Sequence record: OZ035791.1 | Source: Kagunavirus LF7074P3 | Reading direction: 5' to 3' (one strand) | DNA length: 40,766 bases | Shown: positions 1-40,766 of the stretch, one piece after another | How positions within the stretch are numbered: position 1 is the first letter of the stretch | How the letters are laid out: each line of letters starts with the position of its first letter | The notes under the pieces: generated by a model | What the model was told of the DNA's origin: nothing | The model's database searches: none | What the model saw: the letters and a program-made list of their open reading frames with translations, nothing else | Position numbers and translations under genes: made by a program

Positions 1-33
1 GTAACAACGAATATGGGCGAGGTAGAGGAATGA
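1..33 (+). CDS. terS: putative C-terminal 10 codons + stop of terS, if window end joins window start
   Basis: Frame from 40251 continues in phase through 1..30 and stops at TGA 31-33, overlapping terL ATG (30-32) as ATGA. Confidence 0.5.
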   Translation, partial: VTTNMGEVEE

Positions 34-1280
34 GTATTCAGCTATCCGCCCCTCAGGCACTGTTCCTGAATTGTGACAATAAATACAAGGCCTACGTCGG
101 TGGCTTCGGCAGCGGCAAGACGTTTGTCGGCTGTCTTGACCTGCTTACATTTATGCTCAAGCACCCCGGTACGCGCCTCGGATACTTCGGCCCGACATAT
201 CCGGCTATCCGTGACATCTTCTACCCGACATTTGAGGAAGCCGCTAACCTGCTCGGCCTCGATGTGCTGGTTAAATCTGGCGACAAAGAAGTCGTGGTTA
301 CTCGCGGTAAGACGGTGCTCGGTACAGTTATCTGCCGTTCTATGGATAACCCAGGCTCGATAGTCGGCTTCAAAATCGCTGCTGCGGTCGTGGATGAGCT
401 TGATGTATTGAGCCGTGAGAAAGCTGAGCTGGCGTGGAACAAAATAGTCGCCCGTATGCGTCTGGTTATCCCCGGCGTAACTAACCACATCTCTGTCACC
501 ACGACACCGGAAGGGTTCAAGTTCGTCTACGCCAAGTTCAAAGAGAACCCGACGCCGAGTTACTCGATGGTGCAGGCTTCTACACACGAGAACGCGCGAT
601 TCCTGCCGCCTGACTACATTAGCTCACTGACCGAGACTTACCCCGCGCAACTGATTAACGCGTACCTGAACGGTGAGTTCGTTAACCTGACATCCGGCAG
701 CGTGTATTATGCGTATGACCGTCGCAAGCACCGCAGCAAAGAGACAATTCAACCGGGCGATACACTGTACATCGGGCAGGACTTCAACGTTACGAAGAAC
801 GCCAGCGCCGTGTATGTGCAACGTAAAGACGGCTGGCACGCGGTGGCAGAACTGAAAGGTCTGTTTGATACGCCGGACACCGTGCGTGTAATTACTGAGA
901 AGTGGAAGTCGCAGGGCCACCGCATAGTCGTTTACCCGGACGCCAGCGGCAAGAACCGCAAGACCAACTCGGCGTCAATCTCAGATATTGCGTTACTCCA
1001 GCAGGCCGGTTTCGATGTTCGCGCTAAATCCGCCAACCCTCCGGTTAAAGACCGTGTTTTAGCCGTGAATACTGCACTGGAAAAAGGTAAGCTGTGGGTT
1101 AATGACCACTTATGCCCCGAGATAGCGAAGACGCTGGAGCAGCAGGCATACGATGATAACGGAGAGCCAGCTAAAGACGGCATCATTGACCATATGGCGG
1201 ATGCTCTCGGCTATCCTGTAGTTTACGAGATGCCGGTGGCTAAACCAGTAATCAACATCCCGGTGACTTTCGCACTTTAA
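30..1280 (+). CDS. terL: terminase large subunit
   Basis: 416-aa ORF with Walker-A-like GGFGSGKT near N-terminus; ATG at 30 overlaps (ATGA) the stop of the terS frame if window ends are joined; RBS GAGG upstream. Confidence 0.85.
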   Translation: MSIQLSAPQALFLNCDNKYKAYVGGFGSGKTFVGCLDLLTFMLKHPGTRLGYFGPTYPAIRDIFYPTFEEAANLLGLDVLVKSGDKEVVVTRGKTVLGTVICRSMDNPGSIVGFKIAAAVVDELDVLSREKAELAWNKIVARMRLVIPGVTNHISVTTTPEGFKFVYAKFKENPTPSYSMVQASTHENARFLPPDYISSLTETYPAQLINAYLNGEFVNLTSGSVYYAYDRRKHRSKETIQPGDTLYIGQDFNVTKNASAVYVQRKDGWHAVAELKGLFDTPDTVRVITEKWKSQGHRIVVYPDASGKNRKTNSASISDIALLQQAGFDVRAKSANPPVKDRVLAVNTALEKGKLWVNDHLCPEIAKTLEQQAYDDNGEPAKDGIIDHMADALGYPVVYEMPVAKPVINIPVTFAL

Positions 1281-1291
1281 GAGGACAACAA

Positions 1292-2785
1292 ATGGTTTCC
1301 GCAAACATTAACGCAGGGCAAGGGCAGAACGTTAAAACCCGCCACCGCCAGTACGAAGAGTATTTCCCTAAGTGGCAGAAGGTGCGACATGCGCTTTCTG
1401 GCGACCTGACATCGTATCTACGTGACGTCAGTAAGAACGAGCCGGACCCGGTTTACGGTCTCCAGCGTCAGGCTGAATACGAAGCGGGGGCAATTTGCTA
1501 CAACTTCACCAAGCGAACGCTTTCAGGCATGGTCGGCAGCGTAATGCGCAAAGACCCCGAGATGATTATTCCGTCTCAGATGGAATACCTGACCACTAAC
1601 TGTGACGGGTCGGGCGTTGGCCTGTGGCAGCACGCACAGGATACTCTGTATGAGATTGATGCTGTTGGTCGCGGTGGTTTGCTGGTTGACGCCCCCGCGG
1701 TAGAAGTAGCTACCATGGCAGAGCAAAACGAGGGTTTACTAAACCCAACAATCGCTTTCTACACCGCAGAGAATATCATCAACTGGCGTCTCCAGCGCGT
1801 CGGGTCTGTTAATCGTGTGGTTATGGTTGTATTGCGTGAGGAATACGAGTACACCGATGGCGCGAATGAGTTCCGCCCCAACTACGGCGAGCAATACCGA
1901 GTCCTTGATATTTTCGAAGGCCAGTATCGCCAGCGTCTGTACCGCTTTAACCAGAAAGGTGCACTGACGGAAGGTGGCTATATCGAAATATTCCCGAAAC
2001 TCGGTAATATTCCGGTCGGGGTGATTCCGTTCACGTTCATCGGCGCGGGAAATAACGACTCAACCCCTGACGATGCACCTTTGCTGCCGTTGGCTGAACT
2101 TAATATCGGGCACTACCGCAACAGCGCGGACAATGAGGAGTCCAGCTTCGTCGTAGGCCAGCCTACTCTGTTCATCGCCCCCGGTGAGAACATGAGCATG
2201 GGACAATGGAAAGAAGCCAACCCTCGCGGAGTGCGTATGGGGTCACGTTCTGGCCATAACATCGGTTACGGCGGCAATGCGTTTCTGGTCCAGGCCGGTG
2301 AGAACAACCTAGCCAAGCAGAACATGTTGGATAAAGAGAACCAGGCAATCCAGATTGGTGCACAGCTTATTACCCCGACGCAGCAAATCACCGCGGAATC
2401 GGCACGCCTGCAACGCGGCGCTGATACGTCCGTTATGGCAACAATCGCACGTAACGTAAGCATGGCGTATACCGATGCGTTGCGCTGGGTCGCGGGTATG
2501 CTTGGGCTTAGCGACAGCACTGAAATTGAGTTCAAACTGAACATGGAGTTCTTCCTGCAACCAATGACCGCTCAGGACCGCGCGCAGTGGATGGCGGATA
2601 TTAACGCGGGCCTGTTACCGGCTACCGCTTACTATGCTGCGTTGCGTAAGGCGGGGGTAACTGACTGGACAGACGAGGACATTAAGAACGCTATCGAGGA
2701 TGCGCCTCTGCCATTAGGTGCTGTTGCTCAGGTGGCTGGGGAGATTCCGCAGTCGGCGCAGCAAAAAGACCCCACCCAGCAGTAA
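1292..2785 (+). CDS. portal protein (positional call)
   Basis: 497-aa ORF 12 nt downstream of terL, size and position typical of portal; no motif verified. Confidence 0.7.
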   Translation: MVSANINAGQGQNVKTRHRQYEEYFPKWQKVRHALSGDLTSYLRDVSKNEPDPVYGLQRQAEYEAGAICYNFTKRTLSGMVGSVMRKDPEMIIPSQMEYLTTNCDGSGVGLWQHAQDTLYEIDAVGRGGLLVDAPAVEVATMAEQNEGLLNPTIAFYTAENIINWRLQRVGSVNRVVMVVLREEYEYTDGANEFRPNYGEQYRVLDIFEGQYRQRLYRFNQKGALTEGGYIEIFPKLGNIPVGVIPFTFIGAGNNDSTPDDAPLLPLAELNIGHYRNSADNEESSFVVGQPTLFIAPGENMSMGQWKEANPRGVRMGSRSGHNIGYGGNAFLVQAGENNLAKQNMLDKENQAIQIGAQLITPTQQITAESARLQRGADTSVMATIARNVSMAYTDALRWVAGMLGLSDSTEIEFKLNMEFFLQPMTAQDRAQWMADINAGLLPATAYYAALRKAGVTDWTDEDIKNAIEDAPLPLGAVAQVAGEIPQSAQQKDPTQQ

Positions 2786-2795
2786 GTTCACATAT

Positions 2796-2816
2796 AGCCC
2801 CGAAAGGGGCTTTCTT
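2796..2816 (+). terminator. rho-independent terminator
   Basis: AGCCCC-GAAA-GGGGCT hairpin followed by TTCTT, 11 nt after portal stop. Confidence 0.6.
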
Positions 2817-2821
2817 ATAGT

Positions 2822-3898
2822 ATGCTATTAACTTTAGCGCCACAGGGTTTATCTATGAGCTTACTTACATCACTAATCAGCCACCAGATATGGCTGCAAC
2901 GAACCGCATCCGGTGAGGTGAAAGACCTCGCGCCGTTCATTAAGGAGATGCGGGACGAAATCAAACGGCAGGTGCTGCTATTCGGCGACGGCGGTCGCAG
3001 CACTGCGCGACTGAATAAACTGTTACGTGACCTTGAAGAAGCACTGACAGGACTTACTGGTGACTGGCAAACAAAGCTGGCAGAAGACCTCAAGGAACTG
3101 GCGGTGTATGAAGCTGAGTGGAACGTAAAGACCCTGACCGCCAACGTAGATGCGGAATTTGTTACGCCCACCGCCGAACAGGTGTGGGCCGCTGCTGAGT
3201 TTCAGCCATTATCATTGAGTGGCAAGCCAGTTGATTTCACTAAACTGATGTCAGGTTGGGGTGAAACGGAAGTAGCACGTCTTGTAACCGGCGTTAAGAT
3301 GGGCTTTGTACAAGGTCAAACAACACGGCAGATTGTTAAGAATGTAGTAGGCGCCGGTGGGCTGGCTGACATCTCTGAGCGTAACGCCGCTACCGTCATC
3401 CGCACCGCGCTGTCTCACGTGTCCAACGAAGCCCGTAACGAGACGTACCGCCAGAACGACGACATCATCGAGAAGTACGAGTGGGTGTCAACGCTGGACA
3501 GCCGTACCAGTACGATTTGCAGAGCCAGAGACGGAATGACGTGGGAAATTGGTAAAGGGCCGATGCCCCCTGCCCATCCGAACTGCCGGTCGTGCACGGC
3601 TCCGGTAATCAGTTCCGAGTTCGACTTCCTCGATAAAGGCGCAAAACGCGCGGCTAAGGGCGCCGAAGGCGGTACTCAGGTAAGTGCGGACACCACCTAT
3701 TACGAGTTCCTGAAACAACAACCGGCATGGTTTCAGGACCAGGCGCTCGGCCCTGTTCGCGGTAAGATTTTCCGTAACAGCGGTATATCGCCGGAAGAGT
3801 TTCGCGTAATATCTGTAGATGGTTTCGGGAACCCGCTGACGCTTAAGCAGATGGCGGAACTCGATAAACGTGTTGCTGATTATCTGAAAGGGGAATAA
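2822..3898 (+). CDS. head morphogenesis / minor head protein (positional call)
   Basis: 358-aa ORF following portal; start codon uncertain (2822 or 2855); stop overlaps next ATG (TAATG). Confidence 0.55.
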   Translation: MLLTLAPQGLSMSLLTSLISHQIWLQRTASGEVKDLAPFIKEMRDEIKRQVLLFGDGGRSTARLNKLLRDLEEALTGLTGDWQTKLAEDLKELAVYEAEWNVKTLTANVDAEFVTPTAEQVWAAAEFQPLSLSGKPVDFTKLMSGWGETEVARLVTGVKMGFVQGQTTRQIVKNVVGAGGLADISERNAATVIRTALSHVSNEARNETYRQNDDIIEKYEWVSTLDSRTSTICRARDGMTWEIGKGPMPPAHPNCRSCTAPVISSEFDFLDKGAKRAAKGAEGGTQVSADTTYYEFLKQQPAWFQDQALGPVRGKIFRNSGISPEEFRVISVDGFGNPLTLKQMAELDKRVADYLKGE

Positions 3899-4359
3899 TG
3901 ATGGGCTTTTTCAAAGTAACTGACGTACCGTCTCGTCGCGTAGTCCAGTACGCCCGCGTGTCTGGCTCTGGCGAGAACGTGGTGTTTATTGAAGACGAAA
4001 GTGTACTCGGAACACCAGTGGACGATATGCCGTTTGCGGACAAGACCGGTATTGCGCTGCCAGCGGCAGGTATGCTTTATGAGATTCAGTACCTGGCGGA
4101 TGCTGGTGATGTGTATTTCTCCGTACAACCGCAGGACGCTGAACTGGCAGACGGCAGCGCAAATATCGCTGTCGAAGTTAAGGCGGGCAAAGCACCATAT
4201 GCGCTGACCTGGTACAAAGACGGGAAGGAAGTGGTAAACGCCCCGGAAGAGGCTCTGTCTCTGACGGTTAACGCAGTTGGTGAATACTTCGTTAAAGTCA
4301 CTGATGCCGATGGTATAGAGGCCGTAAGTAAAGCAGCGAAGGTTACTAAGCCAGAATAA
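3898..4359 (+). CDS. structural protein with Ig-like C-terminal domain (putative head decoration)
   Basis: 153-aa ORF; C-terminal beta-rich segment ...PYALTWYKDGKEVVN...EYFVKVTDADGIE resembles Ig-like fold; followed by strong terminator. Confidence 0.45.
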   Translation: MMGFFKVTDVPSRRVVQYARVSGSGENVVFIEDESVLGTPVDDMPFADKTGIALPAAGMLYEIQYLADAGDVYFSVQPQDAELADGSANIAVEVKAGKAPYALTWYKDGKEVVNAPEEALSLTVNAVGEYFVKVTDADGIEAVSKAAKVTKPE

Positions 4360-4363
4360 ACTG

Positions 4364-4385
4364 AAGCCCCGAAAGGGGCTTTTTA
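4364..4385 (+). terminator. rho-independent terminator
   Basis: AGCCCC-GAAA-GGGGCT hairpin + TTTTT immediately after 3898..4359. Confidence 0.8.
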
Positions 4386-4448
4386 GTGCCTGTGATTATT
4401 CCAGTTATTCCACTCAATTGTAAATGTTGGAATAAACTATTCGAATAG

Positions 4449-4477
4449 TTGACTTTTCACCAAAAATGTGCTAAGCT
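4449..4477 (+). promoter_or_regulatory. sigma70-like promoter (TTGACT-N17-TAAGCT with TGn extended -10)
   Basis: TTGACT 4449-4454, 17-nt spacer, TGcTAAGCT; abutted upstream by perfect palindrome CTATTCGAATAG (4437-4448). Confidence 0.5.
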
Positions 4478-4654
4478 CCACCTGAGCTTGTGAAGTATGA
4501 ACAAGCGACCGCGGCGCGGGCAGGTAACGGAGCGGGACGTAAGTCCTGAGTGTAGTTACGCTGACGCGTTCGGAAGGGCCATACTCTATTGCTTGTGTAA
4601 AAAGTAACTGGTTTACTGAGATTACGCCGTTTCTATGTTTAAATGATAAGGACT

Positions 4655-4681
4655 AGCGCCCCGCTTTAAGGCGGGGCTTTA
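4655..4681 (+). terminator. weak terminator / attenuator hairpin
   Basis: GCCCCGC-TTTAAG-GCGGGGC hairpin followed by only TTT; lies 20 nt before Rz start. Confidence 0.45.
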
Positions 4682-4701
4682 CTTATCGAGAAAGGGGAAA
4701 C

Positions 4702-5088
4702 ATGAATCTTAAAGCAACTGTCGTAGCGGGAGCATGTTTCATCATCCTGGCTTACGCACACGGCATCTACCAGTATCGCAGCGGCTGGAACGGAGGCCGG
4801 GCGAATCTCGTTTCGCAGCAACAGCAGAAAGCACAGGCTGAGTTAGCTAAGAAAACACAACGGCAGCGGCAGGATGAATCGAAGGCCGCCGCCGCTGATA
4901 ACGAAGGCAAGACGAAATCAGAGGTAATCACCCGTGAAGTCGTTAAGTACATTAAAACGCCTGGCCGCAGCGTGTGCACTTTTGACCCTGAGCGCGTGCA
5001 GCTCAAGTCCCGCGCCGTCGCAAACGCCAATTCCATCCCCGGATACGACGATGATGCAGCCGCCGTGCAAACTGGCACTGCCAAGTAA
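4702..5088 (+). CDS. Rz: Rz-like inner-membrane spanin (i-spanin)
   Basis: 128-aa ORF: N-terminal hydrophobic TMD (VVAGACFIILAYA), charged coiled-coil-like periplasmic domain; contains overlapping lipoprotein ORF in +1 frame; RBS AAAGGGG. Confidence 0.75.
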   Translation: MNLKATVVAGACFIILAYAHGIYQYRSGWNGGRANLVSQQQQKAQAELAKKTQRQRQDESKAAAADNEGKTKSEVITREVVKYIKTPGRSVCTFDPERVQLKSRAVANANSIPGYDDDAAAVQTGTAK

Positions 5089-5197
5089 CGACGCGGACGA
5101 GGATTTAGCTATTGACGTCCAGAACGCAGAATGTGTACGGCAACTGAGACTTAAAGTGTTCATGTTGCAGGATTACGTGAGGAATATTCTGGAATAG
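4934..5197 (+). CDS. Rz1: Rz1-like outer-membrane lipoprotein spanin (o-spanin)
   Basis: 87-aa ORF (GTG start) beginning inside Rz and extending past its stop; signal peptide with lipobox LSAC, Pro-rich mature region SPAPSQTPIPSP. Confidence 0.8.
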   Translation: MKSLSTLKRLAAACALLTLSACSSSPAPSQTPIPSPDTTMMQPPCKLALPSNDADEDLAIDVQNAECVRQLRLKVFMLQDYVRNILE

Positions 5198-5226
5198 TTG
5201 CCTTGTATGTTGGAATAATTTATTCT
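5198..5226 (+). promoter_or_regulatory. candidate promoter for scaffold/capsid genes (TTGCCT-N17-TATTCT)
   Basis: Hexamers with 17-nt spacer; overlaps 19-bp repeat ATGTTGGAATAAtttATTC (5207-5225). Confidence 0.3.
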
Positions 5227-5276
5227 TGACATGTAAATCCGGGTGGCCCGGATTCCAACGTCCAGGGGACATACTG

Positions 5277-5903
5277 ATGAGCGAAGAAGTGAAAGACGAA
5301 ACTATCGAACAACAAGAGACTAAGACCACGTTTACCAAAGAAGAAGTTGACGCGCTGGTATCCGGTCTTAAAGCTAACAACGAGAAACTCTTGTCTGAAA
5401 AGAAAGCTGCCGCCGCTGCCGCGAAAGAAGCCGCAGATGCGAAGCTGAAAGCCGAACAGGAACGCGCAAAACAGAACGGCGAACTTGAGGCATTCGAGAA
5501 AACGTTGCGCAGTCAGTATGAGCCAGTACTCGCCGAGAAAGACGGTAAGATTAGCAAAATGGCTGAGCGTATCCTCGGCGCAGAACGTAAATCAGTTATC
5601 AGCCAGTTGTCTGGCATGTTGATTGATGCGAGCGCAGCGGATATTATCGCTATGATGGTCAAGACCGAATTTGACGGCGATGACGTTGTGACCAAGTTCA
5701 CAGGTGCAGATGGTAATGTCATCACCACCGACGCAGAGCAATTTAAAAAGTATCTGCGTGAGCACAAAGCATTTTCGCATCTGATTAAAGCAGATGCAGC
5801 AACCGGCGGCGGGGCTTCCGGTAACAAAAATTCTACTGGCGGGGCCGGTGGTGCGGACGTAATCCAGCAAAAACTTAACGCCAAATACGGCAAACGAGGA
5901 TAA
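5277..5903 (+). CDS. head scaffolding protein (putative)
   Basis: ATG 5277 with RBS AGGGGA; Ala/Glu/Lys-rich coiled-coil-like 208-aa protein directly upstream of capsid gene. Confidence 0.6.
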   Translation: MSEEVKDETIEQQETKTTFTKEEVDALVSGLKANNEKLLSEKKAAAAAAKEAADAKLKAEQERAKQNGELEAFEKTLRSQYEPVLAEKDGKISKMAERILGAERKSVISQLSGMLIDASAADIIAMMVKTEFDGDDVVTKFTGADGNVITTDAEQFKKYLREHKAFSHLIKADAATGGGASGNKNSTGGAGGADVIQQKLNAKYGKRG

Positions 5904-5909
5904 CAGAAT

Positions 5910-6878
5910 ATGTCTCTGTCAGATATGAAGGTTTATAACGACGATATCGTCGGTACCACTATCGAACTGCTTGGCCAGAAAACTGACCAGTTTAACGCAG
6001 CCTCCGGTGGCGCAATTGTACTGTCTACCGCTTCATGGCGCGGTGACTTCTCCCGTGAGTCTTTCTTTAACCAGATTGCCTCCGCTAAACGCCGCGTTGA
6101 CCGTTACGCCGATATCGCGTCTCAGGCAGCTACCGCGCTGACTCAGGGCGAGCATGTAGGCGTTAAAGTCGCTGGCGGCTTCGGACCGGTACTGTTCGAG
6201 CCTGCGCAAATGACCTGGCTGAACGAAGACCCGGCGAGCGCGATTCGTGCTATCTCCGAAGGGTTCTCTGACGCACTGTTAGCTGACCAGCTTAACACCG
6301 CTGTTGGTGCCGCCGTTGCCGCGGTATCAGGTCAGACTGCACTGGTTAACGATGTATCCGCGACCGCTGGCTTGACCCTGAACGTGCTGAACAACAGCCA
6401 CGCTAAATTCGGCGACCAGTCTCAGTTGTTGGTCACTGACATCATGACCGGCGCGGCCTACCACACTCTGGTGGACAAAGCGCTGACCAACGCAAACCAG
6501 TTGTTCGTTGCTGGCAACGTTATGGTTGTCGATGTTCTCGGCAAGCGTTACGTAATCTCTGACATTCCTGCGCTGTACGAGGCCGGTACTCCGAACAAGA
6601 CTAAGGTCCTGTCCGTAGTTGCAAACGGCATCATCGTTGATAATGCTTCTGACATTATCAGCAACATTGACACCAGCAACGGTAACACCCGCATCCAGAC
6701 CACCTGGCAGGCGGACTACAGCTTCGGCCTGAAACTGAAAGGCTACAGCTGGGACGTTACCAACGGCGGTAAATCTCCGCTGGACGCAGAACTGTTCACC
6801 GCGACTAACTGGGACAAAGCTGTTGCCGAGAACAAGCACACCCTCGGTACTCTGGCAATCGCCGACGCAGACCTGTAA
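5910..6878 (+). CDS. major capsid protein (positional call)
   Basis: 322-aa ORF after scaffold, followed by strong terminator; typical late-operon position. Confidence 0.65.
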   Translation: MSLSDMKVYNDDIVGTTIELLGQKTDQFNAASGGAIVLSTASWRGDFSRESFFNQIASAKRRVDRYADIASQAATALTQGEHVGVKVAGGFGPVLFEPAQMTWLNEDPASAIRAISEGFSDALLADQLNTAVGAAVAAVSGQTALVNDVSATAGLTLNVLNNSHAKFGDQSQLLVTDIMTGAAYHTLVDKALTNANQLFVAGNVMVVDVLGKRYVISDIPALYEAGTPNKTKVLSVVANGIIVDNASDIISNIDTSNGNTRIQTTWQADYSFGLKLKGYSWDVTNGGKSPLDAELFTATNWDKAVAENKHTLGTLAIADADL

Positions 6879-6897
6879 CACGGTTAGTAGTAAAAAC

Positions 6898-6919
6898 AAA
6901 GGGGCTTCGGCCCCTTTTT
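6898..6919. terminator. rho-independent terminator
   Basis: GGGGC-TTCG-GCCCC hairpin flanked by A-run upstream and TTTTT downstream. Confidence 0.8.
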
Positions 6920-6935
6920 ACTAGGAGAAATTAAA

Positions 6936-7103
6936 GTGGAAATTAAATACGTACCAATGCCAATTACCATCGAGCAGAAGCGCGAGTATAACCGTCAGGG
7001 GTTCCGTGTGGTAGATGCTCGTTTCGCACCAGAAGGCACCGTGGTAGAATCGGCTAAAGAAGAGACACCACGCCGCCAGCGCCGGGCGAAATCAGAGGAA
7101 TAA
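6936..7103 (+). CDS. small hypothetical protein (55 aa)
   Basis: GTG start 8 nt after AGGAG; uninterrupted 55 codons; not in ORF track (below 60 aa). Confidence 0.4.
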   Translation: MEIKYVPMPITIEQKREYNRQGFRVVDARFAPEGTVVESAKEETPRRQRRAKSEE

Positions 7104-7106
7104 TTT

Positions 7107-7619
7107 ATGCCGCTAATCGTGGAAGATGGGTCGATAGTACCTGATGCCGACAGTTACATTAGTCTGACTGACGCCCGCGCGTTAGCGGCTAATTATGGTC
7201 TGGAGTTACCGGCAGACGATACTGCCGCAGAGGTGGCCTTACGTAACGGTGCTACTTATGTCGGGCTTGCAGAACCGCAGATGTGCGGTCGTCGGGTATC
7301 CGCTGAACAGTCTCTGGCGTATCCACGCACCGGTGTTACGTTGAATGGTTTCCCCGTAGCGAACAATGTCATTCCGAAGCAGGTGATTCTTGCGCAGGTA
7401 ATCGCCGCTGCTACATATGGCGCAGGTACTGAGGTGCGGGCTAACTCTGACGGACGTTCGGTACAGACCGAGCGCGTAGAGGGCGCAGTAACCGTCACCT
7501 ACTTCAATAACGGCAACAGTGGTTCTACAACCGCGATTACCGCCGCTGACGACGCCTTACGCCCGTTACTGTGTGGTGGTCTTAACAATGGCTTCTCGTT
7601 TAATGTGTACCGGGGTTAA
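7107..7619 (+). CDS. hypothetical structural protein (head-tail connector region)
   Basis: 170-aa ORF with RBS GAGGA; tightly packed in late operon. Confidence 0.5.
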   Translation: MPLIVEDGSIVPDADSYISLTDARALAANYGLELPADDTAAEVALRNGATYVGLAEPQMCGRRVSAEQSLAYPRTGVTLNGFPVANNVIPKQVILAQVIAAATYGAGTEVRANSDGRSVQTERVEGAVTVTYFNNGNSGSTTAITAADDALRPLLCGGLNNGFSFNVYRG

Positions 7620-7621
7620 AA

Positions 7622-8236
7622 ATGGCGAAGACTAAATCAGAGATGTTCACCCTTATCGGTGCGAACCTCCCCGATAACACCACCGGACTTATTACCCCGG
7701 CAGCATTGCGCGAGGTAATGACGCAGATGGCGGACTCGCCTATTTACGCCACTCCTGGTGTTAAAGAGGTTGAAGTTCTCCGCGCCGCGTCGACAGTAAC
7801 ACAAGCGCCTGCCGCAGTAGATACGGCATTGCAGGTATCGTTCGGCTCTGCCCAGGGAAGCGCATCTGACCCGGTAATGATTAATGCTGCGGGGCTGGTT
7901 ACGTTCAACACAGCGGGTAACTACGCCGTTCGCATCAAGTTACAGGCGGGCCGTACAGGGGCCAGCGGTACATCTATCCTGCTATCGCGCATCCTCGTCA
8001 ACGGTGCTCAGTACGGCTCACCCGCCGCCACGAAACTGGTAAGCGCCGACGTAACAATACCGATTGAGTCCCGCGTCGTTATTAACCCCACCGCAGGCCA
8101 GACGTTTGCCGTTCAGATTATGCGAGATAGCGCCGGAAGCAACTACGGCGGCGTGTACCCACAAGCCGCTACCGTAACCGCATGGGGCACAGCACCGTCC
8201 GCGCTACTGGTTATTTCGAGACTGGAGGCAGCGTAA
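7622..8236 (+). CDS. hypothetical structural protein
   Basis: 204-aa ORF, 3-nt gap from previous gene. Confidence 0.5.
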   Translation: MAKTKSEMFTLIGANLPDNTTGLITPAALREVMTQMADSPIYATPGVKEVEVLRAASTVTQAPAAVDTALQVSFGSAQGSASDPVMINAAGLVTFNTAGNYAVRIKLQAGRTGASGTSILLSRILVNGAQYGSPAATKLVSADVTIPIESRVVINPTAGQTFAVQIMRDSAGSNYGGVYPQAATVTAWGTAPSALLVISRLEAA

Positions 8237-8595
8237 TGAGCACCGCTTTCAGTAAACGTATGCAAGGCGTGGGTACGCGCCTGCTAACCAAATTCGGTAG
8301 CACGGTATCTCTGATTCGCGCTGGTTCAAAAGTATGGGATGAAGTTCTCGGTGAGTACGTCTGGTCTGCGGATGAAGTGTTGCCGTTGAAGGCCGTTCCG
8401 GTTCCGGTAAACGCGGGACTGGTAAACGGTACGACGATTCAGGCTGGCGACATGATTGTTAAAGCCGATTACAGCGTCGTTCCGAAGATGGAAGACAAGG
8501 TGCAATTCGGCGGCGAGCAATGGTCCATCGTAGCTATTGAGAAGAAGATGGTTAACGATGACGTCGTGGCGTACTTTATTCAGGTGAGAAAATGA
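8236..8595 (+). CDS. hypothetical head-tail joining protein
   Basis: ATG at 8236 overlaps previous stop (TAATG), RBS GGAGG; track ORF 8182 start judged N-terminally extended. Confidence 0.5.
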   Translation: MSTAFSKRMQGVGTRLLTKFGSTVSLIRAGSKVWDEVLGEYVWSADEVLPLKAVPVPVNAGLVNGTTIQAGDMIVKADYSVVPKMEDKVQFGGEQWSIVAIEKKMVNDDVVAYFIQVRK

Positions 8596-8987
8596 GTTTC
8601 GCGCTCGATGTCTCTAAGTTCGTGGAAAAGGCGAAGAAGAACCCTGAGAAGGTGATGCGTCAGGTGTCTATCAAGCTGTTTTCCGCTATTATAAAGGCGA
8701 GTCCGGTAGACACGGGCCGCTTTCGTATGAACTGGATGGCATCTGGCGGTACTCCTGCTTCCGGGATTACGGACGCTACGGATAAATCAGGAAACACAGC
8801 AACCGGAAACGCTACGAGTTTCGTGCTGAAAGCCGCTGACTGGCATGAGTTCACGCTGACAAATAATCTGCCGTATGCGCAACGGCTGGAGTATGGTTGG
8901 TCGCAACAGGCGCCAGCCGGGGTTGTCAGGACTAATGTGTCTCGCTTCCAGCAACTCATTAACGAAGAAGCCAACAAGGTGAAATGA
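8592..8987 (+). CDS. HK97 gp10-like tail-component protein (putative)
   Basis: 131-aa ORF with ...VDTGRFRMNW... segment reminiscent of HK97 gp10 family; ATGA overlap with upstream gene. Confidence 0.45.
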   Translation: MSFALDVSKFVEKAKKNPEKVMRQVSIKLFSAIIKASPVDTGRFRMNWMASGGTPASGITDATDKSGNTATGNATSFVLKAADWHEFTLTNNLPYAQRLEYGWSQQAPAGVVRTNVSRFQQLINEEANKVK

Positions 8988-9400
8988 TGGGCTACTTTGA
9001 GGACTTAACAAAAGCGTTCGATGTTCCGCTGGTAGCCTTCGGAACCACCAACGGCATCAAAGTCGCGCTTGAAAATATCGACGCGCCGACGTCAACAGAT
9101 ACCCCGTATCTGGCAAGTTACATGTTACTTGCGGACACCGAGCAGGCGGATTTGTTCTTCACGGAACAACGCGCGGGCGTCTATCAGGTTGACATTAACT
9201 ACGCATCGGTGAAAGGTAGCGCGCCAATCAATAAAATGGCAGACTTACTTAACACAGCGTTTAAAGCAGGTAAGTCATTTTCACGTAACGACATCTGCGC
9301 CGAGGTTCAATCGGTTAGCCTGGGGCCGCTGATTGTAGAAAACGGATGGGCCAAAAGACCATTGTCAATTAACTTTATTGCATTCACCAAGAGGCTGTGA
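8984..9400 (+). CDS. hypothetical tail completion/terminator protein
   Basis: 138-aa ORF, overlapping starts/stops with neighbours, immediately upstream of major tail gene. Confidence 0.45.
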   Translation: MMGYFEDLTKAFDVPLVAFGTTNGIKVALENIDAPTSTDTPYLASYMLLADTEQADLFFTEQRAGVYQVDINYASVKGSAPINKMADLLNTAFKAGKSFSRNDICAEVQSVSLGPLIVENGWAKRPLSINFIAFTKRL

Positions 9401-10569
9401 ATATGGCTACAACTCCTTTTAAGGGCGCGAATACCGCGCAATTCTATGTGGCGGAAACTACCCCGGGCGTAACACCAAGTAACCCGGTATGGTCACCATT
9501 GCGCAACACAGGTGGCGTTCCAGCGGTAACCCGCGATGCGCTGACTTCCAACGAACTCGACGGCAGCCGTGAAACTACATCCATTCGCACCGGTAACAAG
9601 CAGGTTAGCGGGGAGTATGCCATCGAACTTAGCTCACGTAGCCAGGATGACTTCCTTGCGGGGGCGATGACTTCTACGTGGCAAGCTGGGGTAGAGATTA
9701 CGGGCGCCGAAATTACGGTCGCCCCCGCGGGTAAAACATTCACCCGCGCTGCCGGTAGCTTCATTACTGACGGTGTAGAAGTTGGTGACCTGATCGCGTT
9801 CACCGACTTAACCGGCGACAACGCAAAACCGTTTATCGTGACCGCGGTTTCTGCTCTTGTAGTAACAGGCGCGGGCATTCAGCACACGCTGACAGCAGAG
9901 ACAGTAACCACTGACGCAAAAACTGGCGACAAACTGGAAACCGGTAACGCATGTAAGACGTTCTCCATCCTGACGTGGTTCAAAGGCCAGTGCGGCAACC
10001 CTGACGCATACATGCTGACCAAAGGCGTGGAAATCTCCGGTTTCACCATTGAACAGGCCGTAAACGCGATGGTGACAGGCAGCTTCCCGTTCATCGGTCT
10101 AAGTCAGGAAATTCTTACCACGCCGCCAGCAGGTTCCGACTTCTCTCAGGTCACATTCACCGATGAGCCGTTCTCTTCTGTGGATGTGTCTGTGTTCGAC
10201 GGTTCTACACCGTTGCGTTGCGACACACTTACCATCACCAACGACAACGGCGCTTCCGCACAGTTTGAACTAGGAAACAGTAGCGTTGCGTTCGTGGAAC
10301 GTGGTCGCGCGGCTAACACCTTCTCCATCTCCGGTAAGCTGTACGACATGGCGATGATTCAGAAGTTTATCAACGAGCAACAGGTGGAGATCAACTCTAT
10401 TCTGGCGGGGGTAAACGGGGCTATGTCTTTCAGCCTGAAACGTGCAGAACTCACGGCAGTTACGCCAGAGATTGGTGGACCTGAGTCGATCACTCAGTCT
10501 ATTGAAGGGCAGGCTACTGGCAACCAGTACCAGTCGTCTATTGTTATCCAGCGTATCACCTACGCATAA
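9397..10569 (+). CDS. major tail protein (positional call)
   Basis: 390-aa ORF, last gene before strong terminator. Confidence 0.6.
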   Translation: MNMATTPFKGANTAQFYVAETTPGVTPSNPVWSPLRNTGGVPAVTRDALTSNELDGSRETTSIRTGNKQVSGEYAIELSSRSQDDFLAGAMTSTWQAGVEITGAEITVAPAGKTFTRAAGSFITDGVEVGDLIAFTDLTGDNAKPFIVTAVSALVVTGAGIQHTLTAETVTTDAKTGDKLETGNACKTFSILTWFKGQCGNPDAYMLTKGVEISGFTIEQAVNAMVTGSFPFIGLSQEILTTPPAGSDFSQVTFTDEPFSSVDVSVFDGSTPLRCDTLTITNDNGASAQFELGNSSVAFVERGRAANTFSISGKLYDMAMIQKFINEQQVEINSILAGVNGAMSFSLKRAELTAVTPEIGGPESITQSIEGQATGNQYQSSIVIQRITYA

Positions 10570-10574
10570 AACTA

Positions 10575-10597
10575 AGGCCCCGAAAGGGGCCTTTTTC
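10575..10597. terminator. bidirectional rho-independent terminator
   Basis: AGGCCCC-GAAA-GGGGCCT hairpin + TTTTT; sits between convergent genes (9397..10569 + and 10598..11152 -). Confidence 0.8.
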
Positions 10598-11152
10598 TTA
10601 CAAACCTAATTTTAAAGCAATGTCTATAACGTTCGATTTAACGTCACCTGGTAGGATGTAGGTGTCGTAATCTTTTACACCGCTAACATCATACAGATAA
10701 CCGCGGCTGTCCCCCTCAAACGTATAGCCTTCTCGGTGCAGGCGAACGATTCTTACATCATGACCCGCGGCGACGATAGGGGCCACTTCGCTGGCGAACC
10801 CGCCGTCGGACACTACAAAAACTTCGTTGCCGTCGGGCAAGTTTTCAGCAAGATACTTACCGAAATAATCACTACCAAGTACCGGTTTAATGAATTGCTC
10901 AGATATAGCAATCATGAACTGACGCCGCGACAAGCCATTAAGGAAGCCTTCTGGCTTTTCTTTCCGCGCTCGGTCGTCGTAGCCGTCGAGAAACTCGTGG
11001 TAAGCACCCGGGCCTAACGCTGCCAGAGCAATATTGAACATTGGATTCTTGAAACTGGTAGTTCCCTTCGCAAAGCCCATCTCTACCAGCGCCATAGCAA
11101 GTGTGTCTTTCCCGCAACCCGCAGGGCCATTAAGAATAATTACCATAGCCAT
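10598..11152 (-). CDS. P-loop nucleotide kinase (dNMP-kinase-like)
   Basis: 184-aa ORF with Walker A GPAGCGKDT at N-terminus (SGKDT resembles T4 gp1-type dNMP kinases); start overlaps upstream stop (TAATG). Confidence 0.55.
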   Translation of the reverse strand: MAMVIILNGPAGCGKDTLAMALVEMGFAKGTTSFKNPMFNIALAALGPGAYHEFLDGYDDRARKEKPEGFLNGLSRRQFMIAISEQFIKPVLGSDYFGKYLAENLPDGNEVFVVSDGGFASEVAPIVAAGHDVRIVRLHREGYTFEGDSRGYLYDVSGVKDYDTYILPGDVKSNVIDIALKLGL

Positions 11153-11637
11153 TACTTATCACTCCCGTGCGATTTTAAGTGTGTAGAGTTCCCGTTACAG
11201 TCGTATTCAGTAACCGCGTGAGTGGTTATACCGAGGCCACGGAAATGCTTTATTACCGCTGGCGAGTCGTCGAATGCGCACAAGATTCTTTCCAGCCCGA
11301 TAGTACGTAGCACCTCTTCCTTAATTACGATGTCTTTTCTGTTGTCGTGTTTGCTGCGCATGATTAACTGATAAAATTCGACGCGGTGGCGCTGCAACCA
11401 CATTCTGGTTTCTTTTTCCGCGTCATCACTACGGCCTGTTAAGATAATAACGGCATAGCGACGATTAAGGGCGTTACACAGTTCGATGTTATCTTTAATG
11501 GGTGCATCGTCTTTGCACGCCATGTTAAATGGTTTCCACGCCCAGGTTTCGCCGTAGTTATCTTTCGGCAGCAGGTGTAAACGATGAGCACCATCTGCCA
11601 ATGTCCCGTCTAAATCGAAAATCACAATATCTTTCAT
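11152..11637 (-). CDS. HAD-family phosphatase, T4 Pnk 3'-phosphatase-like
   Basis: 161-aa ORF; N-terminal DLDGTL (DxDGT nucleophile motif), later TGRSDD, RKDIVIKEEV and AFDDSP segments paralleling T4 polynucleotide kinase phosphatase domain (recall-based). Confidence 0.65.
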   Translation of the reverse strand: MKDIVIFDLDGTLADGAHRLHLLPKDNYGETWAWKPFNMACKDDAPIKDNIELCNALNRRYAVIILTGRSDDAEKETRMWLQRHRVEFYQLIMRSKHDNRKDIVIKEEVLRTIGLERILCAFDDSPAVIKHFRGLGITTHAVTEYDCNGNSTHLKSHGSDK

Positions 11638-12770
11638 CCAAGCATCTCCGGTGAAATAGTTAAACGTGCGACCTCGCCATATTCGGCGCTATAAGTAATT
11701 ACGTTTGCACTGCGGCCCGACATCCACCCACCGCGGGAGGCATATGCATCTTTAGCCGCGAGAGTGCGGTGTTGCTCAACAATCATGTTACGGCTTTCTA
11801 CAATCTTTTGGTGGTGCAGGTGACCCACGTGGGCGTAGCTGTAAACACTCTCTCCGAACGCTTTGCGGAACTTGGCGATCATAACCGGTTCGATAGCGTC
11901 GAATCGTGCTTTATGCCCATGATGGAAGAACAGCGTCGTTTTGCCGTGTTGCACCATCTTGTAAACATCCGGCGACGTATCGACGAACACACGCGGCTCA
12001 TTGTCGTACAGCGTACTAAACATCTCAGCTAACCAAATCATTCCGCTTTCGTCGTGGTTACCTTGCACGATAAGCAAGCGAACATTTTTATGTTTAACGA
12101 GAGCCATATCAATGACACGGCGGACCATACGAATCATGTAGCGTACAAGTTTCTGATAGCGGGTGTCAGCGTCAAGAACATGGCCACTTGCGGGTGTAAC
12201 GGCATCCAGACTATCGAAGTGCGCGAAGTCACCTAGCAGGTTAATAACTCCTGTTCCCGCATCTGGCGCTTTCTGAAACGCTGCGTCGAACCATCGAGAG
12301 AACAGGTCTTCTGCGATTTTCATATCCCAGTCGTCGCCGCTCTCGTCGGCCCATGCCAGCATACCGAGATGAAAATCAGATACAGTGTAAAGATTGAGTA
12401 GCTTGTCGTCACGTTTGGTGCGCACGGCTTTAACCGGCGCAACGGGGGTAATCTCTGACTTCATGCCCTCAATTACGGCTTTCATAGCCTCTAACTGTTT
12501 CTCTTTATCCGGCTCGGAAATCACCCACGTCATCACCTCTTCGCCATTAGCCTTTACGCAAGCGGATATTCTTTTAGCAGAGAACCCTTCCGCTATGCGT
12601 TTGGATATTACTGGGTCGTTCCCGTGACCTATGCCCTTCTTGGCTAATCGTGCTTTACGGATACGAATTACGCGGTCTGAGATGCCGTATTTACGGGCGA
12701 TGTCTATATTCCTCATCCCGGCGCTCAATTCTTCCTGTAACTGTTCGTCGGTTATTTTCTTCTGGGCCAT
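11634..12770 (-). CDS. metallophosphoesterase with N-terminal HTH domain
   Basis: Calcineurin-like motifs SDFH, GDFAHFD, GNHDE, HHGH, GHLHH; N-terminal HTH-like ...IDIARKYGISDRVIRIRK...; ATG 12770 chosen (RBS GAGGAAG); track ORF extends to 12875. Confidence 0.65.
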   Translation of the reverse strand: MAQKKITDEQLQEELSAGMRNIDIARKYGISDRVIRIRKARLAKKGIGHGNDPVISKRIAEGFSAKRISACVKANGEEVMTWVISEPDKEKQLEAMKAVIEGMKSEITPVAPVKAVRTKRDDKLLNLYTVSDFHLGMLAWADESGDDWDMKIAEDLFSRWFDAAFQKAPDAGTGVINLLGDFAHFDSLDAVTPASGHVLDADTRYQKLVRYMIRMVRRVIDMALVKHKNVRLLIVQGNHDESGMIWLAEMFSTLYDNEPRVFVDTSPDVYKMVQHGKTTLFFHHGHKARFDAIEPVMIAKFRKAFGESVYSYAHVGHLHHQKIVESRNMIVEQHRTLAAKDAYASRGGWMSGRSANVITYSAEYGEVARLTISPEMLG

Positions 12771-12808
12771 GCTTACTTCCTCGTGTTTAGGATTTGTCCT
12801 ATAGTAGC

Positions 12809-13000
12809 CTACTTCTCTTTCACGTTCGAGTTGCAAGCCCAGATTAAAATAAAGACCCACGGCAGCAGAACCCAACCAAGAAACAGATTAGCCATGAATA
12901 TCGCTAACTTCGCTTTATGGTTACGGAAGTACGCAACCAGGAAAGGCGCGAAATAAGCGAGCAGTGCAAACAGAATTAAGGAAACTGGTAAACTGGACAT
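12809..13000 (-). CDS. small 2-TM membrane protein, superinfection-immunity (Imm) family-like
   Basis: 63 aa from ATG 13000 (RBS AAGGGG); ...AYFRNHKAKLAIFMANLFLGWVLLPWVFILIWA... resembles Imm_superinfect-type small membrane proteins (recall-based). Confidence 0.45.
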   Translation of the reverse strand: MSSLPVSLILFALLAYFAPFLVAYFRNHKAKLAIFMANLFLGWVLLPWVFILIWACNSNVKEK

Positions 13001-13030
13001 TTTAAACCCCTTCATTGTTGGTGTAAGTGA

Positions 13031-13059
13031 ATAGTACCCTATTATATTGGGGTGTGCAA
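13031..13059 (-). promoter_or_regulatory. sigma70-like promoter TTGCAC-N17-TACTAT driving the minus-strand island
   Basis: Minus-strand reading cTTGCACaccccaatATAATAGGGTACTATTCAC; 32/34 identical to promoter at 34757-34790. Confidence 0.6.
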
Positions 13060-13167
13060 GTAATGTGATAGAATAAGTTTGCGCCTAGTGTCGCACACGA
13101 AAAGCGGGTGGTTCCCGTCTGGCGCATTTATCGTTAACCTGTAACCTCTTAACCAAAGGATTAAAGA

Positions 13168-13584
13168 ATGAAACTTTCTGATTTTTATTTCGAAGAGAAA
13201 GCACTGGTAGGCAAGAAGATGCCCATTCTGCTGCCAAACGGCGAAGACTCCGGTGAATGGCTTAACGTTGTAAGTCCCGATGCGGATGTCGCCGTTAAAG
13301 CGGGGCGTGCTTTCATTATTGCGTACCGTCGCGGGTTGGCGCGTTTCGAAGAACTGGAAAAAGCCGCCAAAGAATCCGGCGACTATACTGAATATAACCT
13401 GGCTATTAACGAACTGGCGGAAGACCTCAACCGGCAACTCGCGGCAGAAGTCGTAAACGGCTGGAGCTTTGATGAGCCTTTCTCTAAAGAAGCATTTAAC
13501 AAATTGCTGGACCAGTTCAAGGCATTAGGCACACAGGTAGCAGCGTTCCATAACGCTGAGCGCAAAGCATTACAGGAAAAGTAG
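13168..13584 (+). CDS. tail assembly chaperone (G-like)
   Basis: 138-aa acidic ORF immediately upstream of tape measure gene; RBS AGGA; ends at slippery G GAA AAG TAG. Confidence 0.55.
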   Translation: MKLSDFYFEEKALVGKKMPILLPNGEDSGEWLNVVSPDADVAVKAGRAFIIAYRRGLARFEELEKAAKESGDYTEYNLAINELAEDLNRQLAAEVVNGWSFDEPFSKEAFNKLLDQFKALGTQVAAFHNAERKALQEK

Positions 13585-13949
13585 ACGCGCTGTACAGGTT
13601 CGCCACCTATGAGTTTGTGGATAAGCATAAAATCAGAGAGTTTGATTCTATAGCCGACGGACACGAACAGGCGCTTATCGCGATGGGTGTAATCGATAAG
13701 AAAAAACGTGCAGCGCGACGGGGTGGGCCAGAATGCCCGCCCCTTTTTATATCCACCTTCGAGACGTACTGCGACATTAAGTTTACGCGACACGTGCGCG
13801 AGGACGCTGTAGTATTGTTCGCAAGAGAATCCGTTACGTGGCAAGACCTGAAAGCCTATCTCGATGTTACGCAAAAACAGCTTAGCCTGTTCGAGATAGA
13901 CATTATCATGGGCTTAGAAGCAATCTTTGAAGGTAGAAATCATGGCTGA
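13560..13949 (+). CDS. tail assembly chaperone -1 frameshift extension (T-like)
   Basis: -1 frame is open from 13560 to 13949 overlapping the end of 13168..13584; slippery heptamer G GAA AAG at 13575-13581 resembles lambda G-T site G GGA AAG. Confidence 0.4.
   Translation, partial: AQSITGKVDALYRFATYEFVDKHKIREFDSIADGHEQALIAMGVIDKKKRAARRGGPECPPLFISTFETYCDIKFTRHVREDAVVLFARESVTWQDLKAYLDVTQKQLSLFEIDIIMGLEAIFEGRNHG
13575..13581 (+). other. candidate -1 programmed frameshift site
   Basis: G GAA AAG immediately before stop TAG of the chaperone ORF. Confidence 0.4.
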
Positions 13950-16215
13950 TACCGCTAGCTTGATCGTACGAGTATCATCGACCGGCGTCGATAAAACCAC
14001 ATCACAACTGAACGGGCTTACCAAAGCCGCGGGGGCCGCCGCCGCTGCCGTTGTCAGTCTGGAAACTGCCAAACAGGTGTTCAGTGCGCTGGTGGACTCC
14101 CAGCGCAACTTCGATAAGCTGAACTCCGGCCTCATCACAATGACCGGGAGCGCTGAGAACGCGGCTAAGGCTTTCAGCGTCCTGCAACAGTTCGCAAAAG
14201 AAACCCCATATGGTCTTAACCAGGCGGTGGAAGGCTTTACTAAGCTGGTGGCCCTCGGCCTGAACCCAAGCAAAGAGGCGTTAATCTCCTACGGCAACAC
14301 CGCGGCGGCTATGGGTAAAGACCTTAATCAGATGATTGAGGCGGTTGCCGACGCCAGTACCTTTGAGTTTGAGCGACTGAAAGAGTTCGGTATCAAGTCT
14401 TCCCAACAGGCAGATACCGTTTCGTTCACGTTCCGCGGCGTCACCACCACGGTTAAAAAGAACTCCGAAGAGATTCAGAAATACCTGCTAAACATCGGCA
14501 ACACCGATTTCGCCGGGGCGATGGAGACGCGCTCTAAGACGTTAGACGGTCAGTTGTCGAGCCTGGCGGACTCCTTTGATGGCCTTGTACTTGCGGTAGC
14601 GCAATCCGGTTTCGGCGACGCCGTAGGTGAGCAAGCCGCGAAGGCAGAAGACGCTATTTCGGCACTCACCGACGCCATTGCGTCTAATGAGATAGCCGCC
14701 ACGCTCCAGGATTGGGTGACACTGTTCAATGAATCATTCAAGTTTATTTCTGATGCCTTAAACGACCTGGCATACGATACCGAGGACAAATCCGCGGATA
14801 TGTCAGACTCGCTGGGTACTATACCGGATGCTATCCGTGAATGGTTGCCTGACATCCAGCAGACGTTTCACGAGGTTATTGCGTGGTTCCAGCGCATTGA
14901 CGATTACGCCGTAGCGTTAGGTCAGACCCTCGCAGACGTGTTTGATCCGAGCAAAACGGCAGCACTCACATTTAAAAACCTGACCGCAGAAGCTGACGCC
15001 GCATACGCCGCCAGCATAAAACGCGCCGAGGCCGAATCACAGGCCATCACCAACAGGTCTAAGCAGCGTAAGAAAGAAATTGAGGAACAGCGCAAGCAGT
15101 ACAACGAGCGTAAGAAGCAAGAAATAGACTTAGCCAGCCTTGTTAATAAAAAGGGCGGAACTGGTGGGGCAGGAAATGCCAACGACAAAGACGCGAAAGC
15201 CGCCGCTAAGAAAGCGGAGCAATTGCGCAAACAAGCCCAGGATTACCTCGACACTTTGGCCCGTCAGAACAACGACGAGTTAAAGGCTATCGACGCGCAG
15301 GAACAGCAGAAACTGGCTAAGGCAAAAGAGTTCTACAGCCAGGGCGCGTTGTCCCTGAAAGAATATGAACAAGCTAAAACAGCTATCGTCCTCGAAGCCG
15401 GGCAAAAACGACAAGATGAACTGGATAAACGCCAGAAAGAAGCCCAGGAAAAGCAACAGAAAGGTGACGACTTCATGGCTCAGATTATGGGTCAGAACGC
15501 TACTGAGCTTGAGCTTCTCGACATCCAGGAACAGCAGAAACTGGCGGTAGCGGATAAGTACCGCGAGCAGGGTTTTATTAGCGAGAAGCAGTATCAGGCC
15601 GCTCTTAACGCCATCAACGAGCAATACGCAACCAAACGTGCCGATGCAACGGCAACGGCCTTTGGTAACATGGCCTCAAACATCGGGTCTGCGTTGGGTG
15701 AGGCTTCTGGCGCGTACAAGGCATTCGCTATCGTACAGGCAACTATCGCCACGTACACCGCAGCTATTGAGGCGTACAAGTCAACGGCAGCTATCCCTGT
15801 AGTTGGCCCGTTCCTGGCCCCTGTAGCCGCTGCCGCTGCCGTTGGTGCAGGTATGGCGCAGGTTTCCGCTATCCGGTCCGCGCGTGAACAGGGCGGACAG
15901 TTATCCGCAGGGCAGGCTTCCACCATCGCAGAACGCGGTAAACCAGAAGTTATTATGCCGGCTGGCGCATCTCGTGTTCGCACAGCACAGCAGATGAAAG
16001 AAATTATGGGGCAAAACGGGTCTTCTTCCGGCCCGTCTAATGTTACTATCGTAAACAACACGAGTTCTCAAATCGGCAACGTATCCACTGAGCAAGATGA
16101 CGAAGGCCGTTTGCGAATCATCATCGAGGAGCAGGTGGCTGCCTCTTTGCAGAATAGCAACAGCAAGATTAGCAAGGCCCGCAAAGCCACAAGAAATGCG
16201 CCGGGGTTTAAATAA
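13942..16215 (+). CDS. tail tape measure protein
   Basis: Longest tail-region ORF; coiled-coil-rich, Ala/Gln/Lys-rich, internal 20-bp exact direct repeat; ATG 13942 preferred over TTG 13927. Confidence 0.8.
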   Translation: MADTASLIVRVSSTGVDKTTSQLNGLTKAAGAAAAAVVSLETAKQVFSALVDSQRNFDKLNSGLITMTGSAENAAKAFSVLQQFAKETPYGLNQAVEGFTKLVALGLNPSKEALISYGNTAAAMGKDLNQMIEAVADASTFEFERLKEFGIKSSQQADTVSFTFRGVTTTVKKNSEEIQKYLLNIGNTDFAGAMETRSKTLDGQLSSLADSFDGLVLAVAQSGFGDAVGEQAAKAEDAISALTDAIASNEIAATLQDWVTLFNESFKFISDALNDLAYDTEDKSADMSDSLGTIPDAIREWLPDIQQTFHEVIAWFQRIDDYAVALGQTLADVFDPSKTAALTFKNLTAEADAAYAASIKRAEAESQAITNRSKQRKKEIEEQRKQYNERKKQEIDLASLVNKKGGTGGAGNANDKDAKAAAKKAEQLRKQAQDYLDTLARQNNDELKAIDAQEQQKLAKAKEFYSQGALSLKEYEQAKTAIVLEAGQKRQDELDKRQKEAQEKQQKGDDFMAQIMGQNATELELLDIQEQQKLAVADKYREQGFISEKQYQAALNAINEQYATKRADATATAFGNMASNIGSALGEASGAYKAFAIVQATIATYTAAIEAYKSTAAIPVVGPFLAPVAAAAAVGAGMAQVSAIRSAREQGGQLSAGQASTIAERGKPEVIMPAGASRVRTAQQMKEIMGQNGSSSGPSNVTIVNNTSSQIGNVSTEQDDEGRLRIIIEEQVAASLQNSNSKISKARKATRNAPGFK

Positions 16216-17615
16216 TGAGCGACTTATATTTCCCACGTAGCCTTAAGCCAATTGTATCGAAAGGCTACTCAATGACCAGACGTAACAACGTCTGGAGTGT
16301 AGATTTAGCCGGTGGCGGGGTGCGTCAGGGCCGTGACACGTATTACGACGTGTTCCCTGTTAGCGTAACCCTGATTACATCCGCAATGGGGCGACAGGCG
16401 TTTCTGTCGTTCCTCGAAAAAGTAGACGGCGGTGCGTCAAGTTTCTGGATGGCGCACGACTTCGGCATGGGCATCGAAGATTATCAGGTAACCATTACGT
16501 CCACTATCGCCGAGTCCACCGAAGACGGGATTAACTGGACAATCACCTTCACGGCAACCGCCGAGAAATCGCCGTTCCAGGACCTTGAGAACCAGTGCCT
16601 GATTAACAATCTGCCAGATTTGTACGGCTGTTACGGGGATTGTCTGGGTAGTTTCCTGAAAATATACGCGAACTATGAGACGACGTTCCCTCGCATCTGG
16701 AGCGACGAAGGTCCTGCCGGATATCCGCCGATTAACATGCTGGCATCTACGCTTGATAGCCGCATTGTTTATGAGGGGCCGCAGGTTTATTACATCAACC
16801 ACAACGGTAATCTTGTGCAGTCCGTCGTCAATGAATGGCCTCTTACGTTTATTGACGGGGTTGCTGTCGGGCGTGTGCCGCCAGAGGTATCAGTAACTAA
16901 CAGATTCCTATATTCAAGCAATTTCTCTTCGTCAAACTGGAACAAAGGTTTGGTTGGGGTATCAGTATCTGAAACAGGTGTTTTAACAGCCGCGGGCACG
17001 TACGACGTAACTGCTACCGCCACAAGCGGTAACCACCTAATAAACCAGACTGTAGATGTTAGCGTCGGTGTTGGCGACAAGGTGACTTTTAGTTTCTTCG
17101 CAAAAGCAAACGGATACAATTTCATACGGATGTACGTGCGAGAACTTCCTACAGTATTAGGCTCGGCAGTTGTGGATTTGCGGGATGGTAGCATTTATTC
17201 CGGCCCAGGCGGTACAGATGTAACCGACGTAGGTGGAGGGTGGTTCCGAATATCGGAGACGGTCAACGCGACAGAAGATAAAACAATGAGCATACGGATG
17301 GACACATGGATATATTCAGACGGAGTTACCGGGTCATTTACGGGGGATGGCGTTTCAGGGATTAAATTATCCGCGGCTACTGTAGAGGTAAACCAAAATA
17401 CAACATCACCAATAATTACGGCGGCGTCTCCTGTAACACGCCCCGCGGCATCGGCAAAAGTAGTAATGAACGGCGCAACAAGCATCGGCATTACCTACTC
17501 CGACGGCTCTGTGGTAGACGTTCAGGCTGTTGACGGTTACGCCACCATCCCACAGGCGGATTCTGCGTGGGGTAGTAAATACATCACCCGTATTGATTTT
17601 AATGTGGACGGTTAA
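16215..17615 (+). CDS. minor/distal tail protein
   Basis: 466-aa ORF, ATGA-type overlap with tape measure stop. Confidence 0.55.
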   Translation: MSDLYFPRSLKPIVSKGYSMTRRNNVWSVDLAGGGVRQGRDTYYDVFPVSVTLITSAMGRQAFLSFLEKVDGGASSFWMAHDFGMGIEDYQVTITSTIAESTEDGINWTITFTATAEKSPFQDLENQCLINNLPDLYGCYGDCLGSFLKIYANYETTFPRIWSDEGPAGYPPINMLASTLDSRIVYEGPQVYYINHNGNLVQSVVNEWPLTFIDGVAVGRVPPEVSVTNRFLYSSNFSSSNWNKGLVGVSVSETGVLTAAGTYDVTATATSGNHLINQTVDVSVGVGDKVTFSFFAKANGYNFIRMYVRELPTVLGSAVVDLRDGSIYSGPGGTDVTDVGGGWFRISETVNATEDKTMSIRMDTWIYSDGVTGSFTGDGVSGIKLSAATVEVNQNTTSPIITAASPVTRPAASAKVVMNGATSIGITYSDGSVVDVQAVDGYATIPQADSAWGSKYITRIDFNVDG

Positions 17616-17618
17616 TTT

Positions 17619-18134
17619 ATGAGTCAGGAATCAGTAGAAGCTGCCTATCGCCGTAAGTTGGCATCAAATCCAGACGGCGAGATGGACTACGTAACGTTGC
17701 AAATCAGCCACCCGTTGCTGTCGAAGACGTACTATCTTGTGCGCGGGCTGCAGGAACTTACGGCGACACTGGAAACCGGCGAAACTATCACATTCGAACC
17801 CACCCCGATGGAAGCGTCGGGGGCTGCTAACAACAGTGATATGGACCAGACTACCACGTTTACTCTACCGGATATTCTCAATCAACTGGATGATGAGATG
17901 GATAAAATCCCGATGAGTAACACCGAGTTGCCGAAATTCGTCTTCCGCCGTTATGTCAGTACCGACCTGTCTTATCCGGCGGACGGCCCGGTCGTGTACG
18001 AGTTACAGGCTATCAACCAGGAGAAAGGCGAGTTCTCCGCAGATGTCGGTACACCTATGCTGAACCAACGGAGCACTGGTATACTGATGACACCTAAAGA
18101 GATACCGTTATTGCGCGGCCTGTTGACCACATGA
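17619..18134 (+). CDS. minor tail protein
   Basis: 171-aa ORF in tail tip gene series. Confidence 0.5.
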   Translation: MSQESVEAAYRRKLASNPDGEMDYVTLQISHPLLSKTYYLVRGLQELTATLETGETITFEPTPMEASGAANNSDMDQTTTFTLPDILNQLDDEMDKIPMSNTELPKFVFRRYVSTDLSYPADGPVVYELQAINQEKGEFSADVGTPMLNQRSTGILMTPKEIPLLRGLLTT

Positions 18135-18496
18135 ATATTAACGACTACACGGGAATACCTTACGACTTTCGCAAACGTAATTGCTGGCACCATGTGCGCA
18201 TTGTCCGCGCGGATGCCGGGTTAGAAACCCCGGCGTTCGACGTTACAAGCCCAACGGCAATTAACGACGCGTTTGACGAAGGCCACCGCAACACGAAGGG
18301 GCTTACGAAAATTGATAAGCCTGAAAACTTCTGTGCGGTGCTTATGGGGTATCGCCGTGGCGGTCGTATTGTGTGGCACGCGGGAGTTTACTTCGACGGG
18401 ATGGTTAGCCATTGCGAACTTGCTTCACGTCAGGTACGGCTGGACAGGCTGGCGGACCTCAGAGACACGTACACGGAGATTGAATTTTGGCGATAA
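18131..18496 (+). CDS. tail assembly protein (hypothetical)
   Basis: 121-aa ORF, ATGA overlap with upstream gene. Confidence 0.5.
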   Translation: MNINDYTGIPYDFRKRNCWHHVRIVRADAGLETPAFDVTSPTAINDAFDEGHRNTKGLTKIDKPENFCAVLMGYRRGGRIVWHAGVYFDGMVSHCELASRQVRLDRLADLRDTYTEIEFWR

Positions 18497-21042
18497 TTCT
18501 GCACTACACGCGAAACGCTGATGGCGCTTTCGGCCGTACAAAACACGTCGGGATGCCGATGGAGTTTGTCGTTAGTCGTATCCCTGACGGCGTGCCGGTG
18601 CGCGTCTACCTCGGTGAGATTGGCGATGATACAGACGTAACGGACGACTTCGACGCGCTTAAAGATGAAGACGCTGTGTACCACATTATTGAGGGTGCGG
18701 GTAGCGGGGCGCTCGGTGCGGTTAGTAAGGTGTTTGGTTTTATCCTTAAGCCAATCGCCAAGTTGTTTGGCCTGAACACGGCCGCCAACGCCAACTACAC
18801 GGCGACTAACAACCAGACAACATCACCAAATAACAGCCTCACAGACCGCTCAAACAAACCACGCCCTTACGAGCGCTCCTATGACATCTGCGGGACTGTG
18901 CAGACAATCCCTAATGACCTGATGCAGACGTATAAGGCGTTCAACTCCACTGGTGCTTTGCTGGAGTATTCGTACTATGACGCAGGGCGCGGACATCTGC
19001 ATATTGAGGCTGATGGCGTCACAGAGGGCGACACCATGATAAGCGACATCACAGGTTCATCTGTTGCCGTATATGCGCCGTATACGTCACCGAACAACAC
19101 CGCATCTCCGCAACTACAAATCGGCGACGTCATTGACCAGAAACTCTATGTGACATACTCCAACGACGACGTTGACGGTATTGTGCTGAAAGCGCCAAAC
19201 GACATCGGAGCTAACCCAAGCGCCGACGGCACAGCTAAACGTATTTCAAACACCGGCTACATCTATGACCCGTCAGGAGACTCTGCTTTTTCTGAGTTTC
19301 TTAGCGTCGGTGATGTGGCGGTGCTGAGCAACTTTGACGTTGCTGATGTCACTAACCTGAACGGCTCGTTTGAGGTTTTATACGTTGACGACTTCGAAGT
19401 AAGATTAGTCGTAAACGGTGCGTCTAACTGGGCCGCGTTGACCAGCGGACAGACGTACACGCTAACAGAGCGTTCAGATACGTTTATCGGCCCGAGCAAC
19501 ACATATGACGTATCTCTTACGGACTGGTATTACATGGTACGCGGAGAAGTTGACCGGGTACTTGCTAACGTTGCCGGGCAGAACGGCCTCTACAAATACG
19601 ACGGAGGCTATAACCGCACCAGTGTAACGGTGGAACTCCAGTACCAGATGATTGATTCTCAGCGTAACCCGTTGAGCGATATTTACACGGTACAGGCCAC
19701 AATTACAGGCAACAATACGGATTACGTCGGTACGTCTATCTACGGGCAATTGCCGACCGCGTCCCGTTTCCGCGCCCGTATGCGTCGTGTAACTAATTTC
19801 GATAAAGACTACGACGGTACGGTAAGCGACGAGATAACATTCATTAACCTGTATGGGCAGTCTCTGGACACCACTCCACACTACGGCAACAGAACTACCG
19901 TACATTGCGCCCGTAAACAGACGCCGCGTGCCGCCAGCATAGACAACCCGGAACTGCGCATGATTGCAACCGAGATGTGTTACAAATACCTCGGCAATGG
20001 GGTATTCGATACAGTAATGACACCGAACACGCAAGCCGTACAATCTCTAATTCGACTGGCGCGCGACCCCGCAGTAGGCAATCTGGAACTGACAACGGCA
20101 AACATGGACAAGTTACTTGCTGTGCAGGAAGAAATTGAGTCCTATTTCGGAAGTGAATTAGCAGGGCAATTCTGCTACACGTTCGACGACTATGACACAA
20201 CCATGCAGGACATCGTCCAGACCATAGCGGAAGCCGTTTTCTGTACTGCGTACCGTAAAGGTGCGGATATTATGCTGCGATTCGACCGTCCTGTCGCGGG
20301 GCCTGAAATGGTGTTCACCCACCGCAGCAAAACTACCGGTACCGAGAAATGGACCCGCACGTTCAACGATTCGACAACCTACGATAGCCTGTCGTTCTCA
20401 TACATCGACCCGGATACTAACGTACAGGAAACGATTTACATCCCGGAAGAACTGGGTGCAAATACGGAGGAATACGAATCAAAGGGCGTGCGTAACTACC
20501 AACAGGCATATTGGCTGGCGTGGCGTCGCTATCAGCGCAATGCGTTAAGTAAAGTTGTTGTAGAGTTCGAAGCTACGGAAGAAGGTGCGCTCGCTACGCC
20601 CGGTGGGGTAATCAGCGTAGTTAAAGGTTCACGTATCGCGCCACAGGACGGCTATGTTGTTGCCGTTAACGGGCTTACACTTACGCTATCCCAGCCTGTT
20701 ACGTTTACTCCTGGCGACGACCACTCCATCATTCTTAAGAAGCGCGATGGCTCAGTGCAGAGTATCTCTGTCATCAAAGGAAGACACGACCGCGAAGTGA
20801 TTATGCTCTCCGCGCCGGAGGAGGCAATCTACACGGGGAATAGCGCACTAAAAACTGAGTTTTCATTCGGCAACGAAGCAAGGCATAATGCCCAGAAGAT
20901 AGTTGTTTCTTCAATCGACCCTGGCGACGACCGCACGGTCAAGATTACTGGCTACAACTATGACGACGGATTCTATAAATACGACGGCGTCGCGCCATAC
21001 GGCAGCGGTTTCTCCGACGGATTCAGCAATGGTTTTAATTAA
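18487..21042 (+). CDS. tail tip / central fibre protein (gpJ-like, positional)
   Basis: 851-aa ORF; TTG start at 18487 with GGAG 8 nt upstream (alternative ATG 18553). Confidence 0.6.
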   Translation: MAIILHYTRNADGAFGRTKHVGMPMEFVVSRIPDGVPVRVYLGEIGDDTDVTDDFDALKDEDAVYHIIEGAGSGALGAVSKVFGFILKPIAKLFGLNTAANANYTATNNQTTSPNNSLTDRSNKPRPYERSYDICGTVQTIPNDLMQTYKAFNSTGALLEYSYYDAGRGHLHIEADGVTEGDTMISDITGSSVAVYAPYTSPNNTASPQLQIGDVIDQKLYVTYSNDDVDGIVLKAPNDIGANPSADGTAKRISNTGYIYDPSGDSAFSEFLSVGDVAVLSNFDVADVTNLNGSFEVLYVDDFEVRLVVNGASNWAALTSGQTYTLTERSDTFIGPSNTYDVSLTDWYYMVRGEVDRVLANVAGQNGLYKYDGGYNRTSVTVELQYQMIDSQRNPLSDIYTVQATITGNNTDYVGTSIYGQLPTASRFRARMRRVTNFDKDYDGTVSDEITFINLYGQSLDTTPHYGNRTTVHCARKQTPRAASIDNPELRMIATEMCYKYLGNGVFDTVMTPNTQAVQSLIRLARDPAVGNLELTTANMDKLLAVQEEIESYFGSELAGQFCYTFDDYDTTMQDIVQTIAEAVFCTAYRKGADIMLRFDRPVAGPEMVFTHRSKTTGTEKWTRTFNDSTTYDSLSFSYIDPDTNVQETIYIPEELGANTEEYESKGVRNYQQAYWLAWRRYQRNALSKVVVEFEATEEGALATPGGVISVVKGSRIAPQDGYVVAVNGLTLTLSQPVTFTPGDDHSIILKKRDGSVQSISVIKGRHDREVIMLSAPEEAIYTGNSALKTEFSFGNEARHNAQKIVVSSIDPGDDRTVKITGYNYDDGFYKYDGVAPYGSGFSDGFSNGFN

Positions 21043-21054
21043 AGAGGACTCTAT

Positions 21055-23082
21055 ATGTCAAGCGGATGCGGTGACGTTCTAAGCCTGGCGGATTTGCAAA
21101 CCGCCAAGAAGCACCAGATTTTCGAAGCCGAAGTTATCACCGGTAAATCCGGTGGTGTTGCTGGTGGCGCTGATATCGATTACGCGACAAATCAGGTTAC
21201 CGGGCAGACACAGAAGACGCTTCCGGCCGTGTTGCGCGATGCAGGTTTTTCTCCTGTATCGTGGGACTTTTCCACCGGCGGTACGTTAACAGTTAATGAC
21301 CGCGACAAAGTGGTGTATGACCCTGTAAGCAAGACGTGGTACTCGTATGCGGGTACGTTGCCGGTTGTTGTCCCCGCATCGTTTAACCCGGTTGGTAACT
21401 TTAACTGGAAGCCGCAGACCGACCCGAATTTACGCTCAGAGCTAGAATCTTCACAAGGCGCTTCGCTTATTGGGGTTTCCCCATCAGGAAATGTACAATC
21501 GGGGCTAGACTTCATAAACGATGGTCTGTATTACGTTACACCGGAGCAATACGGCGCTATTGGTGACGGGGTACTACATCCGTTATCCGAGTTTTTTGCC
21601 GATTTACCGTCGGCGCAAATCGTGTATCCGTTGGCTACTAGCCTCTCGCAGAGTATTGATTGGGCCGCAATGCAGAAGGCCGACACGGAAGCCCGTGCGT
21701 CTAAGCGGTCCGTACGGGTTCCCGCACAGAAGGTGTATTATTTTTCCTCTCTGGATACCCTGATGTTAGATATCAATAGTTGTTTTATCGGAGGACCGCA
21801 GAGCGACCACTTCAACGGCACCATGATTAAGAAGGATAAACCACCGGCATCCGACGCCACTAACATCGGCGACATCTGCATAGTCAAAGTCAAGAAAGCT
21901 TCTGATACAGCGTCTACTAACGGATTTGTTAATGGTGTAGTGTTCCAAGGATTTAGCTTAGAATGGGCTAACGTTGTATGGGAAACTCCTCTTCAGGGAG
22001 ACCTGTCCATCTGCTTACACATGAATGACGCTATTAAAGCTAAAGTGGATGTAAGCGTATGGGGTGGCGAATTCGGGGTTTACGGTTACGGATGCTGGGG
22101 GATGGTCGGCACTATCCGCGTGCTTAGTTGCCATAAAGGTATTTATATCGACCCGGTCGCAGCAACTCCTGAACATCCCACCTCAGTGGGTTCAACAGGT
22201 TCAACAACGTCCTTTGATTTACGCGTGGAGATTGGCGGAACGGTTTACCCTATCTATCTGGATAAATGTCAATATAGCCGCTTTCGCGGGTATATCGAGG
22301 TTCTAGAAGGGTCAATATGGGACCAGACAAACGAAACTCCAGTAGCGATTCAGTTAGGTAGTGAGTGTGTCGGTCTTAAGTTCGAGTTGGCACTGGAGTT
22401 CTGGAACGGCGTATATTTCTTATGTGACCTGAACAATAAAGACATCGTTATTGATTCTGAGTTCATCTACACATATACATATAACGACGCTTCCGGCCCT
22501 CGCACCGCGAGACATACCATTGCAAATAAATACGGACAAACGGCGGTAACCATCCCATCGGCTAGTCGCGCGATATTCGCGTTCAATAATGTCGGCAACG
22601 ATATTACTGTTAATGGGATGAATCTATCCGCCTCGGCGCAAAGTTTTAATAACCTGGAGGCGGTGGATAAATATCTATACGCCTCGTTATCAGGTAATCG
22701 TCTGTTCTTTAATGGAGGCAATGTCGCCCCCACCGGTTACCTAAAAGTTACCCGTGCAAACAAAAGGGTTATTGATTTCTTCCGAAACAACGGTCTTGCG
22801 GATGCGTTACGACCCGGAGTTGGTTGGTTTTACGTTGGCGGTGGTATGTATGAAATGTCTACATGGGAACAGTTGACGACCGACGGCACGGGGGCCGCGT
22901 GGTTAGACGCTCCGGCAGGTTTTAACTTACAAACTGTTAACGCTTTCCCTGTGGGTGTCGGTGGGCTGCCTCATGCAATGGGGATTACCGCCGTACCTAC
23001 CGGGACAACTCTACGTTTCATAATCGATAGTGGAGCTAACAGGAATATTGCGTATAAAATGACCGCAGAGCTTATTAACTAA
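21055..23082 (+). CDS. tail fibre / tailspike (receptor-binding) protein
   Basis: 675-aa ORF, last gene of tail module, RBS AAGAGGA, followed by bidirectional terminator. Confidence 0.6.
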   Translation: MSSGCGDVLSLADLQTAKKHQIFEAEVITGKSGGVAGGADIDYATNQVTGQTQKTLPAVLRDAGFSPVSWDFSTGGTLTVNDRDKVVYDPVSKTWYSYAGTLPVVVPASFNPVGNFNWKPQTDPNLRSELESSQGASLIGVSPSGNVQSGLDFINDGLYYVTPEQYGAIGDGVLHPLSEFFADLPSAQIVYPLATSLSQSIDWAAMQKADTEARASKRSVRVPAQKVYYFSSLDTLMLDINSCFIGGPQSDHFNGTMIKKDKPPASDATNIGDICIVKVKKASDTASTNGFVNGVVFQGFSLEWANVVWETPLQGDLSICLHMNDAIKAKVDVSVWGGEFGVYGYGCWGMVGTIRVLSCHKGIYIDPVAATPEHPTSVGSTGSTTSFDLRVEIGGTVYPIYLDKCQYSRFRGYIEVLEGSIWDQTNETPVAIQLGSECVGLKFELALEFWNGVYFLCDLNNKDIVIDSEFIYTYTYNDASGPRTARHTIANKYGQTAVTIPSASRAIFAFNNVGNDITVNGMNLSASAQSFNNLEAVDKYLYASLSGNRLFFNGGNVAPTGYLKVTRANKRVIDFFRNNGLADALRPGVGWFYVGGGMYEMSTWEQLTTDGTGAAWLDAPAGFNLQTVNAFPVGVGGLPHAMGITAVPTGTTLRFIIDSGANRNIAYKMTAELIN

Positions 23083-23085
23083 AAC

Positions 23086-23111
23086 AAAAGGCCCCTTACG
23101 GGGCCTTTCTT
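23086..23111. terminator. bidirectional rho-independent terminator
   Basis: AGGCCCC-TTAC-GGGGCCT hairpin with A-run upstream and T-rich run downstream, between convergent modules. Confidence 0.8.
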
Positions 23112-23189
23112 CACTTCTCTGTTAAACACTCTGCTAACAGCACCGTGTAACCAATCAAATCGATTAACGTGTCGGTCGGGTCGCTGCCG

Positions 23190-23381
23190 TTATCCTTGCT
23201 GCACTGAATGCTGGATACCCCTACAGTTTCGAGAATCTCTTTTGCTTTCATTAATATTCTCCAGTACAAACGACAGTTGCGCATTAGCGGCGTCTCTCTG
23301 TTGCCGTAGTCGTAGAACCTCCTCCTCAAGTTCCTTGATACGTTTTTGCAAAGCTGGAATCGGGGCTATGATGTTCATCAT
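23190..23381 (-). CDS. hypothetical protein (coiled-coil-like)
   Basis: 63-aa ORF with RBS GGAG and ATGA overlap with upstream gene; preferred over overlapping 23111..23329. Confidence 0.4.
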   Translation of the reverse strand: MMNIIAPIPALQKRIKELEEEVLRLRQQRDAANAQLSFVLENINESKRDSRNCRGIQHSVQQG

Positions 23382-23572
23382 TCGAACTCCACAAGGTCGT
23401 TGCCGTTAGCAGAGCCTATCTCAAAATAGCCCGTTTCATCATTGTAACCCGCGAAAAACACAGAGCCGTACTCACTAAAAACACGAAATCCGCCACCAGC
23501 AAACTCCGCTGTATATTCCTTACCTTCTTTGAACACTGACGACATTTCTGAGCTTACGCAAAACAATTTCAT
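23378..23572 (-). CDS. hypothetical protein
   Basis: 64-aa ORF, start/stop coupled to helicase gene. Confidence 0.4.
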   Translation of the reverse strand: MKLFCVSSEMSSVFKEGKEYTAEFAGGGFRVFSEYGSVFFAGYNDETGYFEIGSANGNDLVEFE

Positions 23573-24993
23573 TTCTTACCTCGTCTCTTCATGTAATTAA
23601 GCAACTCTTCCTGTACCGATTTCTTCTCGTCCGTACGCGCGGCAACAACCTCGTCCAGCGTGTCTTTAGCGACTATGTGATACAGGAACACAGGGCGCCC
23701 ATGCCCGGCCTGCTTCTGGCGCACTGGGCCTATACGCTCAACAACCTGCAAATAGTGTTCAAGGTTCCAGCCTTGCGAAATAAACGCCAGATGGTGTCCG
23801 CCGTCCTGTAAATTCAAACCATGCCCGGCTGACGCAGGATGTACACACAAAATCTCTATCTCGCCGCGGTTCCACGCGTCCATCTGCTTATTACCCTTAG
23901 CACCTTTGGCAAACGCCTGTGCCTGCGGGAATCGCTTAAGGATGCGCTCCAGTTCGTGCTTGAACTGATAGGCTACCAGTAATGGCGCACCCTGCAACTC
24001 CTCAACAATGGACTCAAGCGCATCCAGTTTCGTGTCGTGCACCTTCTCCCAGTCTTTCGTTGCTTCGCCATCAGGCCCCGACACATACACGGCACCAGAT
24101 GCAATTTGCAGGCACTTAGACGTCTTCGCCGCAGCGTTAGCCGCTTCAACTTCTCCGCTCTCCAGCTCCGCGAATAGCTTCTCCTCCATATCGAGGTACG
24201 CCTGCCGCGCTTTCTTCGGCAGGTCGATTTCAACCGGTACGATAACAGGCGCTTCACACCCAAACCACTCTGCGGCGTCAATCGTGAGACTAATGTCTTT
24301 CATCTTCTGGTGGATTTCATTATCCGCACCAGGACGCGCATGATACTCCCGCGCCATCGCCGACTTACCTTTTTGCACAGAGTTGAACCAGCGGTCGGTG
24401 AACGCAGTGTACGATGAACCGAGGCGCTCGCCAGCGTCGATAAACCAGTTCTGGCCCCACAGGTCTTTGAGGCCGTTAGGCGACGGTGTGCCCGTCAGAT
24501 TGATGAAACGCTTAACTTTACCGAACGCCACTTTGCTGAGCGCCTTTGCCCGCTTGCTACCACCAGAACGGCTACGGAATGACTTCAGTTTCGTACTCTC
24601 ATCCGCAACGATAACCGTAAAAGGCCAGTCGTCTTTGCCGTAGTAGTCAATCAGCCACTCGATAACTTCGTAGTTGGTACACACCACGTTAGCATCTGAC
24701 TCCAGCGCCGCGATGCGGCGCTTCTCTGAACCTGTTGCATCTACGACACTCAGACATGGGAAGTCCCAACGTGCCTGTTCTGCAGGCCACGTACCGGAAG
24801 CAACACGTAAAGGAGCCAGAATTAACACGCGGTCGTCATCATTAAGTTGGCCGTTGCGGAACAGTCGGTTGAGTACCCACAACGTTGCGGAACTTTTGCC
24901 CGCGCCCATCGAAGCCCAAATATTACAGCGAGGATGCCGCAGCATGAATGAAGTCATGAGCTTTTGGTACTCTCGACGGATAAATTTAGACAT
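23569..24993 (-). CDS. SNF2/DEAD-like superfamily-2 DNA helicase
   Basis: Motifs GAGKS (Walker A), ADEST (DExx), LTGTP; ATG at 24993 (RBS AAGGG) preferred over TTG 24999. Confidence 0.8.
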   Translation of the reverse strand: MSKFIRREYQKLMTSFMLRHPRCNIWASMGAGKSSATLWVLNRLFRNGQLNDDDRVLILAPLRVASGTWPAEQARWDFPCLSVVDATGSEKRRIAALESDANVVCTNYEVIEWLIDYYGKDDWPFTVIVADESTKLKSFRSRSGGSKRAKALSKVAFGKVKRFINLTGTPSPNGLKDLWGQNWFIDAGERLGSSYTAFTDRWFNSVQKGKSAMAREYHARPGADNEIHQKMKDISLTIDAAEWFGCEAPVIVPVEIDLPKKARQAYLDMEEKLFAELESGEVEAANAAAKTSKCLQIASGAVYVSGPDGEATKDWEKVHDTKLDALESIVEELQGAPLLVAYQFKHELERILKRFPQAQAFAKGAKGNKQMDAWNRGEIEILCVHPASAGHGLNLQDGGHHLAFISQGWNLEHYLQVVERIGPVRQKQAGHGRPVFLYHIVAKDTLDEVVAARTDEKKSVQEELLNYMKRRGKK

Positions 24994-24995
24994 AA

Positions 24996-25190
24996 TCAAC
25001 CCTTAATGTAGAGTACCAGCTCTTTACGCCCGAACGCCGTAACGTTACCCGTTACATCTTCGATAACCAGTTTACCGTTTGACTCGACGTACACCGTATC
25101 AACGGCAACAGGGTGGCGGGTCTTAACGTTGAAAATCATATCGCCAGGTACGATGTCACGTGCTGGTTTGCGGTCATATTCGTGTTTCAT
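24996..25190 (-). CDS. hypothetical protein
   Basis: 64-aa ORF with RBS AAGGA, directly downstream of promoter at 25224-25252. Confidence 0.45.
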   Translation of the reverse strand: MKHEYDRKPARDIVPGDMIFNVKTRHPVAVDTVYVESNGKLVIEDVTGNVTAFGRKELVLYIKG

Positions 25191-25220
25191 TTCTCAATTC
25201 CTTATATTGTTGGTGTGTGA

Positions 25221-25505
25221 TTAACTATAATAGCTCGCTATTAGGTCGTCAACCTGTTTAAACGAACCAACGACAAAAACATTCGCACCACGTTTACGCA
25301 TCCGCTCGTGCTCACGTAACTGGTGTGGGTCTGGCTTCGTGTTTTCGTCTTTCTTAACCTCGACGAACAAGACGATGCCGCCGGGTAGAATTACCAGCAG
25401 ATCGGGAGCGCCGGAGCGCCCCTCATAGGAAAGTTTACGAACGAGGCCGCCGATAGCCTCGAATCGCTCTTTTGCGTATTTCTGGATGCGCCCCTCTTTA
25501 GTCAT
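25221..25505 (-). CDS. VRR-NUC domain nuclease (PD-(D/E)XK)
   Basis: 94 aa; ...GAPDLLVILPGGIVLFVEVKK... matches PD..(D/E)xK core of VRR-NUC family. Confidence 0.65.
   Translation of the reverse strand: MTKEGRIQKYAKERFEAIGGLVRKLSYEGRSGAPDLLVILPGGIVLFVEVKKDENTKPDPHQLREHERMRKRGANVFVVGSFKQVDDLIASYYS
25224..25252 (-). promoter_or_regulatory. sigma70-like promoter TTGACG-N17-TATAGT (minus strand) with ATAG-N4-CTATTAG dyad in spacer
   Basis: Minus-strand gTTGACGacctaatagcgagctatTATAGTt; lies inside 3' end of VRR-NUC ORF. Confidence 0.6.
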
Positions 25506-25654
25506 GAGCGCAGAATCCAGGTAATGAAAGCCCCGCCTAGAACGGCGACACCGGCAAACTTAAAGAACAGGCCATAACAGAACATCGCGGCTATTCCTGC
25601 ACCGAGTAGCAGTGCGAGCATGGTTACTATCACCCGAAATACGAACATTGTCAT
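25502..25654 (-). CDS. small membrane protein (50 aa)
   Basis: MTMFVFRVIVTMLALLLGAGIAAMFCYGLFFKFAGVAVLGGAFITWILRS; stop overlaps VRR-NUC ATG (ATGA). Confidence 0.35.
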   Translation of the reverse strand: MTMFVFRVIVTMLALLLGAGIAAMFCYGLFFKFAGVAVLGGAFITWILRS

Positions 25655-25740
25655 AATACGCACCCCTCCCGTTTCGTATGCGCGATACCGCAGCGAGGGC
25701 AGATTCGACAGTCTTCTTCGTAGAACCAGTAAATTTTCAT
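25651..25740 (-). CDS. small Cys-rich protein (29 aa)
   Basis: MKIYWFYEEDCRICPRCGIAHTKREGCVL; ATGA overlaps on both sides. Confidence 0.3.
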   Translation of the reverse strand: MKIYWFYEEDCRICPRCGIAHTKREGCVL

Positions 25741-25868
25741 TCCAGCACCCACAGATAAATTGCGATGAATATACCCAATACGGCTACCATCATGCCGTAT
25801 CGCCCCTCATGACAGTAGACACCCGCGGCGAATCCCGCCAGTACCGCAATAATCAGTTTACTTAGCAT
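25737..25868 (-). CDS. small membrane protein (43 aa)
   Basis: MLSKLIIAVLAGFAAGVYCHEGRYGMMVAVLGIFIAIYLWVLE; ATG lies 10 nt inside the 3' end of the polymerase ORF in another frame. Confidence 0.3.
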   Translation of the reverse strand: MLSKLIIAVLAGFAAGVYCHEGRYGMMVAVLGIFIAIYLWVLE

Positions 25869-28107
25869 ATCGCTTCATCTCCGCACCTTCAGCTACAAGA
25901 GGGAACCCCTCCGCCCATTCCGGTAATTCGCACATCAATCGTTCCAGTTCTGCTACATTATATTCCGGTGAATCTGGTGTCTCGCAGATAATCTCATCGT
26001 GTACGTGAAGTACAATCGGGTAGCCGTTTGCTTCTACGTTCAGCAGGGCATTAGCCAGCAAATCGCGGCACAGCGCCTGAGTGCAGTTTTCCACCAGTTT
26101 GCCTGAGTACGTGTACTGGAATCCCCACTGACGAGTTAACTGGTTCTCCCCCTGATACTTGATGCGCACGTTAGTAGAAACTTTCCCGTCTTCGTCCGTC
26201 TCTTTCGATACGCTCAATCCGACGCCAGGGTAAGACATTACGCGGCCTGACGGCAACGTCATACGCAACCACCAACCAGCGACTTTGTTGCCGTTGTTGT
26301 CTGTCTCCACGTTACGCGAAAACTTAACGCCGCGCGGCCCCGCGGTGAACTCTTTACCGGGATTGCGGATAGCCGCCATAGCTGCGTCTTCAATATCTCG
26401 CCAGAAAGCTACTGTTTCAGGATGAGACTCGCGCCACATACGCTTGATAGCGTCGCAGGTACGCCACACTTTCTTGTCCAGAATATATGATGGTCGGTCA
26501 TCTTTTTCACCGGGACGTGGTGGTCTCTTGGCTTCCTGAATACGCGCCCACTCATAACCCCGCGCGGTAGCGGCCCATATATGGCCTGGGAAAGTACCGT
26601 CCATTGTTTTAGCCATATCAAAAAGGTTTAAGCCGAGGTTTTTAGCAAACTGAACGAAAGCACCGACACCACCTGCATAGCCGAGGCCCAATTCACATGC
26701 TTTACCAATCTGGCGCAGGTCACTACGGCTTTCGAGAATGTAATCAGGGTCCATGCCAAACATCTTACCTGCAGTTACGCAGTAAATATCCAATCCCGCA
26801 CGGAAGGTATCTAGCGCGGTTTCTTCTCCTGCCAGCCATGCCAACCCGCGTCCTTCGACGTTAGAGTAATCGGCGACTACAAACTTATGTCCGGCTTCCG
26901 GTATGATGCAACTACGCACCGTCGACGCCGTTAGCTTGGCTACATCAAAACGGCGATGCGCACGACCTTTAAACAACAGGTCGATTCCGTAGGACAATGG
27001 GTGTGTTACTCTCCACCAGTCCTTCTCTGACATCCAGTCATAACGTACTTTCTTCTTTTTATTCTTCGGGTCGTCGTGATAGTACCCGCGCGCCAGGTTC
27101 TGCGGCTGGAAGCCTTTACCCGCAAACCGTAATGTACGCTTTGCCCCACCGTACTGGATGCAACCGCGGCGTCGGTCGTCCGACGAGCGACCTAACAGCA
27201 GCGGGTTATATTTCGTTGACGCGGTAGACGCGGCCCCGAGTCGCATCTCGATAATCGCGCTGGCGTCGTCCGGTAAATCGTCGTCAGCAAGCAGGTCGTT
27301 AAGCGTTGACTTCTGTGCGTTGTGAATACGGTGCGCCGGTGCGAGTTCACGCAGAATCGGAAGGAAGTCCTTTCCGGTAAGCGAGCCGCCGTATTTACGT
27401 TGGGCTTCTTCCTGTAACTGTGCTTTGTGCTTCTCCACGGCTTCAATCGCGGCTTCCGCCAGTGCCACGTCAACCTTAAACCCGCGGTCATTTATTAACT
27501 GATCCAGTTCCAGTACCCGGTCCTCGAATTCAGAGTTACCCCAACGCGGCAGCTTATAGAAGACTTCACGCATCGCAGTGATGTCGCTCACAGCGTACTT
27601 GATGAACAGAGCCCACTCGTCAGGGTGAGTTTCTGCGGTGTAGCGGCGGATTTTGTAGTTCTTTGGCGTCGGTTTAGAGAAACGCTTAATCAGCGCCTTG
27701 CCGCGTTTATCTTTCGCGTTGTCCGCGGATACACCCAGCACTTCGCACAACGCATCAAGTGAACCAGGCAGCGCGTGACGAAACGCCCAAATCATCGTAT
27801 CAATGGTGTTGCTTACCGGAATATCAAAGCCCCAGCAGTGTTTCATGATGAGCCTGTCGAACATTGAGCCGTTATGCCACACCATCTTGATGCGACTGTT
27901 TGGCTTCACCAGACGGCGTAACGCGCGGTGCAAATCCCCCGGCATGTCGCTGCCGTCTGTGCAATCCCATACCCGCACAGGCTCGTCGTCAAAAGCATAT
28001 GTACAAATAAGGACTTCGGTAGTTGGATGCTCAGCGTAAGCGTAGGAACCAACTTTCTTCAAATCGGCTTCGGAGAATGTTTCAAAGTCTAAGAACAGGT
28101 AACTCAT
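25858..28107 (-). CDS. family A DNA polymerase with 3'-5' exonuclease domain
   Basis: 749 aa; exo motif DFETFS near N-terminus; pol motifs DYSNVEGR (motif A), RQIGKACELGLGYAGG (motif B), HVHDEI (motif C). Confidence 0.9.
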   Translation of the reverse strand: MSYLFLDFETFSEADLKKVGSYAYAEHPTTEVLICTYAFDDEPVRVWDCTDGSDMPGDLHRALRRLVKPNSRIKMVWHNGSMFDRLIMKHCWGFDIPVSNTIDTMIWAFRHALPGSLDALCEVLGVSADNAKDKRGKALIKRFSKPTPKNYKIRRYTAETHPDEWALFIKYAVSDITAMREVFYKLPRWGNSEFEDRVLELDQLINDRGFKVDVALAEAAIEAVEKHKAQLQEEAQRKYGGSLTGKDFLPILRELAPAHRIHNAQKSTLNDLLADDDLPDDASAIIEMRLGAASTASTKYNPLLLGRSSDDRRRGCIQYGGAKRTLRFAGKGFQPQNLARGYYHDDPKNKKKKVRYDWMSEKDWWRVTHPLSYGIDLLFKGRAHRRFDVAKLTASTVRSCIIPEAGHKFVVADYSNVEGRGLAWLAGEETALDTFRAGLDIYCVTAGKMFGMDPDYILESRSDLRQIGKACELGLGYAGGVGAFVQFAKNLGLNLFDMAKTMDGTFPGHIWAATARGYEWARIQEAKRPPRPGEKDDRPSYILDKKVWRTCDAIKRMWRESHPETVAFWRDIEDAAMAAIRNPGKEFTAGPRGVKFSRNVETDNNGNKVAGWWLRMTLPSGRVMSYPGVGLSVSKETDEDGKVSTNVRIKYQGENQLTRQWGFQYTYSGKLVENCTQALCRDLLANALLNVEANGYPIVLHVHDEIICETPDSPEYNVAELERLMCELPEWAEGFPLVAEGAEMKRYAK

Positions 28108-28123
28108 TATTTTCGACCCTTAG

Positions 28124-28147
28124 TAAAAAGGCCCAATGAAGGGCCTT
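28124..28147 (-). terminator. partial terminator/attenuator between SSB-like gene and polymerase
   Basis: Minus-strand AGGCCC-TTCATT-GGGCCT hairpin followed by TTTTA. Confidence 0.4.
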
Positions 28148-28166
28148 AGTTAAATTGATTCAGATA

Positions 28167-28793
28167 TTATCGGCGACGACGTTCGCGGCGCGGTGCTTCA
28201 TCCTCTTCATCGTCTTCAAGGTCATCGACGCTTGCGGCTACTTTAGAACCGCCAAACGCTTTACCTTCACCAACGTATTTAATAGCCAGCAGGTTAACGC
28301 CGAGGACTTTGTATTTCTGGCTGAACCAGATTTCAACGCTTACGTTAGCGACGCAGCCGCTGTAAACCTGTTCACCTTCAATCTGTTCGCCGTCTACGTT
28401 GAAGTCCTGCTCTACCTGAGTCTCACCTTTTTTAGAGGTTACAATCAGCGGCTGCTTCTGTGCCTTCGCTTTGAAGTAGAAGCCTTCTGGGAAGTCTTCA
28501 AACGGGTTATCACGCTCAGCAATGTCTTTAATCGCGCATTTATCCATGTGCTTACCTTCGCCGTAGTTGGACTTCATCCATTTCTCGGCAGCAGCTGCGC
28601 CTAACGCTTCTTCAACTACAGCGTAAACAGTGTCGTAGAGTGCATCGATTTGAGCGTGGTCAGGCGGCAGGATGATAGTCGCGCTATACTGGCCTTTAGT
28701 GATGGAGCCATCATCGTTTTCACGGTCTTTTTCGCGTTCGAATACGTTAACCCATGCAGTGTTTACTTTACGCAGATTCAGTTTAATTCCCAT
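28167..28793 (-). CDS. ssDNA-binding protein-like (DUF2815-like)
   Basis: 208 aa with acidic C-terminal tail DDLEDDEEDEAP followed by RRERRRR; adjacent to Cas4-like nuclease as in known DUF2800/DUF2815 phage pairs (recall-based). Confidence 0.55.
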   Translation of the reverse strand: MGIKLNLRKVNTAWVNVFEREKDRENDDGSITKGQYSATIILPPDHAQIDALYDTVYAVVEEALGAAAAEKWMKSNYGEGKHMDKCAIKDIAERDNPFEDFPEGFYFKAKAQKQPLIVTSKKGETQVEQDFNVDGEQIEGEQVYSGCVANVSVEIWFSQKYKVLGVNLLAIKYVGEGKAFGGSKVAASVDDLEDDEEDEAPRRERRRR

Positions 28794-28847
28794 CTTAATT
28801 TCTCGCTTTTCAGTTTACTCCTGGAAGCTGCCAGGCCAGTGATTAGA

Positions 28848-28876
28848 ACTATAATAGCTAACTATTCAGGTGTCAA
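28848..28876 (-). promoter_or_regulatory. sigma70-like promoter TTGACA-N17-TATAGT (minus strand) with ATAG-N4-CTATTCA dyad
   Basis: Minus-strand gTTGACAcctgaatagttagctatTATAGT; 55 nt upstream of SSB-like gene start. Confidence 0.7.
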
Positions 28877-28880
28877 CAAT

Positions 28881-30122
28881 TTATTCTAAATCTTCTTCAC
28901 TAACCCGATTCCACTCAGGACGTTTGTCGTTTGCCGTTGCGACACATGGCGCTCCTGGCTTACGGGTAATGAAGTCTTTCAGTTCATCTTCCGGTATGAC
29001 TTTAACAGCTTCGGTTGGCGTCATGAGCACTTCTTTAGTCAGCTTGTCGCCGTAGAGTTCTGTTACTTTCTCCGCGTCTTTCCACGCACGGTTGCCCATC
29101 TTACCTTCAACCAGCTTGTACCCAGGAACTTTCTTACCGGAATGCAATGCGGCGGTCATCGCTTTCTCAACCTTGTCGATGTGCTGGCGTAACAGCGGCA
29201 ACTTCTCATACTCAACTACGAGTTGCTCCGTCGTCAGTTCCAGCGCAAAGTCGTCTTCCAGTTCTTCCGCCAGTACAGAATTAACCGTCTTTGTACGTGC
29301 GGCACACTGTTCAGAGAACCGGCACCACTGGCAACCATCGACCGACGGTTTAAAGTCCGACGCTTTCAGGTTCTTCTTTCCACGGAAATAAGCATCAAGC
29401 GCTAACAGTGCCCGTTTCTGTGCGAACTTAGCGAACAGTTCCAGACCTTCGACCGAGATGTCCCACTCTGACGCACCCCCTGCGTACGGCTGGAAGATGA
29501 CCAGGCGCACTACTGTGATGTTATAACGTCTCTTGAGTCGGCGATAAACACCGAGAGCGTAAAGCATAAGCTGCTTGTTTTCTTTCGCTTCGACACGATG
29601 CCGTCCTGTTTTAAGGTCGCCGATAATTAGCATGTGCTCATCGGTGTTAGCCAGTTCCTGAATGGCAACAAGGTCAGCGGTTCCGAACGTCTCAACGCCT
29701 TCATATCCCGGATGCAGCACCTCAGTAAGATTGACGCGCATTTCCAGCTTGGCATAAGTCGCTACGTCTATAATCGCTTTGCAGTAGTCGGTGTACTTGC
29801 GCACCTGCTCAATCATGTCCGCCGTGATTAGTACAGCGCCTTTCATCTGACTAATTAGCGCCTTAATCTGGCCTTTACCCTCGTCCAGCACGTAAGCGCC
29901 GACTTCACGCTCTAGCGGCAGTGCATTGCCGCGGATATAGGCGTTGAGATGTACCTCAGCTATGGTGTGCATAGCCGTGCCTAATACCGCGGCTTTACCG
30001 GACGTGTTGGGGATATCTTTCTCACAGGCCAGTGATGCGGCGCAGCTTAGCCACTTTTTAGCCCCGGACGGCGATAGTAAAGCGTGTACGTCGTTATTGC
30101 CACCGCGTTCTTTTAGTTTCAT
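28881..30122 (-). CDS. PD-(D/E)XK nuclease, Cas4/RecB-like (DUF2800-like)
   Basis: Motifs GTADLV ... IIGDLKTG ... QLMLYA and C-terminal Cys cluster CQWCRFSEQC; ATG 30122 with RBS GGGAG preferred (track start 30143). Confidence 0.7.
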   Translation of the reverse strand: MKLKERGGNNDVHALLSPSGAKKWLSCAASLACEKDIPNTSGKAAVLGTAMHTIAEVHLNAYIRGNALPLEREVGAYVLDEGKGQIKALISQMKGAVLITADMIEQVRKYTDYCKAIIDVATYAKLEMRVNLTEVLHPGYEGVETFGTADLVAIQELANTDEHMLIIGDLKTGRHRVEAKENKQLMLYALGVYRRLKRRYNITVVRLVIFQPYAGGASEWDISVEGLELFAKFAQKRALLALDAYFRGKKNLKASDFKPSVDGCQWCRFSEQCAARTKTVNSVLAEELEDDFALELTTEQLVVEYEKLPLLRQHIDKVEKAMTAALHSGKKVPGYKLVEGKMGNRAWKDAEKVTELYGDKLTKEVLMTPTEAVKVIPEDELKDFITRKPGAPCVATANDKRPEWNRVSEEDLE

Positions 30123-30277
30123 GCTCTTAAACTCCCACCCCATTTAACTTTACGCGTTTTGCGTTTATATGCGCACGTGTCGCCGCTACGGTTGAATATA
30201 ATCAGCCAAGTCGAGTTGCTTACTCGAAAAGGCTGGTGGCGTTTAATAAAGAGAAGTCGCGCTTTACGGTTCGTCAT
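30119..30277 (-). CDS. small basic protein (52 aa)
   Basis: ATG with AGGAG 8 nt upstream; stop overlaps nuclease ATG (ATGA); not in ORF track. Confidence 0.35.
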   Translation of the reverse strand: MTNRKARLLFIKRHQPFRVSNSTWLIIFNRSGDTCAYKRKTRKVKWGGSLRA

Positions 30278-30317
30278 TCTGTAAACTCCTAAATCCACGC
30301 GAAATCAGAATACATAA

Positions 30318-30596
30318 TTACAAACATGCTCTGTTCTCCCACTGGTCAATTAAATGTCTGGTCTGGTGCTGGCAATGCATGGCCCATCCATACATCGACT
30401 CGAAGACATAAAAGTCAGGCTTGGCAAAAGTCGTGCGCTTAATCTGCGACACATGACGGCCTATATCTTTAGCCCGCGGTACTTTGCCTAAGTACGCCAT
30501 CTCTTCCATCTGGTGTGCACCGGACGGCGCACGCAATAACCATAGCGCCTCTGTGTTATCCCGCCGGTCAACGGCGCGGTATAGTTGGTAAATCAT
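30318..30596 (-). CDS. hypothetical protein
   Basis: 92-aa ORF in leftward operon. Confidence 0.45.
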   Translation of the reverse strand: MIYQLYRAVDRRDNTEALWLLRAPSGAHQMEEMAYLGKVPRAKDIGRHVSQIKRTTFAKPDFYVFESMYGWAMHCQHQTRHLIDQWENRACL

Positions 30597-30639
30597 AATC
30601 CCGACCCTCAGTTAAAGCGGCCCGAAGGCCGCGAGATAA

Positions 30640-31107
30640 TTATTCTTCTTCGAAATACTTGTTCTTGATTGCCGTCAGGCGTTCCAGGTATTCAGCAAGG
30701 TCTTCGTCTTTAATCGCGGCAATCTTCATCTTCTTACCGGTGAACTCTTCCAGCAGTTCATCGGAATCATCGCACGCGGCGTCGCTCGGACCTTCGTTAA
30801 TTGCATCGTCGATAGCCTGAATCTGGTCACGCAGAGACTGGTAATCTACTTCTTCCTTCTCTTCCGGTTCTGGCGTCGGTTCCTCTACTTTAGATTTACG
30901 CGGCTTGCGTTTCGGCTTCTCTTCTTCTGCTGGTTTAGTGTCAACGATGTCTTCACCTTCAACCGGGATTTCTTTTGTTGCTTCTTTTGCAACATCAGGC
31001 TCGGTTGTTGCGGTTTCAGCAACGACAACTTGTTTCGCGCTGTTCGCAGCAATCAGTTCATGGGCTACTACGAAACGTTCCAGTAATTTTAAGAATTGGT
31101 CTAACAT
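30640..31107 (-). CDS. highly acidic hypothetical protein
   Basis: 155 aa, long Glu/Asp-rich stretches with one KRKPRKSK patch; first gene downstream of leftward promoter 31139-31168; RBS GAGGAG. Confidence 0.5.
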   Translation of the reverse strand: MLDQFLKLLERFVVAHELIAANSAKQVVVAETATTEPDVAKEATKEIPVEGEDIVDTKPAEEEKPKRKPRKSKVEEPTPEPEEKEEVDYQSLRDQIQAIDDAINEGPSDAACDDSDELLEEFTGKKMKIAAIKDEDLAEYLERLTAIKNKYFEEE

Positions 31108-31138
31108 TTGTTTCTCTCCTCTCGTTTGGTATGGGTTA

Positions 31139-31168
31139 ACTATAATAGCGAACTATTCATGATGTCAA
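31139..31168 (-). promoter_or_regulatory. sigma70-like promoter TTGACA-N18-TATAGT (minus strand) with ATAG-N4-CTATTCA dyad
   Basis: Minus-strand aTTGACAtcatgaatagttcgctattATAGT. Confidence 0.65.
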
Positions 31169-31173
31169 TGGGC

Positions 31174-31204
31174 TTTTCTAAAATAATTAATATGGTACTA
31201 TTCA
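31174..31204 (+). promoter_or_regulatory. candidate rightward promoter/operator for cro-like gene
   Basis: ATAT-ggta-CTATTCA dyad (31190-31204) with TACTAT -10-like hexamer; -35 poorly defined. Confidence 0.3.
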
Positions 31205-31232
31205 CATATCAACTGACTAAGGAGTAATTGAC

Positions 31233-31448
31233 ATGCAACCATCTGAACTAGGCATCCGTGTAGAGCAACGCCGTAAAGAACTCGGTATCTCCCAGCGCCA
31301 TCTGGCTGTCCTGGCCGGTGTTTCCCAAGGCGCGATTAACCAGCTGGCACTTGGAGTAACTCAGGACGTCCGCCCGGCGACGCTGTTTAAACTGGCGGAA
31401 GTGCTGGAAGTAGACGCCAAGTGGCTGGCGTTCGGTGAAGGGGCTTAA
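31233..31448 (+). CDS. Cro/CI-type (XRE-family) HTH DNA-binding protein
   Basis: 71 aa; ...ELGISQRHLAVLAGVSQGAINQL... HTH; RBS AGGAG; transcribed opposite to surrounding leftward genes. Confidence 0.75.
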   Translation: MQPSELGIRVEQRRKELGISQRHLAVLAGVSQGAINQLALGVTQDVRPATLFKLAEVLEVDAKWLAFGEGA

Positions 31449-31463
31449 CGCCCCTTTCTTTTT
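31439..31463 (+). terminator. rho-independent terminator (rightward only)
   Basis: AGGGGC-TTAAC-GCCCCT hairpin + TTTCTTTTT overlapping cro-like stop. Confidence 0.7.
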
Positions 31464-31465
31464 AC

Positions 31466-33673
31466 CTATTCCAAATCCTCTTCTGTCACCACCAGCATTT
31501 CATTCGGTTCGTATATTGTCTTCGGTCTTAGTCTATCCCCTATTCTTTCAGGTATACGATACGTTCTCGGTACTACTTCGCCATTAGCATCACAGCCTAG
31601 CATTAGTTCACCATCTTTCAGCATTTTATCAAGATGGGTGTTAGTCACAGAAAAGTCACCGGAACGGGCCACTATCTGCTGCTGAGTAAAACCGCGACCT
31701 GTGTCATCTGACTGTTGCAGGTCTTCCAGTGCCGAAAGTATCGACTCCTTCCTTACTTCATCCCTGCCGCGTTTAACTTCTTCCTTTACTTTTTGTTTAC
31801 CTTCGTTAGTTAACCCTTCTTCCCGCTCTTTCTCCTCGTCAGTTTTGAACGGCTCGAAGCCCCACGGCATCAGAACAAGCGCCTTGTGTGGTTCCGGCAG
31901 GTCGAGGTTTACGATTGTGCCGTATTCCTCTGTGCTGCCCAAGAACTCAACAGCACGGTACTCTTTCGGCGGTGGTGCTTCACGGAACTGTACAGACTCA
32001 AGTACCATGCCAACCGTTTTCTGTTGAGGCCCGTGCTTAAATTTCGAGTGGTATACGTTTATCTGACGGTCGGTTGCACGTTCTATTGTCAGTTCCACAT
32101 CGACACCCGCATACAGCGCCCCGCTGCCACGGGCTTTCTTTCCGCCCTTCGGTGTATGGTGGACGACGCCCACCGCGGCTTTAGTTGCGTCACGTACTTC
32201 TTTAAGGATGGCGATAACTTTACCCATGCCGATTGCCGTTGATGAACTGTTCTCGTCGAACTTATCAATCGTCATGGCCAGTGTCTGGTTAAGGGTGTCG
32301 AACGCAACCATCCCAATTGGCTCGTCACCCGCAGTTTCTCGCATTAGCTTAATCAGGCTTTTCAGTTTGCCAACTTCGCCCATATCGATGACATGTACAT
32401 AATCTTTACCTTCCTCGCCGTATTTAGCCGCGAGTGCATCAATACGGGTGCGTGTGGCAGCACCGCCCTCACCGTCAATATAGAAATGGTGGCAACGCTG
32501 TGTATCAGCGCCTGCAAACCGGTACCCGGCGGCGCTCAGGTACATCATACCCAGCGTATAGAATGATTTATATGTGCCGGATTCCCCGACGATGTCCCAG
32601 ATGCAATCCGACGGCATGTACCCTTCAACGACGAAATCAGCCTTTACCGGTTCAGGTAACTCGTCATCGTCTTCAAGGTCTTCCAGTGTACAAGTTACAG
32701 GCTCCTCGTTCTCTGTGCGGTGCAGTTCTTCAATCTCTTCATCCGGTAAATCAGGCAGAGCCGCACGAATGCTGTTAATACTGATAGGTTGCTTGTCTAC
32801 GTTAAGCTCGTCCGGAAGGCCGCACATACGCAGGGCCAAATGTTGTCGGCGGTTAAGCTCAGTGCAAGCACCGTTGTTTGTGTGCTGGCACACGAAGCGC
32901 ACTTCTTTACCGTCGAGCATGATGCTGGTGGAGCCTTTGCCGGTGTGCAGGTGTTCGTTAGGGCAAGGCACTTCGTACCCGCGACCGGAAGATAAAGCGT
33001 CAAGGCCAAGCTCCGCTTCGCAGAAATGCGCTATATCCGCGTTAAGCCCATGCTCATCGGCAGCAAGGGTCTTAGCTTCACGCTTACGCAACCCCATTTC
33101 TTCGGCTTTCTTGATGTACCGCTCGGCACGGATAACACGCCCTTCTGTAACCGTTATCTTCGACTCTTTATGCGGCAGGTAGATAAGGCGGTTGCCATCT
33201 TCTGTGCAGTGGTCGCGCAATGCTTCGTCTATTTCTAACTCAGCACAAATAGCACGTTGCACCATCCACGCGTCGTTAGAGTTAAACGGCGTGCGGGCCG
33301 GTACAAGAACGCGGAAAGCGTAGTCACCGTTTTTACACGCGTGCTGGTGCGACGCCGTTGTGTGCAGAATATTGAAGAACGGCGCGTTCTTGAATTTGCG
33401 GGTGAGGTCGCGGTACTGGGTACGGTTTAGATGGTCGAAATCGAACTTAACCACACTGTCTTCCAGAATCGCGTTCTTACGGCGACCGCCAACCGGCGCA
33501 ATAGCTTTCTGCTTAATCTTGGCCGCGTCGTACTCTTCCTTAGTCCATGACGGGTCTACGGACAGACGCTTCGATGTATCGCAGACATACTCTACAAACT
33601 GCTCCAGTGGCATTTCACGGGCTACCGGGTTTTTATCGAAAGTGTTACGCAGCGTTGCAAAAACAATATTCAT
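31466..33673 (-). CDS. DNA primase / RecA-like ATPase (primase-helicase-like) replication protein
   Basis: 735 aa; central Cys/His zinc-binding-like segment (CPNEHLHTGK...C), Walker A-like GESGTYKS and Walker B-like VAFDTL. Confidence 0.7.
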   Translation of the reverse strand: MNIVFATLRNTFDKNPVAREMPLEQFVEYVCDTSKRLSVDPSWTKEEYDAAKIKQKAIAPVGGRRKNAILEDSVVKFDFDHLNRTQYRDLTRKFKNAPFFNILHTTASHQHACKNGDYAFRVLVPARTPFNSNDAWMVQRAICAELEIDEALRDHCTEDGNRLIYLPHKESKITVTEGRVIRAERYIKKAEEMGLRKREAKTLAADEHGLNADIAHFCEAELGLDALSSGRGYEVPCPNEHLHTGKGSTSIMLDGKEVRFVCQHTNNGACTELNRRQHLALRMCGLPDELNVDKQPISINSIRAALPDLPDEEIEELHRTENEEPVTCTLEDLEDDDELPEPVKADFVVEGYMPSDCIWDIVGESGTYKSFYTLGMMYLSAAGYRFAGADTQRCHHFYIDGEGGAATRTRIDALAAKYGEEGKDYVHVIDMGEVGKLKSLIKLMRETAGDEPIGMVAFDTLNQTLAMTIDKFDENSSSTAIGMGKVIAILKEVRDATKAAVGVVHHTPKGGKKARGSGALYAGVDVELTIERATDRQINVYHSKFKHGPQQKTVGMVLESVQFREAPPPKEYRAVEFLGSTEEYGTIVNLDLPEPHKALVLMPWGFEPFKTDEEKEREEGLTNEGKQKVKEEVKRGRDEVRKESILSALEDLQQSDDTGRGFTQQQIVARSGDFSVTNTHLDKMLKDGELMLGCDANGEVVPRTYRIPERIGDRLRPKTIYEPNEMLVVTEEDLE

Positions 33674-33798
33674 TTCTTTTTCTCCGCGCGTTCTAAGGCT
33701 TCCTGCATACGACGCATTGCGCGGTTCATCTTTACCGGTGCGAAGAAATCAGCGCCGTGTTTCTGGCGGCGCAACTGTGGAACTATTAACTTCGTCAT
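33670..33798 (-). CDS. small basic protein (42 aa)
   Basis: RBS AAGGA; stop overlaps primase ATG (ATGA). Confidence 0.3.
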   Translation of the reverse strand: MTKLIVPQLRRQKHGADFFAPVKMNRAMRRMQEALERAEKKK

Positions 33799-33838
33799 TG
33801 TATAATCCTTGTGCTTACTTTGATGATTTGTGCTTCGG

Positions 33839-33869
33839 CCCCGACGTTCTAGCGTTGGGGTTTCTTTTT
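33839..33869 (+). terminator. plus-strand hairpin + T-tract inside leftward operon
   Basis: CCCCGACG-TTCTAG-CGTTGGGG (one G-U) followed by TTTCTTTTT; hairpin weaker on minus strand. Confidence 0.4.
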
Positions 33870-34158
33870 ACCGTTTAGCCAACTCTTCCAGCAAATTTTT
33901 ATACTCTTCAAAATATTCCTCGACCAAATCATCGCCGAAATAGAAGTCGATATACTCGAGATTATCTCTTACGTTAAGCGACGCAGACATGGTGCTTAGT
34001 TGGCGTAAGCTAATTAGCTTCATTTCTGTTTCTACACAGAAAGGCCGGTAGGTATCGAGGTGGCAAGAGATGTTGAAGCATAAAGCGAACTCTCCCGCCA
34101 CGGAGTGAACCATATACACTTCGTTTTCTGCTTTATTGTGGAAAATTACACCTTTCAT
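33868..34158 (-). CDS. hypothetical protein
   Basis: 96-aa ORF, ATGA overlap with upstream HTH gene. Confidence 0.45.
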   Translation of the reverse strand: MKGVIFHNKAENEVYMVHSVAGEFALCFNISCHLDTYRPFCVETEMKLISLRQLSTMSASLNVRDNLEYIDFYFGDDLVEEYFEEYKNLLEELAKR

Positions 34159-34337
34159 TTCACATTCTCCTTAATCCATTCTTCAACTTTATTACGGTCA
34201 AATGTACCTGGTAAACGGCGACCCATAACCTTAATACAACAATCAGGGAATTTACCACTGCGCAACCAGTTATTAATTGTCTGACGTGTTACCCCAATAC
34301 GCTCGGCTACTTCATTCTGGGTCATGTAATGTTGCAT
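34155..34337 (-). CDS. small HTH DNA-binding protein (AlpA/excisionase-like fold)
   Basis: 60 aa from ATG 34337 (RBS AGGAG); ...MTQNEVAERIGVTRQTINNWL...; track ORF to 34451 judged an extension across promoter DNA. Confidence 0.55.
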   Translation of the reverse strand: MQHYMTQNEVAERIGVTRQTINNWLRSGKFPDCCIKVMGRRLPGTFDRNKVEEWIKENVK

Positions 34338-34368
34338 TTTTATATCTCCTGTTTGTTTGGTGAAGCTG

Positions 34369-34397
34369 AGTATAGGATAGCGGGAATGTAAAAGCAA
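34369..34397 (-). promoter_or_regulatory. leftward early promoter TTGCTT-N17-TATACT
   Basis: Minus-strand hexamers with 17-nt spacer, about 25 nt upstream of ATG 34337. Confidence 0.5.
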
Positions 34398-34434
34398 CCA
34401 ATCCCTGCAATATTTAATCTTTACAAAAAAGTTA

Positions 34435-34464
34435 TTGAAAGTTCTTGACACATGTTTGTATAAT
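34435..34464 (+). promoter_or_regulatory. rightward promoter TTGAAA-N18-TATAAT
   Basis: Consensus -10 TATAAT at 34459-34464; divergent from leftward promoter; no ORF for about 350 nt downstream. Confidence 0.5.
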
Positions 34465-34491
34465 GGTTTTGGGACTTGTATATATTACGGA

Positions 34492-34523
34492 GTTGACGAA
34501 CCCTCCCTGAGGGATTCGTCAAC
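34492..34523. repeat. 32-bp near-perfect palindrome GTTGACGAAcCCTCcctGAGGGaTTCGTCAAC
   Basis: 14-bp arms with one bulge; read directly. Confidence 0.8.
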
Positions 34524-34663
34524 CCCTCCCAGACAGCTGAGATGCTTGTTTTAGGGTTTAAGGATAAGTGTATCTAAATCTCATTTAAAGAAGTAACCCA
34601 CTGAAATATCTACTGTTTCTTAATGTGCCGTAGATTCGCAACCGTAAAAATGTAACGATTATT

Positions 34664-34691
34664 GGGCAGGCTTAAGGCCTGCCCTTTAGTT
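34664..34691 (+). terminator. rho-independent terminator
   Basis: GGGCAGGC-TTAAG-GCCTGCCC hairpin followed by TTTAGTT. Confidence 0.6.
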
Positions 34692-34756
34692 ACCAAGTAA
34701 TAAGAATAAAGGCACAACCTTCCCCGAAGAATCGCAACGGCAGCGTAACTATTCTC

Positions 34757-34785
34757 TTGCACACCCCAACATAATAGGATACTAT
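34757..34785 (+). promoter_or_regulatory. sigma70-like promoter TTGCAC-N17-TACTAT with ATAG-N4-CTATTCA dyad
   Basis: cTTGCACaccccaacATAATAGGATACTATTCAC; near-identical copy on minus strand at 13027-13060. Confidence 0.65.
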
Positions 34786-34819
34786 TCACTTATCGGAACG
34801 AGACAGAGGAGTTGGGGTT

Positions 34820-35005
34820 ATGTTTAAGAAGGGTCAGTTGGTGAGAACCAGACACCATGGCAAAGGTGTAATTAAGCACGTTTCGCAGAGAGTTGCAGAT
34901 AGGTATCTTCTTACCAATCCGTATTGGGATTTTGATATGTATTTCCAGGGACGCGAAATAGTAGAGCTCATCGGCAACAATTTTAAATTCAAAGGGGCGA
35001 AGTGA
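34820..35005 (+). CDS. hypothetical small protein
   Basis: 61-aa ORF, RBS GAGGAG. Confidence 0.5.
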   Translation: MFKKGQLVRTRHHGKGVIKHVSQRVADRYLLTNPYWDFDMYFQGREIVELIGNNFKFKGAK

Positions 35006-35190
35006 TGGAAGAATTAATTTACGACGTATACGTCGACGGGGTCATAACAGAGACGACAAGTAATAAAGATTACGCAATAAAGCGGTATGTGTATTATGCC
35101 GCAGTGGTAGGAAGGATGGTAGAAGTGCGGGAGCAAACGGCATCGAATCATGATGCTCGTGCCGACGACTCTGAGGGAGGTTGCCGTTAA
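35005..35190 (+). CDS. hypothetical small protein
   Basis: ATG 35005 overlapping previous stop; RBS AGGGG. Confidence 0.45.
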   Translation: MEELIYDVYVDGVITETTSNKDYAIKRYVYYAAVVGRMVEVREQTASNHDARADDSEGGCR

Positions 35191-35345
35191 TGCGAATCCG
35201 TATAACTGACCGCAGGCTTATAGATTTCGGTATCTCGGTAGGTGATGTTTTTCTGGCGTTCAGCAGCAACCATTATGGTTTTATGATTGAGTACAAAGGG
35301 TCGTTATTGTTCGTGTATCGGGATGAATGTGAGGTTCTGGTATGA
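35190..35345 (+). CDS. hypothetical small protein (51 aa)
   Basis: TAATG overlap, RBS GAGGGAGG; not in ORF track. Confidence 0.4.
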   Translation: MRIRITDRRLIDFGISVGDVFLAFSSNHYGFMIEYKGSLLFVYRDECEVLV

Positions 35346-35485
35346 GAGAAGCATTTGAACGGTGGGCTGTGGTCGAGGGTCTGCCGGTTAACAAGGGTTC
35401 AAAGAAAGAGTACCTGAACGTTAAGACCCGTCTCGCGTGGCGGGCGTTGAAAGCTGGTGTGTTGTCTGTTGCGAATCCGAGGTGA
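35342..35485 (+). CDS. hypothetical small protein (47 aa)
   Basis: ATGA overlap with upstream ORF; not in ORF track. Confidence 0.35.
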   Translation: MREAFERWAVVEGLPVNKGSKKEYLNVKTRLAWRALKAGVLSVANPR

Positions 35486-35488
35486 GAT

Positions 35489-35689
35489 ATGAGCGAGTGG
35501 ATTAAGTGTAGTGAGATGCTGCCAGGTAATGGGTATACGGATAAAGAGTTCCTGGTGTATGAAACGTTAAATAACGCAGTTCAGCACGATTATTACATAG
35601 TTCCTGATGACGGGAGAAAGCCTTTCTGGAATCACTACGATAAGTACGTGACGCACTGGATGCCGTTACCCGAGCCGCCAGAAGTGTGA
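35489..35689 (+). CDS. hypothetical protein (DUF551-like C-terminus)
   Basis: 66 aa ending ...VTHWMPLPEPPEV, reminiscent of DUF551 phage proteins (recall-based). Confidence 0.45.
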   Translation: MSEWIKCSEMLPGNGYTDKEFLVYETLNNAVQHDYYIVPDDGRKPFWNHYDKYVTHWMPLPEPPEV

Positions 35690-35822
35690 TGTTCAATAGT
35701 TTGGGATCTTACTGAGTGACTTACGCTGCTACACAGCAGCGTACAACTTTAACTTAGTGTCGTCAAAGGCGACACTTTCATCAAACGCAACAATCGAAGC
35801 GACTATTGCAGGAGATGCAACA

Positions 35823-35996
35823 ATGATTACTAAAGAACAGGCTGAACGACTAATCACGTTAATCGACACGATGATTGACGTAAAAACCGATTTAGCAACG
35901 GCAACAGAGGAATCCGCTACCTGGTCGCTTGAAGAAAGAGAAGCAGAAGCGGAAAGGGAGTTACTGGCGTTCATCGACTCTATAACACACCAATAA
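35823..35996 (+). CDS. hypothetical small protein
   Basis: ATG 35823 with GGAG 8 nt upstream; in frame with track ORF 35757..35996. Confidence 0.4.
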   Translation: MITKEQAERLITLIDTMIDVKTDLATATEESATWSLEEREAEAERELLAFIDSITHQ

Positions 35997-36003
35997 AATT
36001 TAC

Positions 36004-36032
36004 TTGCACACTAAGATAGAATAGGCTACTAT
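36004..36032 (+). promoter_or_regulatory. sigma70-like promoter TTGCAC-N17-TACTAT with ATAG-N4-CTATTCA dyad
   Basis: aCTTGCACactaagatagAATAGGCTACTATTCA, 32 nt upstream of gene at 36064. Confidence 0.6.
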
Positions 36033-36063
36033 TCATTTACACAAACGAGAGGGGAGACAGAAT

Positions 36064-36612
36064 ATGAAAGATTATAGCGAAGTAACTTTAGGTGAGTTGC
36101 AGGACGAGTACGAAGATATGCTCTACCCGTTCATCTGCGACGGGGACTACAACGGCGTCTATAACGGGGTGAGCGAAGACCTGGCGCATGAGGTGCAGAT
36201 TAAGGAGTTGCGGGAAGACAACATTAAGAAATCTGAGCACATATCGCACCTAACAGGGCAAGTTAAGGAGTTGCGTCTGGCATTGGCCAAGGCTACTGGT
36301 GACGTGGAGGCATACAAACTTATCCGCAAAGGTGCGTACGGTTCGGAGCAATCTGGTTGCCGAAAAGAAGATACGCAGGAATGTGACCACAATTGGATTA
36401 TCGCTCCAGGATTGTTTATTGCCGAAGGCCACAAGGACAACGTGCCCGGTAGCCTGTTTTGCTGCGAATGCGGCAAGCGTGAGTGGGACGGACTTGAGTA
36501 TGGGCCAACAGCCTGTACACGGGAGTGCAAACACAGTTTCTATTATGTAATAACAGATGGCTCCGCGCCGTTCGGTACGAAAGTATGTAAAACGTGCGGG
36601 GAATACTTCTGA
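36064..36612 (+). CDS. Cys-rich (zinc-ribbon-like) hypothetical protein
   Basis: 182 aa; N-terminal coiled-coil-like region, C-terminal CxxC...CxxC clusters. Confidence 0.5.
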   Translation: MKDYSEVTLGELQDEYEDMLYPFICDGDYNGVYNGVSEDLAHEVQIKELREDNIKKSEHISHLTGQVKELRLALAKATGDVEAYKLIRKGAYGSEQSGCRKEDTQECDHNWIIAPGLFIAEGHKDNVPGSLFCCECGKREWDGLEYGPTACTRECKHSFYYVITDGSAPFGTKVCKTCGEYF

Positions 36613-36815
36613 TGACCAGCATCTTATTTATCTGGGTGCTGTCCACGGGTCAGATGCATCTGGCGGCATCAGAAACGTTTTACTCGATGGAGGCGTGCCA
36701 GTCAGCGGCACGCGCCGCAGAGAACGCGCACTTCCTGTTTCAGGGTGACAAGCCTAACGATTCAGAGGTACGCGCTATCTGCTCACCTAAACGTATTGGT
36801 AAACAGGAGAAATAA
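36612..36815 (+). CDS. small secreted/membrane-anchored protein
   Basis: 67 aa from ATG 36612 (overlaps upstream stop); N-terminal hydrophobic signal-like segment MTSILFIWVLSTGQMHLAAS. Confidence 0.45.
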   Translation: MTSILFIWVLSTGQMHLAASETFYSMEACQSAARAAENAHFLFQGDKPNDSEVRAICSPKRIGKQEK

Positions 36816-36816
36816 C

Positions 36817-37020
36817 ATGGTACAGAGATATTTATTACAAGGCGGTTTAATTGGGCCGCACGACGCAGGTGATTGGGTTGGCTATGAAGATTACGCAAAA
36901 CTTGAGGCCGCCGTTATCGCCTTACTTATGGATATAAATCGACGCTACCCTGGAGAAGGGTTTAAGTGCCCGTTAATACTTAAACTCGCGGAGATTGTGG
37001 AACATGAGCCTGGCAACTGA
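36817..37020 (+). CDS. hypothetical small protein
   Basis: ATG 36817 with AGGAG upstream; 67 aa. Confidence 0.45.
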   Translation: MVQRYLLQGGLIGPHDAGDWVGYEDYAKLEAAVIALLMDINRRYPGEGFKCPLILKLAEIVEHEPGN

Positions 37021-37297
37021 CATCCTTAAACGCAGCGGCCTTGCGCCGCTGTCGCCGAGAGCGAATACACGAATACACAAGCGCCGCCGTAATGCACTGT
37101 ACCCCGAGATTCAGGCCAGGCGCAAAGCGGTCCGCGCCTGTGGATTCCAGAACGGGAAGGCCGTGAATCTCGGTGAGTTTAAAACGCAGGAACGTGCAGC
37201 TATCGCTAATCGGCTATTTAATTACTGGAAATCGCTGGGGTACGTGGATATTCCGACGAAACCACAGAGACGACAATACATCTGGCGGCATAAATAA
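37004..37297 (+). CDS. AP2-like DNA-binding domain protein (putative)
   Basis: ...GFQNGKAVNLGEFKTQERAAIANRLF... resembles AP2/ERF-type three-strand + helix DNA-binding domains found in phage proteins (recall-based). Confidence 0.4.
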   Translation: MSLATDILKRSGLAPLSPRANTRIHKRRRNALYPEIQARRKAVRACGFQNGKAVNLGEFKTQERAAIANRLFNYWKSLGYVDIPTKPQRRQYIWRHK

Positions 37298-37327
37298 ACC
37301 GTTATTAAGATAATTCCTACCCGTGGT

Positions 37328-37368
37328 ATCCTCCAGTTACTGCATACTTAATACGCACCTGGAGGATT
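37328..37368 (+). promoter_or_regulatory. hairpin sequestering the holin RBS
   Basis: ATCCTCCAG (37328-37336) pairs with CTGGAGGAT (37360-37368), 23-nt loop; 3' arm contains GGAGGA Shine-Dalgarno 6 nt before TTG start at 37373. Confidence 0.5.
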
Positions 37369-37372
37369 CATC

Positions 37373-37681
37373 TTGGATAAATTTACTGAAACAGTGACAG
37401 GCTGGCTTCTCGCCGCCGCGCTCGCCGGAGGGGTCATCGGACTACGACAACATAAGTCCGTTATTTCTGGCCCTATCGACGGATTCTGCTTTATTGCTAC
37501 TGGTTTCGCCTGCGCTGTATTTGGCGCACCTCTCGCGGCTCAATGGTTCGGTATCACGGGCGACCGTGAAATCGCTGGCCTTGGCTTCATCATCGCTATT
37601 CTCTGGATGCCTATCTATTCCCGTCTCTCCAGTATCGTCGCTGGAGAATACATCGCACGTCGAGGAGGCACAGATGAATGA
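37373..37681 (+). CDS. holin (3-TMD, class I-like)
   Basis: 102 aa with three hydrophobic segments and charged C-terminus; TTG start; directly upstream of lysozyme gene. Confidence 0.6.
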   Translation: MDKFTETVTGWLLAAALAGGVIGLRQHKSVISGPIDGFCFIATGFACAVFGAPLAAQWFGITGDREIAGLGFIIAILWMPIYSRLSSIVAGEYIARRGGTDE

Positions 37682-37946
37682 GTTATTCTGGTTCGGCGGT
37701 ATGCTGGCAATCGGCGGCACATCGCTGTTTAATGTATACCATCCGAGCGTGGATGACGGGCTATTTGGTCGGGTGCTCTATATCCTGACTGCTATCGTCT
37801 GCGCTGCCGGATGTATCCACCTGTTACAGGGCAGCATGTCGCCGACGCTGCCTGAGACATTAATCACATTAGTTGCGCTGCGTCAGATTCGTCAGGCGTG
37901 GCTGTCATACGGAGGACATAAGCGTGTCTCGAAACATTTCAGATAA
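37674..37946 (+). CDS. second holin-like 2-TMD membrane protein (holin/antiholin candidate)
   Basis: 90 aa from ATG 37674 with strong RBS AGGAGG; two hydrophobic segments; overlaps both neighbours. Confidence 0.5.
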   Translation: MNELFWFGGMLAIGGTSLFNVYHPSVDDGLFGRVLYILTAIVCAAGCIHLLQGSMSPTLPETLITLVALRQIRQAWLSYGGHKRVSKHFR

Positions 37947-38412
37947 TGGATTGCATTTTACCGCCGCGTTTGAGGGGTTCCGCGGAACTGCGTATCGTGC
38001 TACGCCATCGGAAAAATACTTAACTACAGGCTACGGTCATTACGGGCCGGACGTGGCCCCAGGCAAGACCATCACGCCAGGGCAAGGCCTCCTGTTACTG
38101 AACCGTGATATGGCTAAGGCCGTAGCTGCGGTTGACGCAGCGGCGCACCATTCGCTAACACAGGCGCAGTTTGATGCAGTGTGCGACCTGGTCTATAACG
38201 CGGGGGCCGGCGTTATTTCGGCTACTACCGGTACAGGTAAGGCACTGCGCTCCGGTGATATCGCGACGTTACGGGCTAAACTGGCGCTGTTCATCAACCA
38301 GAACGGCAAACCGTTACTGGGCCTTCGCCGCCGTACCGCCGGTCGCCTGGCGCTGTTTGACGGTAAACCGTGGCAAGAGGCGGAGGCTATCGGGCGCGCG
38401 GTGAAAGGTTGA
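37924..38412 (+). CDS. endolysin (phage lysozyme, GH24-like)
   Basis: ...AFEGFRGTAYRATPSEKYLTTGYGHYG... lysozyme-like catalytic region; GTG 37924 with AGGAGGA upstream. Confidence 0.7.
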   Translation: MSRNISDNGLHFTAAFEGFRGTAYRATPSEKYLTTGYGHYGPDVAPGKTITPGQGLLLLNRDMAKAVAAVDAAAHHSLTQAQFDAVCDLVYNAGAGVISATTGTGKALRSGDIATLRAKLALFINQNGKPLLGLRRRTAGRLALFDGKPWQEAEAIGRAVKG

Positions 38413-38476
38413 CACCCAAGACTAATCCGATGATACTTAAATCACCTCCTGTTCCATCCCTCTGCTCTCCAGTTTT

Positions 38477-38509
38477 ATCCCGGCCCTGACCCAGCCGGGA
38501 TTTTTTTTA
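38477..38509 (+). terminator. strong rho-independent terminator
   Basis: TCCCGGC-loop-GCCGGGA hairpin followed by T8. Confidence 0.85.
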
Positions 38510-38530
38510 TCTATTTTCTGCAATGACTAG

Positions 38531-38559
38531 TTGACTATTATCCTAGACCCTACTATATT
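38531..38559 (+). promoter_or_regulatory. sigma70-like promoter TTGACT-N17-TATATT
   Basis: Hexamers with 17-nt spacer, 34 nt upstream of ATG 38593. Confidence 0.55.
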
Positions 38560-38592
38560 TACTTCATCGACAACGAGAACGGAGTAGAGAAG

Positions 38593-38742
38593 ATGAAAAT
38601 CACAGATACCGAAGCATTCGAAGACGCGCAACTGATGGCGCGCATTGCCGTTAGTCACCGGGGTGGGAGCATTCCCGCGGACTCGTTCTGGTTCGCTGCG
38701 ATGCAGACACTGAAAGCAGCTTATGCAGGAGAGAAGAAATGA
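38593..38742 (+). CDS. hypothetical small protein (49 aa)
   Basis: RBS GGAG; first of nine translationally coupled small ORFs. Confidence 0.4.
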   Translation: MKITDTEAFEDAQLMARIAVSHRGGSIPADSFWFAAMQTLKAAYAGEKK

Positions 38743-38933
38743 AAAATATAGTCCCAGAAGTCGGTAAAGGTTGCTTCGTTGTTTCTTATTTCGATGGGGA
38801 CGAGTACGTTGATTGCGGCCAGTTTCATCAATCTGGTGATGCTGGTGCTTACGCCGCGAAGTTAGTAGGTACTACGCCACTGGAAGACATTCGTATTGTA
38901 TTCAATATGGAACTTGCAGGAGATAAGAAATGA
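38739..38933 (+). CDS. hypothetical small protein
   Basis: 64-aa ORF, ATGA overlap. Confidence 0.45.
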   Translation: MKNIVPEVGKGCFVVSYFDGDEYVDCGQFHQSGDAGAYAAKLVGTTPLEDIRIVFNMELAGDKK

Positions 38934-39088
38934 GCGAACACGGTGAAGTAAGCCAACCATTACGAGTAGGCCGTAAAGTCAGTCACACCCCGTTCCCGAC
39001 ACGCGAGGAACTGATGAAACGTAATAGTTTCCCGGGGCCGGACAAGAACAAGTATCTCAATCGCATGTGGGGAGAGCGTAAAGAATGA
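38930..39088 (+). CDS. hypothetical small protein (52 aa)
   Basis: ATGA overlap with neighbours. Confidence 0.35.
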   Translation: MSEHGEVSQPLRVGRKVSHTPFPTREELMKRNSFPGPDKNKYLNRMWGERKE

Positions 39089-39258
39089 CTAACAACGAAT
39101 ACGAGAAACTTAGCGTCGAATCTGCGACCGGTGAATCAGAAATAGCATGGATTGACGCCCACATTGAGCACTACTTACGGCAAGTAGACGCCCTTATGGA
39201 ACGCCGCCGCGAGCTGATTAACCGCTTCAACCTGAACAAAGGTGACACCAATGCCTAA
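39085..39258 (+). CDS. hypothetical small protein (57 aa)
   Basis: ATGA overlap with upstream ORF. Confidence 0.35.
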   Translation: MTNNEYEKLSVESATGESEIAWIDAHIEHYLRQVDALMERRRELINRFNLNKGDTNA

Positions 39259-39454
39259 AATCACAATCGCATCACTCGAGCGCCGTATTCTGGTGCTTGA
39301 GTCAGAGAAACAGACGTTAGGCGGACAACTGTCAATTAACGGTGAGTTTCAGCTGGAGGCGTTTAAGTTGTTGCTCGGGAAATTGAAGGAAGAAGAGCAG
39401 AAGCTACTACTCTCCCCTGAGTTCGATTACGGTGTTGATGATGAAAGCGCCTGA
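39251..39454 (+). CDS. hypothetical small protein (coiled-coil-like)
   Basis: ATG 39251 overlapping upstream stop. Confidence 0.4.
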   Translation: MPKITIASLERRILVLESEKQTLGGQLSINGEFQLEAFKLLLGKLKEEEQKLLLSPEFDYGVDDESA

Positions 39455-39623
39455 ACCCGTAGTTATCGATGGCGTCCTGTGGAAACCATACTCGGTTAAC
39501 CACATCGACGCCGACGGGAAGAAGTTCAGCTTCTACATTTTTGCAATTAGCCGTGAGCACGCCGCTTGTGTGGTTGATGATATACGAGAAACAGCGTGGC
39601 TTGGTGATGAGATAGTGGGGTGA
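39438..39623 (+). CDS. hypothetical small protein
   Basis: ATG 39438 in frame with track ORF 39432..39623. Confidence 0.4.
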   Translation: MMKAPEPVVIDGVLWKPYSVNHIDADGKKFSFYIFAISREHAACVVDDIRETAWLGDEIVG

Positions 39624-39627
39624 GAGT

Positions 39628-39798
39628 ATGTTCAGTGACATCAACGCAGCAATCGAAGAAGCAATCTGGCGCAGATACAACGGCGAGCAACAACGGCACT
39701 TCTGCCTGGTGCAACGTGGAAACATGATTGCCGTAGTGCAGGACCGCGATAACAAATATCCGAATGCGATGTGGACAACGAGGAATTTTGTAGGATGA
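39628..39798 (+). CDS. hypothetical small protein (56 aa)
   Basis: Uninterrupted frame, coupled to next ORF by ATGA. Confidence 0.35.
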   Translation: MFSDINAAIEEAIWRRYNGEQQRHFCLVQRGNMIAVVQDRDNKYPNAMWTTRNFVG

Positions 39799-40031
39799 TT
39801 ACCAGCATTCCGAACCTGATTAAAGAATACGGCACGATGGCGGAGACATGCCGACAAACCGGCATCAACGAAATGACGATTGCCAAGTACCGCAACGACG
39901 TGAACTGCGAGCGCCACGTAATTTATAACAACCGTCTTATGACGCACGTTAAGACAAGCCCGGTGTTATTCACGCGCCGTGGTATCACTAAAACTGAGCA
40001 ACGTATTGCTAAAGAGGAGAGCGGAGAATGA
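39795..40031 (+). CDS. hypothetical protein with HTH-like segment
   Basis: 78 aa from ATG 39795; ...TCRQTGINEMTIAKYRN... Confidence 0.4.
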   Translation: MITSIPNLIKEYGTMAETCRQTGINEMTIAKYRNDVNCERHVIYNNRLMTHVKTSPVLFTRRGITKTEQRIAKEESGE

Positions 40032-40129
40032 GACTGCTAACCATTCCGAATGCCTGGGCTATTGCCGTAGCTAACGACCATTACGGCGGCGGTGGTAAAA
40101 GAGCACCACGACATGGCCTATACAACTGA
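40028..40129 (+). CDS. hypothetical small protein (33 aa)
   Basis: ATGA overlap with upstream ORF; followed by terminator. Confidence 0.25.
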   Translation: MRLLTIPNAWAIAVANDHYGGGGKRAPRHGLYN

Positions 40130-40133
40130 TACA

Positions 40134-40156
40134 AGCCCTCTACGGAGGGCTTTTCT
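40134..40156 (+). terminator. rho-independent terminator
   Basis: AGCCCTC-TACG-GAGGGCT hairpin + TTTT. Confidence 0.75.
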
Positions 40157-40185
40157 GTACATCCTGCCTAATCCCCTTATATAAT
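40156..40185 (+). promoter_or_regulatory. candidate late promoter (weak -35 TGTACA, consensus -10 TATAAT)
   Basis: TATAAT at 40180-40185; upstream of terS. Confidence 0.35.
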
Positions 40186-40191
40186 CCCTTT

Positions 40192-40235
40192 AGACGCGTA
40201 GGGCGCGTCTGATGCGCTCTGATGGTCAGACGCAT
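40192..40235. repeat. clustered inverted and direct repeats (AGACGCG/CGCGTCT; TCTGATG x2; AGACGC x2)
   Basis: AGACGCGtagggCGCGTCTGATGCGCTCTGATGGTCAGACGCAT, flanked by 9-bp inverted repeat AATCCCCTT (40170-40178) / AAGGGGATT (40240-40248). Confidence 0.8.
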
Positions 40236-40250
40236 ACGCAAGGGGATTCT

Positions 40251-40766
40251 ATGAAGCTGAAACTCAAGCAGCCATCGCCAGAGGTGGTGCAAGCTGCACA
40301 TGAAGAAGCTGTTAGCGCAAACCGTCGACGTAAACGACCGCGCGGTAAACAGAGCCTTTATCAATCGTCCCGTAATTCCGCCGCGTTGTGGGACCCGGAC
40401 TATTGCGACGAATTGATTCGTTTCTTCGACCGCACGTCATGGGAGTCTATGCCGACCGGTGCACACGGAGACTACAAAGCTGTCATTGCGGACAAGCCAC
40501 CGTCACTGGCCCGCTTTGCATTGCACATCGGCGTCACTATCCCGATTATTAAGTTGTGGCTGCGTGAGATTCCAGCTTTTGCAGAAGCATATGAAACAGC
40601 ACAGGCGCTGGAAGAGGCATACTTCACTGAGACGGGGGCCGCGGGTATCTCCGCTACGTTTGCTGCCGCGAAGCTGGGCCTCGGTAAAGAGAAACCAGTT
40701 GAATCTACAGAAGAAACAGCACCGACTGAGATTATTTTCAGTGTTGCAGAGCCTGTAGGTAAAATC
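40251..40766 (+). CDS. terS: terminase small subunit (putative), 3'-truncated by window end
   Basis: ATG 40251 with RBS AAGGGGA; frame open for 172 codons to the last base; basic N-terminus RRRKRPRGK; position immediately before terL if ends are joined. Confidence 0.6.
   Translation, partial: MKLKLKQPSPEVVQAAHEEAVSANRRRKRPRGKQSLYQSSRNSAALWDPDYCDELIRFFDRTSWESMPTGAHGDYKAVIADKPPSLARFALHIGVTIPIIKLWLREIPAFAEAYETAQALEEAYFTETGAAGISATFAAAKLGLGKEKPVESTEETAPTEIIFSVAEPVGKI

Follow-up and report, generated by a model that had tools for sequence, protein, structure and literature searches.

The window analysed here is the whole 40,766-nucleotide stretch of DNA from Kagunavirus LF7074P3 (OZ035791.1), which BLAST relates to hundreds of E. 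coli and Salmonella (Jerseyvirus) phages, with Kagunavirus LF7074P1 as the closest record. The palindrome that concerns us lies in an intergenic control region, as the original prediction had it, and this region is divergent, separating a leftward HTH/helicase-primase operon from a rightward cluster of small genes. The operon, on the minus strand, begins with a 60-aa HTH_17 (PF12728) DNA-binding protein (34155-34337) and continues with a 96-aa ORF (33868-34158) and a 735-aa AAA_25 helicase-primase. Its putative promoter, P_L (TTGCTT-17-TATACT, 34369-34397, minus strand), was read by eye and falls below the threshold of the promoter scan; relatives carrying the type B version of the region, described below, have TTGATT-17-TATACT at the same place. 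The rightward genes form a string of small plus-strand ORFs, the first of which starts at 34820.

To the right of P_L, the plus strand carries a sigma70-type promoter, P_R1 (TTGAAA-18-TATAAT, 34435-34464; an 11/12 match in the promoter scan), whose counterpart in phage fBC-Eco01 is annotated as a host promoter. Its predicted start at about 34471-34474 would place the palindrome at approximately +20 to +52 of the transcript, behind some 18 nucleotides that are predicted to be unpaired. About 140 nucleotides without a conserved ORF separate the palindrome from a terminator-like hairpin detected by the terminator scan, GGGCAGGC-TTA-AGGCCTGCCC followed by TTTAGTT (34664-34684, plus strand); Salmonella phages carry a compensatory variant of this hairpin, and its variants include one G·U and one A·C. 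A second putative promoter, P_R2 (TTGCAC-17-TACTAT, 34757-34785, or to 34788 with the dyad, plus strand), lies directly upstream of the first rightward ORF and overlaps a repeated dyad, ATAATAGGATACTATTCA, a site that the authors of fBC-Eco01 labelled a "phage promoter". The canonical terminator AGCCCCGAAAGGGGCTTTT is found elsewhere in the genome, in three copies within the structural-gene region (2789-2815, 4358-4384 and 10569-10595).

The DNA at 34601-34700 (plus strand), which we refer to as the core, is non-coding, and an ATCTAC/GTAGAT stem is predicted within it. E. coli and Salmonella Guernseyvirinae with the type A or type B version of the region share the core almost unchanged, and in type C it is divergent; the segment 34601-34820 matches 387 records, against 20 phage records for the 161 nucleotides around the palindrome. 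The core contains the sequence ...TTCTTAATGTGCCGTAGATTCGCAACCGTAAAAATGTAACGATTA... in addition to the terminator-like hairpin, and is conserved more strongly than the neighbouring genes. A long-range pairing is also predicted between 34479-34490 (UAUAU-UUACGG) and 34642-34654 of the core (CCGUAA-AAUGUA), which would close a multibranch fold of an RNA of ~220 nucleotides.

The dyad at P_R2 belongs to a recurrent family. The AATAG-N4-CTATT core of the near-palindrome ATAATAG-N4-CTATTCA occurs in 6-7 genome copies against 0.02 expected (34771-34788, 36018-36035, 31187-31204, 31142-31159, 28851-28868 and, on the minus strand, 13028-13045; also 25223-25244), and every copy of ATAATAG-N4-CTATTCA is intergenic and at a promoter position. 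Examples of the promoters linked to it are TTGCAC-17-TACTAT (34757 and 36005) and, on the minus strand, TTGACA/TTGACG-17-TATAGT (28877 and 25253). This motif is probably either a phage-specific class of promoter or an operator bound by a dimeric protein, for which HTH_17 is a possible candidate.

The palindrome itself (34492-34523) reads GTTGACGAA-CCCTC-CCT-GAGGG-A-TTCGTCAAC on the plus strand, and the sequence, coordinates and 14-bp arms originally given for it are correct. It pairs as a 9-bp and a 5-bp stem, 14 bp in total, with a single bulged A (34514) in the 3' arm and a 3-nucleotide loop (34506-34508) that is CCT in the window and CCC in most relatives. Flanking bases extend the helix to GGAG...CCCC (34489-34526, plus strand), giving 17-18 bp when one A34491·C34524 mismatch, which is a G·U pair on the minus strand, is spanned. 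It was also said to be the largest dyad in the genome, and both of our scans agree: it is the longest dyad found by a dedicated stem-length scan, and it ranks first among all 45-nucleotide local folds when a sliding fold is run over both strands of the whole genome. The folding energy of the 45-nucleotide segment is -24.0 kcal/mol on the plus strand and -28.2 kcal/mol on the minus strand, where the hairpin has 18 pairs and is slightly more stable, compared with a genome mean of -8.0 (sd 3.9), and the z-score of the hairpin against dinucleotide shuffles is -5.4. A dyad of at least 14 pairs with at most one bulge arose in 13 of 1000 first-order Markov genomes. Folded as single-stranded DNA, the hairpin has energies of -13.6 (plus) and -15.4 (minus) kcal/mol.

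Searches for a known element at this position were negative. Rfam gave no match in the whole window at gathering thresholds and only chance-level matches (E ≥ 0.26) in 34330-34830 at E ≤ 10, a tRNA/tmRNA search found none, and a search of the literature found no published description of the palindrome element. We also considered whether the palindrome is an intrinsic terminator. The GC-rich 14-bp stem-loop is present, but the U-tract directly 3' of it is absent on both strands (the stem is followed by CCCCTCCC on the plus strand and by CTCCGTAATATA on the minus strand), and the palindrome is not among the terminators reported by the terminator scan. A TTGACG hexamer, described earlier as resembling a -35 element, is indeed present in each arm; as promoter elements the two hexamers fail, since 17 bp downstream of either, on its own strand, lies TCGTCA and no -10, and neither appears in the promoter scan.

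Comparison with relatives shows that the palindrome is part of a mosaic cassette, 34402-34600, because other phages have unrelated sequence at this position between conserved left and right flanks. The version in the window, which we call type A (~200 bp, plus strand), consists of AT-rich upstream DNA, P_R1, the hairpin and ~75 nucleotides more, and is swapped as a block for an unrelated type B or type C cassette. The 161 nucleotides around the hairpin recur in 20 phage records, two IMG/VR contigs and two metagenome contigs (~24 sequences) at 95.7-100% identity, and the region is absent from the E. coli genomes searched. One of the phages with the type A cassette is vB_Eco_K1B4 (OQ696342), for which a time-course RNA-seq data set has been published (PMC12645636). 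Divergent hairpin copies, sought in IMG/VR and JGI metagenomes with one outer-stem pattern and two flank patterns, yielded only near-identical Kagunavirus copies and chance palindromes. The IMG/VR searches also turned up arrays of GTTGACGAA-TT-GTTGACGAA-A-TTCGTCAAC in AT-rich intergenic DNA of an unrelated phage group (six contigs); with their direct and inverted TTGACGAA repeats, these look like operators that are unrelated to the Kagunavirus hairpin.

Variation among type A copies is sparse and falls outside the stem. Over the 56 nucleotides centred on the hairpin, two of the 20 records are identical to the window, 16 have one change and two have two, the single change being T34508 to C in the loop in the copies that were read. 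The only non-loop changes in these 56 nucleotides are two independent substitutions, one in each arm, and both close the flanking A·C mismatch: A34491 to G in DUEC01, giving G-C, and C34524 to T in Bas75, giving A-T. This direction of change, in which the loop varies and the helix lengthens, matches what selection for pairing would predict. None of the 28 stem positions varies in the ~24 type A sequences, an invariance that is not statistically above background given the 96-100% identity of the copies and the ~1.4 stem changes expected, and the commonest flanking pair is A·C on the plus strand and G·U on the minus strand, the reverse of the expectation for a plus-strand RNA. Elsewhere in the otherwise ~100% conserved cassette, a 7-nucleotide hypervariable patch (34548-34554) reads GTTTTAGGG, GCCTTGGGG, GCCCAACGG or GCCTTGTGG, and a further variable spot lies at 34598-34600; no compensating partner was found for the variants at either place.

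Type B cassettes, found in K1ind1, NTEC3, SZH-1 and all Salmonella phages sampled, have the promoter TTGACA-17-TAAGGT or TAAGTT followed, from about +14, by an interrupted hairpin of ~100 nucleotides (AGTTAC...GTAACT). This hairpin has 33-41 pairs, with a helix of about 35-39 bp interrupted by internal loops, and folds at -30 to -39 kcal/mol (z = -4.7 to -5.9). Across 18 distinct sequences, all 288 of 288 cells of the basal stem are standard pairs on the plus strand, and pairing drops to 21-49% when the partners are shifted by 1-3 columns as a control. Pairing is kept through substitution: one pair is A-U, G·U or G-C (10, 6 and 2 sequences, respectively), another is G-C or A-U (16 and 2), and a third is G-C or G·U (12 and 6). 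The G·U pairs are A·C mismatches on the opposite strand, and the folding energies of the two strands show no consistent bias. At least four unrelated sequences, each of them self-complementary, occur at the hypervariable apex, and in NTEC3 a GCTTAAC can pair with either of two downstream copies of GTTAAGC.

Type C cassettes (L AB-2017, Snoke and Golestan) have TTGACT-17-TAAGCT and then GC-rich hairpins in which a U-A pair is exchanged for C-G between variants; their folding does not differ significantly from that of shuffled sequences (z = -1.3 to -2.0), and they do not have the same terminator as types A and B. A (CTCA)n microsatellite of varying copy number, higher in Golestan, lies ~20 nucleotides after GCCGTAGGT in type C. 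In all three types, the structures are always downstream of the cassette's own promoter. The original prediction had proposed that related phages be compared for conservation of dyad symmetry rather than of sequence, and the comparison bears this out, with a clear result for types A and B and a weaker one for type C: hairpins are found at the matching place of the predicted transcript in unrelated cassettes, and in type B they show compensatory changes and G·U pairs. Dyad symmetry is thus conserved in a place where sequence is not, and the analogous hairpin of relatives is conserved as a structure.

If the palindrome were the target of a particular phage protein, the gene for that protein might be expected to travel with it. 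For 16 loci whose cassette type is known, we compared the ORFs on either side of the cassette, and we supplemented this with database searches. The HTH_17 protein is 96-98% identical between type A and type C phages, and the helicase-primase shows at least 98% identity over its N-terminal 320 aa in 42 records, among them those of the type C phages Snoke, Shashou, L AB-2017 and Golestan. In 19 of 20 records the cassette is found together with the 96-aa ORF, the exception being UTI-CM001, in which a 70-aa ORF of type C replaces it and the type A cassette and hairpin are kept. UTI-CM001, which also retains the HTH gene and the helicase, is a natural recombinant, and a homologue of the 96-aa protein, 55-63% identical, occurs in another group of 18 phages. 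Even within type A, the first rightward ORF is not the same from phage to phage. Among the HTH gene, the 96-aa ORF and the helicase-primase, therefore, none co-varies with the palindrome, which speaks against a site for a cognate repressor or an origin tied to one initiator and would fit a self-contained cis element that uses host machinery.

We favour the interpretation, to which we assign a little less than an even chance, that the palindrome acts as RNA, as a stem-loop in the early leader transcribed from P_R1. Three readings had been offered at the outset, a dimeric protein-binding site, a replication origin or cruciform and a very stable RNA hairpin; the last is the one favoured by our analysis, and the first two found no support in it. 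The dyad lies within the predicted leader of a strong promoter and has a 3-nucleotide loop and an asymmetric bulge, and complementarity that continues up to such a loop, with a bulge on one side, is typical of a folded single strand and not of two protein half-sites. Several observations count against a plus-strand RNA: the type A hairpin is somewhat more stable on the minus strand and its usual flanking pair is A·C on the plus strand, the type B energies favour neither strand consistently, the terminator-like hairpin varies both to G·U and to A·C, and the type C fold is not significant. The element is best described as a putative cis-acting stem-loop of an early leader, or of a candidate non-coding RNA of ~220 nucleotides.

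In the mechanism that we propose, host sigma70 RNA polymerase would transcribe from the strong early promoter P_R1 and meet the stem-loop ~20 nucleotides into the transcript, and promoter and stem-loop would be inherited jointly as a ~200-bp cassette without need for a cassette-specific phage protein. The transcript could then take one of two forms, either an untranslated leader of ~350 nucleotides that reads through into the rightward early genes or, if it ends at the hairpin at 34664-34684, a non-coding RNA of ~220 nucleotides. The rightward genes need not depend on read-through, because P_R2 lies downstream of the terminator-like hairpin. Most likely, the stem-loop would serve as a module of double-stranded RNA on which host enzymes act. 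RNase III could process it, or it could block exonucleases or RNase E scanning, and such a site or barrier may set the stability and the ends of the early RNA. It would not be a classical 5'-terminal stabiliser, since an unpaired 5' tail of ~18 nucleotides precedes it.

This structural role for host enzymes is modelled by analogy on the RNase III hairpins of the T7 early region (R0.3, R1.1 and others), in which structure is conserved rather than sequence. Both T7 and Kagunavirus are virulent coliphages that express their early genes from strong sigma70 promoters through host RNA polymerase, and in each a stable hairpin lies within a long untranslated leader before the first early gene, although in Kagunavirus this arrangement is predicted. 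T7 R-sites comprise ~20-25 bp, or about two turns, of double-stranded RNA with a characteristic internal loop. By comparison, the Kagunavirus helix, which has 14 bp and a bulge, or 17-18 bp if a mismatch is included, is shorter than RNase III sites typically are, while its type B analogue reaches ~35-39 bp; the hairpins of the two phages have no sequence relationship.

In lambda nut boxB and HK022 put, the order of elements is early promoter, RNA stem-loop or stem-loops, intrinsic terminator and early genes. Kagunavirus shares this order, and lambdoid stem-loops likewise differ in sequence between relatives. Unlike lambda nut, however, the Kagunavirus cassette has no conserved boxA-like element, the nearest look-alike varying among type A copies, no N-like protein co-varies with it, and it has no Rfam match. 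Antitermination would also be unnecessary here, given that P_R2 is downstream of the terminator.

A more specific possibility, which we regard as tentative and on balance unlikely, is that all Guernseyvirinae have, at the start of the early region, an undescribed small non-coding RNA gene consisting of a consensus sigma70 promoter, a swappable 5' hairpin and a 3' core conserved between types A and B. There would be at least three unrelated types of 5' domain, of which the palindrome would be the type A version; in types A and B the unit would end at the terminator-like hairpin, and in type C the core is divergent and the same terminator is absent. The conserved core would be the effector and the 5' hairpin a fast-evolving specificity or decoy domain, directed for example against a host RNA-targeting defence or towards competition with co-infecting relatives. 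The unit resembles phage sRNA genes and 5'-UTR-derived sRNAs in its strong promoter, its ~220 nucleotides without a conserved ORF, its core and its terminator-like hairpin. It differs from them in being known from sequence alone, in the weakness of its U-tract (TTTAGTT), in the absence of the same terminator from type C and in its targets, as a search of the leader against the phage genome found only chance 10-11-mers and nothing longer than 11 nucleotides.

Alternatively, the palindrome may have no selected function and be a chance or hitch-hiking dyad in a recently acquired cassette. The known copies, all 96-100% identical, are too uniform to reveal purifying selection on the stem, the palindrome is missing from phages that have the same neighbouring genes, and the genome-wide probability of such a dyad by chance, 1.3%, is small but not negligible. 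We nevertheless consider this explanation unlikely, as the palindrome sits precisely in the predicted leader of the main early promoter, two independent substitutions have closed its flanking mismatch, and two unrelated cassette types have structured elements in the same place.

It is improbable, in our estimate, that the palindrome is an operator or roadblock at which a dimeric phage or host protein, bound to two GTTGACGAA half-sites, blocks or tunes elongation from P_R1. The perfect 9-bp inverted half-sites and the HTH_17 gene 150 bp away are what make this idea attractive, and the two flanking substitutions are both transitions, which a protein accepting either purine would tolerate. Operators of dimeric HTH proteins, however, have symmetric half-sites and a non-structural spacer and usually place the half-sites one or two helical turns apart. 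Here the half-site centres are 23 bp apart, the spacer is self-complementary down to the 3-nucleotide loop, which an operator does not need, and the bulge introduces a one-nucleotide asymmetry that breaks the dyad. The site is positioned at +20 to +52 and not over the promoter, and the regulatory dyad that this genome does repeat is a different motif, AATAG-N4-CTATT, with six copies at promoters. The dimeric protein site first suggested for the palindrome thus gains no support: the GTTGACGAA half-site has no other exact copy in the 40.8-kb genome, and the adjacent HTH gene is nearly the same (~96-98% identical) in type C phages that do not have the palindrome.

We think it similarly doubtful that the palindrome marks a replication origin, where a cruciform, or a fold in unwound DNA, would serve as the loading or priming site of the helicase-primase, possibly activated by transcription from P_R1. 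The site is close to the replication operon and next to an AT-rich stretch (~30% GC), its hairpin folds equally well on both strands and as single-stranded DNA, and the cumulative GC skew has its minimum at ~34 kb. That minimum, however, coincides with the switch in transcription direction and is therefore not independent evidence. The palindrome cannot be the specific recognition site of the helicase-primase, because phages with the unrelated type C cassette (Snoke, L AB-2017 and Golestan) keep at least 98% identity over the N-terminal 320 aa of this protein. No iterons flank the palindrome, and the part of the region conserved between types A and B is the core at 34601-34700 rather than the palindrome. 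S-type cruciform extrusion is disfavoured by a GC-rich centre and by a bulge, both of which are present here, and the hairpins of type B are much too interrupted for it. The origin or cruciform originally envisaged thus gains no support, with the HTH gene and the helicase-primase ~96-99% identical in phages without the palindrome and the centre of the dyad GC-rich.

In T4-type phages, a strong sigma70-like early promoter and an adjacent GC-rich stem-loop form small cassettes known as PeSLs (promoter-early stem-loop), which occur at mosaic junctions (PMC2839356, PMC4122927). Their stem-loop precedes the promoter and acts as a terminator for transcription that arrives from outside, and there are many copies per genome (PMC2839356). 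The Kagunavirus cassette shares with them a sigma70 promoter with an adjacent stem-loop and exchange as blocks between close relatives, and differs in that its stem-loop is downstream of P_R1, is present in a single copy and has no U-tract. On the minus strand, the palindrome could by the same logic be an RNA or DNA insulator or attenuator that stops leftward transcription into the P_L region. The minus-strand hairpin is the longer and more stable form (18 pairs, -28.2 kcal/mol), all three states of the flanking pair (G·U, G-C and A-U) are legal on that strand, and the leftward order of stem-loop, AT-rich region and P_L is the PeSL order (PMC2839356). We judge this very unlikely, because no U-tract follows on the minus strand (CUCCGUAAUAUAU), the promoter scan found no leftward promoter to the right of the hairpin, the genes to the right of it are on the plus strand, P_R1 intervenes between the hairpin and P_L, and PeSLs occur many times per genome as opposed to once here.

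Several further candidates were rejected. A genome end or pac site was considered, as three Danish phage records begin in the core, but the record of dunkel is a circular permutation whose break falls in the intergenic region, and it has no terminal repeat. A P4-type TGTTCACC iteron occurs once in type B cassettes, is absent from the window and was judged a chance occurrence. Coding is likewise rejected: a 59-aa minus-strand ORF (34610-34789), the only one in the core, is broken by a 10-nucleotide insertion in SZH-1, an 11-codon plus-strand ORF at 34541 has non-synonymous changes among type A copies, and a 33-codon minus-strand ORF over the hairpin in Bas75 has no promoter and a Shine-Dalgarno sequence only 2 nucleotides from its TTG. 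Minus-strand "hypothetical proteins" are annotated across the hairpin or leader in several genomes (e.g., Bas75_0055); these small ORFs show no conservation from one cassette type to another and probably reflect errors of gene calling.

The Guernseyvirinae (Kagunavirus and Jerseyvirus) are among the commonest isolates of therapy phages against E. coli and Salmonella, with hundreds of genomes. Their early regulatory region has so far been left unannotated or filled with spurious small ORFs. The ~480-bp control region is now mapped as a consensus early promoter, a swappable leader cassette, a core conserved between types A and B and a repeated promoter or operator motif, and this map can be used for transcript mapping and for engineering. 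Within it, the palindrome is a new instance of a familiar kind of element, real and non-random in its structure and putative in its role. If the P_R1 unit is not a discrete RNA, the palindrome would be an ordinary leader stem-loop; if it is, the unit would add a modular phage non-coding RNA to a very short list.

Follow-up and report, generated by a model that had tools for sequence, protein, structure and literature searches.

The small regulators 434 Cro, 434 repressor and P22 C2 bind dyads of 14-18 bp with a 5-N4-5 layout; the operators of 434 Cro are 14 bp long and those of P22 C2/Cro read TTAAG-N4-CTTAA. The temperate phage P1 encodes another small repressor, C1, which is not of the HTH_3/Cro type and acts on many dispersed operators, asymmetric 17-mers that overlap the promoters of separate operons. 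Morons are independent promoter-gene-terminator units embedded in a late operon.

Each of these systems resembles in part what is found in Kagunavirus LF7074P3 (sequence record OZ035791.1), whose entire genome forms the stretch of 40,766 nucleotides analysed here (the window). As in the 434 system, there is a protein of 71 amino acids (aa) with a single HTH_3 domain, which aligns with 434 Cro over its full length, and one of the predicted operators lies at the promoter of the regulator itself. Like the 434/P22-type operators, the repeated element AATAG-N4-CTATT is a dyad of 14 bp that overlaps the core promoter; its outer bases are conserved and the N4 in its centre is free to vary. In contrast to 434 and P22, no partner CI, integrase or immunity region is found in the annotation of the relatives, and the operators, whose binding is here a prediction, are spread over ~23 kb and belong to seven separate promoters, one of them inside the late structural region. 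A lambdoid immunity switch was therefore rejected. In relatives, the counterparts of 30640-31107, which diverges from the Cro-like gene, are annotated as hypothetical proteins. The proposed coordinated control of scattered transcription units by one small phage repressor recalls P1 C1, but the phage studied here is virulent and its sites are dyads. Finally, a group of genes at 10598-13015 (the island) lies between tail genes with its own promoter and terminator and a variable content, as a moron would; it differs in being on the opposite strand, in occupying a slot conserved across two genera and in its cargo, mostly genes of nucleotide metabolism and repair instead of lysogenic conversion.

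The sequence motif itself has been published. A PHIRE motif, tgAATAGTa-ccTATTat-T, is present in seven copies in Kagunavirus fBC-Eco01 and was ascribed to a phage RNA polymerase in a paper that also reports no lysogeny genes (PMC9825357). For vB_EcoS-Golestan, a count of seven PHIRE motifs has been reported (PMC7203180). The fBC-Eco01 motif is the same as the one described here, with the same count of seven; the fBC-Eco01 paper does not mention, however, that the motif is a dyad, that its promoters have two layouts or that it is linked to the Cro-like gene. In the literature searched, no paper calls the dyad an operator or ties it to the Cro-like gene.

Kagunavirus (Guernseyvirinae) comprises K1G-like siphophages of E. 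coli. In the two stretches compared, the window is 98-99.6% identical to LF7074P1, another Kagunavirus; many Escherichia phages match it at 90-95% identity, and the Salmonella Jerseyviruses are more distant matches. Its gene order is that of the annotated relatives:

30-10569, plus strand: packaging, head and tail-tube genes
10598-13015, minus strand: the island
13168-23082, plus strand: tail genes
23111-34337, minus strand: replication genes
34820 to the end, plus strand: rightward block of small genes, lysis genes and further small genes

A Pfam scan of ten window ORFs, the eight longest included, identified DNA polymerase A, an SNF2 helicase, AAA_25 (helicase-primase), the tape-measure protein and a DUF2800 nuclease. 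An RNA polymerase gene was neither among them nor annotated in the relatives. The tRNA and Rfam scans of the window returned nothing. The ORF-less region 34471-34695 is structured in this phage, and its full version occurs in only two relatives.

An earlier note on this DNA had reported a 34-bp promoter duplicated on opposite strands and had proposed that one copy drives the rightward block of small genes and the other the island. The near-identity was confirmed, as CTTGCACACCCCAACATAATAGGATACTATTCAC is found at 34756-34789 on the plus strand with no mismatch and at 13027-13060 on the minus strand with two mismatches (2 of 34 positions); the minus-strand coordinates had been given correctly, whereas those of the plus strand (34757-34790) were one base too high. 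Matches to this sequence were absent from 100 dinucleotide-preserving shuffles of the window, and the likeness of the two promoters, named P1 (island) and P2 (small-gene block), is far beyond chance. According to a repeat search, their similarity covers 37 nt at 95% identity (13024-13060 versus 34756-34792) and then ends. It includes a spacer sequence, ACCCCAA, which is required by neither the polymerase nor the dyad, and in some relatives P2 is identical to the P1 of the window across all 34 nt. Downstream of each promoter come a ribosome-binding site and the leading gene of its block, the start codons at 34820 (small-gene block) and 13015 (superinfection-immunity gene) lying 30-45 nt beyond P2 and P1, respectively. 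The sigma-70-type anatomy of both promoters and their positions thus agree in silico with the proposed assignment of P2 to the small-gene block and of P1 to the island. The pair is nevertheless incomplete as a description, as a third copy is present at 36000-36046 (83% alike over 47 nt by repeat search) and the palindromic core recurs at four further promoters.

This core, AATAG-N4-CTATT, occurs in six exact copies (at 13030, 25229, 28853, 31144, 34773 and 36020), and a seventh copy with one mismatch is located at 31189 in an intergenic promoter context. With uniform base frequencies, ~0.04 exact 10-base dyads would be expected in 40.8 kb, against the six observed; with up to one mismatch allowed, 12 matches were observed in the window against 1.0 expected from the shuffle control. 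No other 5-Nx-5 palindrome in the window is as frequent, the terminator stems included, and in Salmonella phage Jersey it shares first place. Together with its flanks the palindrome reaches up to 16-18 bp.

All seven palindromes are located within a sigma-70-like promoter (TTGnnn-16/18-TAnnnT) that heads a transcription unit, 30-45 nt before the first ATG of a co-directional block and with no gene in between, and the promoters are placed after terminators or at strand switches. Two layouts can be distinguished. In class A (TTGCAC-17-TACTAT) the palindrome covers the -10 box and is centred at about -12.5, whereas in class B (TTGACA or TTGACG, a spacer of 17-18 nt, TATAGT) it lies in the spacer and is centred at about -18.5; the offset from the -10 thus differs by 6 bp between the classes. 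Both have the sigma-70 pattern of 16-18 nt spacing and a -10 box with A2 and T6. The class B promoters agree with the sigma-70 consensus at 10-11 of 12 positions. Three class A copies match the TTGCAC-17-TACTAT pattern with zero mismatches and the consensus at 7 of 12 positions, and a scan for the sigma-70 consensus did not list the class A promoters. Two further sites may form a class C, in which a palindrome is centred on the -35. The sites are as follows:

34756-34792, plus strand: class A promoter P2, -35 TTGCAC at 34757-34762, 17-nt spacer, -10 TACTAT at 34780-34785
34773-34786, plus strand: palindrome of P2, AATAGGATACTATT; P2 heads the small-gene block (ATG 34820)
34664-34684: terminator-like hairpin before P2
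13024-13060, minus strand: class A promoter P1 of the island operon, -35 at 13059-13054, -10 TACTAT at 13036-13031
13043-13030, minus strand: palindrome of P1, AATAGGGTACTATT
36000-36046, plus strand: class A promoter P3, -35 TTGCAC at 36004-36009, -10 TACTAT at 36027-36032, ATG 36064 downstream
36020-36033, plus strand: core of the P3 palindrome, GAATAGGCTACTATTC
31174-31210, plus strand: promoter of the Cro-like gene (weaker class A), -35 TTTTCT at 31174-31179, 16-nt spacer, -10 TACTAT at 31196-31201
31189-31202, plus strand: degenerate palindrome AATATGGTACTATT with one mismatch, kept among Kagunavirus relatives
31139-31168, minus strand: class B promoter TTGACA-18-TATAGT, with palindrome AATAGTTCGCTATT at 31144-31157 in the spacer; back-to-back with the promoter of the Cro-like gene and serving 30640-31107 and downstream minus-strand genes
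28848-28876, minus strand: class B promoter TTGACA-17-TATAGT, palindrome at 28853-28866; DUF2815/ssDNA-binding and DNA polymerase genes
25224-25252, minus strand: class B promoter TTGACG-17-TATAGT, palindrome at 25229-25242; 24996-25190 and the SNF2 helicase gene
38526-38559, plus strand: possible class C member, degenerate palindrome ACTAGTTGACTATT centred on the -35, TTGACT-17-TATATT; upstream of small genes that precede the packaging genes
4444-4477, plus strand: possible class C member, AATAGTTGACTTTT centred on the -35 TTGACT (4449-4454), -10 TAAGCT at 4472-4477; upstream of the spanin, scaffold and capsid genes and kept in Bas71 and fKuEco01

The same seven sites are present in Bas71, fKuEco01 and ~35 Kagunavirus contigs of IMG/VR. 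Their central N4 varies freely among relatives, the 31144 site reading CGAA, CTAA, CAAA, TGAA, CTAG or CGAG. When the seven promoters of ~40 relatives were aligned column by column, conservation was ~90% throughout and the half-sites were not distinct, some of the alignments being shifted by indels. Among the matches listed for TGAATAGNNNNCTATTAT in IMG/VR, only Kagunavirus contigs contained more than one copy; the others were single and probably due to chance.

Salmonella phage Jersey has the dyad at orthologous positions. Its GenBank record annotates promoters at three of these dyads (one class A, two class B) and at a degenerate late-gene site. The annotated promoters at 32925-32953 and 29238-29266 are the orthologs of the 28848-28876 and 25224-25252 sites, respectively, and AATAGTTGACTAGT, the Jersey ortholog of the 38526 site, is at the annotated promoter 42343-42371. 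The island promoter of Jersey, TTGCAT-17-TATTAT, has its dyad 3 bp nearer the -35 than in class A. The sequence of the dyad thus remains constant while its position relative to the polymerase boxes slides, which points to a separate binding module; as it always overlaps the core promoter, the arrangement is typical of a repressor.

Two genes for small helix-turn-helix proteins were considered as the source of a binder:

31233-31448, plus strand: 71-aa HTH_3 (Xre/Cro-like) gene amid minus-strand genes
31437-31457: terminator-like hairpin after the Cro-like gene
34155-34337, minus strand: 60-aa HTH_17 (excisionase/MerR-like) gene; the longest ORF reaches 34451 and the ATG of relatives is equivalent to 34337

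The 71-aa ORF matches Pfam HTH_3 (PF01381; E 2e-11) and PHROG families of transcriptional regulators/repressors. Its closest solved relative is Cro of phage 434, itself 71 aa long (E 5.5e-7, residues 6-68), followed by the 434 repressor and P22 C2. The gene was found in 495 phage records, with at least 90% identity in Kagunavirus, ~51% in Jerseyvirus and ~41% in Cornellvirus, and is unannotated in several of them, including Bas71. The degenerate palindrome AATATGGTACTATT overlaps the -10 of its promoter, 31 nt upstream of ATG 31233, and this weaker but conserved putative operator at the gene's own promoter implies autoregulation.

The palindromes are, in our opinion, quite probably bound by this Cro-like protein, and the strongest support comes from dyads found beside the genes of distant homologues. 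IMG/VR homologues with 40-45% identity and a GC content of 52-63% (L059, L065 and L075/L077) have a perfect ATTAG-N4-CTAAT in a short stretch upstream of the gene, between the Cro-like homologue and an opposite-strand gene, which in L065 codes for another helix-turn-helix protein according to its translation. In L059, a hybrid AATAG-N4-CTAAT lies beside the perfect dyad. Two other contigs that carry a homologue contain four copies of TAAAG-N4-CTTTA (L060) and three of TGTAG-N4-CTACA (L074). Members of the Cro-like clade thus recurrently occur beside 5-N4-5 dyads with an inner AG...CT. The comparison of recognition helices and half-sites across three genera is partly consistent with this assignment, with no clean covariation: the Kagunavirus and Jerseyvirus proteins (51% identity) differ at 4 of 9 positions of the recognition helix (VSQGAINQL versus VSQSLITHL) and share the AATAG core, whereas the helices of Jersey and of Cornellvirus SP-031 are more alike, yet their palindromes differ.

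In SP-031 the Cro-like gene is present and AATAG-N4-CTATT is absent. A different but related AT-rich dyad, TA(T/A)TA-N6-TAATA, is found instead at eight promoter positions, several of them orthologous; this motif is only partly symmetric and its sites are few. It fits a phage-specific regulator that would have drifted together with its sites. As SP-031 and Jersey both infect Salmonella and their palindromes differ, the host does not account for the difference.

Several other explanations of the palindromes were weighed. They might be operators for another phage protein, chiefly the 60-aa protein encoded at 34155-34337, in which Pfam recognises an HTH_17 domain. Kagunavirus and Jersey, which both have AATAG-N4-CTATT, encode this protein (62% identity); in SP-031, which is devoid of this palindrome, neither tblastn of the whole genome nor Pfam on ten small proteins detected it. 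However, SP-031 still has palindrome-bearing promoters at orthologous positions, and the promoter region of the HTH_17 gene itself (34338-34430) contains no operator. The usual targets of small HTH_17/excisionase-like proteins are moreover direct or irregular repeats instead of 14-bp dyads, and the association of Xre homologues with 5-N4-5 palindromes in unrelated phages favours the HTH_3 protein. The HTH_17 gene does belong to the early class in the RNA-seq study of phage K1B4 (PMC12645636), but on the whole we regard it as an unlikely binder. It is slightly less likely still that nothing binds the dyad, and that the promoters are alike by descent and repeated copying, the symmetry being a by-product of closely placed AT-rich -10-like boxes (TATAAT, TACTAT, TATAGT). 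Each half-site partly overlaps a -10-like hexamer, the promoter cores have clearly been copied, and conservation that is uniformly high over the Kagunavirus promoter regions does not by itself mark the half-sites. Such a by-product would hardly be retained as an identical dyad at three distinct positions relative to the -10, nor would the half that lies outside any -10 on the transcribed strand be kept while N4 varies; the excess of exact dyads over expectation and the dyads of the same layout beside homologues of the adjacent regulator also argue for a binder.

The least probable of the explanations, to our mind, is a promoter for a phage-encoded RNA polymerase or a site for a host regulator. 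The motif was published under the phage-polymerase label (PMC9825357), and it recurs seven times; promoters of phage polymerases, too, are often repeated. Every site, however, has its own sigma-70-type -35 and -10 boxes, and since neither the ten scanned ORFs nor the annotated relatives include an RNA polymerase, we consider the published attribution wrong. As to a host factor, Jerseyvirus and Cornellvirus share the Salmonella host and differ in their palindromes. No E. coli regulator that recognises AATAG-N4-CTATT is known to us, and to our knowledge ArgR and Fur boxes and the sites of other E. coli regulators have a spacing or half-sites that do not fit the dyad.

The earlier note had also suggested that the island was possibly acquired by recombination through the promoter repeat. 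The island has the following features:

10598-13015, minus strand: island operon under P1, with a bidirectional terminator (10574-10593) at its left edge
12809-13015, minus strand: superinfection-immunity gene (function identified in the Pfam scan), which heads the operon
11634-12875, minus strand: metallophosphoesterase, named after annotated counterparts in relatives
11152-11637, minus strand: polynucleotide kinase/phosphatase, named likewise
10598-11152, minus strand: deoxynucleotide kinase, named likewise

It is located between the tail-tube and tail-chaperone genes, with the promoter at its right edge. Slot, promoter and terminator are also present in K1G, fKuEco01, Bas71 and Salmonella phage Jersey, and the slot is thus older than the split of Kagunavirus and Jerseyvirus. 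The cargo differs among the window/K1G, Bas71, Jersey and SP-031, so that the island has the make-up of a moron-like unit, equipped with a promoter and a terminator of its own within a late operon and variable in content. In Jersey the island promoter combines a different core with the downstream leader of the window, 'tacaccaacaat', and the early promoter of Jersey has a spacer similar to that of P1 and P2 (AACCAAACAT). From the combination of another core with the same leader, the Kagunavirus core looks as if it had been copied later from the early promoter. The near-identity of P1 and P2 is best explained by such a copying of the early-promoter core into an older island promoter slot, which would have taken place in the Kagunavirus lineage.

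Capture of the island by recombination between two promoter copies is, by comparison, very improbable. The 37-nt inverted repeat with its 95% identity speaks for it, and copies of the promoter are indeed found at module junctions. When the right edge of the island was aligned, the window and Bas71 proved near-identical from GTGAATAG rightwards and unrelated leftwards, the promoter edge being the exact point at which the gene content changes; in Bas71, a third copy of 32 nt precedes another minus-strand insert in the head region. To this extent the suggestion of promoter-mediated acquisition holds. But an inversion of the intervening 21.7 kb, not the insertion of an island, would be the outcome of recombination between inverted copies, there are seven members of the repeat instead of two, and the slot shared with Jerseyvirus, together with the different core of the Jersey promoter, makes the island older than the identity of P1 and P2; its capture through the repeat is thus unsupported. 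The repeats are ordinary phage regulation, with no sign of a recent capture of a gene island.

The repeats are very probably real promoters. Our preferred reading, which we consider probable, is that the seven sigma-70-type promoters share the operator of a 71-aa 434-Cro-like dimer and would be jointly repressed by it, the early-promoter core having been copied into the island slot. Shortly after infection, host RNA polymerase would initiate at each of the seven promoters. The Cro-like protein would be made from its own weak promoter and build up, and its dimer, bound to the perfect dyads over the -10 or in the spacer, would then block host RNA polymerase, so that transcription of the island would be turned down together with that of the early block and of the replication operons; the weaker operator of the Cro-like gene would provide negative feedback. 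Transcription start at the sites, binding of the Cro-like protein and repression by this binding are predicted from promoter anatomy and protein homology. The co-regulation of P1 and P2 proposed in the earlier note is plausible, as the two promoters share a likely operator, and would extend to a wider set of at least seven promoters. An early-type promoter in front of the island makes sense, since the island consists of typical early functions stranded in the late region.

The only Kagunavirus RNA-seq data found are those of K1B4, whose genes _004, _008 and _045 were mapped to the Cro-like, HTH_17 and immunity genes. They are gene-level data with eight time points up to 120 min, which with a 30-min latent period span several infection cycles (PMC12645636). 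The immunity gene is in a different 'peak' class from the Cro-like and HTH_17 genes, but this coarse sampling speaks neither for nor against co-regulation (PMC12645636). Neither mapped transcription starts nor binding experiments were found for Guernseyvirinae phages in the literature searched.

A more far-reaching reading, which we put forward tentatively and regard as rather doubtful, would extend to the whole Guernseyvirinae subfamily. A lone 434-Cro-like protein might act at essentially every promoter, operator affinity and position alone generating the switch from early to late transcription. These strictly virulent phages would then have a temporal programme that needs neither a phage polymerase nor a phage sigma factor. 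Perfect operators over the -10 or in the spacer would shut the early and replication promoters first, and the degenerate operators at the late -35 boxes (4444, 38526) and at the Cro-like gene's own promoter would give a later or weaker response.

The proposed mechanism is of a known kind and the motif had already been published under a wrong label. Reading the repeated 'PHIRE promoter' as a set of Cro-type operators corrects the published misassignment to a polymerase and would explain a possible co-expression of the early-function genes of the late region with the early block. It also gives these phages a likely master regulator, encoded by a core gene that frequently goes unannotated. Few candidate phages for therapy and biocontrol of E. 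coli K1 and Salmonella are isolated as frequently as Kagunaviruses and Jerseyviruses, and the 14-bp operator with its 71-aa protein may offer a simple handle to engineer or silence them.

The plus-strand region 34435-34695 combines a promoter without the dyad (the 14-bp palindrome AATAG-N4-CTATT) and a stretch of about 225 nt downstream of it in which no convincing ORF was found.

34435-34464, plus strand: strong sigma-70-like promoter lacking the dyad (TTGAAA-18-TATAAT)
34664-34684: terminator-like hairpin closing the ORF-less stretch

The minimum free energy predicted for this stretch is -70.1 kcal/mol (z-score of -4.6 relative to shuffled sequences), indicative of a far more stable fold, and it matches no family in Rfam. 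The complete 419-nt version of the region is common only to the window, Bas71 and one IMG/VR contig; the remaining relatives have only its 3' 156 nt in common with the window. Possible identities of the ORF-less stretch are a small RNA, a leader and an origin region.

For the HTH_17 protein, an excisionase/MerR-like product, the longest ORF is on the minus strand (34155-34451), starts with GTG and encodes 98 aa. The product annotated in the relatives has 60 aa and starts at an ATG equivalent to 34337, and the 38 additional N-terminal codons are probably untranslated. Just upstream of this ORF, a promoter-like TTGCTT-17-TATACT, also without the dyad, was read by eye on the minus strand.

Additional promoter and dyad copies were found in other Kagunaviruses. 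In Bas71 the island/early promoter core recurs once more at 5138 as a 32-nt sequence, TGAATAGTACCCTATTATATTGGGGTGTGCAA; this copy precedes the minus-strand gene Bas71_0006, an insert in the head module, and has no counterpart in the window. Several others carry one more exact AATAG-N4-CTATT between the orthologs of P2, the promoter of the small-gene block, and P3:

L009, 14653
L015, 5988
L021, 14585
L024, 14557
L033, 13341
L036, 14652

These copies have no obvious -35, are directly preceded by a GGTGTAACAGG direct repeat in one or two copies and directly followed by a terminator-like hairpin, TACGCTGCT...AGCAGCGTA; the window lacks them.

A palindrome family distinct from the dyad is present in the head-gene region.

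Window 4430 and 5213: GAATA-N3-TATTC
SP-031 (Cornellvirus) 25438, 26069 and 26596: GAATAA-N-TTATTC

The copy at 4430 adjoins a degenerate dyad at 4444, giving CTATTC/GAATAG. Module borders in the window are marked by near-identical terminator hairpins (GCCCCGAAAGGGGC or GGCCCC...GGGGCC):

2789-2815
4358-4384
10569-10595
23086-23107
28125-28151

The hairpin at 10574-10593 has the features of a terminator on both strands and lies at the end of the tail-tube gene as well as of the island operon.

Internal direct repeats are common in tape-measure genes, and the one in the window contains a 55-nt repeat whose copies, 15263-15317 and 15491-15545, are 228 nt apart and 73% identical.

The conserved 71-aa Cro-like gene (31233-31448) is unannotated in the GenBank/RefSeq records of several relatives, according to a look-up of the features under the tblastn match.

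Bas71 32649-32861: Cro-like gene without annotated feature
K1ind1, K1ind2 and RP180 records: likewise

Elsewhere it is variously labelled repressor, Cro, DicA or hypothetical. In the SP-031 segment 11098-13749, the Cro-like gene and, after it, the helicase-primase gene share one strand; in Kagunavirus and Jerseyvirus the two genes are on different strands. The segment is therefore inverted between genera.

Follow-up and report, generated by a model that had tools for sequence, protein, structure and literature searches.

The small-gene block of Kagunavirus and other Guernseyvirinae, a group of E. coli and Salmonella phages, lies directly ahead of the lysis genes. It is present in the deposited genomes of LF7074P1, K1G, K1ind1, fKuEco01, Bas73 and Jersey, which are alike in gene order, promoters and most of the encoded proteins. 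Its counterparts are KE1_049-059 in fKuEco01 and genes 0056-0067 in Bas73, and in the deposited relatives each block gene is labelled 'hypothetical protein'. The sole RNA-seq time course for a Kagunavirus phage assigned 4 of 57 genes to the early class and the lysozyme to the 'middle' class; this classification is coarse and the class of the block's genes is not given (PMC12645636).

The window analysed here is the complete ~40.8-kb genome (40,766 nt) of Kagunavirus LF7074P3, a member of the Guernseyvirinae. It matches 361 phage records, the closest deposited isolate being Kagunavirus LF7074P1 (OZ035758) with 98.7% identity. Ten genes on the + strand (34820-37297) adjoin the lysis genes on their upstream side. 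The block is ordinary and already sequenced, and is now better described. As compared to the deposited relatives, the window contains ORF6 and ORF9, which most of them are missing, lacks the inserts for an HslV-like peptidase and a homing endonuclease that some of them carry, and has a variant of ORF7 that is fused in frame. The genes, their selection pattern, the sequences and conservation of promoters and operators, the AP2 fold of ORF10 and the operon boundaries together moderately favour the following reading, in which the mode of transcription, the choice of regulator and the function of every protein are predicted: a conserved block with two kinds of genes would be transcribed from two sigma-70-type promoters under a shared operator and regulator, with read-through into the lysis genes.

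The original prediction of ten tightly coupled small genes without recognisable housekeeping function is borne out. A Shine-Dalgarno sequence precedes each of the ten ORFs (47-182 aa), each matches a PHROG family (E 2e-13 to 1e-55), and tblastn finds homologues of all of them in related phages, with dN/dS values of 0.07-0.52. Adjacent ORFs overlap by 1, 1, 4, 1 and 17 nt or are separated by 3 and 1 nt; only ORF6 and ORF7 are preceded by longer gaps, of 133 and 67 nt, respectively. None of the ORFs was matched to a housekeeping family by Pfam and NCBIfam searches, the latter returning nothing meaningful. With 47-61 aa, several ORFs are very short, and for seven of them all no Pfam match falls below E = 0.01, as would be seen if some or all of them were chance open frames and the promoter motif a chance repeat. 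However, the PHROG matches, the ribosome binding sites and coupled junctions, the homologues in related loci with dN/dS below 1 and a promoter motif that occurs only three times in the genome, always ahead of a gene, and is kept in relatives refute this explanation, which we consider hardly credible.

Although genes and coupling are real, the ten genes do not form one uniform accessory array. Its composition is heterogeneous: conservation and strong purifying selection characterise ORF4, ORF8 and ORF10, whereas ORF1-3, 5, 6, 7 and 9 are variable. ORF1 (34820..35005, +; 61 aa; phrog_12538) is basic (pI 10.2) and fast-evolving, being present in 28 of 38 loci with a median identity of 43% and a dN/dS of 0.52. 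The acidic ORF2 (35005..35190, +; 61 aa; phrog_30617, E = 2.8e-44) is merely partial in many relatives, and ORF3 (35190..35345, +; 51 aa; phrog_30395, E = 4e-40) is an accessory gene found in 18 of 38 loci. ORF5 (35489..35689, +; 66 aa), present in 28 of 38 loci at mostly 30-45% identity, encodes a DUF551 domain protein (Pfam PF04448, E = 6.3e-12), scoring 46.6 bits against a cut-off of 22 over the full profile length. ORF6 (35823..35996, +; 57 aa), very acidic (pI 4.2) and accessory (10 of 38 loci), belongs to DUF7438 (Pfam PF24219, E = 5e-11; 43.2 bits, cut-off 25). A 79-aa version of ORF6 starting from GTG at 35757 was rejected as too long because both Pfam and PHROG align to it only from residue 23-24 onwards. 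ORF9 (36817..37020, +; 67 aa; phrog_23083 and phrog_23941), likewise accessory, occurs in 15 of 38 loci. The basic ORF4 (35342..35485, +; 47 aa; phrog_15836, E = 7e-33) is well conserved among Kagunavirus loci (33 of 38 loci, 89% identity, dN/dS 0.19) and has no match in the Jerseyvirus loci examined. Judging from their sequence conservation, ORF4, ORF8 and ORF10 probably have phage-intrinsic roles; a conserved gene need not be phage-intrinsic, as it may also be a conserved anti-defence gene. The mosaic ORF1, 2, 3, 5, 6 and 9 and the hypervariable ORF7 are plausible host-interaction genes.

The two TTGCAC-N17-TACTAT promoters that had been proposed at 34757 and 36004 are real; almost every Kagunavirus locus that spans them has them at the same positions, despite mosaic flanks. 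P34757 (34757..34785, +) and P36004 (36004..36032, +) lie 28-35 nt upstream of start codons within a 53-nt repeat and match the sigma-70 consensus at four of six positions in each hexamer with a spacing of 17 nt. A generic promoter scan missed both because it demands 9 of 12 matches. The motif occurs exactly three times in 40.8 kb, i.e. at 34757 (+), 36004 (+) and 13059 (-), the third copy (13031..13059, -) being located ahead of leftward exonuclease/phosphatase genes. All three carry a palindromic operator, which in the block overlaps the -10 hexamer and reads AATAG-GATA-CTATT at P34757 (34773-34786) and AATAG-GCTA-CTATT at P36004 (36020-36033). Six exact copies of the 14-bp palindrome AATAG-N4-CTATT are present in the genome, and 12 copies with at most one mismatch as compared to 1.0 +/- 1.0 expected, a number reached in 0 of 100 shuffles. 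Each of the six exact copies is placed within a -35/-10 pair, 25-75 nt upstream of a start codon. The remaining three, on the - strand, are located at 25229..25242 within a TTGACG-17-TATAGT promoter ahead of leftward genes of DNA metabolism, at 28853..28866 within a TTGACA-17-TATAGT promoter ahead of the genes for a ssDNA-annealing protein and DNA polymerase, and at 31144..31157 within a TTGACA-18-TATAGT promoter ahead of an exonuclease operon, where the leader AACGAGAGGAG is identical to the ORF7 leader. According to its annotation, Bas73 has the same sites ahead of exonuclease, ssDNA-annealing protein, methyltransferase/helicase and DNA repair exonuclease genes, and Jerseyvirus also has the palindrome, the TACTAT hexamer and an AACGAGA leader. 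Since the palindrome is shared with replication and recombination promoters, the block appears to belong with those genes to a pre-late regulon of the phage, which would be governed by one dimeric regulator. Part of the palindrome's conservation could be mere promoter conservation, because its arms comprise 5 bp and one of them overlaps the -10 hexamer.

The best candidate for the regulator of these operators is a 60-aa HTH_17 protein of the Xis-MerR type (34155..34337, -; Pfam HTH_17, E = 4.7e-8), which is divergently transcribed and might act as repressor or activator. Its copies in Kagunavirus and Jerseyvirus share 81-98% identity (dN/dS 0.066), and the counterpart in vB_Eco_K1B4 was classed as an 'early' gene (PMC12645636). 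The link between protein and operator consists of their co-conservation in two genera and their joint absence from one 7-kb Cornellvirus locus, which contains neither an HTH_17 match nor the operator, though homologues of ORF8 and ORF10 are present there. Among small HTH proteins of the Xis type, however, monomers that bend DNA are common.

As a gene for a phage RNA polymerase was noticed neither in the genome nor in the annotation of one relative, we assume that the host sigma-70 RNA polymerase would start transcription at the two conserved promoters. P34757 would then serve ORF1-ORF6, whereas P36004 would serve ORF7-ORF10 together with two holin genes and the endolysin gene. The lysis cassette (37373..38412, +), identified from the annotation of relatives, comprises holin II (37373-37681, TTG start), holin I (37674-37946) and the endolysin (37924-38412; Pfam Phage_lysozyme, E = 5.8e-26). 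An intrinsic terminator with an 8-bp G+C-rich stem followed by U8 (38477..38508, +) ends the P36004 unit. Scanning of 36004-38412 for terminators yielded one weak intragenic match and none between ORF10 and the holins; therefore, ORF7-ORF10 appear to head a holin-holin-endolysin operon. ORF10 and the holin gene are separated by a near-invariant spacer (37298..37372, +; 75 nt), in which neither a promoter nor a terminator was found. It may fold into a hairpin in which 37329-37337 pairs with 37359-37367, covering the holin Shine-Dalgarno sequence (z-score -2.35). Designation of the block as 'early' holds only loosely, being supported by the sigma-70-type promoters and the operator common to replication and recombination promoters.

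ORF7 (36064..36612, +; 182 aa, 10 Cys) combines a coiled coil with two C-x-H-x-[WF]...C-x-x-C modules (residues 107-136 and 155-178) and has 781 homologues. DNA alignment shows that in this phage it is fused in frame to the small ORF located after P36004 in relatives. Median identity is 43% and dN/dS 0.39. In the homologue alignment the linker SGCRKED is invariant, and C107, H109, C133, C136, C155, H157 and C175 show a conservation of 90% or more; among 120 homologues the number of modules varies from 0 to 4, with 118 carrying 1-4. No PDB or Pfam matches were obtained over the modules. The AlphaFold2 model, which is poor (pLDDT 52), has short strands in these regions. The conserved Cys/His pattern fits zinc-ribbon-like modules, in agreement with the call of a Cys-rich zinc-ribbon protein.

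ORF8 (36612..36815, +; 67 aa; phrog_3766) has a hydrophobic N-terminal segment and two invariant cysteines (C29/C57). It belongs to the core genes of the subfamily, with 474 phage records (about 480 Guernseyvirinae genomes), and its Jerseyvirus copy is 90% identical (pS 0.55, pN 0.05; dN/dS 0.09). Of the features expected for the proposed secreted peptide, ORF8 shows some and lacks others. The core ILFIWVL reaches a 9-residue hydropathy of 2.1-2.4, as in a signal peptide, and a small-residue A-A-S site is located before E21. However, the N-terminus MTSILF lacks Lys or Arg ahead of the core, that is a positively charged n-region, and the segment does not vary among three genera, both of which are unusual for a cleaved signal peptide. 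A GTG further upstream, which would add an Arg, was rejected as start codon because a Shine-Dalgarno sequence is missing there and the PHROG profile, with its 66 positions, sets in at the ATG. Over 19 residues the hydropathy amounts to 1.25, below the 1.9-2.1 of the holins. A functional membrane segment fits the invariant stretch better than a generic leader, and ORF8 is presumably membrane-targeted or exported.

ORF10 (37004..37297, +; 97 aa) is a very basic protein (pI 11.5) and a second core gene of the subfamily, with 485 phage records (about 480 Guernseyvirinae genomes), a dN/dS of 0.07 and a conserved N-terminal MSLATDILK motif. The suggestion of an AP2-like domain holds. While ORF10 alone has no match to Pfam AP2 at E <= 1, its family profile retrieves a bona fide AP2 protein (Pfam AP2, 6.9e-33) at E = 1.4e-10 and in the PDB solely AP2/ERF proteins (WRI1, 4e-5; TEM1, 5e-3; AtERF1, 0.3). 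The AlphaFold2 model (core pLDDT >90) shows a three-stranded antiparallel sheet (residues 36-38, 43-49, 52-59) packed on one helix (62-77). Foldseek returned 1gcc (AtERF1) and the TEM1 AP2 domain as top PDB matches with a probability of 0.98-0.99, but an E-value of only 0.085-0.12, and in BFVD dozens of phage AP2/ERF and HNH-AP2 domains with a probability of 1.00. As to the Arg/Trp residues with which the AP2 sheet contacts DNA, relatives keep P-G-V...W-x-A; in the Kagunavirus copies the first hairpin is shortened and Val replaces the beta-sheet Trp. ORF10 has an AP2 fold and is predicted to bind DNA.

What is the block for? It had been proposed to be an early host-takeover or anti-defence array, whose small proteins would inhibit host functions or immune systems right after infection. 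The small size of the proteins, their lack of recognisable function and the sigma-70-type promoters are consistent with this, as are the seven of ten genes that are mosaic or fast-evolving as arms-race genes would be, the diversity hotspot at ORF7 (43% identity as compared to 94% for its neighbours; 0-4 modules) and the very acidic character of ORF2, ORF6 and the ORF7 N-terminus. The ORF7 coiled coil also resembles the T7 RecBCD inhibitor gp5.9 weakly (E = 0.07, not significant). However, PADLOC, which holds defence-system models only, gave just matches at E 0.003-0.01 on coiled-coil and acidic stretches of the block; no model was matched, and there was no significant match to a known inhibitor. 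The strong constraint on ORF4, ORF8 and ORF10, the latter two subfamily-wide, and the apparent co-transcription of ORF7-ORF10 with the lysis genes also argue against it, as does BASEL phenotyping, in which Kagunavirus phages were highly sensitive to restriction-modification and variably sensitive to Old (PMC11990801). The genes and promoters are real, but a function in disarming or taking over the host is without positive support, and we regard this reading of all ten genes as rather unlikely.

Somewhat less doubtful, though still tentative, is the idea that ORF7-ORF10 are an accessory part of a lysis and late-control module rather than early genes. ORF10, whose position is that of Q in lambda, would then switch on or time late and lysis transcription, and ORF8, in the membrane or periplasm, might be a lysis-timing factor or a superinfection-exclusion protein. 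Kagunavirus, Jerseyvirus and Cornellvirus all have the order ORF8, AP2 gene, optional HslV-like peptidase, holin, holin, endolysin, conservation of ORF8 and ORF10 equals that of holins and endolysin, and the missing terminator, the near-invariant spacer with its hairpin, the TTG start of holin II and the hydrophobic N-terminus and invariant cysteines of ORF8 point in the same direction. On the other hand, no late-gene-specific promoter or binding-site motif was found (TAGGA-N4-TCCTA failed as a candidate), the z-score of the hairpin is low and covariation is absent because the spacer is invariant. ORF8 resembles none of the known antiholins, spanins and Sp/Imm-type proteins, and a LysM lead was rejected. 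A lambda Q-type antiterminator was dismissed for ORF10, which is Q-like in position alone.

The mixed block under two promoters and a shared operator, which we favour, is best placed by comparison with known systems. Cro/CI-type operators likewise are short palindromes at or over the -10 hexamer of several sigma-70-type promoters for early, replication-type genes, with a small HTH protein at a divergent control region. In contrast to their tandem arrangement, Kagunavirus has a single 14-bp site per promoter, the sites being distributed genome-wide among six promoters or more, and the candidate regulator, predicted to bind them, is of the HTH_17 (Xis/MerR) rather than the Cro/CI type. With the AP2/ERF domains (PF00847) of plant ERF, WRI1 and TEM1 proteins and phage HNH homing endonucleases, ORF10 shares the three strands and helix and the pattern G-x-x-V-x-LG-x-F-x-T-x-x-x-A-A. 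It differs from the phage endonucleases in standing alone, without a nuclease or integrase domain, and from AP2/ERF domains in its MSLATDILK motif and basic linker and, in Kagunavirus copies, the loss of the conserved Trp. As compared to the nin-region, Q, S-R-Rz arrangement of lambdoid phages (PMC10834534), LF7074P3 is virulent, ORF10 has an AP2 rather than a Q fold and no pR'/qut-like promoter-terminator pair precedes the holin gene. The resemblance, which by this analogy is positional only, lies in a run of small genes without known function, followed by the gene for a predicted DNA-binding regulator, ORF10, directly upstream of holin and endolysin genes. It extends to the DUF551 domain of ORF5, found also in lambdoid and cryptic prophage proteins, and to the region past the lysis genes, where more small genes (DUF2737, from the annotation of relatives, and NinH, reported for phage K1B4) are followed by the terminase.

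A megablast search with positions 34500-37700 matched 361 phage records, with Kagunavirus LF7074P1 (98.7% identity) as the best match, followed by K1G, K1H, K1ind and other E. coli/Salmonella siphoviruses of the subfamily Guernseyvirinae. The gene order of the window is that of annotated relatives: structural genes run rightward and replication genes leftward (~23.5-33.7 kb), and a divergent control region (~34.3-34.8 kb) is followed on its 3' side by the block of ten small genes, two holin genes, the endolysin gene, further small genes and terminase. The ten predicted plus-strand ORFs (ORF1-ORF10, 34820-37297) were all recovered where the original prediction had placed them, and their tight coupling was borne out as well, with overlaps of 1, 1, 4, 1 and 17 nt or gaps of 1-3 nt, next to larger gaps of 133 nt 5' of ORF6 and 67 nt 5' of ORF7. 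After a check of the start codons, ORF2, ORF3 and ORF9 begin at ATG codons a few bases from the starts first given, and ORF6 is reduced to 57 aa (35823-35996), since the 79-aa frame matches DUF7438 and PHROG only from residue 23-24 onward. The GTG starts that would yield a 79-aa ORF6 and a 73-aa ORF8 were rejected, as in both cases the ATG start has a Shine-Dalgarno sequence and fits the family profiles. The ten ORFs are real genes. A Shine-Dalgarno sequence is present at each of the ten starts, all ten proteins match PHROG families of unknown function (E 2e-13 to 1e-55), ORF5 (35489-35689) and ORF6 match DUF551 and DUF7438, respectively, above Pfam thresholds, and homologues of every ORF occur among 38 related loci, with dN/dS ratios of 0.07-0.52. 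Searching the ten proteins against NCBIfam and PADLOC gave nothing meaningful, and a PDB sequence search with ORF5 alone gave no match; DUF551 is described as a portable domain of unknown function (PMC10834534). The 133-nt ORF5-ORF6 gap contains two G+C-rich hairpins without U-runs (35722-35776 (+)), which may be RNA processing or stability elements, and folds as a whole with z -2.5.

As judged by comparison of the related loci, the block is not uniform, conserved and variable genes being mixed. Strong constraint acts on ORF4 (35342-35485; dN/dS 0.19), ORF8 (36612-36815; 0.09) and ORF10 (37004-37297; 0.07); among the loci compared, ORF8 and ORF10 are conserved throughout the subfamily and ORF4 occurs only in Kagunavirus. 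ORF1 evolves fast (43% identity, dN/dS 0.52), ORF2 is often present in part only, ORF5 is mostly swapped for variants at 30-45% identity, and ORF3, ORF6 and ORF9 (36817-37020) are found in 18, 10 and 15 of the 38 loci, respectively.

That ORF10 (97 aa, pI 11.5) encodes an AP2-like protein was confirmed by profile and structure searches, a check that the original prediction had itself proposed. Close homologues are confined to Kagunavirus-type contigs, and their profile found no match among PDB sequences. Exhaustive profile searching yielded 70 relatives, which share an N-terminal MSLATDILK, almost without variation, and the pattern P-G-V...W-x-A...G-x-x-V-x-LG-x-F-x-T-x-x-R-A; they include a multi-AP2 protein of eukaryote-like type (E 1.4e-10), whose own Pfam AP2 score is 6.9e-33. 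Compared with the PDB, the family profile matched AP2/ERF proteins only (WRI1, 4e-5; TEM1, 5e-3; AtERF1, 0.3). The AlphaFold2 model consists of three strands and a helix (pLDDT 79 overall, >90 in the core), and the top Foldseek matches in the PDB were AtERF1 and the AP2 domain of TEM1, while those in BFVD included dozens of AP2 domains from phages, at probability 1.00. The Pfam AP2 model does not detect ORF10 of the window; in the Kagunavirus copies the first hairpin is shortened and the conserved Trp is missing. The family is present in 485 phage records, mostly named Salmonella or Escherichia phages and all with enterobacteria or relatives as hosts, and is almost always annotated as hypothetical among the matches listed.

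ORF8 (67 aa) is clearly predicted to go to the membrane or periplasm. Its former description as a secreted peptide holds for the hydrophobic N-terminus (ILFIWVL) and the small-residue A-A-S site ahead of E21, but secretion as such is not borne out, as no positive charge precedes the hydrophobic segment and the segment is invariant, together with both Cys residues of the protein, in three genera. ORF8 is found in 474 phage records across the subfamily, and its Kagunavirus and Jerseyvirus versions are 90% identical despite diverged synonymous sites (pS 0.55, pN 0.05), while the holins of the same pair share only 22-40% identity. A role as LysM-like peptidoglycan binder was considered and rejected, the only profile match being a weak one to a plant LysM receptor kinase (E 0.15); hhalign aligned nothing with the MltD LysM domain, and six ORF8 homologues had no Pfam match at E <= 10.

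ORF7 (36064-36612; 182 aa) is one of 781 proteins in its family, the long contigs of which, where available, measure about 40-45 kb, as do these phage genomes. It combines a coiled coil with a linker that does not vary (SGCRKED-TQEC) and with modules in tandem, each built as C-x-H-x-[WF], 11-24 residues, C-x-x-C. Among 120 homologues, two modules are the rule (80 proteins), with none in 2, one in 15, three in 20 and four in 3. The gene is a diversity hotspot (median identity 43%, dN/dS 0.39) amid neighbours that are ~94% identical. In relatives, a separate small variable ORF lies directly behind the promoter at 36004 and overlaps the start of the zinc-module gene; in the window, a deletion of ~110 nt has joined this ORF in frame to approximately codon 26 of that gene (36064-36180, compared with 2883-3100 in the related locus L001). 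The fused form also occurs among database proteins, in a cluster with 15 member sequences, which identifies it as a natural variant. As to the zinc ribbon assigned to this protein, the Cys/His pattern is well supported; the AlphaFold2 model is poor (pLDDT 52, 36 sequences) and the modules have no Pfam or PDB match, so that the term denotes a sequence pattern and not a fold. A match to the T7 RecBCD inhibitor gp5.9 (E 0.07) involved the coiled coil only and was kept as a lead, not evidence.

The two TTGCAC-N17-TACTAT promoters proposed for the block exist as sequences, and the genome holds exactly three copies: 34757 (+) ahead of ORF1, 36004 (+) ahead of ORF7, and 13059 (-). All three share a longer consensus comprising the spacer, the -10 element and a leader with AACGAGA, which ends 28-35 nt 5' of the start codon. 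Both block promoters keep their place in nearly all Kagunavirus loci spanning them, within coding sequence that is mosaic; the genes behind the 13059 copy carry metallophosphoesterase (E 1.9e-4, below the Pfam cut-off) and PNKP-type phosphatase domains. The conserved spacer contains the palindrome AATAG-N4-CTATT, a putative operator with six exact copies in the window (13030, 25229, 28853, 31144, 34773 and 36020) and 12 copies at <=1 mismatch, as compared to 1.0 +/- 1.0 expected, a number reached by none of 100 shuffles. In half of the exact copies the palindrome overlaps the -10 element of a TTGCAC-N17-TACTAT promoter, and in the other three (25229, 28853, 31144) it falls between the -35 and -10 elements of a strong leftward promoter (TTGACA or TTGACG, 17-18 nt, TATAGT). 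According to the annotation of Bas73, the same sites precede genes for an ssDNA-annealing protein, an exonuclease, a methyltransferase/helicase and a DNA repair exonuclease; Jerseyvirus loci have the palindrome, TACTAT and the leader ahead of homologous genes, with differing -35 elements. Since the palindrome is common to these promoters, the block appears to be part of one putative regulon with replication and recombination genes. Two copies with one mismatch were also noted, one at 38526 that overlaps the -35 element of a post-endolysin promoter (TTGACT-17-TATATT) with the same AACGAGA leader, and one at 31189 on the leftward strand near the 31144 site.

The best candidate binder of the palindrome is, by inference, a 60-aa HTH_17 protein encoded divergently from the block (34155-34337 (-)). 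It is 81-98% identical across the two genera sharing the operator, and in the one Kagunavirus time course published (PMC12645636) no more than four genes, its counterpart among them, are classed as 'early'. A Cornellvirus locus with homologues of ORF8 and ORF10 yielded no match to the HTH protein and no copy of the palindrome; an ORF10 homologue in a locus without the palindrome speaks against ORF10 as the operator binder. A terminator-like hairpin (33837-33862) is located between the helicase-primase gene and a 96-aa gene downstream of the HTH gene, which may thus be in a short leftward immediate-early unit. The control-region promoters, a rightward one at 34435 and a probable leftward one (TTGCTT-17-TATACT), are without palindrome. 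The former is a near-consensus sigma-70 promoter (TTGAAA-18-TATAAT (+), 11/12 matches) and faces ~215 nt without an ORF. This stretch (34435-34690 with the promoter) contains a very stable hairpin (34489-34526, -28.8 kcal/mol, z -4.65) and a terminator-like hairpin followed by TTTAGTT (34664-34684, z -3.64), and its transcript could be a leader or small RNA ahead of the 34757 promoter; it has no Rfam match and differs in most relatives.

The designation of the block as early stands only in the sense of 'not late-structural', for which the host-type promoters and the operator common to replication genes speak. The published series assigns 57 genes to early (4, including the HTH gene), middle (42) and late (11) classes, the middle class taking in replication genes and lysozyme (PMC12645636). 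The HTH gene is the only one of the four early genes named in the vB_Eco_K1B4 paper and its supplements, which do not give the class of the block genes (PMC12645636). Literature searches for Guernseyvirinae promoters and for Jerseyvirinae/Jerseyvirus RNA-seq found nothing useful.

Between the 36004 promoter and the end of the endolysin gene (37924-38412), no terminator-like site was found except a weak 6-bp stem inside the holin I gene (37674-37946), and a canonical intrinsic terminator (38477-38508 (+); 8-bp G+C-rich stem, then U8) lies directly 3' of the endolysin gene. From this arrangement, ORF7-ORF10 appear to be promoter-proximal genes of the holin-holin-endolysin operon, and with nothing to stop them, transcripts from the 34757 promoter could run into it as well. 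The 75-nt spacer between ORF10 and the holin II gene (37298-37372 (+)) is almost invariant in 14 sequence variants from related loci, no matter whether it follows the AP2 gene or one for an HslV-like peptidase. A hairpin within it (37329-37337 with 37359-37367; -20 kcal/mol, z -2.35) covers the holin Shine-Dalgarno sequence GGAGGA; since the sequence is invariant, it is without covariation support. Together with the TTG start codon of holin II (37373-37681), this hairpin suggests that lysis timing is set post-transcriptionally. Another palindrome in the spacer, TAGGA-N4-TCCTA, was rejected as a late-gene operator: it has three genome matches (<=1 mismatch), and the other two are without promoter link. 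The Rfam scan of 34000-38600 gave only two matches, both sub-threshold small RNA matches (38453-38508) that fall on the post-endolysin terminator hairpin. A hairpin GCCCCGAAAGGGGC followed by a T-run repeats at gene-block boundaries (2789-2815, 4358-4384, 10569-10595; inverted, 23086-23107, 28125-28151) and probably represents a family of (bidirectional) terminators. In some relatives, such as Bas73 and Jersey, the AP2 gene is separated from the holin genes by one for an HslV-family peptidase (4357-4797 and 4078-4512 in the related loci L002 and L040, respectively), which is absent from the window.

How, then, should the block be read? The original prediction saw in it an array of host-takeover and anti-defence genes. 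The variable genes and ORF7 would fit such a host-interaction role, although PADLOC and NCBIfam lent no support to any specific function; Kagunavirus phages were highly sensitive to restriction-modification systems in published phenotyping (PMC11990801). Those conserved genes that adjoin the lysis cassette rather resemble regulators or lysis accessories intrinsic to the phage. One may go further and regard ORF7, ORF8 and ORF10 as an unrecognised Guernseyvirinae control module, in which the AP2-fold protein would act as a late/lysis transcription switch, the membrane-targeted 67-aa protein would tune holin triggering or block superinfection, and the hypervariable coiled-coil protein with its 0-4 modules would be an arms-race binder of a host factor. 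We consider this extended reading unlikely; if true, a free AP2 domain of a phage would, to our knowledge, have been shown to act in regulation for the first time.

Overall, the observation is confirmed and sharpened, and its interpretation partly supported. The analysis adds chiefly that a shared operator places the block in a putative regulon, that its genes appear linked to the lysis genes in one operon, that conserved genes can be told apart from variable ones, that ORF10 has an AP2 fold, and that ORF7 is modular and hypervariable. For experiments, these points offer a testable regulon, i.e. AATAG-N4-CTATT at at least six promoters with a named candidate regulator, and two proteins of interest, a free AP2-fold protein adjoining the holin genes and a diversity hotspot with zinc-ribbon-like modules. 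Isolation of Kagunavirus and Jerseyvirus phages for therapy and biocontrol is widespread, and they have been proposed as small phage-engineering chassis (PMC11990801); despite such use, hundreds of genomes have the block labelled as hypothetical. For engineering, ORF1-3, 5, 6 and 9 are probably deletable or replaceable, and ORF4, ORF8 and ORF10 should probably be kept. Specialists will find little surprise here: the block is an already sequenced, unannotated and ordinary feature of a well-sampled phage subfamily, and phages of this size normally have small genes of unknown function ahead of the lysis cassette. The arrangement of block and lysis genes is akin to that of the nin region, Q and S-R-Rz in phage lambda, a likeness of position only.

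Follow-up and report, generated by a model that had tools for sequence, protein, structure and literature searches.

The first holin gene of Kagunavirus LF7074P3 is preceded by a conserved hairpin whose 3' arm contains the Shine-Dalgarno (SD) sequence of the gene and whose 5' arm overlaps a promoter-like -10 element. We propose that this hairpin blocks holin translation only on transcripts that read through from upstream genes, and that a promoter embedded in the DNA of the 5' arm would supply an mRNA from which the hairpin is missing (the logic known from gene e of phage T4). On the comparative sequence evidence presented below, we give this account an even chance of being correct.

The window (the whole stretch of DNA that was analyzed, 40,766 nucleotides, sequence record OZ035791.1) is essentially a complete genome of a Kagunavirus, a siphophage of the Guernseyvirinae; positions 36900-38500 share 99.6% identity with Kagunavirus LF7074P1 and approximately 90% with over 100 further E. 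coli phages. The hairpin lies in a 75-nucleotide gap between a gene for a 97-amino-acid protein (37004-37297, + strand; phrog_9632, 94% identity to Snoke gp069), which is a candidate source of read-through transcripts, and the lysis cassette. On the + strand, the cassette comprises the first holin gene (37373-37681; TTG start, 102 amino acids), a second holin or antiholin gene (37674-37946; phrog_2508 holin, E = 1.9e-33) whose ATG overlaps the stop codon of the first (ATGAATGA), and an endolysin gene (37924-38412; GTG start with a GGAGGA SD; PF00959 Phage_lysozyme, E = 5.8e-26); after these comes an intrinsic terminator that ends the lysis transcription unit (38479-38508; CCCGGC/GCCGGG and then T8). 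The annotations of Snoke and Schulenburg both place a terminator at the corresponding point, and here a sigma70-type promoter follows it at 38531-38559. Depositors of close relatives report three transmembrane domains for homologues of the first holin. We searched the product of the TTG-initiated gene against protein families: it matches the PHROG holin family phrog_2359 (E = 1.4e-29), in agreement with an earlier reading of this DNA (which we refer to as the original prediction), and has no Pfam match. The gene is accordingly called a holin on the PHROG 2359 profile match and the membrane topology of annotated relatives, the function being a predicted one.

Every gene from about 36064 onward is on the + strand, and a scan for consensus promoters and terminators found no terminator-like site in 36000-37700, and so none between the 97-amino-acid gene and the hairpin; we infer from this arrangement that transcripts of the upstream genes must run into the hairpin. 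The same scan called a + strand promoter at 36036-36063, which is probably spurious and adjoins the ATG at 36064. In relatives such as Snoke, a gene for an HslV-like protease separates the 97-amino-acid gene from the holin gene; the window is without this protease gene, and 37298-37313 is the leftover 3' end of it.

The stem of the hairpin is formed by perfect pairing of ATCCTCCAG (37328-37336) with its exact reverse complement CTGGAGGAT; the original prediction had identified this pairing correctly and had placed the 3' arm one base off, at 37360-37368 rather than 37359-37367. The 5' arm (AUCCUCCAG) resembles an anti-SD sequence, and the 3' arm (CUGGAGGAU) includes the SD GGAGGA (37361-37366), which is followed by the six-nucleotide spacer TTCATC and the TTG codon (37373-37375), just as had been proposed. 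Between the arms is a 22-nucleotide loop (37337-37358) with an imperfect inner stem, in which 37341-37346 pairs with 37352-37357 except for one A.C mismatch (37344/37354). The TTG is the first possible start codon after an in-frame TAA (37349), and it aligns with the starts of homologous holins (ATG-GAT-AAG in Dhillonvirus, GTG-GAC-GAT-AAA in Jerseyvirus and ATG-GAC-GAT-AAA in a Jersey-like clade); for these two reasons we regard the proposed TTG start as real. The next in-frame start is a GTG at codon 8 that lacks an upstream SD, and with a single TTG and this GTG we rejected a dual-start holin motif of the lambda type.

Calculated RNA folding energies, which had been suggested as a check on the hairpin, bear it out (-14.2 kcal/mol for the isolated hairpin, and a pairing probability of at least 0.99 for the SD in read-through RNAs). 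The 103-nucleotide region around the hairpin has a folding z score of -2.28 relative to shuffles. Opening the holin ribosome-binding site (RBS; -14 to +3) costs 14.0 kcal/mol, which ranks fourth among 62 crudely called genes with a median of 5.8 kcal/mol; the corresponding costs for the second holin and the endolysin are 8.5 and 8.2 kcal/mol, indicating ordinary accessibility. The inverted repeat taken alone is at chance level: perfect inverted repeats of at least 9 base pairs with loops of 3-40 nucleotides number 8 in the whole window, compared with 6.4 +/- 3.3 in dinucleotide shuffles, and an argument from the rarity of the palindrome was therefore dropped. It is the placement and conservation of the hairpin that are above chance, not the repeat itself. 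No Rfam covariance model matched 37298-37400, even at E <= 1, and a literature search found no paper describing this hairpin element. Two further structural candidates were rejected, namely a pseudoknot between 37303-37309 and 37347-37353 (AU-rich, at chance level and uncompensated in the TATTCGG/CTAAATA variants) and, as a general mechanism, translational coupling to the upstream open reading frame (whose stop codon is 31 nucleotides from the 5' arm here and approximately 42 nucleotides in Jerseyvirus).

We evaluated the conservation of the hairpin within the genus on 44 distinct sequences of Kagunavirus, drawn from IMG/VR (loci L001-L040), from four phages in GenBank and from this stretch. 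The mean minor-allele fraction of a 51-nucleotide core (37322-37372) is approximately 0.02, level with that of the holin gene at second codon positions (0.023) and much lower than at third positions (0.26), 87 of 102 of which are variable; conservation of the core holds despite two unrelated types of upstream gene. Among the 11 distinct versions of the core that are known, eight of the nine outer stem pairs never vary, and the remaining pair (37335-37360) is A-U in 8, G.U in 2 and A.C in 1. The 5' arm is thus invariant apart from the G.U-compatible change A37335G (2 of the 11 variants), and the 3' arm has no variable column among the 44 sequences, with T37360C found in one metagenomic variant. 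There is no true covariation or double compensatory change among the 11 core versions, and the invariant pairs neither support nor oppose pairing within the genus. One variant (L120) has the A.C mismatch in the outer stem, and in another (L109) the inner stem is weakened.

The loop, too, is nearly invariant among the 44 sequences, and several of the changes that do occur in variants extend the pairing: T37337G (in L025, L045 and L046) adds two more stem pairs, C37354T (in L045) closes the A.C mismatch of the inner stem, and six loop changes in L029 together produce an almost continuous 17-base-pair helix. Measured against random mutants with an equal number of substitutions placed in the loop, the folding energies are -22.4 kcal/mol for L045 (p = 0.01), -21.1 kcal/mol for L029 (p = 0.03) and -18.4 kcal/mol for L025 (p = 0.08), and natural variants with multiple substitutions are biased toward hairpin stability. 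This bias, together with the tolerance of A37335G (compatible, as a G.U pair, only with + strand RNA), argues for selection on the structure of the + sense RNA. A metagenome scan yielded just two further Kagunavirus variants and brought in no additional lineage carrying the module; a profile built with the Jerseyvirus holin among its members proved too divergent for such a scan.

That an RNA carrying both arms must matter, given a selected and G.U-tolerant hairpin, is what would be expected if the hairpin were a general throttle, as the original prediction had it. Most or all holin mRNAs would then start before 37328, either by read-through or from a second -10-like hexamer, GATAAT (37309-37314), whose start near 37321 would include the whole hairpin; hairpin and TTG together would lower translation approximately tenfold and so delay lysis. 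Several observations suit this explanation. In every RNA initiated upstream the SD is completely paired; a hairpin of -14 kcal/mol without a terminator would be weak enough to permit some translation from GGAGGA, a strong SD; low expression would also accord with a weak start codon, which is TTG here and GTG in Jerseyvirus; and five of the six positions of GATAAT agree with the -10 consensus. The -35 region that would belong to GATAAT, however, falls in non-conserved sequence. We consider a general throttle a serious rival for Kagunavirus in particular but on balance the less probable account, on the strength of the comparison with other lineages and of the promoter-like element, both of which we describe in turn.

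Homologous holins at 22-51% identity are found in other phages, and in all five lineages examined a hairpin stands directly before the first holin gene, with SD-like purines in its 3' arm. The Dhillonvirus hairpin (HK578, SO-1 and WF5505) is AGTCCCAGTGAG-6 nt-CTTACTGGGACT followed by T6 and ATG, that of Jerseyvirus is AATCTCCGAAGG...CTTTCGGAGATT followed by TTTTATT and GTG, and that of KW1E_UTAR is TCCCCGGA...TTCGGGGA followed by T8 and ATG. All three are canonical intrinsic terminators (stems of -15 to -18 kcal/mol, with a U-tract), and the hairpin is entered as a rho-independent terminator in the annotations deposited for WF5505, Shelanagig and Ent1; in that of Shelanagig an RBS feature lies within the terminator feature. 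These terminators resemble the Kagunavirus hairpin in position, in the homologous holin that follows, in the SD within the 3' arm and in a -10-like element over the 5' arm, but their loops are of 6-9 nucleotides and are followed by 6-8 T, whereas the Kagunavirus hairpin has its 22-nucleotide loop, no U-tract and a stronger SD. If the holin mRNA of these sister lineages had to pass through a strong terminator with a buried SD, holin expression would be extremely low, which is difficult to reconcile with a general throttle.

Across these lineages the arm sequences differ completely and pairing is kept. The Jersey-like clade L149-L153 differs from Jerseyvirus on both sides of 4 of 10 aligned pairs (A-U/U-A, G.U/U-A, G-C/U-A and U-A/G-C) with none disrupted, and in the Dhillon-like locus L096 an expansion of CCC to CCCC in one arm is matched by GGG to GGGG in the other. 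These comparisons indicate that the hairpin is old and under selection. The L149-L153 clade, like Kagunavirus, has no U-tract, and the fact that it nevertheless keeps the hairpin through compensatory changes argues that termination is not the conserved function; across the five lineages, predicted SD occlusion is the constant property and termination the variable one. The same comparison bears on the explanation that the Kagunavirus hairpin is a weak, residual terminator or attenuator, which would partly stop or pause upstream transcription and occlude the SD as a side effect. Its positional homology with the hairpins that three teams (those of WF5505, Shelanagig and Ent1) called terminators is consistent with such a role, as is the presence of T at 5 of the 8 bases after the stem (TTCATCTT). 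We nonetheless regard it as improbable: the terminator scan did not call the hairpin, the 22-nucleotide loop is longer than the short loop (about 3-8 nucleotides) that caps the GC-rich stem of an intrinsic terminator, and in the tail UUCAUCUU the U-tract is broken at positions 3, 4 and 6, compared with the U6-U8 of the true terminators of relatives. Not every member of the holin family has the module, since no comparable hairpin was found at the annotated start of three distant homologues (eiAU-183, Wc4 and L138).

The second line of evidence comes from the DNA of the 5' arm. A putative extended -10 element, TGgTATCCT (37324-37332, + strand; hexamer 37327-37332), lies over the first five nucleotides of the arm, and 16 nucleotides upstream of the hexamer we read a putative -35 element, TTAAGA (37305-37310; TTAGGA or TTCGGA in relatives). 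Standard sigma70 geometry places the predicted transcription start at 37339, an A after a T and the seventh base past the -10 hexamer. Among the 44 sequences CGTG (37322-37325) and T37327 are invariant though not needed for the 9-base-pair stem, and position 37326, the n of TGnTAnnnT, has G in 24 of them and C in the other 20. Comparable motifs lie over the start of the 5' arm in Dhillonvirus (TGaTATAGT) and Jerseyvirus (TG(t/c)TAATCT); the L149 clade has TG(a/c)TAA(T/C)CT, with TAAT outside the stem, and KW1E_UTAR has a near-consensus TTGACC-17-TACTAT adjoining the 5' arm. In five lineages, then, a promoter-like -10 element, as judged by its match to the motif, either overlaps the beginning of the 5' arm or lies right next to it (with the form TGnTAnnnT in four). 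The frequency of TGNTANNNT in the window is 8.1e-4 per position, and the chance of finding it in one of approximately six allowed positions is roughly 0.5% per lineage, the lineages not being independent of one another. Nearly everything else in the leaders of these lineages has diverged.

The hexamer TATCCT is an incomplete match to the consensus, with 4 of 6 positions in agreement, and nothing in 37298-37372 was called by the scan for consensus promoters. The other recognizable promoters of the phage are of the host sigma70 type (TTGACA-17-TATAGT); the published PHIRE motif (AATAGT..CTATTAT), which is enriched (10 sites compared with 0.9 expected), marks other sigma70 promoters of the phage and is not in the holin leader. 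We also considered CGTGNTATNNT as a repeated phage-specific promoter motif, which is ruled out by its single occurrence in the window (1.3 expected). A literature search for transcriptomic or start-site data on Kagunavirus, Jerseyvirus and Dhillonvirus returned none.

In every lineage the predicted start coincides with a pyrimidine-purine step, which lies either at the end of the 5' arm or just beyond it (A37339 here). Because the -10 element overlaps the 5' arm, the predicted start is beyond that arm, in the loop; promoter-proximal mRNAs would therefore be missing the 5' arm, which would confine the action of the hairpin to transcripts from upstream genes. The calculated cost of opening the RBS is 7.5 kcal/mol in RNAs that start at 37337-37341, compared with 13.6-13.8 kcal/mol in read-through RNAs, and under the usual thermodynamic models of initiation this difference of approximately 6 kcal/mol would correspond to an approximately tenfold effect on translation. 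In the RNA starting at 37339 the SD is still partly paired, with the downstream coding sequence (P = 0.83). The terminator-bearing lineages have no room for another promoter between the hairpin and the start codon, and with the SD locked on read-through RNA an embedded promoter would be the most economical route to holin expression in them. A general throttle leaves unexplained the invariance of TG (37324-37325) and T37327 around a free n, the recurrence of TAnnnT at one position in five lineages and the near-invariance of the 22-nucleotide loop. What survives of the original prediction, then, is a selected hairpin that occludes the SD; a constant throttle on all holin mRNA is disfavored by the terminators of the sister lineages, by the -10-like element over the 5' arm and by the start predicted in the loop.

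The mechanism that we favor, a block confined to read-through transcripts, would operate as follows. The holin SD would pair with the upstream anti-SD-like sequence in a cis-acting RNA hairpin of 40 nucleotides, and binding of the 30S subunit would be blocked on any transcript carrying both arms; transcripts from the upstream same-strand genes (36064-37297) would carry both and would leave the first holin untranslated. A weak sigma70 extended -10 promoter in the DNA of the 5' arm (TTAAGA-16-TGgTATCCT, 37305-37332) would initiate transcription at about 37339, within the loop, giving an mRNA without the 5' arm, with its SD free and with the loop as its 5' end. Holin synthesis would be set by the weak promoter and the weak TTG start, and would be insulated from upstream transcription. 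In most lineages a hairpin with a U-tract would also terminate read-through, and Kagunavirus would have lost the U-tract and kept the translational block only. Kagunavirus read-through would then not be terminated, and the second holin and the endolysin might still be made from it; if the mechanism is correct, such expression from read-through RNA could occur wherever the module works by translational block (Kagunavirus and the L149 clade).

Two features of the leader are explained by none of the models considered here: the nearly invariant loop and a palindrome, TTAGGA-TAAT-TCCTAA (37305-37320), which contains the putative -35 element and is perfect in many relatives. Conservation of loop and flanking palindrome beyond the needs of a bare hairpin might point to a DNA-level element (an inverted repeat or palindrome that binds a dimeric phage regulator) or to an RNase III-type site whose cleavage would free the SD, and the hairpin does reach 17-19 base pairs in some relatives. 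We think either of these very improbable. The change A37335G, tolerated as G.U in RNA, would be a mismatch in DNA symmetry, and the wholly different arm sequences of lineages that keep the pairing are likewise unfavorable to such a site; neither motif recurs elsewhere in the genome (there is no second copy of the 22-nucleotide loop or of the 17-nucleotide upstream block in the window), and no candidate regulator was identified.

The closest parallel to a promoter that bypasses a block on read-through RNA is T4 gene e, in which the DNA that specifies the 5' strand of the RBS-sequestering structure contains late promoters (PMC3014915; McPheeters et al. 1986 as cited there); the same logic is documented for T4 soc, gene 49 and I-TevI (PMC3014915). 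As in gene e, a helix here is predicted to bury the SD of a lysis gene when the transcript is a long one started upstream, and a promoter in the DNA of its 5' strand would give rise to short mRNAs that are translated. Pairing of the SD on upstream-initiated transcripts and selection on the helix, two of the properties by which a gene e-type system can be recognized, are both found in Kagunavirus. There are also differences: the T4 promoters are gp55-dependent late promoters (TATAAATA), whereas a host sigma70 extended -10 promoter is predicted here; the controlled gene is the endolysin in T4 and the first holin here; the T4 case is experimentally proven and the present one predicted; and the hairpin described here doubles, in sister lineages, as a predicted intrinsic terminator.

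RNA structure at the ribosome-binding region of a holin gene also tunes holin synthesis, and thereby lysis timing, in phage lambda, in which the sdi stem-loop and the dual-start motif of the S gene (S107/S105) split initiation between holin and antiholin starts. Lambda S has two starts, whereas the Kagunavirus holin has one (TTG), and here the hairpin buries the SD itself. Leaders that sequester the SD of a lysis gene are already textbook material (T4 e and lambda S sdi); a single module that toggles between terminator and translational block would, if confirmed, be the new part. Promoter-terminator coupling is reported to be widespread in bacteria, with the initiation and termination signals of adjacent units sharing a short stretch of DNA (bioRxiv 10.64898/2026.08.19.745784), and the predicted packing of signals into one short stretch of DNA is common to those cases and to the phage module.

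Taken across lineages, the positions and pairing of these hairpins suggest that the module is ancestral to Guernseyvirinae and Dhillonvirus, as it appears to be from the comparisons above. We tentatively extend this to a dual-purpose promoter-in-hairpin module ancestral to Guernseyvirinae, Dhillonvirus and KW1E-like siphophages, whose mode of insulation would have switched repeatedly between terminator and translational block, a proposal that we judge to fall somewhat short of an even chance. If it is true, one stretch of 50-60 nucleotides both insulates the lysis genes and launches their own hairpin-free mRNA, and shows, in a natural setting, a promoter sitting inside a hairpin that terminates transcription or blocks translation and that has changed from one mode to the other in evolution.

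The timing of lysis sets both the fitness of a phage and its burst size, and phages of the genera Kagunavirus, Jerseyvirus and Dhillonvirus are widely proposed for therapy and biocontrol. The proposed mechanism, if true, would identify a concrete point of lysis control in some 600 sequenced phages and would carry the principle of T4 gene e over to holins and host sigma70 promoters. For annotators, a 'terminator' placed before one of these holins probably also contains the promoter of the lysis operon and the RBS. Some of the holin start codons in deposited records are wrong (for example, that of EcoPhCCP1).

Transcription that reads through into the hairpin preceding holin 1 (a 9-bp stem, 37328-37336 with 37359-37367, whose 3' arm holds the Shine-Dalgarno [SD] sequence GGAGGA) would have its source in the promoter feeding the genes at 36064-37297, the last of which is the 97-aa gene (37004-37297, +). 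Our promoter scan gave no convincing rightward candidate for these genes: the sole + strand promoter called upstream of the small-gene block, at 36036-36063, adjoins the ATG at 36064 and includes the SD of that gene, and from this arrangement of the sequence the call is therefore probably spurious.

A motif resembling a leftward promoter occupies 36018-36033 (- strand), at one of 10 occurrences in the window, against 0.9 expected, of the palindromic sequence AATAGT-N3-CTATTAT (16-nt sites at 2816, 5193, 13030, 25227, 28851, 31142, 31187, 34771, 36018 and 38526). These sites fall within the spacer and the -10 region of promoters of the sigma70 type (such as TTGACA-17-TATAGT on the - strand at 28.85, 31.14 and 25.2 kb), and three of them (13030+, 34771- and 36018-) share a longer motif of about 33 nt, TGAATAGTAnCCTATTATnTTGGGGTGTGCAAG. 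The palindrome, which matches a PHIRE motif published for fBC-Eco01 (PMC9825357), probably serves as the operator of a phage regulator, overlying early promoters.

Many relatives, Snoke, SHAK7693 and the Jerseyviruses among them, have an HslV-family peptidase gene separating the 97-aa gene from the holin. In the window this gene is missing, and the sequence at 37298-37313 (ACCGTTATTAAGATAA), a leftover of its 3' end (...CAACTATTAGGATAA), marks a deletion joint. The SHAK7693 record (OR594180.1) is filed under Autographiviridae/Kayfunavirus despite its Kagunavirus-like sequence, an annotation problem.

Overlapping the -35 of the putative holin promoter (TTAAGA, 37305-37310) is a 16-bp palindrome, TTAGGA-TAAT-TCCTAA (37305-37320), which is perfect in many relatives and keeps four of its six arm pairs in the window. 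It could be a binding site for a regulator; it could also be conserved simply as the end of the gene upstream. In the Jerseyviruses a related sequence, GGATAAATCC, follows the HslV-like gene.

Within the lysis cassette, the ATG of holin 2 overlaps the holin 1 stop (37674-37681, ATGAATGA) and the GTG start of the endolysin sits 23 nt within holin 2 (37924-37946), overlaps that, as read from gene layout, suggest translational coupling. All three lysis genes have a GGAGG-type SD, and two of the three have a non-ATG start. The endolysin of SHAK7693 is annotated as two separate CDS, an annotation problem.

The 97-aa gene contains a perfect 10-bp inverted repeat (37104-37113, CCGAGATTCA; 37164-37173, TGAATCTCGG; 50 nt apart), longer than the holin hairpin stem but within a coding region. 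Sub-threshold Rfam matches at 38453-38508 (Betaproteobacteria toxic sRNA, at 25 bits where the gathering score is 50, and anti-hemB) coincide with the terminator that follows the endolysin gene and almost certainly reflect mere terminator-hairpin resemblance. In EcoPhCCP1 (PQ384582.1), the holin is annotated (1148-1579) from a start 123 nt upstream and reads across the hairpin and SD, again an annotation problem.

What the first reader, a model, noticed from the sequence alone, without database searches (positions are those of the whole stretch)
37373..38412. Lysis cassette with two overlapping holin-like genes and a GTG-initiated lysozyme
A 3-TMD protein (37373..37681) and a 2-TMD protein (37674..37946) overlap each other and the endolysin start (37924). 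The pair could be holin/antiholin or a two-component holin. The endolysin has no obvious N-terminal signal-anchor, so canonical holin-dependent release is expected.
Basis: partly seen in the sequence, partly recalled or inferred. Interest (0 to 1): 0.4.

Follow-up and report, generated by a model that had tools for sequence, protein, structure and literature searches.

The report
Known Kagunavirus phage lysis cassette
This is the ordinary, already annotated cell-bursting gene set of a Kagunavirus coliphage (two small membrane proteins plus a soluble lysozyme); the only open question is which of the two membrane proteins makes the hole and which one tunes its timing.

Summary
Three overlapping, strongly SD-preceded genes lie at 37373-37681 (TTG, 102 aa), 37674-37946 (ATG, 90 aa) and 37924-38412 (GTG, 162 aa). 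All are under purifying selection.

The window is a Kagunavirus (Guernseyvirinae), 99.9% identical to Kagunavirus LF7074P1. GenBank relatives carry the same three calls, named class I/II holin-like proteins plus endolysin, and genome papers describe them.

The endolysin is a soluble GH24 muramidase, about 90% identical to the crystallised EC340 (PDB 8HP8). It has no signal-anchor, so holin-dependent release is expected.

- The 90-aa protein belongs to a family with three hydrophobic segments and a strongly basic tail. Its first and third segments are merely weak in this phage.
- The two membrane genes co-occur in 66 of 66 loci examined, across several genera.
- The Rz/Rz1-type spanins lie 32 kb away, at 4702-5197.
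- The first gene's SD is locked in a hairpin or terminator. That arrangement recurs in at least six unrelated sequence versions, and the gene often has a non-ATG start.

Best reading: the 90-aa protein is the holin and the 102-aa protein is a low-abundance partner or antiholin. This is untested in Kagunavirus. The only wet evidence is weak and comes from Jerseyvirus S10. Interest is low.

The parts
37328..37367 (+). RNA hairpin (AUCCUCCAG ... CUGGAGGAU). Its 3' arm contains the only Shine-Dalgarno sequence of the first lysis gene. In other genera the equivalent hairpin is terminator-like.
   Evidence: Fold of -20 kcal/mol. The SD pairing probability is 0.9999, rank 1 of 36 gene starts in the window. 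The same arrangement, with unrelated arm sequences, is seen in all 34 distinct upstream sequences from 66 loci.
37373..37681 (+). P1: a 102-aa small membrane protein with three helices and a TTG start. It is a holin-like partner, most likely a regulator or antiholin.
   Evidence: phrog_2359 at E 1.4e-29. Three hydrophobic peaks. AF2 model at pLDDT 80 with helices 3-26, 34-59 and 64-96. dN/dS 0.08-0.11. The depositor's TMHMM note for the 82%-identical Sciku orthologue gives three TMDs, N-out/C-in.
37674..37946 (+). P2: a 90-aa small membrane protein with an ATG start and a basic C-terminal tail. It is the most likely holin.
   Evidence: phrog_2508 at E 1.9e-33. Family alignment and hydropathy. 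The last 15 residues carry a net charge of +4, and +2 to +7 across the family. The Jerseyvirus S10 orthologue was lethal on expression. dN/dS 0.02.
37924..38412 (+). Soluble GH24 (T4-lysozyme-type) endolysin, 162 aa, GTG start, no SAR or signal sequence.
   Evidence: PF00959 at E 5.8e-26. PDB 8HP8 'endolysin mtEC340M' at E 4e-96 over residues 1-161. EC340 was active in a zymogram assay (PMC8886149). No N-terminal hydrophobic stretch.
38477..38508 (+). Intrinsic-terminator-like hairpin (AUCCCGGC/GCCGGGAU plus a U run) that closes the cassette.
   Evidence: Fold of -13.8 kcal/mol, z -2.6. The simple scan missed it because the loop is 9 nt. Sciku is annotated with a terminator at the same place.
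4702..5088 (+). i-spanin (Rz-like, N-terminal TMD), encoded among the head genes, far from the cassette.
   Evidence: phrog_2536 'Rz-like spanin' at E 2.8e-56. ORF. fTaEco01 annotates it 'putative spanin'. Kongari et al. define a Jersey spanin family that includes K1G and K1ind phages.
4934..5197 (+). o-spanin (Rz1-like lipoprotein, lipobox LSAC). It overlaps the i-spanin gene by 155 nt.
   Evidence: phrog_5672 at E 7.4e-30 and phrog_1267 at E 6e-20. Sequence MKSLSTLKRLAAACALLTLSAC. The paper states a 155-bp overlap for phage Jersey itself.

Best explanation
The region is the holin-endolysin module of a virulent Kagunavirus siphophage.

**Proposed sequence of events.**
1. P2 (37674-37946) is the holin proper. 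It accumulates in the inner membrane and then triggers to form large, non-specific holes. This role is inferred.
2. The cytoplasmic, fully folded GH24 muramidase (37924-38412) escapes through those holes and degrades the murein. Enzyme identity is shown by homology to a crystallised, zymogram-active orthologue. Release through holes is inferred.
3. The Rz/Rz1-type spanin pair, encoded 32 kb away (4702-5197), then disrupts the outer membrane. This is inferred from family membership.

**P1 (37373-37681).** It is a strictly co-inherited three-helix membrane protein. It is probably made in smaller amounts than P2, because it has a TTG start and its SD is buried in a stable hairpin. It most likely binds P2 and sets the timing of triggering, as an antiholin or holin partner. 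This role is inferred and untested.
For: **Identity of the cassette.**
- 99.9% identity to Kagunavirus LF7074P1, and collinear with annotated relatives.
- Genome papers describe the same five lysis genes in Kagunavirus.

**P2 as the holin.**
- It always abuts or overlaps the endolysin gene.
- It always has an ATG start and a free SD (pairing probability 0.64, against 0.9999 for P1).
- Its N-terminus has no positive charge and its tail is strongly basic throughout the family.
- It is better conserved between genera than P1: 40% against 22% identity, Kagunavirus to Jerseyvirus.
- In Jerseyvirus S10, expression of the P2 orthologue gave a 2-log drop in viable count. The P1 orthologue and the endolysin gave none.

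**P1 as a partner.**
- It is present directly upstream of P2 in 66 of 66 loci, with junctions of -8, -4, +1 or +2 nt (-53 nt in one Dhillonvirus-type variant, L041, 2 loci). This includes Scapp, which has a different endolysin family.
- Its start is non-ATG in three lineages.
- Its SD is sequestered by a hairpin in every lineage, although the arm sequences are unrelated.

**Need for a canonical holin.** All 64 endolysins found downstream of the pair lack an N-terminal hydrophobic segment.
Against: - No experiment exists for any Kagunavirus protein.
- The S10 experiment used 52-kDa trigger-factor fusions at 16 C. It measured colony counts, not lysis or timing, so a non-toxic P1 orthologue is weak evidence.
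- In this phage P1 has the clearer three-TMD profile. TMD1 and TMD3 of P2 are weak.
- Structural neighbours of the P1 model are phage proteins named holin.
- 3 of 22 P1 relatives give sub-threshold Pfam hits to holin superfamily III.
- Depositors' notes in the CPT records label either protein 'holin/antiholin'.
- The hairpin may simply be a transcription terminator that controls the whole cassette, rather than a P1-specific translational brake.
Confidence: 0.55

Rival explanations
1. Roles reversed. P1, the three-TMD protein encoded first in the cassette, is the class I holin. P2 is the antiholin or an accessory protein.
For: - P1 has three clear hydrophobic helices in this phage.
- Depositor's TMHMM note for the Sciku orthologue: three TMDs, N-out/C-in, labelled 'antiholin/holin class I'.
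- In the CPT record for Scapp the P1 homologue is annotated 'holin' and the P2 homologue 'holin/antiholin'.
- Foldseek neighbours of the P1 model are named holin. LydA-like holins appear at E 0.1-0.7.
- Sub-threshold Pfam hits of distant P1 relatives to Phage_holin_3_3 and Phage_holin_3_1.
Against: - The P1 orthologue was not toxic in S10, while the P2 orthologue was.
- P1 lacks the net-basic C-terminal tail (net -1 to +2 across the family).
- Its translation signals are the weakest in the cassette.
- The Jerseyvirus P1 orthologue is so weakly hydrophobic that TMHMM finds no TMD.
- hhalign of the P1 family against lambda S gives probability 0.1%.
- The names of structural neighbours are themselves positional annotations.
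Confidence: 0.2
2. Obligate two-component holin. P1 and P2 form the hole together as a hetero-oligomer, and neither suffices alone. Bacillus PBSX XhlA/XhlB and SPP1 gp24.1/gp26 are cited here from my own knowledge as examples of this kind.
For: - Strict co-occurrence in 66 of 66 loci across Kagunavirus, Jerseyvirus, Dhillonvirus, Scappvirus and unclassified Guernseyvirinae.
- Tight or overlapping junctions consistent with translational coupling.
- Both genes are under purifying selection.
- The two families are unrelated to each other (hhalign probability 0.5%), so they are not redundant paralogues.
Against: - The P2 orthologue alone reduced viability 100-fold in S10.
- Very different predicted translation efficiencies argue against a 1:1 structural complex.
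Confidence: 0.2
3. P1 is not a membrane lysis regulator but a second, novel 'endolysin'. This is the claim made for the S10 orthologue, 'lysin1'.
For: The S10 paper reports about 1-log killing of Salmonella by the purified orf22 product added from outside, and found no TMD with TMHMM.
Against: - No catalytic domain in Pfam, NCBIfam or PHROGs.
- The family is a roughly 100-aa three-helix hydrophobic protein.
- External killing by a hydrophobic peptide is more simply explained as membrane activity.
- The canonical GH24 endolysin is already present.
Confidence: 0.03

Closest known systems
Lysis cassettes of Guernseyvirinae (Kagunavirus, Jerseyvirus) and Dhillonvirus. Examples: fTaEco01 TE1_061-063, Sciku 063-065, K1ind1, fBC-Eco01 Gp68-70, Golestan ORF66-68, Salmonella phage S10 orf22-24.
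   Same: - Same three genes in the same order, with the same overlaps and start codons.
- Protein identity is 80-100% within Kagunavirus. Identity to Jerseyvirus is 22% (P1), 40% (P2) and 75-80% (endolysin).
- Same distant Jersey-family overlapped spanins.

   Different: Nothing substantive. This genome lacks the NTN-hydrolase/HslV-like 'protease' gene that precedes the cassette in many relatives. Published class I and class II labels are applied inconsistently to the two proteins.
Phage lambda S105/S107-R-Rz/Rz1 (class I holin with a dual-start antiholin, soluble endolysin, spanins)
   Same: - A small multi-TMD holin gene overlaps the gene for a soluble endolysin.
- A two-component spanin is present.
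- An RNA structure lies at the translation start of the first lysis gene. Lambda's sdi stem-loop is recalled from my own knowledge, not tested here.
   Different: - No sequence relationship (hhalign probability 0.1-0.3%).
- No dual-start motif. The putative regulator is a separate, unrelated gene.
- The endolysin is a GH24 muramidase, whereas lambda R is a transglycosylase (own knowledge).
- The spanins are not adjacent to the cassette.
Systems with a separately encoded membrane antiholin or a second holin-like protein: P2 Y/LysA, P1 LydA/LydB(+LydC/D), mycobacteriophage LysF1a/LysF1b, PBSX XhlA/XhlB
   Same: Two distinct small membrane proteins sit in one lysis module, and one is proposed to modulate the other (papers listed; details from own knowledge).
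   Different: - No homology above threshold. LydA-family hits are only sub-threshold.
- Gene order differs: here the putative regulator comes first.
- No genetics has been done for the Guernseyvirinae pair.
Endolysin EC340 of coliphage PBEC131 (PDB 8HP8, engineered variant mtEC340M)
   Same: 161 of 162 residues align at E 4e-96. Same length, same VSRNIS N-terminus and a single PF00959 domain with no cell-wall-binding domain. Muralytic activity was shown by zymogram.
   Different: About 10% residue differences. 8HP8 is an engineered seven-substitution variant.

Membership tests
Guernseyvirinae/Dhillonvirus holin-like pair plus GH24 endolysin cassette (PHROG 2359 / 2508 / endolysin) | Sequence membership of both small proteins | tested here: met
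   phrog_2359 at E 1.4e-29 and phrog_2508 at E 1.9e-33, both near full length. tblastn finds hits in 283 records (P1) and 639 records (P2).
Guernseyvirinae/Dhillonvirus holin-like pair plus GH24 endolysin cassette (PHROG 2359 / 2508 / endolysin) | Gene order P1-P2-endolysin with tight or overlapping junctions | tested here: met
   Overlaps of 8 nt and 23 nt in the window. The same order holds in 66 of 66 loci. A downstream endolysin ORF was found in 64 of them.
Guernseyvirinae/Dhillonvirus holin-like pair plus GH24 endolysin cassette (PHROG 2359 / 2508 / endolysin) | Jersey-family overlapped i-/o-spanin pair encoded away from the cassette | tested here: met
   4702-5088 and 4934-5197, with a 155-nt overlap and lipobox LSAC.
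Canonical holin (functional class) | Small protein with at least one TMD, a hydrophilic charged C-terminus and a gene next to the endolysin gene | tested here: met
   P2 meets all three criteria. P1 has the TMDs and the position, but its C-terminus is not net basic.
Canonical holin (functional class) | Lethal, energy-poison-triggerable hole formation that releases a soluble endolysin | not testable with these tools
   The only indirect data are from S10, where the P2 orthologue gave a 2-log viability loss and the P1 orthologue gave none, both as TF fusions.
Class I holin, lambda S family (Pfam Phage_holin_3_1, holin superfamily III) | Sequence or profile membership | tested here: not met
   No Pfam hit for P1 or P2. 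hhalign against lambda S gives probability 0.1% (P1 family) and 0.3% (P2 family). Only 3 of 22 distant P1 relatives give sub-threshold hits (19.6 bits against a cut-off of 23.8).
Class I holin, lambda S family (Pfam Phage_holin_3_1, holin superfamily III) | Dual-start motif producing holin and antiholin from one gene | tested here: not met
   P1 begins M(TTG)-D-K and its next Met is at residue 79. P2 begins M-N-E and its next Met is at residue 10, without a usable SD.
Class II holin / pinholin (phage 21 S type) | Two TMDs, N-in/C-in, partnered with a SAR endolysin | tested here: not met
   The endolysin has no SAR domain here or in any of 64 related loci. The P2 family has a third hydrophobic segment. 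There is no Pfam Phage_holin_2 hit.
Antiholin (functional class) | Delays holin triggering, so that loss gives premature lysis | not testable with these tools
   Support for P1 is circumstantial only: weak start codon, sequestered SD, strict co-inheritance with P2 and non-toxicity of the orthologue.
GH24 T4-type phage lysozyme (PF00959) | Domain match and conserved catalytic Glu in the N-terminal xxEGF/WE motif | tested here: met
   PF00959 at 91.7 bits against a cut-off of 22.3. Glu17 (AAFEGF) lies in the conserved N-terminal AAFEGF/AAWE motif of the intact GH24 endolysins in the 58 distinct downstream ORFs (not in the HNH-interrupted L032/L050 or in Scapp). About 90% identical to 8HP8. The second acidic residue is probably Glu30. 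This is inferred, not tested.

The most novel reading that the evidence does not exclude
The P1 family may be a new, separately encoded antiholin or holin-partner class in Gram-negative siphophages. Its dosage would be set by a conserved hairpin that acts as both terminator and SD trap, together with weak start codons. Lysis timing in Guernseyvirinae and Dhillonvirus would then depend on the P1:P2 ratio, a two-gene analogue of lambda's S107/S105 sdi control. The weak, Gly-rich TMD1 of the Kagunavirus P2 might add lambda-like topological dynamics.
Probability: 0.3. Interest if true: 0.4.

Novelty: already known. Interest (0 to 1): 0.15.

Why it matters
It matters little as a discovery. The cassette is annotated in hundreds of Kagunavirus, Jerseyvirus and Dhillonvirus genomes, and its endolysin has a crystal structure.

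It has modest practical relevance, because these phages and this endolysin are used in therapy and biocontrol work. Database labels for the two membrane proteins are inconsistent: class I and class II are swapped between records, the labels 'holin' and 'antiholin' are used interchangeably, and one paper names the P1 orthologue 'lysin1'.

Who does what in this pair is a tractable open question. The strictly conserved pair and its conserved SD-trapping hairpin offer a clean system for studying dosage-based control of lysis timing.

Tried and rejected
- **Pfam and NCBIfam for P1 and P2.** No family reached threshold.
- **Remote homology of either family to lambda S, and of P1 to P2, by hhalign.** Probabilities were 0.1-0.5%, so I rejected a lambda S relationship and paralogy. 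Lambda S was used as a single sequence, so sensitivity was limited.
- **HMMER search of 1.84 billion representatives with P1.** Only 15 hits at E up to 1e-3, none linking to a curated family above threshold.
- **Word-indexed search with P2.** It returned only relatives of at least 82% identity.
- **AlphaFold on P2 as a single sequence.** pLDDT 62.8, too weak to settle the third TMD.
- **Embedded or adjacent spanin in or after the endolysin gene.** None found. A terminator follows at 38477-38508, and the +1-frame ORF 38171-38404 has no lipobox.
- **Longer TTG start at 37873 for the endolysin, and the 150-aa upstream extension of P2 from 37494 (a comparable extended 381-nt P2 call is in the RP180 RefSeq record).** Both rejected, for three reasons. 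They overlap conserved frames that are under purifying selection. They lack an SD. They disagree with orthologues and with the N-terminus of the PDB sequence.
- **Met10 start of P2 (used in the Sciku record).** Rejected, because Met1 has a GAGGAGG SD and is the start used in the other records.
- **Sigma-70 promoter scan.** No promoter-like site directly upstream of the cassette.
- **The search for related loci with the 22-sequence P1 alignment.** It failed because no stretch was conserved enough. The P2 alignment worked.
- **Papers on UE-M6 and ASEC2201 holins.** They concern unrelated phages.
- **The Jerseyvirinae proposal paper.** It is not held in the library.
Full report
**What is there.** The ORF list and the raw sequence show three consecutive + strand genes.
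- P1: 37373-37681, TTG start, 102 aa.
- P2: 37674-37946, ATG start, 90 aa.
- Endolysin: 37924-38412, GTG start, 162 aa.

Each has a strong Shine-Dalgarno sequence 5-7 nt upstream: GGAGGA, GAGGAGG and GGAGGA. P1 and P2 overlap by 8 nt (ATGAATGA), and P2 and the endolysin overlap by 23 nt.

The reading frames are real genes. Against Kagunavirus relatives, dN/dS is 0.08-0.11 for P1, 0.02 for P2 and 0.05-0.06 for the endolysin. P1 matches PHROG 2359 at E 1.4e-29 and P2 matches PHROG 2508 at E 1.9e-33; both families are labelled 'holin'. The third protein matches Pfam PF00959, Phage_lysozyme, at E 5.8e-26.

**Where it comes from.** The region is 99.9% identical to Kagunavirus LF7074P1. It is 89-93% identical to many annotated Escherichia phages of the genus Kagunavirus, subfamily Guernseyvirinae. 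Phage vB_EcoS_fTaEco01 is collinear with the window and carries identical gene calls of 309, 273 and 489 nt. [quoted passage not shown] Genome papers on the Kagunavirus phages fBC-Eco01 and VB_EcoS-Golestan describe the same set: two holin-like genes, an endolysin, and a spanin pair elsewhere in the genome. The finding is thus an already annotated, ordinary lysis cassette.

**Endolysin.** It aligns over residues 1-161 with PDB 8HP8, 'endolysin mtEC340M', at E 4e-96. The deposited sequence also begins VSRNIS, matching this ORF read from its GTG codon. The parent enzyme EC340, from coliphage PBEC131, is a 162-aa single-domain lysozyme that was active in a zymogram assay (PMC8886149).

Its N-terminus has no hydrophobic segment. 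The same is true of all 64 endolysins found downstream of the homologous gene pair in related loci, where the maximum 17-residue Kyte-Doolittle mean is 0.68.

GTG is the start in Kagunavirus, and other genera use ATG at the equivalent position.

**The two membrane proteins.** P1 has three hydrophobic peaks, at 8-24, 38-54 and 67-83.
- An AlphaFold model built on 16 sequences (pLDDT 80) gives three helices: 3-26, 34-59 and 64-96.
- The depositor's note for the 82%-identical Sciku orthologue reports three TMDs from TMHMM, N-out/C-in.

In this phage P2 has one strong hydrophobic helix (about 30-53), a Gly-rich weaker one (4-22) and a marginal third (about 53-79). So '2-TMD' is a fair reading of this sequence alone. 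The family alignment changes that picture.
- Jerseyvirus, TO17, phiEap-2 and Scapp orthologues have a clearly hydrophobic third segment (17-residue KD 1.6-2.1) and a much stronger first one (2.2-2.7).
- TMHMM predicts three TMDs for Jerseyvirus orthologues.
- The P2 family also has an N-terminus free of positive charge.
- Its C-terminal tail is basic, net +2 to +7 over the last 15 residues and +4 here. That is a classical holin signature.
- The P1 family tail is net -1 to +2.

Neither family belongs to a curated Pfam or NCBIfam holin family. Profile comparison detects no relationship to lambda S or between the two families. Distant P1 relatives give a few sub-threshold hits to holin superfamily III models. 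Foldseek neighbours of the P1 model are phage proteins named 'holin', with LydA-like ones only at E 0.1-0.7. These are hints, not membership.

**The pair is a conserved unit.** tblastn finds P2 relatives in 639 phage records. The Kagunavirus/Dhillonvirus type of P1 is in 283 records, and the Jerseyvirus type in 375. The Jerseyvirus type aligns collinearly with P1 at 22% identity, pairwise E 2e-8.

I fetched 58 IMG/VR loci through a P2 profile and searched them with HMMs of both families. Together with 7 GenBank loci and the window, 66 of 66 loci have a P1-family ORF immediately upstream of the P2-family ORF, with junctions of -8, -4, +1 or +2 nt (-53 nt in one Dhillonvirus-type variant, L041, 2 loci). 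This includes Serratia phage Scapp, whose endolysin belongs to a different family. Such strict linkage argues that the two proteins work together.

**Which is the holin?** The only wet data I found are for Jerseyvirus S10 (PMC9677904). Its orf22, orf23 and orf24 are the orthologues of P1, P2 and the endolysin. Expression of orf23 lowered viable counts 100-fold, whereas orf22 and orf24 did not. The authors then called orf22 a second 'lysin'. These were trigger-factor fusions induced at 16 C, so the evidence is weak, but it points to P2 as the lethal membrane protein.

Independent sequence evidence points the same way.
- P2 always starts with ATG. P1 uses TTG in Kagunavirus and Scapp and GTG in Jerseyvirus.
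- P2 is the better conserved protein between genera.
- P2 has the basic tail.
- The P1 ribosome-binding site is buried in secondary structure (next paragraph).

My best reading is that P2 is the holin and P1 is a low-abundance partner, most likely an antiholin or timing factor (confidence 0.55). The rivals are reversed roles (0.2), an obligate two-component holin (0.2) and P1 as an enzyme (0.03).

**A conserved hairpin over the P1 start.** In the window, 37328-37336 (AUCCUCCAG) pairs perfectly with 37359-37367 (CUGGAGGAU). The second arm contains the SD GGAGGA, five bases before the TTG.
- The SD pairing probability is 0.9999, the highest of 36 gene starts in the window.
- Among the other 35 starts, 26% have a fully paired SD-like motif and the mean pairing probability is 0.63.
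- The value is 0.64 for P2 and 0.29 for the endolysin.

Across the 66 loci there are 34 distinct upstream sequences falling into at least six unrelated hairpin sequence types: Kagunavirus, Dhillonvirus, Jerseyvirus, TO17-like, phiEap-2-like and Scapp. In every one, the SD-like motif of the P1 gene sits fully paired in the 3' arm. With a 26% background, six independent lineages all showing this would occur by chance at about 3e-4 (my estimate).

In Jerseyvirus and Dhillonvirus the hairpin is followed by a U run. The Shelanagig record annotates it as a terminator overlapping the RBS. In the window the U run is weak.

Whether the element acts as a terminator that gates the whole cassette, as a translational brake on P1, or as both cannot be decided here. 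I did not find it discussed in the papers I read.

**The rest of the lysis system.** No spanin follows the endolysin.
- A terminator-like hairpin at 38477-38508 closes the unit.
- A promoter-like site follows at 38531-38559.
- The spanins are at 4702-5088 (i-spanin, phrog_2536, E 2.8e-56) and 4934-5197 (o-spanin, lipobox LSAC, phrog_5672 and phrog_1267).
- The two spanin genes overlap by 155 nt.
- They match the 'Jersey' overlapped spanin family of Kongari et al., which lists K1G, K1H and the K1ind phages.

**Verdict.** The TMD count of the second protein should be treated as two or three. The roles of the two membrane proteins remain experimentally unresolved in Kagunavirus. The conserved SD-trapping hairpin and weak start codon of the first gene are the only mildly new points. 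Interest is low (0.15).

Noticed in passing
window 37328-37367 (and L004-L010, L012-L069 upstream of the P1 homologue): A hairpin has a 3' arm that contains the SD of the first lysis gene. The arrangement is conserved across at least six unrelated sequence types. It is terminator-like (U run) in Jerseyvirus and Dhillonvirus but less so in Kagunavirus.
   Followed up: yes
window 4702-5197: The Rz/Rz1-type i-/o-spanin pair (155-nt overlap, lipobox LSAC) sits among the head genes, 32 kb from the holin-endolysin module.
   Followed up: yes
window 37298-37372 versus L002 2791-3231, L004 1004-1441, L005 675-1109: Many relatives carry an NTN-hydrolase/HslV-like 'protease' gene of about 145 aa just upstream of the cassette. 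This genome lacks it, leaving only a 75-nt intergenic region.
   Followed up: partly
window 36594-36815 (probably starting at Met7, 36612): A small ORF (phrog_3766, function unknown) has a signal-peptide-like hydrophobic N-terminus and two cysteines. It lies three genes upstream of the lysis cassette and may encode a secreted or periplasmic protein.
   Followed up: no
L032 and L050-L052 (IMG/VR relatives), endolysin gene: In a few relatives the endolysin reading frame is interrupted after about 10 codons (…SDNGL|TADKLREVLHYDPDTG…HINGDGRDNRFCNLREA…). The inserted sequence looks like an HNH-type homing endonuclease. It is not present in the window.
   Followed up: no
GenBank records of relatives: The naming of the two membrane proteins is inconsistent. 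The labels 'class I' and 'class II' are swapped relative to TMD counts. Other labels include 'holin/antiholin class III' from a Met10 start, an over-extended 381-nt call in RP180, and 'lysin1' in S10.
   Followed up: partly
window 38477-38559: A terminator-like hairpin with a 9-nt loop, missed by the simple scan, is followed by a good sigma-70-like promoter (TTGACT-17-TATATT). This marks the start of the next block of small genes.
   Followed up: partly

Follow-up and report, generated by a model that had tools for sequence, protein, structure and literature searches.

A run of small, overlapping and mostly dispensable genes makes up the nin region of the lambdoid phages (lambda ninB-ninI; P22 ninA-ninZ), which lies between the replication genes and Q. 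Biochemistry is available for one of its products: lambda NinH is a Fis-like nucleoid-associated protein mimic whose homodimer, formed through the C-terminal β-strands with H45 and H55 as the dimerization histidines, binds and bends double-stranded DNA (PMC7166090). A second kind of gene-dense region is found in the phage accessory regions of Silas et al. (bioRxiv 10.1101/2023.04.06.535777), where conserved flanks enclose small genes of fast turnover, unrelated genes share a slot, and the products have counter-defence or trigger activity. The main text of that paper makes no mention of Kagunavirus, Guernseyvirinae, Jersey, K1G or NinH. In the Guernseyvirinae themselves a block of small genes between the endolysin gene and terS has been described in a genome paper (PMC9825357), and Kagunavirus and Jerseyvirus records, those of JSSK01, EC3-1 and ULINTec2 among them, annotate each gene of the homologous block.

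We have analysed such a block in the Kagunavirus genome LF7074P3 (OZ035791.1; 40,766 nucleotides, hereafter the window), to which the deposited phage LF7074P1 is 99.7% identical. The block runs from 38593 to 40129 on the + strand. Its left neighbour is the lysis cassette (holins and endolysin) and its right neighbour is terS (phrog_3064), as the first-pass annotation had placed it, and its DNA is matched by 421 phage records. Other Guernseyvirinae (Kagunavirus JSSK01, EC3-1, ULINTec2 and fBC-Eco01; Jerseyvirus Jersey, SE2 and vB_SenS-Ent1) have the block in the same position, with the same promoter and terminator flanks and the same core gene order and with 64-100% protein identity; the present phage differs in carrying a rare gene, here called o2, and in lacking several cassettes of its relatives. 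PHROG families cover eight of the nine genes, o2 being the exception, and three genes have lambdoid relatives, namely o8 (NinH), o4 (NinZ) and o3 (DUF2737; P22 orf56). The first-pass view that the block is not explained by known modules could not be upheld against these annotations. We consider it probable (about 0.7) that the nine genes form a single small-gene accessory operon of this Guernseyvirinae siphophage, whose role is most likely a dispensable one in host modulation or competition; a lysis or packaging role is unlikely. This family of phages of E. coli and Salmonella is well sampled, and a variable set of small accessory genes at this place is usual in it, so that the finding is largely ordinary.

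The block is tiled completely by nine + strand ORFs of 33-78 aa, all of them at the positions at which they had been listed from the sequence: o1 (38593-38742, 49 aa), o2 (38739-38933, 64 aa), o3 (38930-39088, 52 aa), o4 (39085-39258, 57 aa), o5 (39251-39454, 67 aa), o6 (39441-39623, 60 aa, or 61 aa if the start is at 39438), o7 (39628-39798, 56 aa), o8 (39795-40031, 78 aa) and o9 (40028-40129, 33 aa). Some of these were absent from the ORF track, as had been remarked, but this reflects merely a 60-aa listing threshold. Chaining by ATGA or TAATG had been proposed. ATGA overlaps are indeed present at five junctions (o1/o2, o2/o3, o3/o4, o7/o8 and o8/o9), but TAATG is found at none of the eight; o4/o5 and o5/o6 overlap by 8 and 14 nt, respectively, and o6/o7 are separated by a 4-nt spacer. 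At seven of the nine starts the Shine-Dalgarno match falls within the top ~12% of ATG contexts. It is weak at o5 and o6, the two cistrons with the longer overlaps. Each Shine-Dalgarno sequence is embedded in the last codons of the gene before it, and the nine cistrons would be joined by termination-reinitiation.

Could some or all of these ORFs be chance frames, the DNA between lysis and packaging genes being a non-coding or structural spacer? About six of the nine are shorter than 60 aa, and o2 has no family match and is unannotated in the single other GenBank phage that carries it. Yet ORF coverage of the + strand is 100%, where 1000 shuffles averaged 55% and never exceeded 88%, and every one of the nine ORFs is under purifying selection, with dN/dS between 0.05 and 0.36. 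Conservation of the frames in relatives, on which the first-pass annotation had staked its claim, is what we find: they are intact in nearly all of 51 related loci, with start, stop and length kept, while a 194-aa antisense control ORF has broken down in all relatives, none of 44 loci keeping it whole. Even for o2 the length of 64 aa is kept in 16 of 18 protein clusters, the others being 65 and 67 aa. An Rfam search of the block gave just two sub-threshold, terminator-like matches; no Rfam family fits, and a known non-coding RNA was rejected. On the dN/dS values, the frame conservation and the antisense control, spurious ORFs were rejected as an explanation, and we regard chance frames as extremely improbable. 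Because of the purifying selection and the conserved frames, the nine ORFs are judged to be genuine small-protein genes.

The regulatory flanks of the block are conserved. The promoters and terminators are consensus or fold predictions, and it is their conservation that comparison establishes. After the endolysin gene there is a predicted intrinsic terminator (38477..38508, +) with stem AUCCCGGC/GCCGGGAU, a 9-nt loop and a U8 tail, folding at -13.8 kcal/mol. It was missed by our scan because of the size of the loop. Both Kaguna-like and Jersey-like loci keep it, and the stem has changed in a compensatory way from CCCGGC/GCCGGG to CCCGGTA/TACCGGG. The promoter that had been placed at 38531-38559 was recovered by the scan as a predicted σ70-type site, P1 (+ strand), of the form TTGACT-17-TATATT with 10 of 12 positions matching. 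Its -35 and -10 hexamers do not vary among eight aligned loci that represent both genera, and identity of the P1 module exceeds 90% across 39 Kagunavirus-like loci. Between P1 and o1 lies a 33-nt 5′ leader (38560..38592, +; CATCGACAACGAGAACGGAGTAGAGAAG) that holds the Shine-Dalgarno GGAG of the first cistron. The leader is almost invariant in the eight aligned loci of both genera, and is kept even where the first cistron is different, as in locus L028.

The terminator claimed for the end of the array is likewise present as a prediction (40133..40158, +), with stem AAGCCCUC/GAGGGCUU, loop UACG and tail UUUCUGU; the hairpin (40133-40152 plus UUUCUGU) folds at -15.6 kcal/mol. It escaped the scan only because its T-run is 4 T and not 5. 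It is 95-98% identical in 38 loci, and in Jersey-like loci CCCTC/GAGGG is replaced by CCCGC/GCGGG, again a compensatory change. The downstream boundary of the block is marked by P2, a promoter-like site for terS (40156..40185, +; TGTACA-18-TATAAT, 10/12 in the scan), which overlaps the tail of the closing terminator and has a -35 hexamer that is invariant across both genera. From these elements, the first terminator would insulate the block from transcription of the lysis cassette, and the host σ70-type promoter and its leader would give one polycistronic mRNA that ends at the second terminator, just upstream of the terS promoter. The array of translationally coupled micro-genes bounded by promoter and terminator, as first described, is thus supported at the level of sequence. 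In the Kagunavirus K1B4 the NinH gene is expressed and placed in the ‘middle’ class; RNA-seq groups it with structural and lysis genes and outside the earliest class (PMC12645636). An ‘early’ role in host takeover is therefore without timing support.

The first cistron, o1, is a core gene present in 52 of 53 loci and in 627 phage records (phrog_2180, E 3e-24; dN/dS 0.15). The third, o3, is also core, and is a DUF2737 protein (PF10930 at E 8e-10, its 38.9 bits exceeding the gathering cut-off of 25; phrog_4684, E 9e-33; dN/dS 0.21). Its homologues P22 orf56 and HK75 gp29 both adjoin abc2 in the early-left operon, and proteins of this sort neighbour anti-RecBCD genes in P22-like phages. DUF2737 is a family without assigned function, and no mention of it was found in the literature searched. 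Between these two core genes sits o2, a rare, lineage-restricted orphan cassette (dN/dS 0.14 from three sequences) that matches nothing in Pfam, PHROG or NCBIfam. Only three phage records among 50,697 carry it, as do 2 of 51 IMG/VR loci, its 18 protein clusters are all at least 80% identical, and a profile search of 1.84 billion representatives returned nothing beyond o2 itself and a fragment.

A 19-nt direct repeat (family D1, spacing 191 nt) exactly flanks o2. The left copy (38724..38742, +; TGCAGGAGAGAAGAAATGA) comprises the 3′ end of o1 with the Shine-Dalgarno and start of o2, and the right copy (38915..38933, +; TGCAGGAGATAAGAAATGA) the 3′ end of o2 with the Shine-Dalgarno and start of o3. 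In loci without o2 a single copy of the repeat joins o1 straight to o3, and in L029 an unrelated cassette (family 47) occupies the junction between the same repeats. The o1|o3 slot is held by at least eight ORF families. Junction repeats are not a general rule, the o1-type junction being present in merely two of eight cassette families of that slot.

The two genes with nin relatives are both core. o4 encodes a helix-rich, acidic, NinZ-like protein (dN/dS 0.27), of which the C-terminal 43 aa are 42% identical to P22 NinZ (E 2e-5 in a small database of four loci). It matches phrog_1402 and the N-terminal part of phrog_268, and no Pfam model; the label ‘NinZ-like’ is already used in some Jerseyvirus records. 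o8 (dN/dS 0.17) is best described, from its sequence relationships, as a divergent member of the NinH family of helix-turn-helix proteins. BLASTP aligns it to lambda NinH with 33% identity over 51 aa (E 1e-9), and it scores 24.3 bits (E 3e-5) against the Pfam NinH model (PF06322), for which the gathering cut-off is 29.8. Cluster representatives that are 78-96% identical to o8 carry precomputed PF06322 assignments (for instance P0053 and P0055, at 96%), and one such relative is named ‘Protein ninH’ in one source.

The AF2 model of o8 (pLDDT 75) has helices at 5-12, 15-22 and 26-31 and strands at 41-44 and 47-50. This predicted architecture, an N-terminal three-helix HTH followed by two C-terminal β-strands, matches that described for lambda NinH (PMC7166090). 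H41 and H51 of o8 align with lambda H45 and H55, the former nearly invariant and the latter invariant, and o8 would probably bind DNA as a dimer. The Fis-like DNA-contact residues of lambda NinH are N18, R30, T32, R34 and K35. Only T32 and K35 are kept, as T28 and K31, whereas N18 is replaced by T14, R30 by an invariant E26 and R34 by A30. With the contact residues mostly lost, a Fis-like sequence specificity should not be assumed. Fold searches with o8 gave only non-significant HTH and Cro-like matches, and Fis was absent from them. In the Jersey-like loci L044, L047 and L048 o4 and o8 are fused in frame as a 118-aa ORF, and phrog_268 spans both parts. Given that Jersey-like phages have the two genes side by side or fused, o4 probably works with o8.

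The likeness to the nin region is one of organization and of two homologues, NinH and NinZ, which are adjacent in P22. These are just two of roughly ten nin families; NinB, NinG and NinI are absent. The NinZ-like gene precedes the NinH-like one, opposite to the arrangement in P22, and the block lies between lysis genes and terS, not between replication genes and Q. Unlike the nin region, it has its own promoter and terminators, independent of N antitermination.

The remaining cistrons have PHROG relatives; their products, like those of o1 and o2, are orphans or micro-proteins of narrow distribution. o5 (phrog_9023, E 8e-31) is variable, ranging from 49 to 99 aa with dN/dS 0.36, and its wide conservation is confined to the N-terminal 34 aa. 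o6 (phrog_10509, E 4e-35; dN/dS 0.065) is a small acidic protein modelled as β-β-β-α-β (AF2, pLDDT 84), for which a Foldseek search of the PDB gave no significant match (best E 0.9). Neither of two candidate identities for o6 was sustained. As a T7 Gp2-type RNA polymerase inhibitor it gave BLASTP E 0.16 and an hhalign probability of 0.6%, with Gp2 outside the top 50 Foldseek PDB matches; as a p56-like inhibitor of uracil-DNA glycosylase it gave Foldseek E about 1 and TM about 0.4. o7 (phrog_5407, E 1e-25; dN/dS 0.05) has homologues of 41-49% identity in the N4-like Gamaleyavirus, such as G7C gp2.4, which sits among small genes between both RNAP subunit genes. A paralogy of o7 with DUF2737 through a shared C-terminal NKY-N-MW was rejected as too weak (hhalign 27% over 13 columns). 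o9 is a basic micro-protein (phrog_32259, E 4e-16; dN/dS 0.12) found in 361 phage records, T1-like and Queuovirinae phages included. A sequence search of the PDB with o2, o6, o7 and o8 gave nothing below E 0.28, and an NCBIfam search with the block proteins gave no matches. PADLOC, whose library holds defence and not anti-defence proteins, left eight of the nine without a match and gave a single marginal one, of o4 to a Type I specificity subunit (E 0.0056, 13.8 bits); the block products were accordingly rejected as defence-system proteins.

How variable is the block? Across 36 loci there are 57 small-ORF families, and the interior ranges from 1.2 to 3.0 kb, while the core order is fixed (o1-o3-o4-...-o8) and the flanking regulatory modules are 90-98% identical. 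Conserved flanks with variable content inside are the mark of an accessory region. Some cassettes recur in regions of small genes in unrelated phages, o7 in G7C and o9 in T1-like phages. Comparison shows a conserved scaffold between invariant regulatory flanks, with gain and loss of small cassettes at the gene junctions and sometimes at short repeated sequences there. The accessory regions of Silas et al. have the same arrangement; those are fully variable, whereas this block has a stable core of four genes, and counter-defence or trigger activity, a property of genes there, is only putative here. Conservation of o1, o3, o4 and o8 across two genera also fits an important, non-accessory role. 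A more elaborate proposal, which we hold to be doubtful, is that the block is an integrase-free cassette array whose micro-genes are swapped between phages by recombination at ‘linkers’ of Shine-Dalgarno plus ATGA (such as the 19-23-nt repeat flanking o2 and, in another phage, an unrelated cassette), with o4 and o8 forming a two-part DNA-binding protein that is fused in some Jersey-like phages and separated by 2-6 cassettes in Kagunavirus. In that proposal the o4-o8 complex may also control the adjacent terS promoter.

The accessory-region architecture, with its many families of variable small genes, follows the pattern of the regions of Silas et al., and this invites the narrower proposal of a dedicated counter-defence island, in which most micro-proteins would inhibit bacterial immune systems (restriction, RecBCD, abortive infection and the like). 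The position of DUF2737 homologues directly beside the anti-RecBCD gene abc2 in P22 and HK75 is consistent with it, as is the small, acidic o6 with its weak fold likeness to p56. That resemblance is non-significant, however, and no block protein matches any characterized anti-defence protein. The inhibitor labels borne by o6 homologues, ‘RNA polymerase inhibitor’ (in ULINTec2) and ‘host nuclease inhibitor’, contradict each other and are unsupported. Moreover the core genes do not have the usual arms-race variation, and BASEL phenotyping found Kagunavirus to be highly sensitive to restriction-modification and variably so to Old (PMC11990801). We therefore think a dedicated counter-defence island unlikely.

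A regulatory role towards the late packaging operon would have o8 and o4 bind a palindrome at the terS promoter and thereby set when terS, terL and the structural genes are expressed. The gene for the HTH protein o8 lies upstream of terS at a distance of about 220 bp, o4 and o8 belong to the core in both genera and are sometimes fused, and at the predicted +1 of the terS promoter there is a perfect 7-5-7 palindrome, AGACGCG-TAGGG-CGCGTCT, whose arms Jersey-like loci retain. The window contains no other copy, but this also means that there is no second operator, and a regulon built on it was rejected on that account. In L043 and L050 a change in one arm keeps a G-U pair; taken with a compensatory change in the hairpin next to it, this favours an RNA structure over a protein operator. 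Regulation of late genes is not among the known roles of lambda NinH (PMC7166090). Such a module is very unlikely, and an operon of small accessory genes remains our preferred reading. Sequestration of the terS Shine-Dalgarno in read-through transcripts was also considered for this region; the fold is striking (z -4.5), but two relatives have uncompensated anti-SD changes, and the idea was set aside.

All nine micro-genes merit annotation, including the 33-aa o9 and the orphan o2. Some GenBank names on homologues are without support, and these include ‘head protein’ and ‘tail assembly protein’ as well as the two inhibitor labels. The locus is a compact and heavily sampled case of small phage-gene turnover between fixed regulatory flanks. 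Since Kagunavirus is represented in the BASEL collection and used in synthetic biology, the block is a practical place for testing phage micro-proteins, and it is probably a safe site for payload insertion. Nothing in the result should surprise a phage specialist; the new points are minor ones, the 19-nt repeat flanking o2 and the o4-o8 fusion in some Jersey-like phages.

The nine small + strand open reading frames o1 to o9 (33-78 aa), which tile the block at 38593-40129, are present exactly as the first-pass annotation described them. Over the 1.9 kb around the block, the window shares 99.7% identity with Kagunavirus LF7074P1 (OZ035758.1); 421 phage records match this segment, almost all from members of the subfamily Guernseyvirinae that infect Escherichia or Salmonella. 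PHROG scans place two holins and an endolysin (37373-38412) on one side of the block and the small terminase subunit, from 40251, on the other. From these matches and this placement it follows that the window is a near-complete genome of a Jersey-like siphophage. Upstream of the holins lies a further + strand run of small genes of unknown function (34820-37297; PHROGs 12538, 30617, 924, 6094, 23083 and 9632), which is presumably the 'first array' to which the title of that annotation alludes.

Comparison with 51 related IMG/VR loci, anchored on o8, shows that the reading frames are maintained. Genes o1 (38593-38742), o3 (38930-39088), o4 (39085-39258) and o8 (39795-40031) occur in essentially all loci, Jersey-like ones included (64-78% identity), while o5 (39251-39454), o6 (39441-39623), o7 (39628-39798) and o9 (40028-40129) occur in 34-40 and o2 (38739-38933) in two. 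Start, stop and length are kept in nearly every locus, and the pooled Nei-Gojobori dN/dS is 0.15, 0.14, 0.21, 0.27, 0.36, 0.065, 0.05, 0.17 and 0.12 for o1 through o9, respectively. Loss of frame conservation had been named as the observation that would count against these genes; the frames are instead kept nearly throughout the 51 loci, and o1-o9 are therefore protein-coding genes. The control behaves differently: the region's longest ORF, a 194-aa antisense frame (39363-39947, - strand) covering o5-o8, is broken in 44 of 44 aligning loci, and is a shadow ORF. An Rfam search of the block gave no match above threshold.

ORFs of at least 30 aa cover 100% of the + strand in the block; across 1000 shuffles the coverage averaged 55% and never exceeded 88%. 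The genes were said to be chained by ATGA and TAATG overlaps; the former are found at five junctions, the latter at none. The remaining three junctions are an 8-nt overlap (o4/o5), a 14-nt overlap (o5/o6) and a 4-nt gap (o6/o7). The Shine-Dalgarno match ranks within the top ~12% of ATG contexts at seven of nine starts; the weak ones are o5 and o6, the same two that have long overlaps. A 30-aa + strand ORF (40092-40184), overlapping with the stop codon of o9 as well as with the terminator and the terS promoter, also recurs in relatives, but is most likely no gene, recurring solely because the regulatory DNA is conserved.

The putative signals proposed for the block are also preserved. A sigma-70 consensus scan finds the promoter TTGACT-17-TATATT (38531-38559, + strand) as the second-best match of the region. 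The predicted closing terminator (40133-40158, + strand) folds at -15.6 kcal/mol, and another precedes the promoter (38477-38508, + strand; -13.8 kcal/mol, U8 tail); the consensus scan passed over both solely through its loop-length and T-run thresholds. The regulatory flanks are 90-98% identical among Kagunavirus loci, and the -35 and -10 hexamers and nearly the whole 33-nt leader do not vary even when the Jersey-like loci are included. Compensatory substitutions occur in the stems of both terminators. Additional cassettes are always located downstream of the promoter, and would therefore be part of the same transcription unit.

How novel is the block? The first-pass annotation held that it was not explained by known modules, and this is not borne out, because relatives, families and annotations already exist. 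PHROG families, all of unknown function, match eight of the nine genes. o3 scores above the Pfam cut-off for DUF2737, and its homologues include P22 orf56 and HK75 gp29, small early-left operon genes adjoining abc2 (anti-RecBCD). o4 is 42% identical to P22 NinZ over 43 aa, and o8 is 33% identical to lambda NinH (E 1e-9, 51 residues aligned). Against the Pfam NinH model o8 scores slightly below cut-off, but close relatives carry the PF06322 assignment. The same block is annotated gene by gene in related genomes, largely as hypothetical proteins. RNA-seq of Kagunavirus K1B4 detected the NinH homologue in the 'middle' class, from an annotation of only 57 genes that lists just five block genes and omits several ORFs (PMC12645636). 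Thus, while the observation stands, its interpretation was right only in part: the block belongs to a type of phage locus that is well known, and many relatives already have it annotated. Among GenBank relatives with unsupported or conflicting product names, or with o2 left unannotated (EC3-1, ULINTec2, SGP009 and PQ579973.1), an o1 homologue is called 'head protein' and an o7 homologue 'tail assembly protein'.

The block evolves as a scaffold that carries exchangeable cassettes. In 36 loci containing both flanks the interval between them ranges from 1.2 to 3.0 kb and holds 57 small-ORF families, arranged around the fixed order o1-o3-o4-(o5)-(o6)-(o7)-o8-(o9), with at least eight unrelated families in the o1|o3 slot. 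This matches the phage accessory region, defined by conserved flanks around variable small genes (bioRxiv 10.1101/2023.04.06.535777). Several cassettes also occur in unrelated phages. o7 has homologues in N4-like Gamaleyavirus phages (G7C gp2.4, St11Ph5; 41-49% identity; 2783-2956 in locus L058), located in a group of small genes that is flanked by the two RNA polymerase subunit genes, close to the left end of the genome. o6 is shared with ~149-kb myophages of Enterobacter and Cronobacter. The 33-aa o9 is found in 361 phage records, with T1-like Drexlerviridae, Queuovirinae and Citrobacter phages among them (50-88% identity), an unusually wide spread for a micro-protein; oddly, 17 of these records bear a Campylobacter phage label. 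o5 is widely conserved in its first 34 residues only, matching 115 phage records but just nine with at least 80% protein coverage; most relatives carry a different sequence in place of its C-terminal half and lengths vary from 49 to 99 aa, so that a mosaic joint lies inside the gene. The end of o7, DNKYPNAMW (39748-39780), resembles the DUF2737 core NKYLN-MW of o3 (39041-39075) and HK75 gp29. Comparing the profiles with hhalign gives a probability of just 27% across 13 columns, which is weak, and the likeness may be chance or a common short motif.

o2 is a rare cassette: among 50,697 phage records it occurs in three. Two of these represent the same phage as the window, and the other, PQ579973.1, has o2 unannotated. 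It has no match in Pfam, PHROG or NCBIfam. Its 18 protein clusters are all at least 80% identical (16 of 64 aa, the others 65 and 67 aa), and among 1.84 billion representative proteins its profile found only its own cluster and one fragment. A 19-nt direct repeat, TGCAGGAGAKAAGAAATGA, flanks o2 exactly at a spacing of 191 nt. A single copy joins o1 to o3 in loci without o2, and in locus L029 an unrelated cassette occupies the junction with the same repeats. This arrangement suggests gain or loss through recombination at junction sequences. It is a small new observation and no surprise, and no general rule, since only two of eight slot families carry the junction.

The proteins o4 and o8 are linked by fusion. 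In three Jersey-like loci, L044 (3372-3728), L047 and L048, an in-frame 118-aa ORF joins the NinZ-like N-terminus of o4 to the NinH-like domain of o8, and phrog_268 (119 positions) corresponds to this fused form, hence its N-terminal match to o4 and C-terminal match to o8. Where they are separate genes in Jersey-like loci, the two are adjacent (L043, L051, L052) or have one gene between them; in Kagunavirus 2-6 cassettes lie between them. We infer from the fusion, itself a small and unsurprising new observation, that the two proteins probably act together. The NinH protein of lambda is Fis-like and forms a dimer, which binds DNA and bends it (PMC7166090). When its tested residues are transferred by pairwise alignment, T32, K35, H45 and H55 are retained in o8 as T28, K31, H41 and H51, whereas N18, R30 and R34 become T14, E26 (invariant) and A30. 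T28, K31 and H51 are shared by all 19 family members compared, H41 by almost all.

We propose that host RNA polymerase would transcribe the block as a single polycistronic mRNA, insulated by terminators on both sides, and that the nine cistrons would be translated via termination-reinitiation. Small proteins would result, serving accessory, host-modulating or DNA-binding functions; at least one of them, o8, would bind DNA, probably in concert with o4. Two observations weigh against a strong counter-defence reading of the block: it matches no known anti-defence family, and the Kagunavirus isolates of BASEL show high sensitivity to restriction-modification systems (PMC11990801). The AF2 model of o6 is confident (pLDDT 84; beta-beta-beta-alpha-beta) and has no significant match in the PDB (best E 0.9), its resemblance to the phage p56 uracil-DNA-glycosylase inhibitor being weak and not significant. 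One GenBank record names an o6 homologue 'putative RNA polymerase inhibitor', another 'host nuclease inhibitor'; both labels are unsupported, and comparison with T7 Gp2 was negative.

Beyond the block, AATCCCCTT in the terS promoter spacer (40170-40178) and the Shine-Dalgarno region of terS, AAGGGGATT (40241-40249), show perfect complementarity. In read-through RNA (40120-40275) the Shine-Dalgarno is sequestered in the predicted fold (-54.3 kcal/mol, z -4.5), and it is freer in RNA starting at the terS promoter. Such sequestration is a weak proposal, because C-to-A changes within the complementarity in L003 and L024 are uncompensated. Directly 3' of the terS promoter, the leader (40192-40237) contains a palindrome, AGACGCG-TAGGG-CGCGTCT, at the predicted +1 and unique in the window, and a hairpin, GATGCG-CTCTGA-TGG-TCAGA-CGCAT. 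Both are conserved; candidate roles are a structured RNA leader, an operator for a regulator or a packaging site. The palindrome has a G-U-compatible change in L043 and L050, and in Jersey-like loci the hairpin shows compensation, with C-G replaced by A-T.
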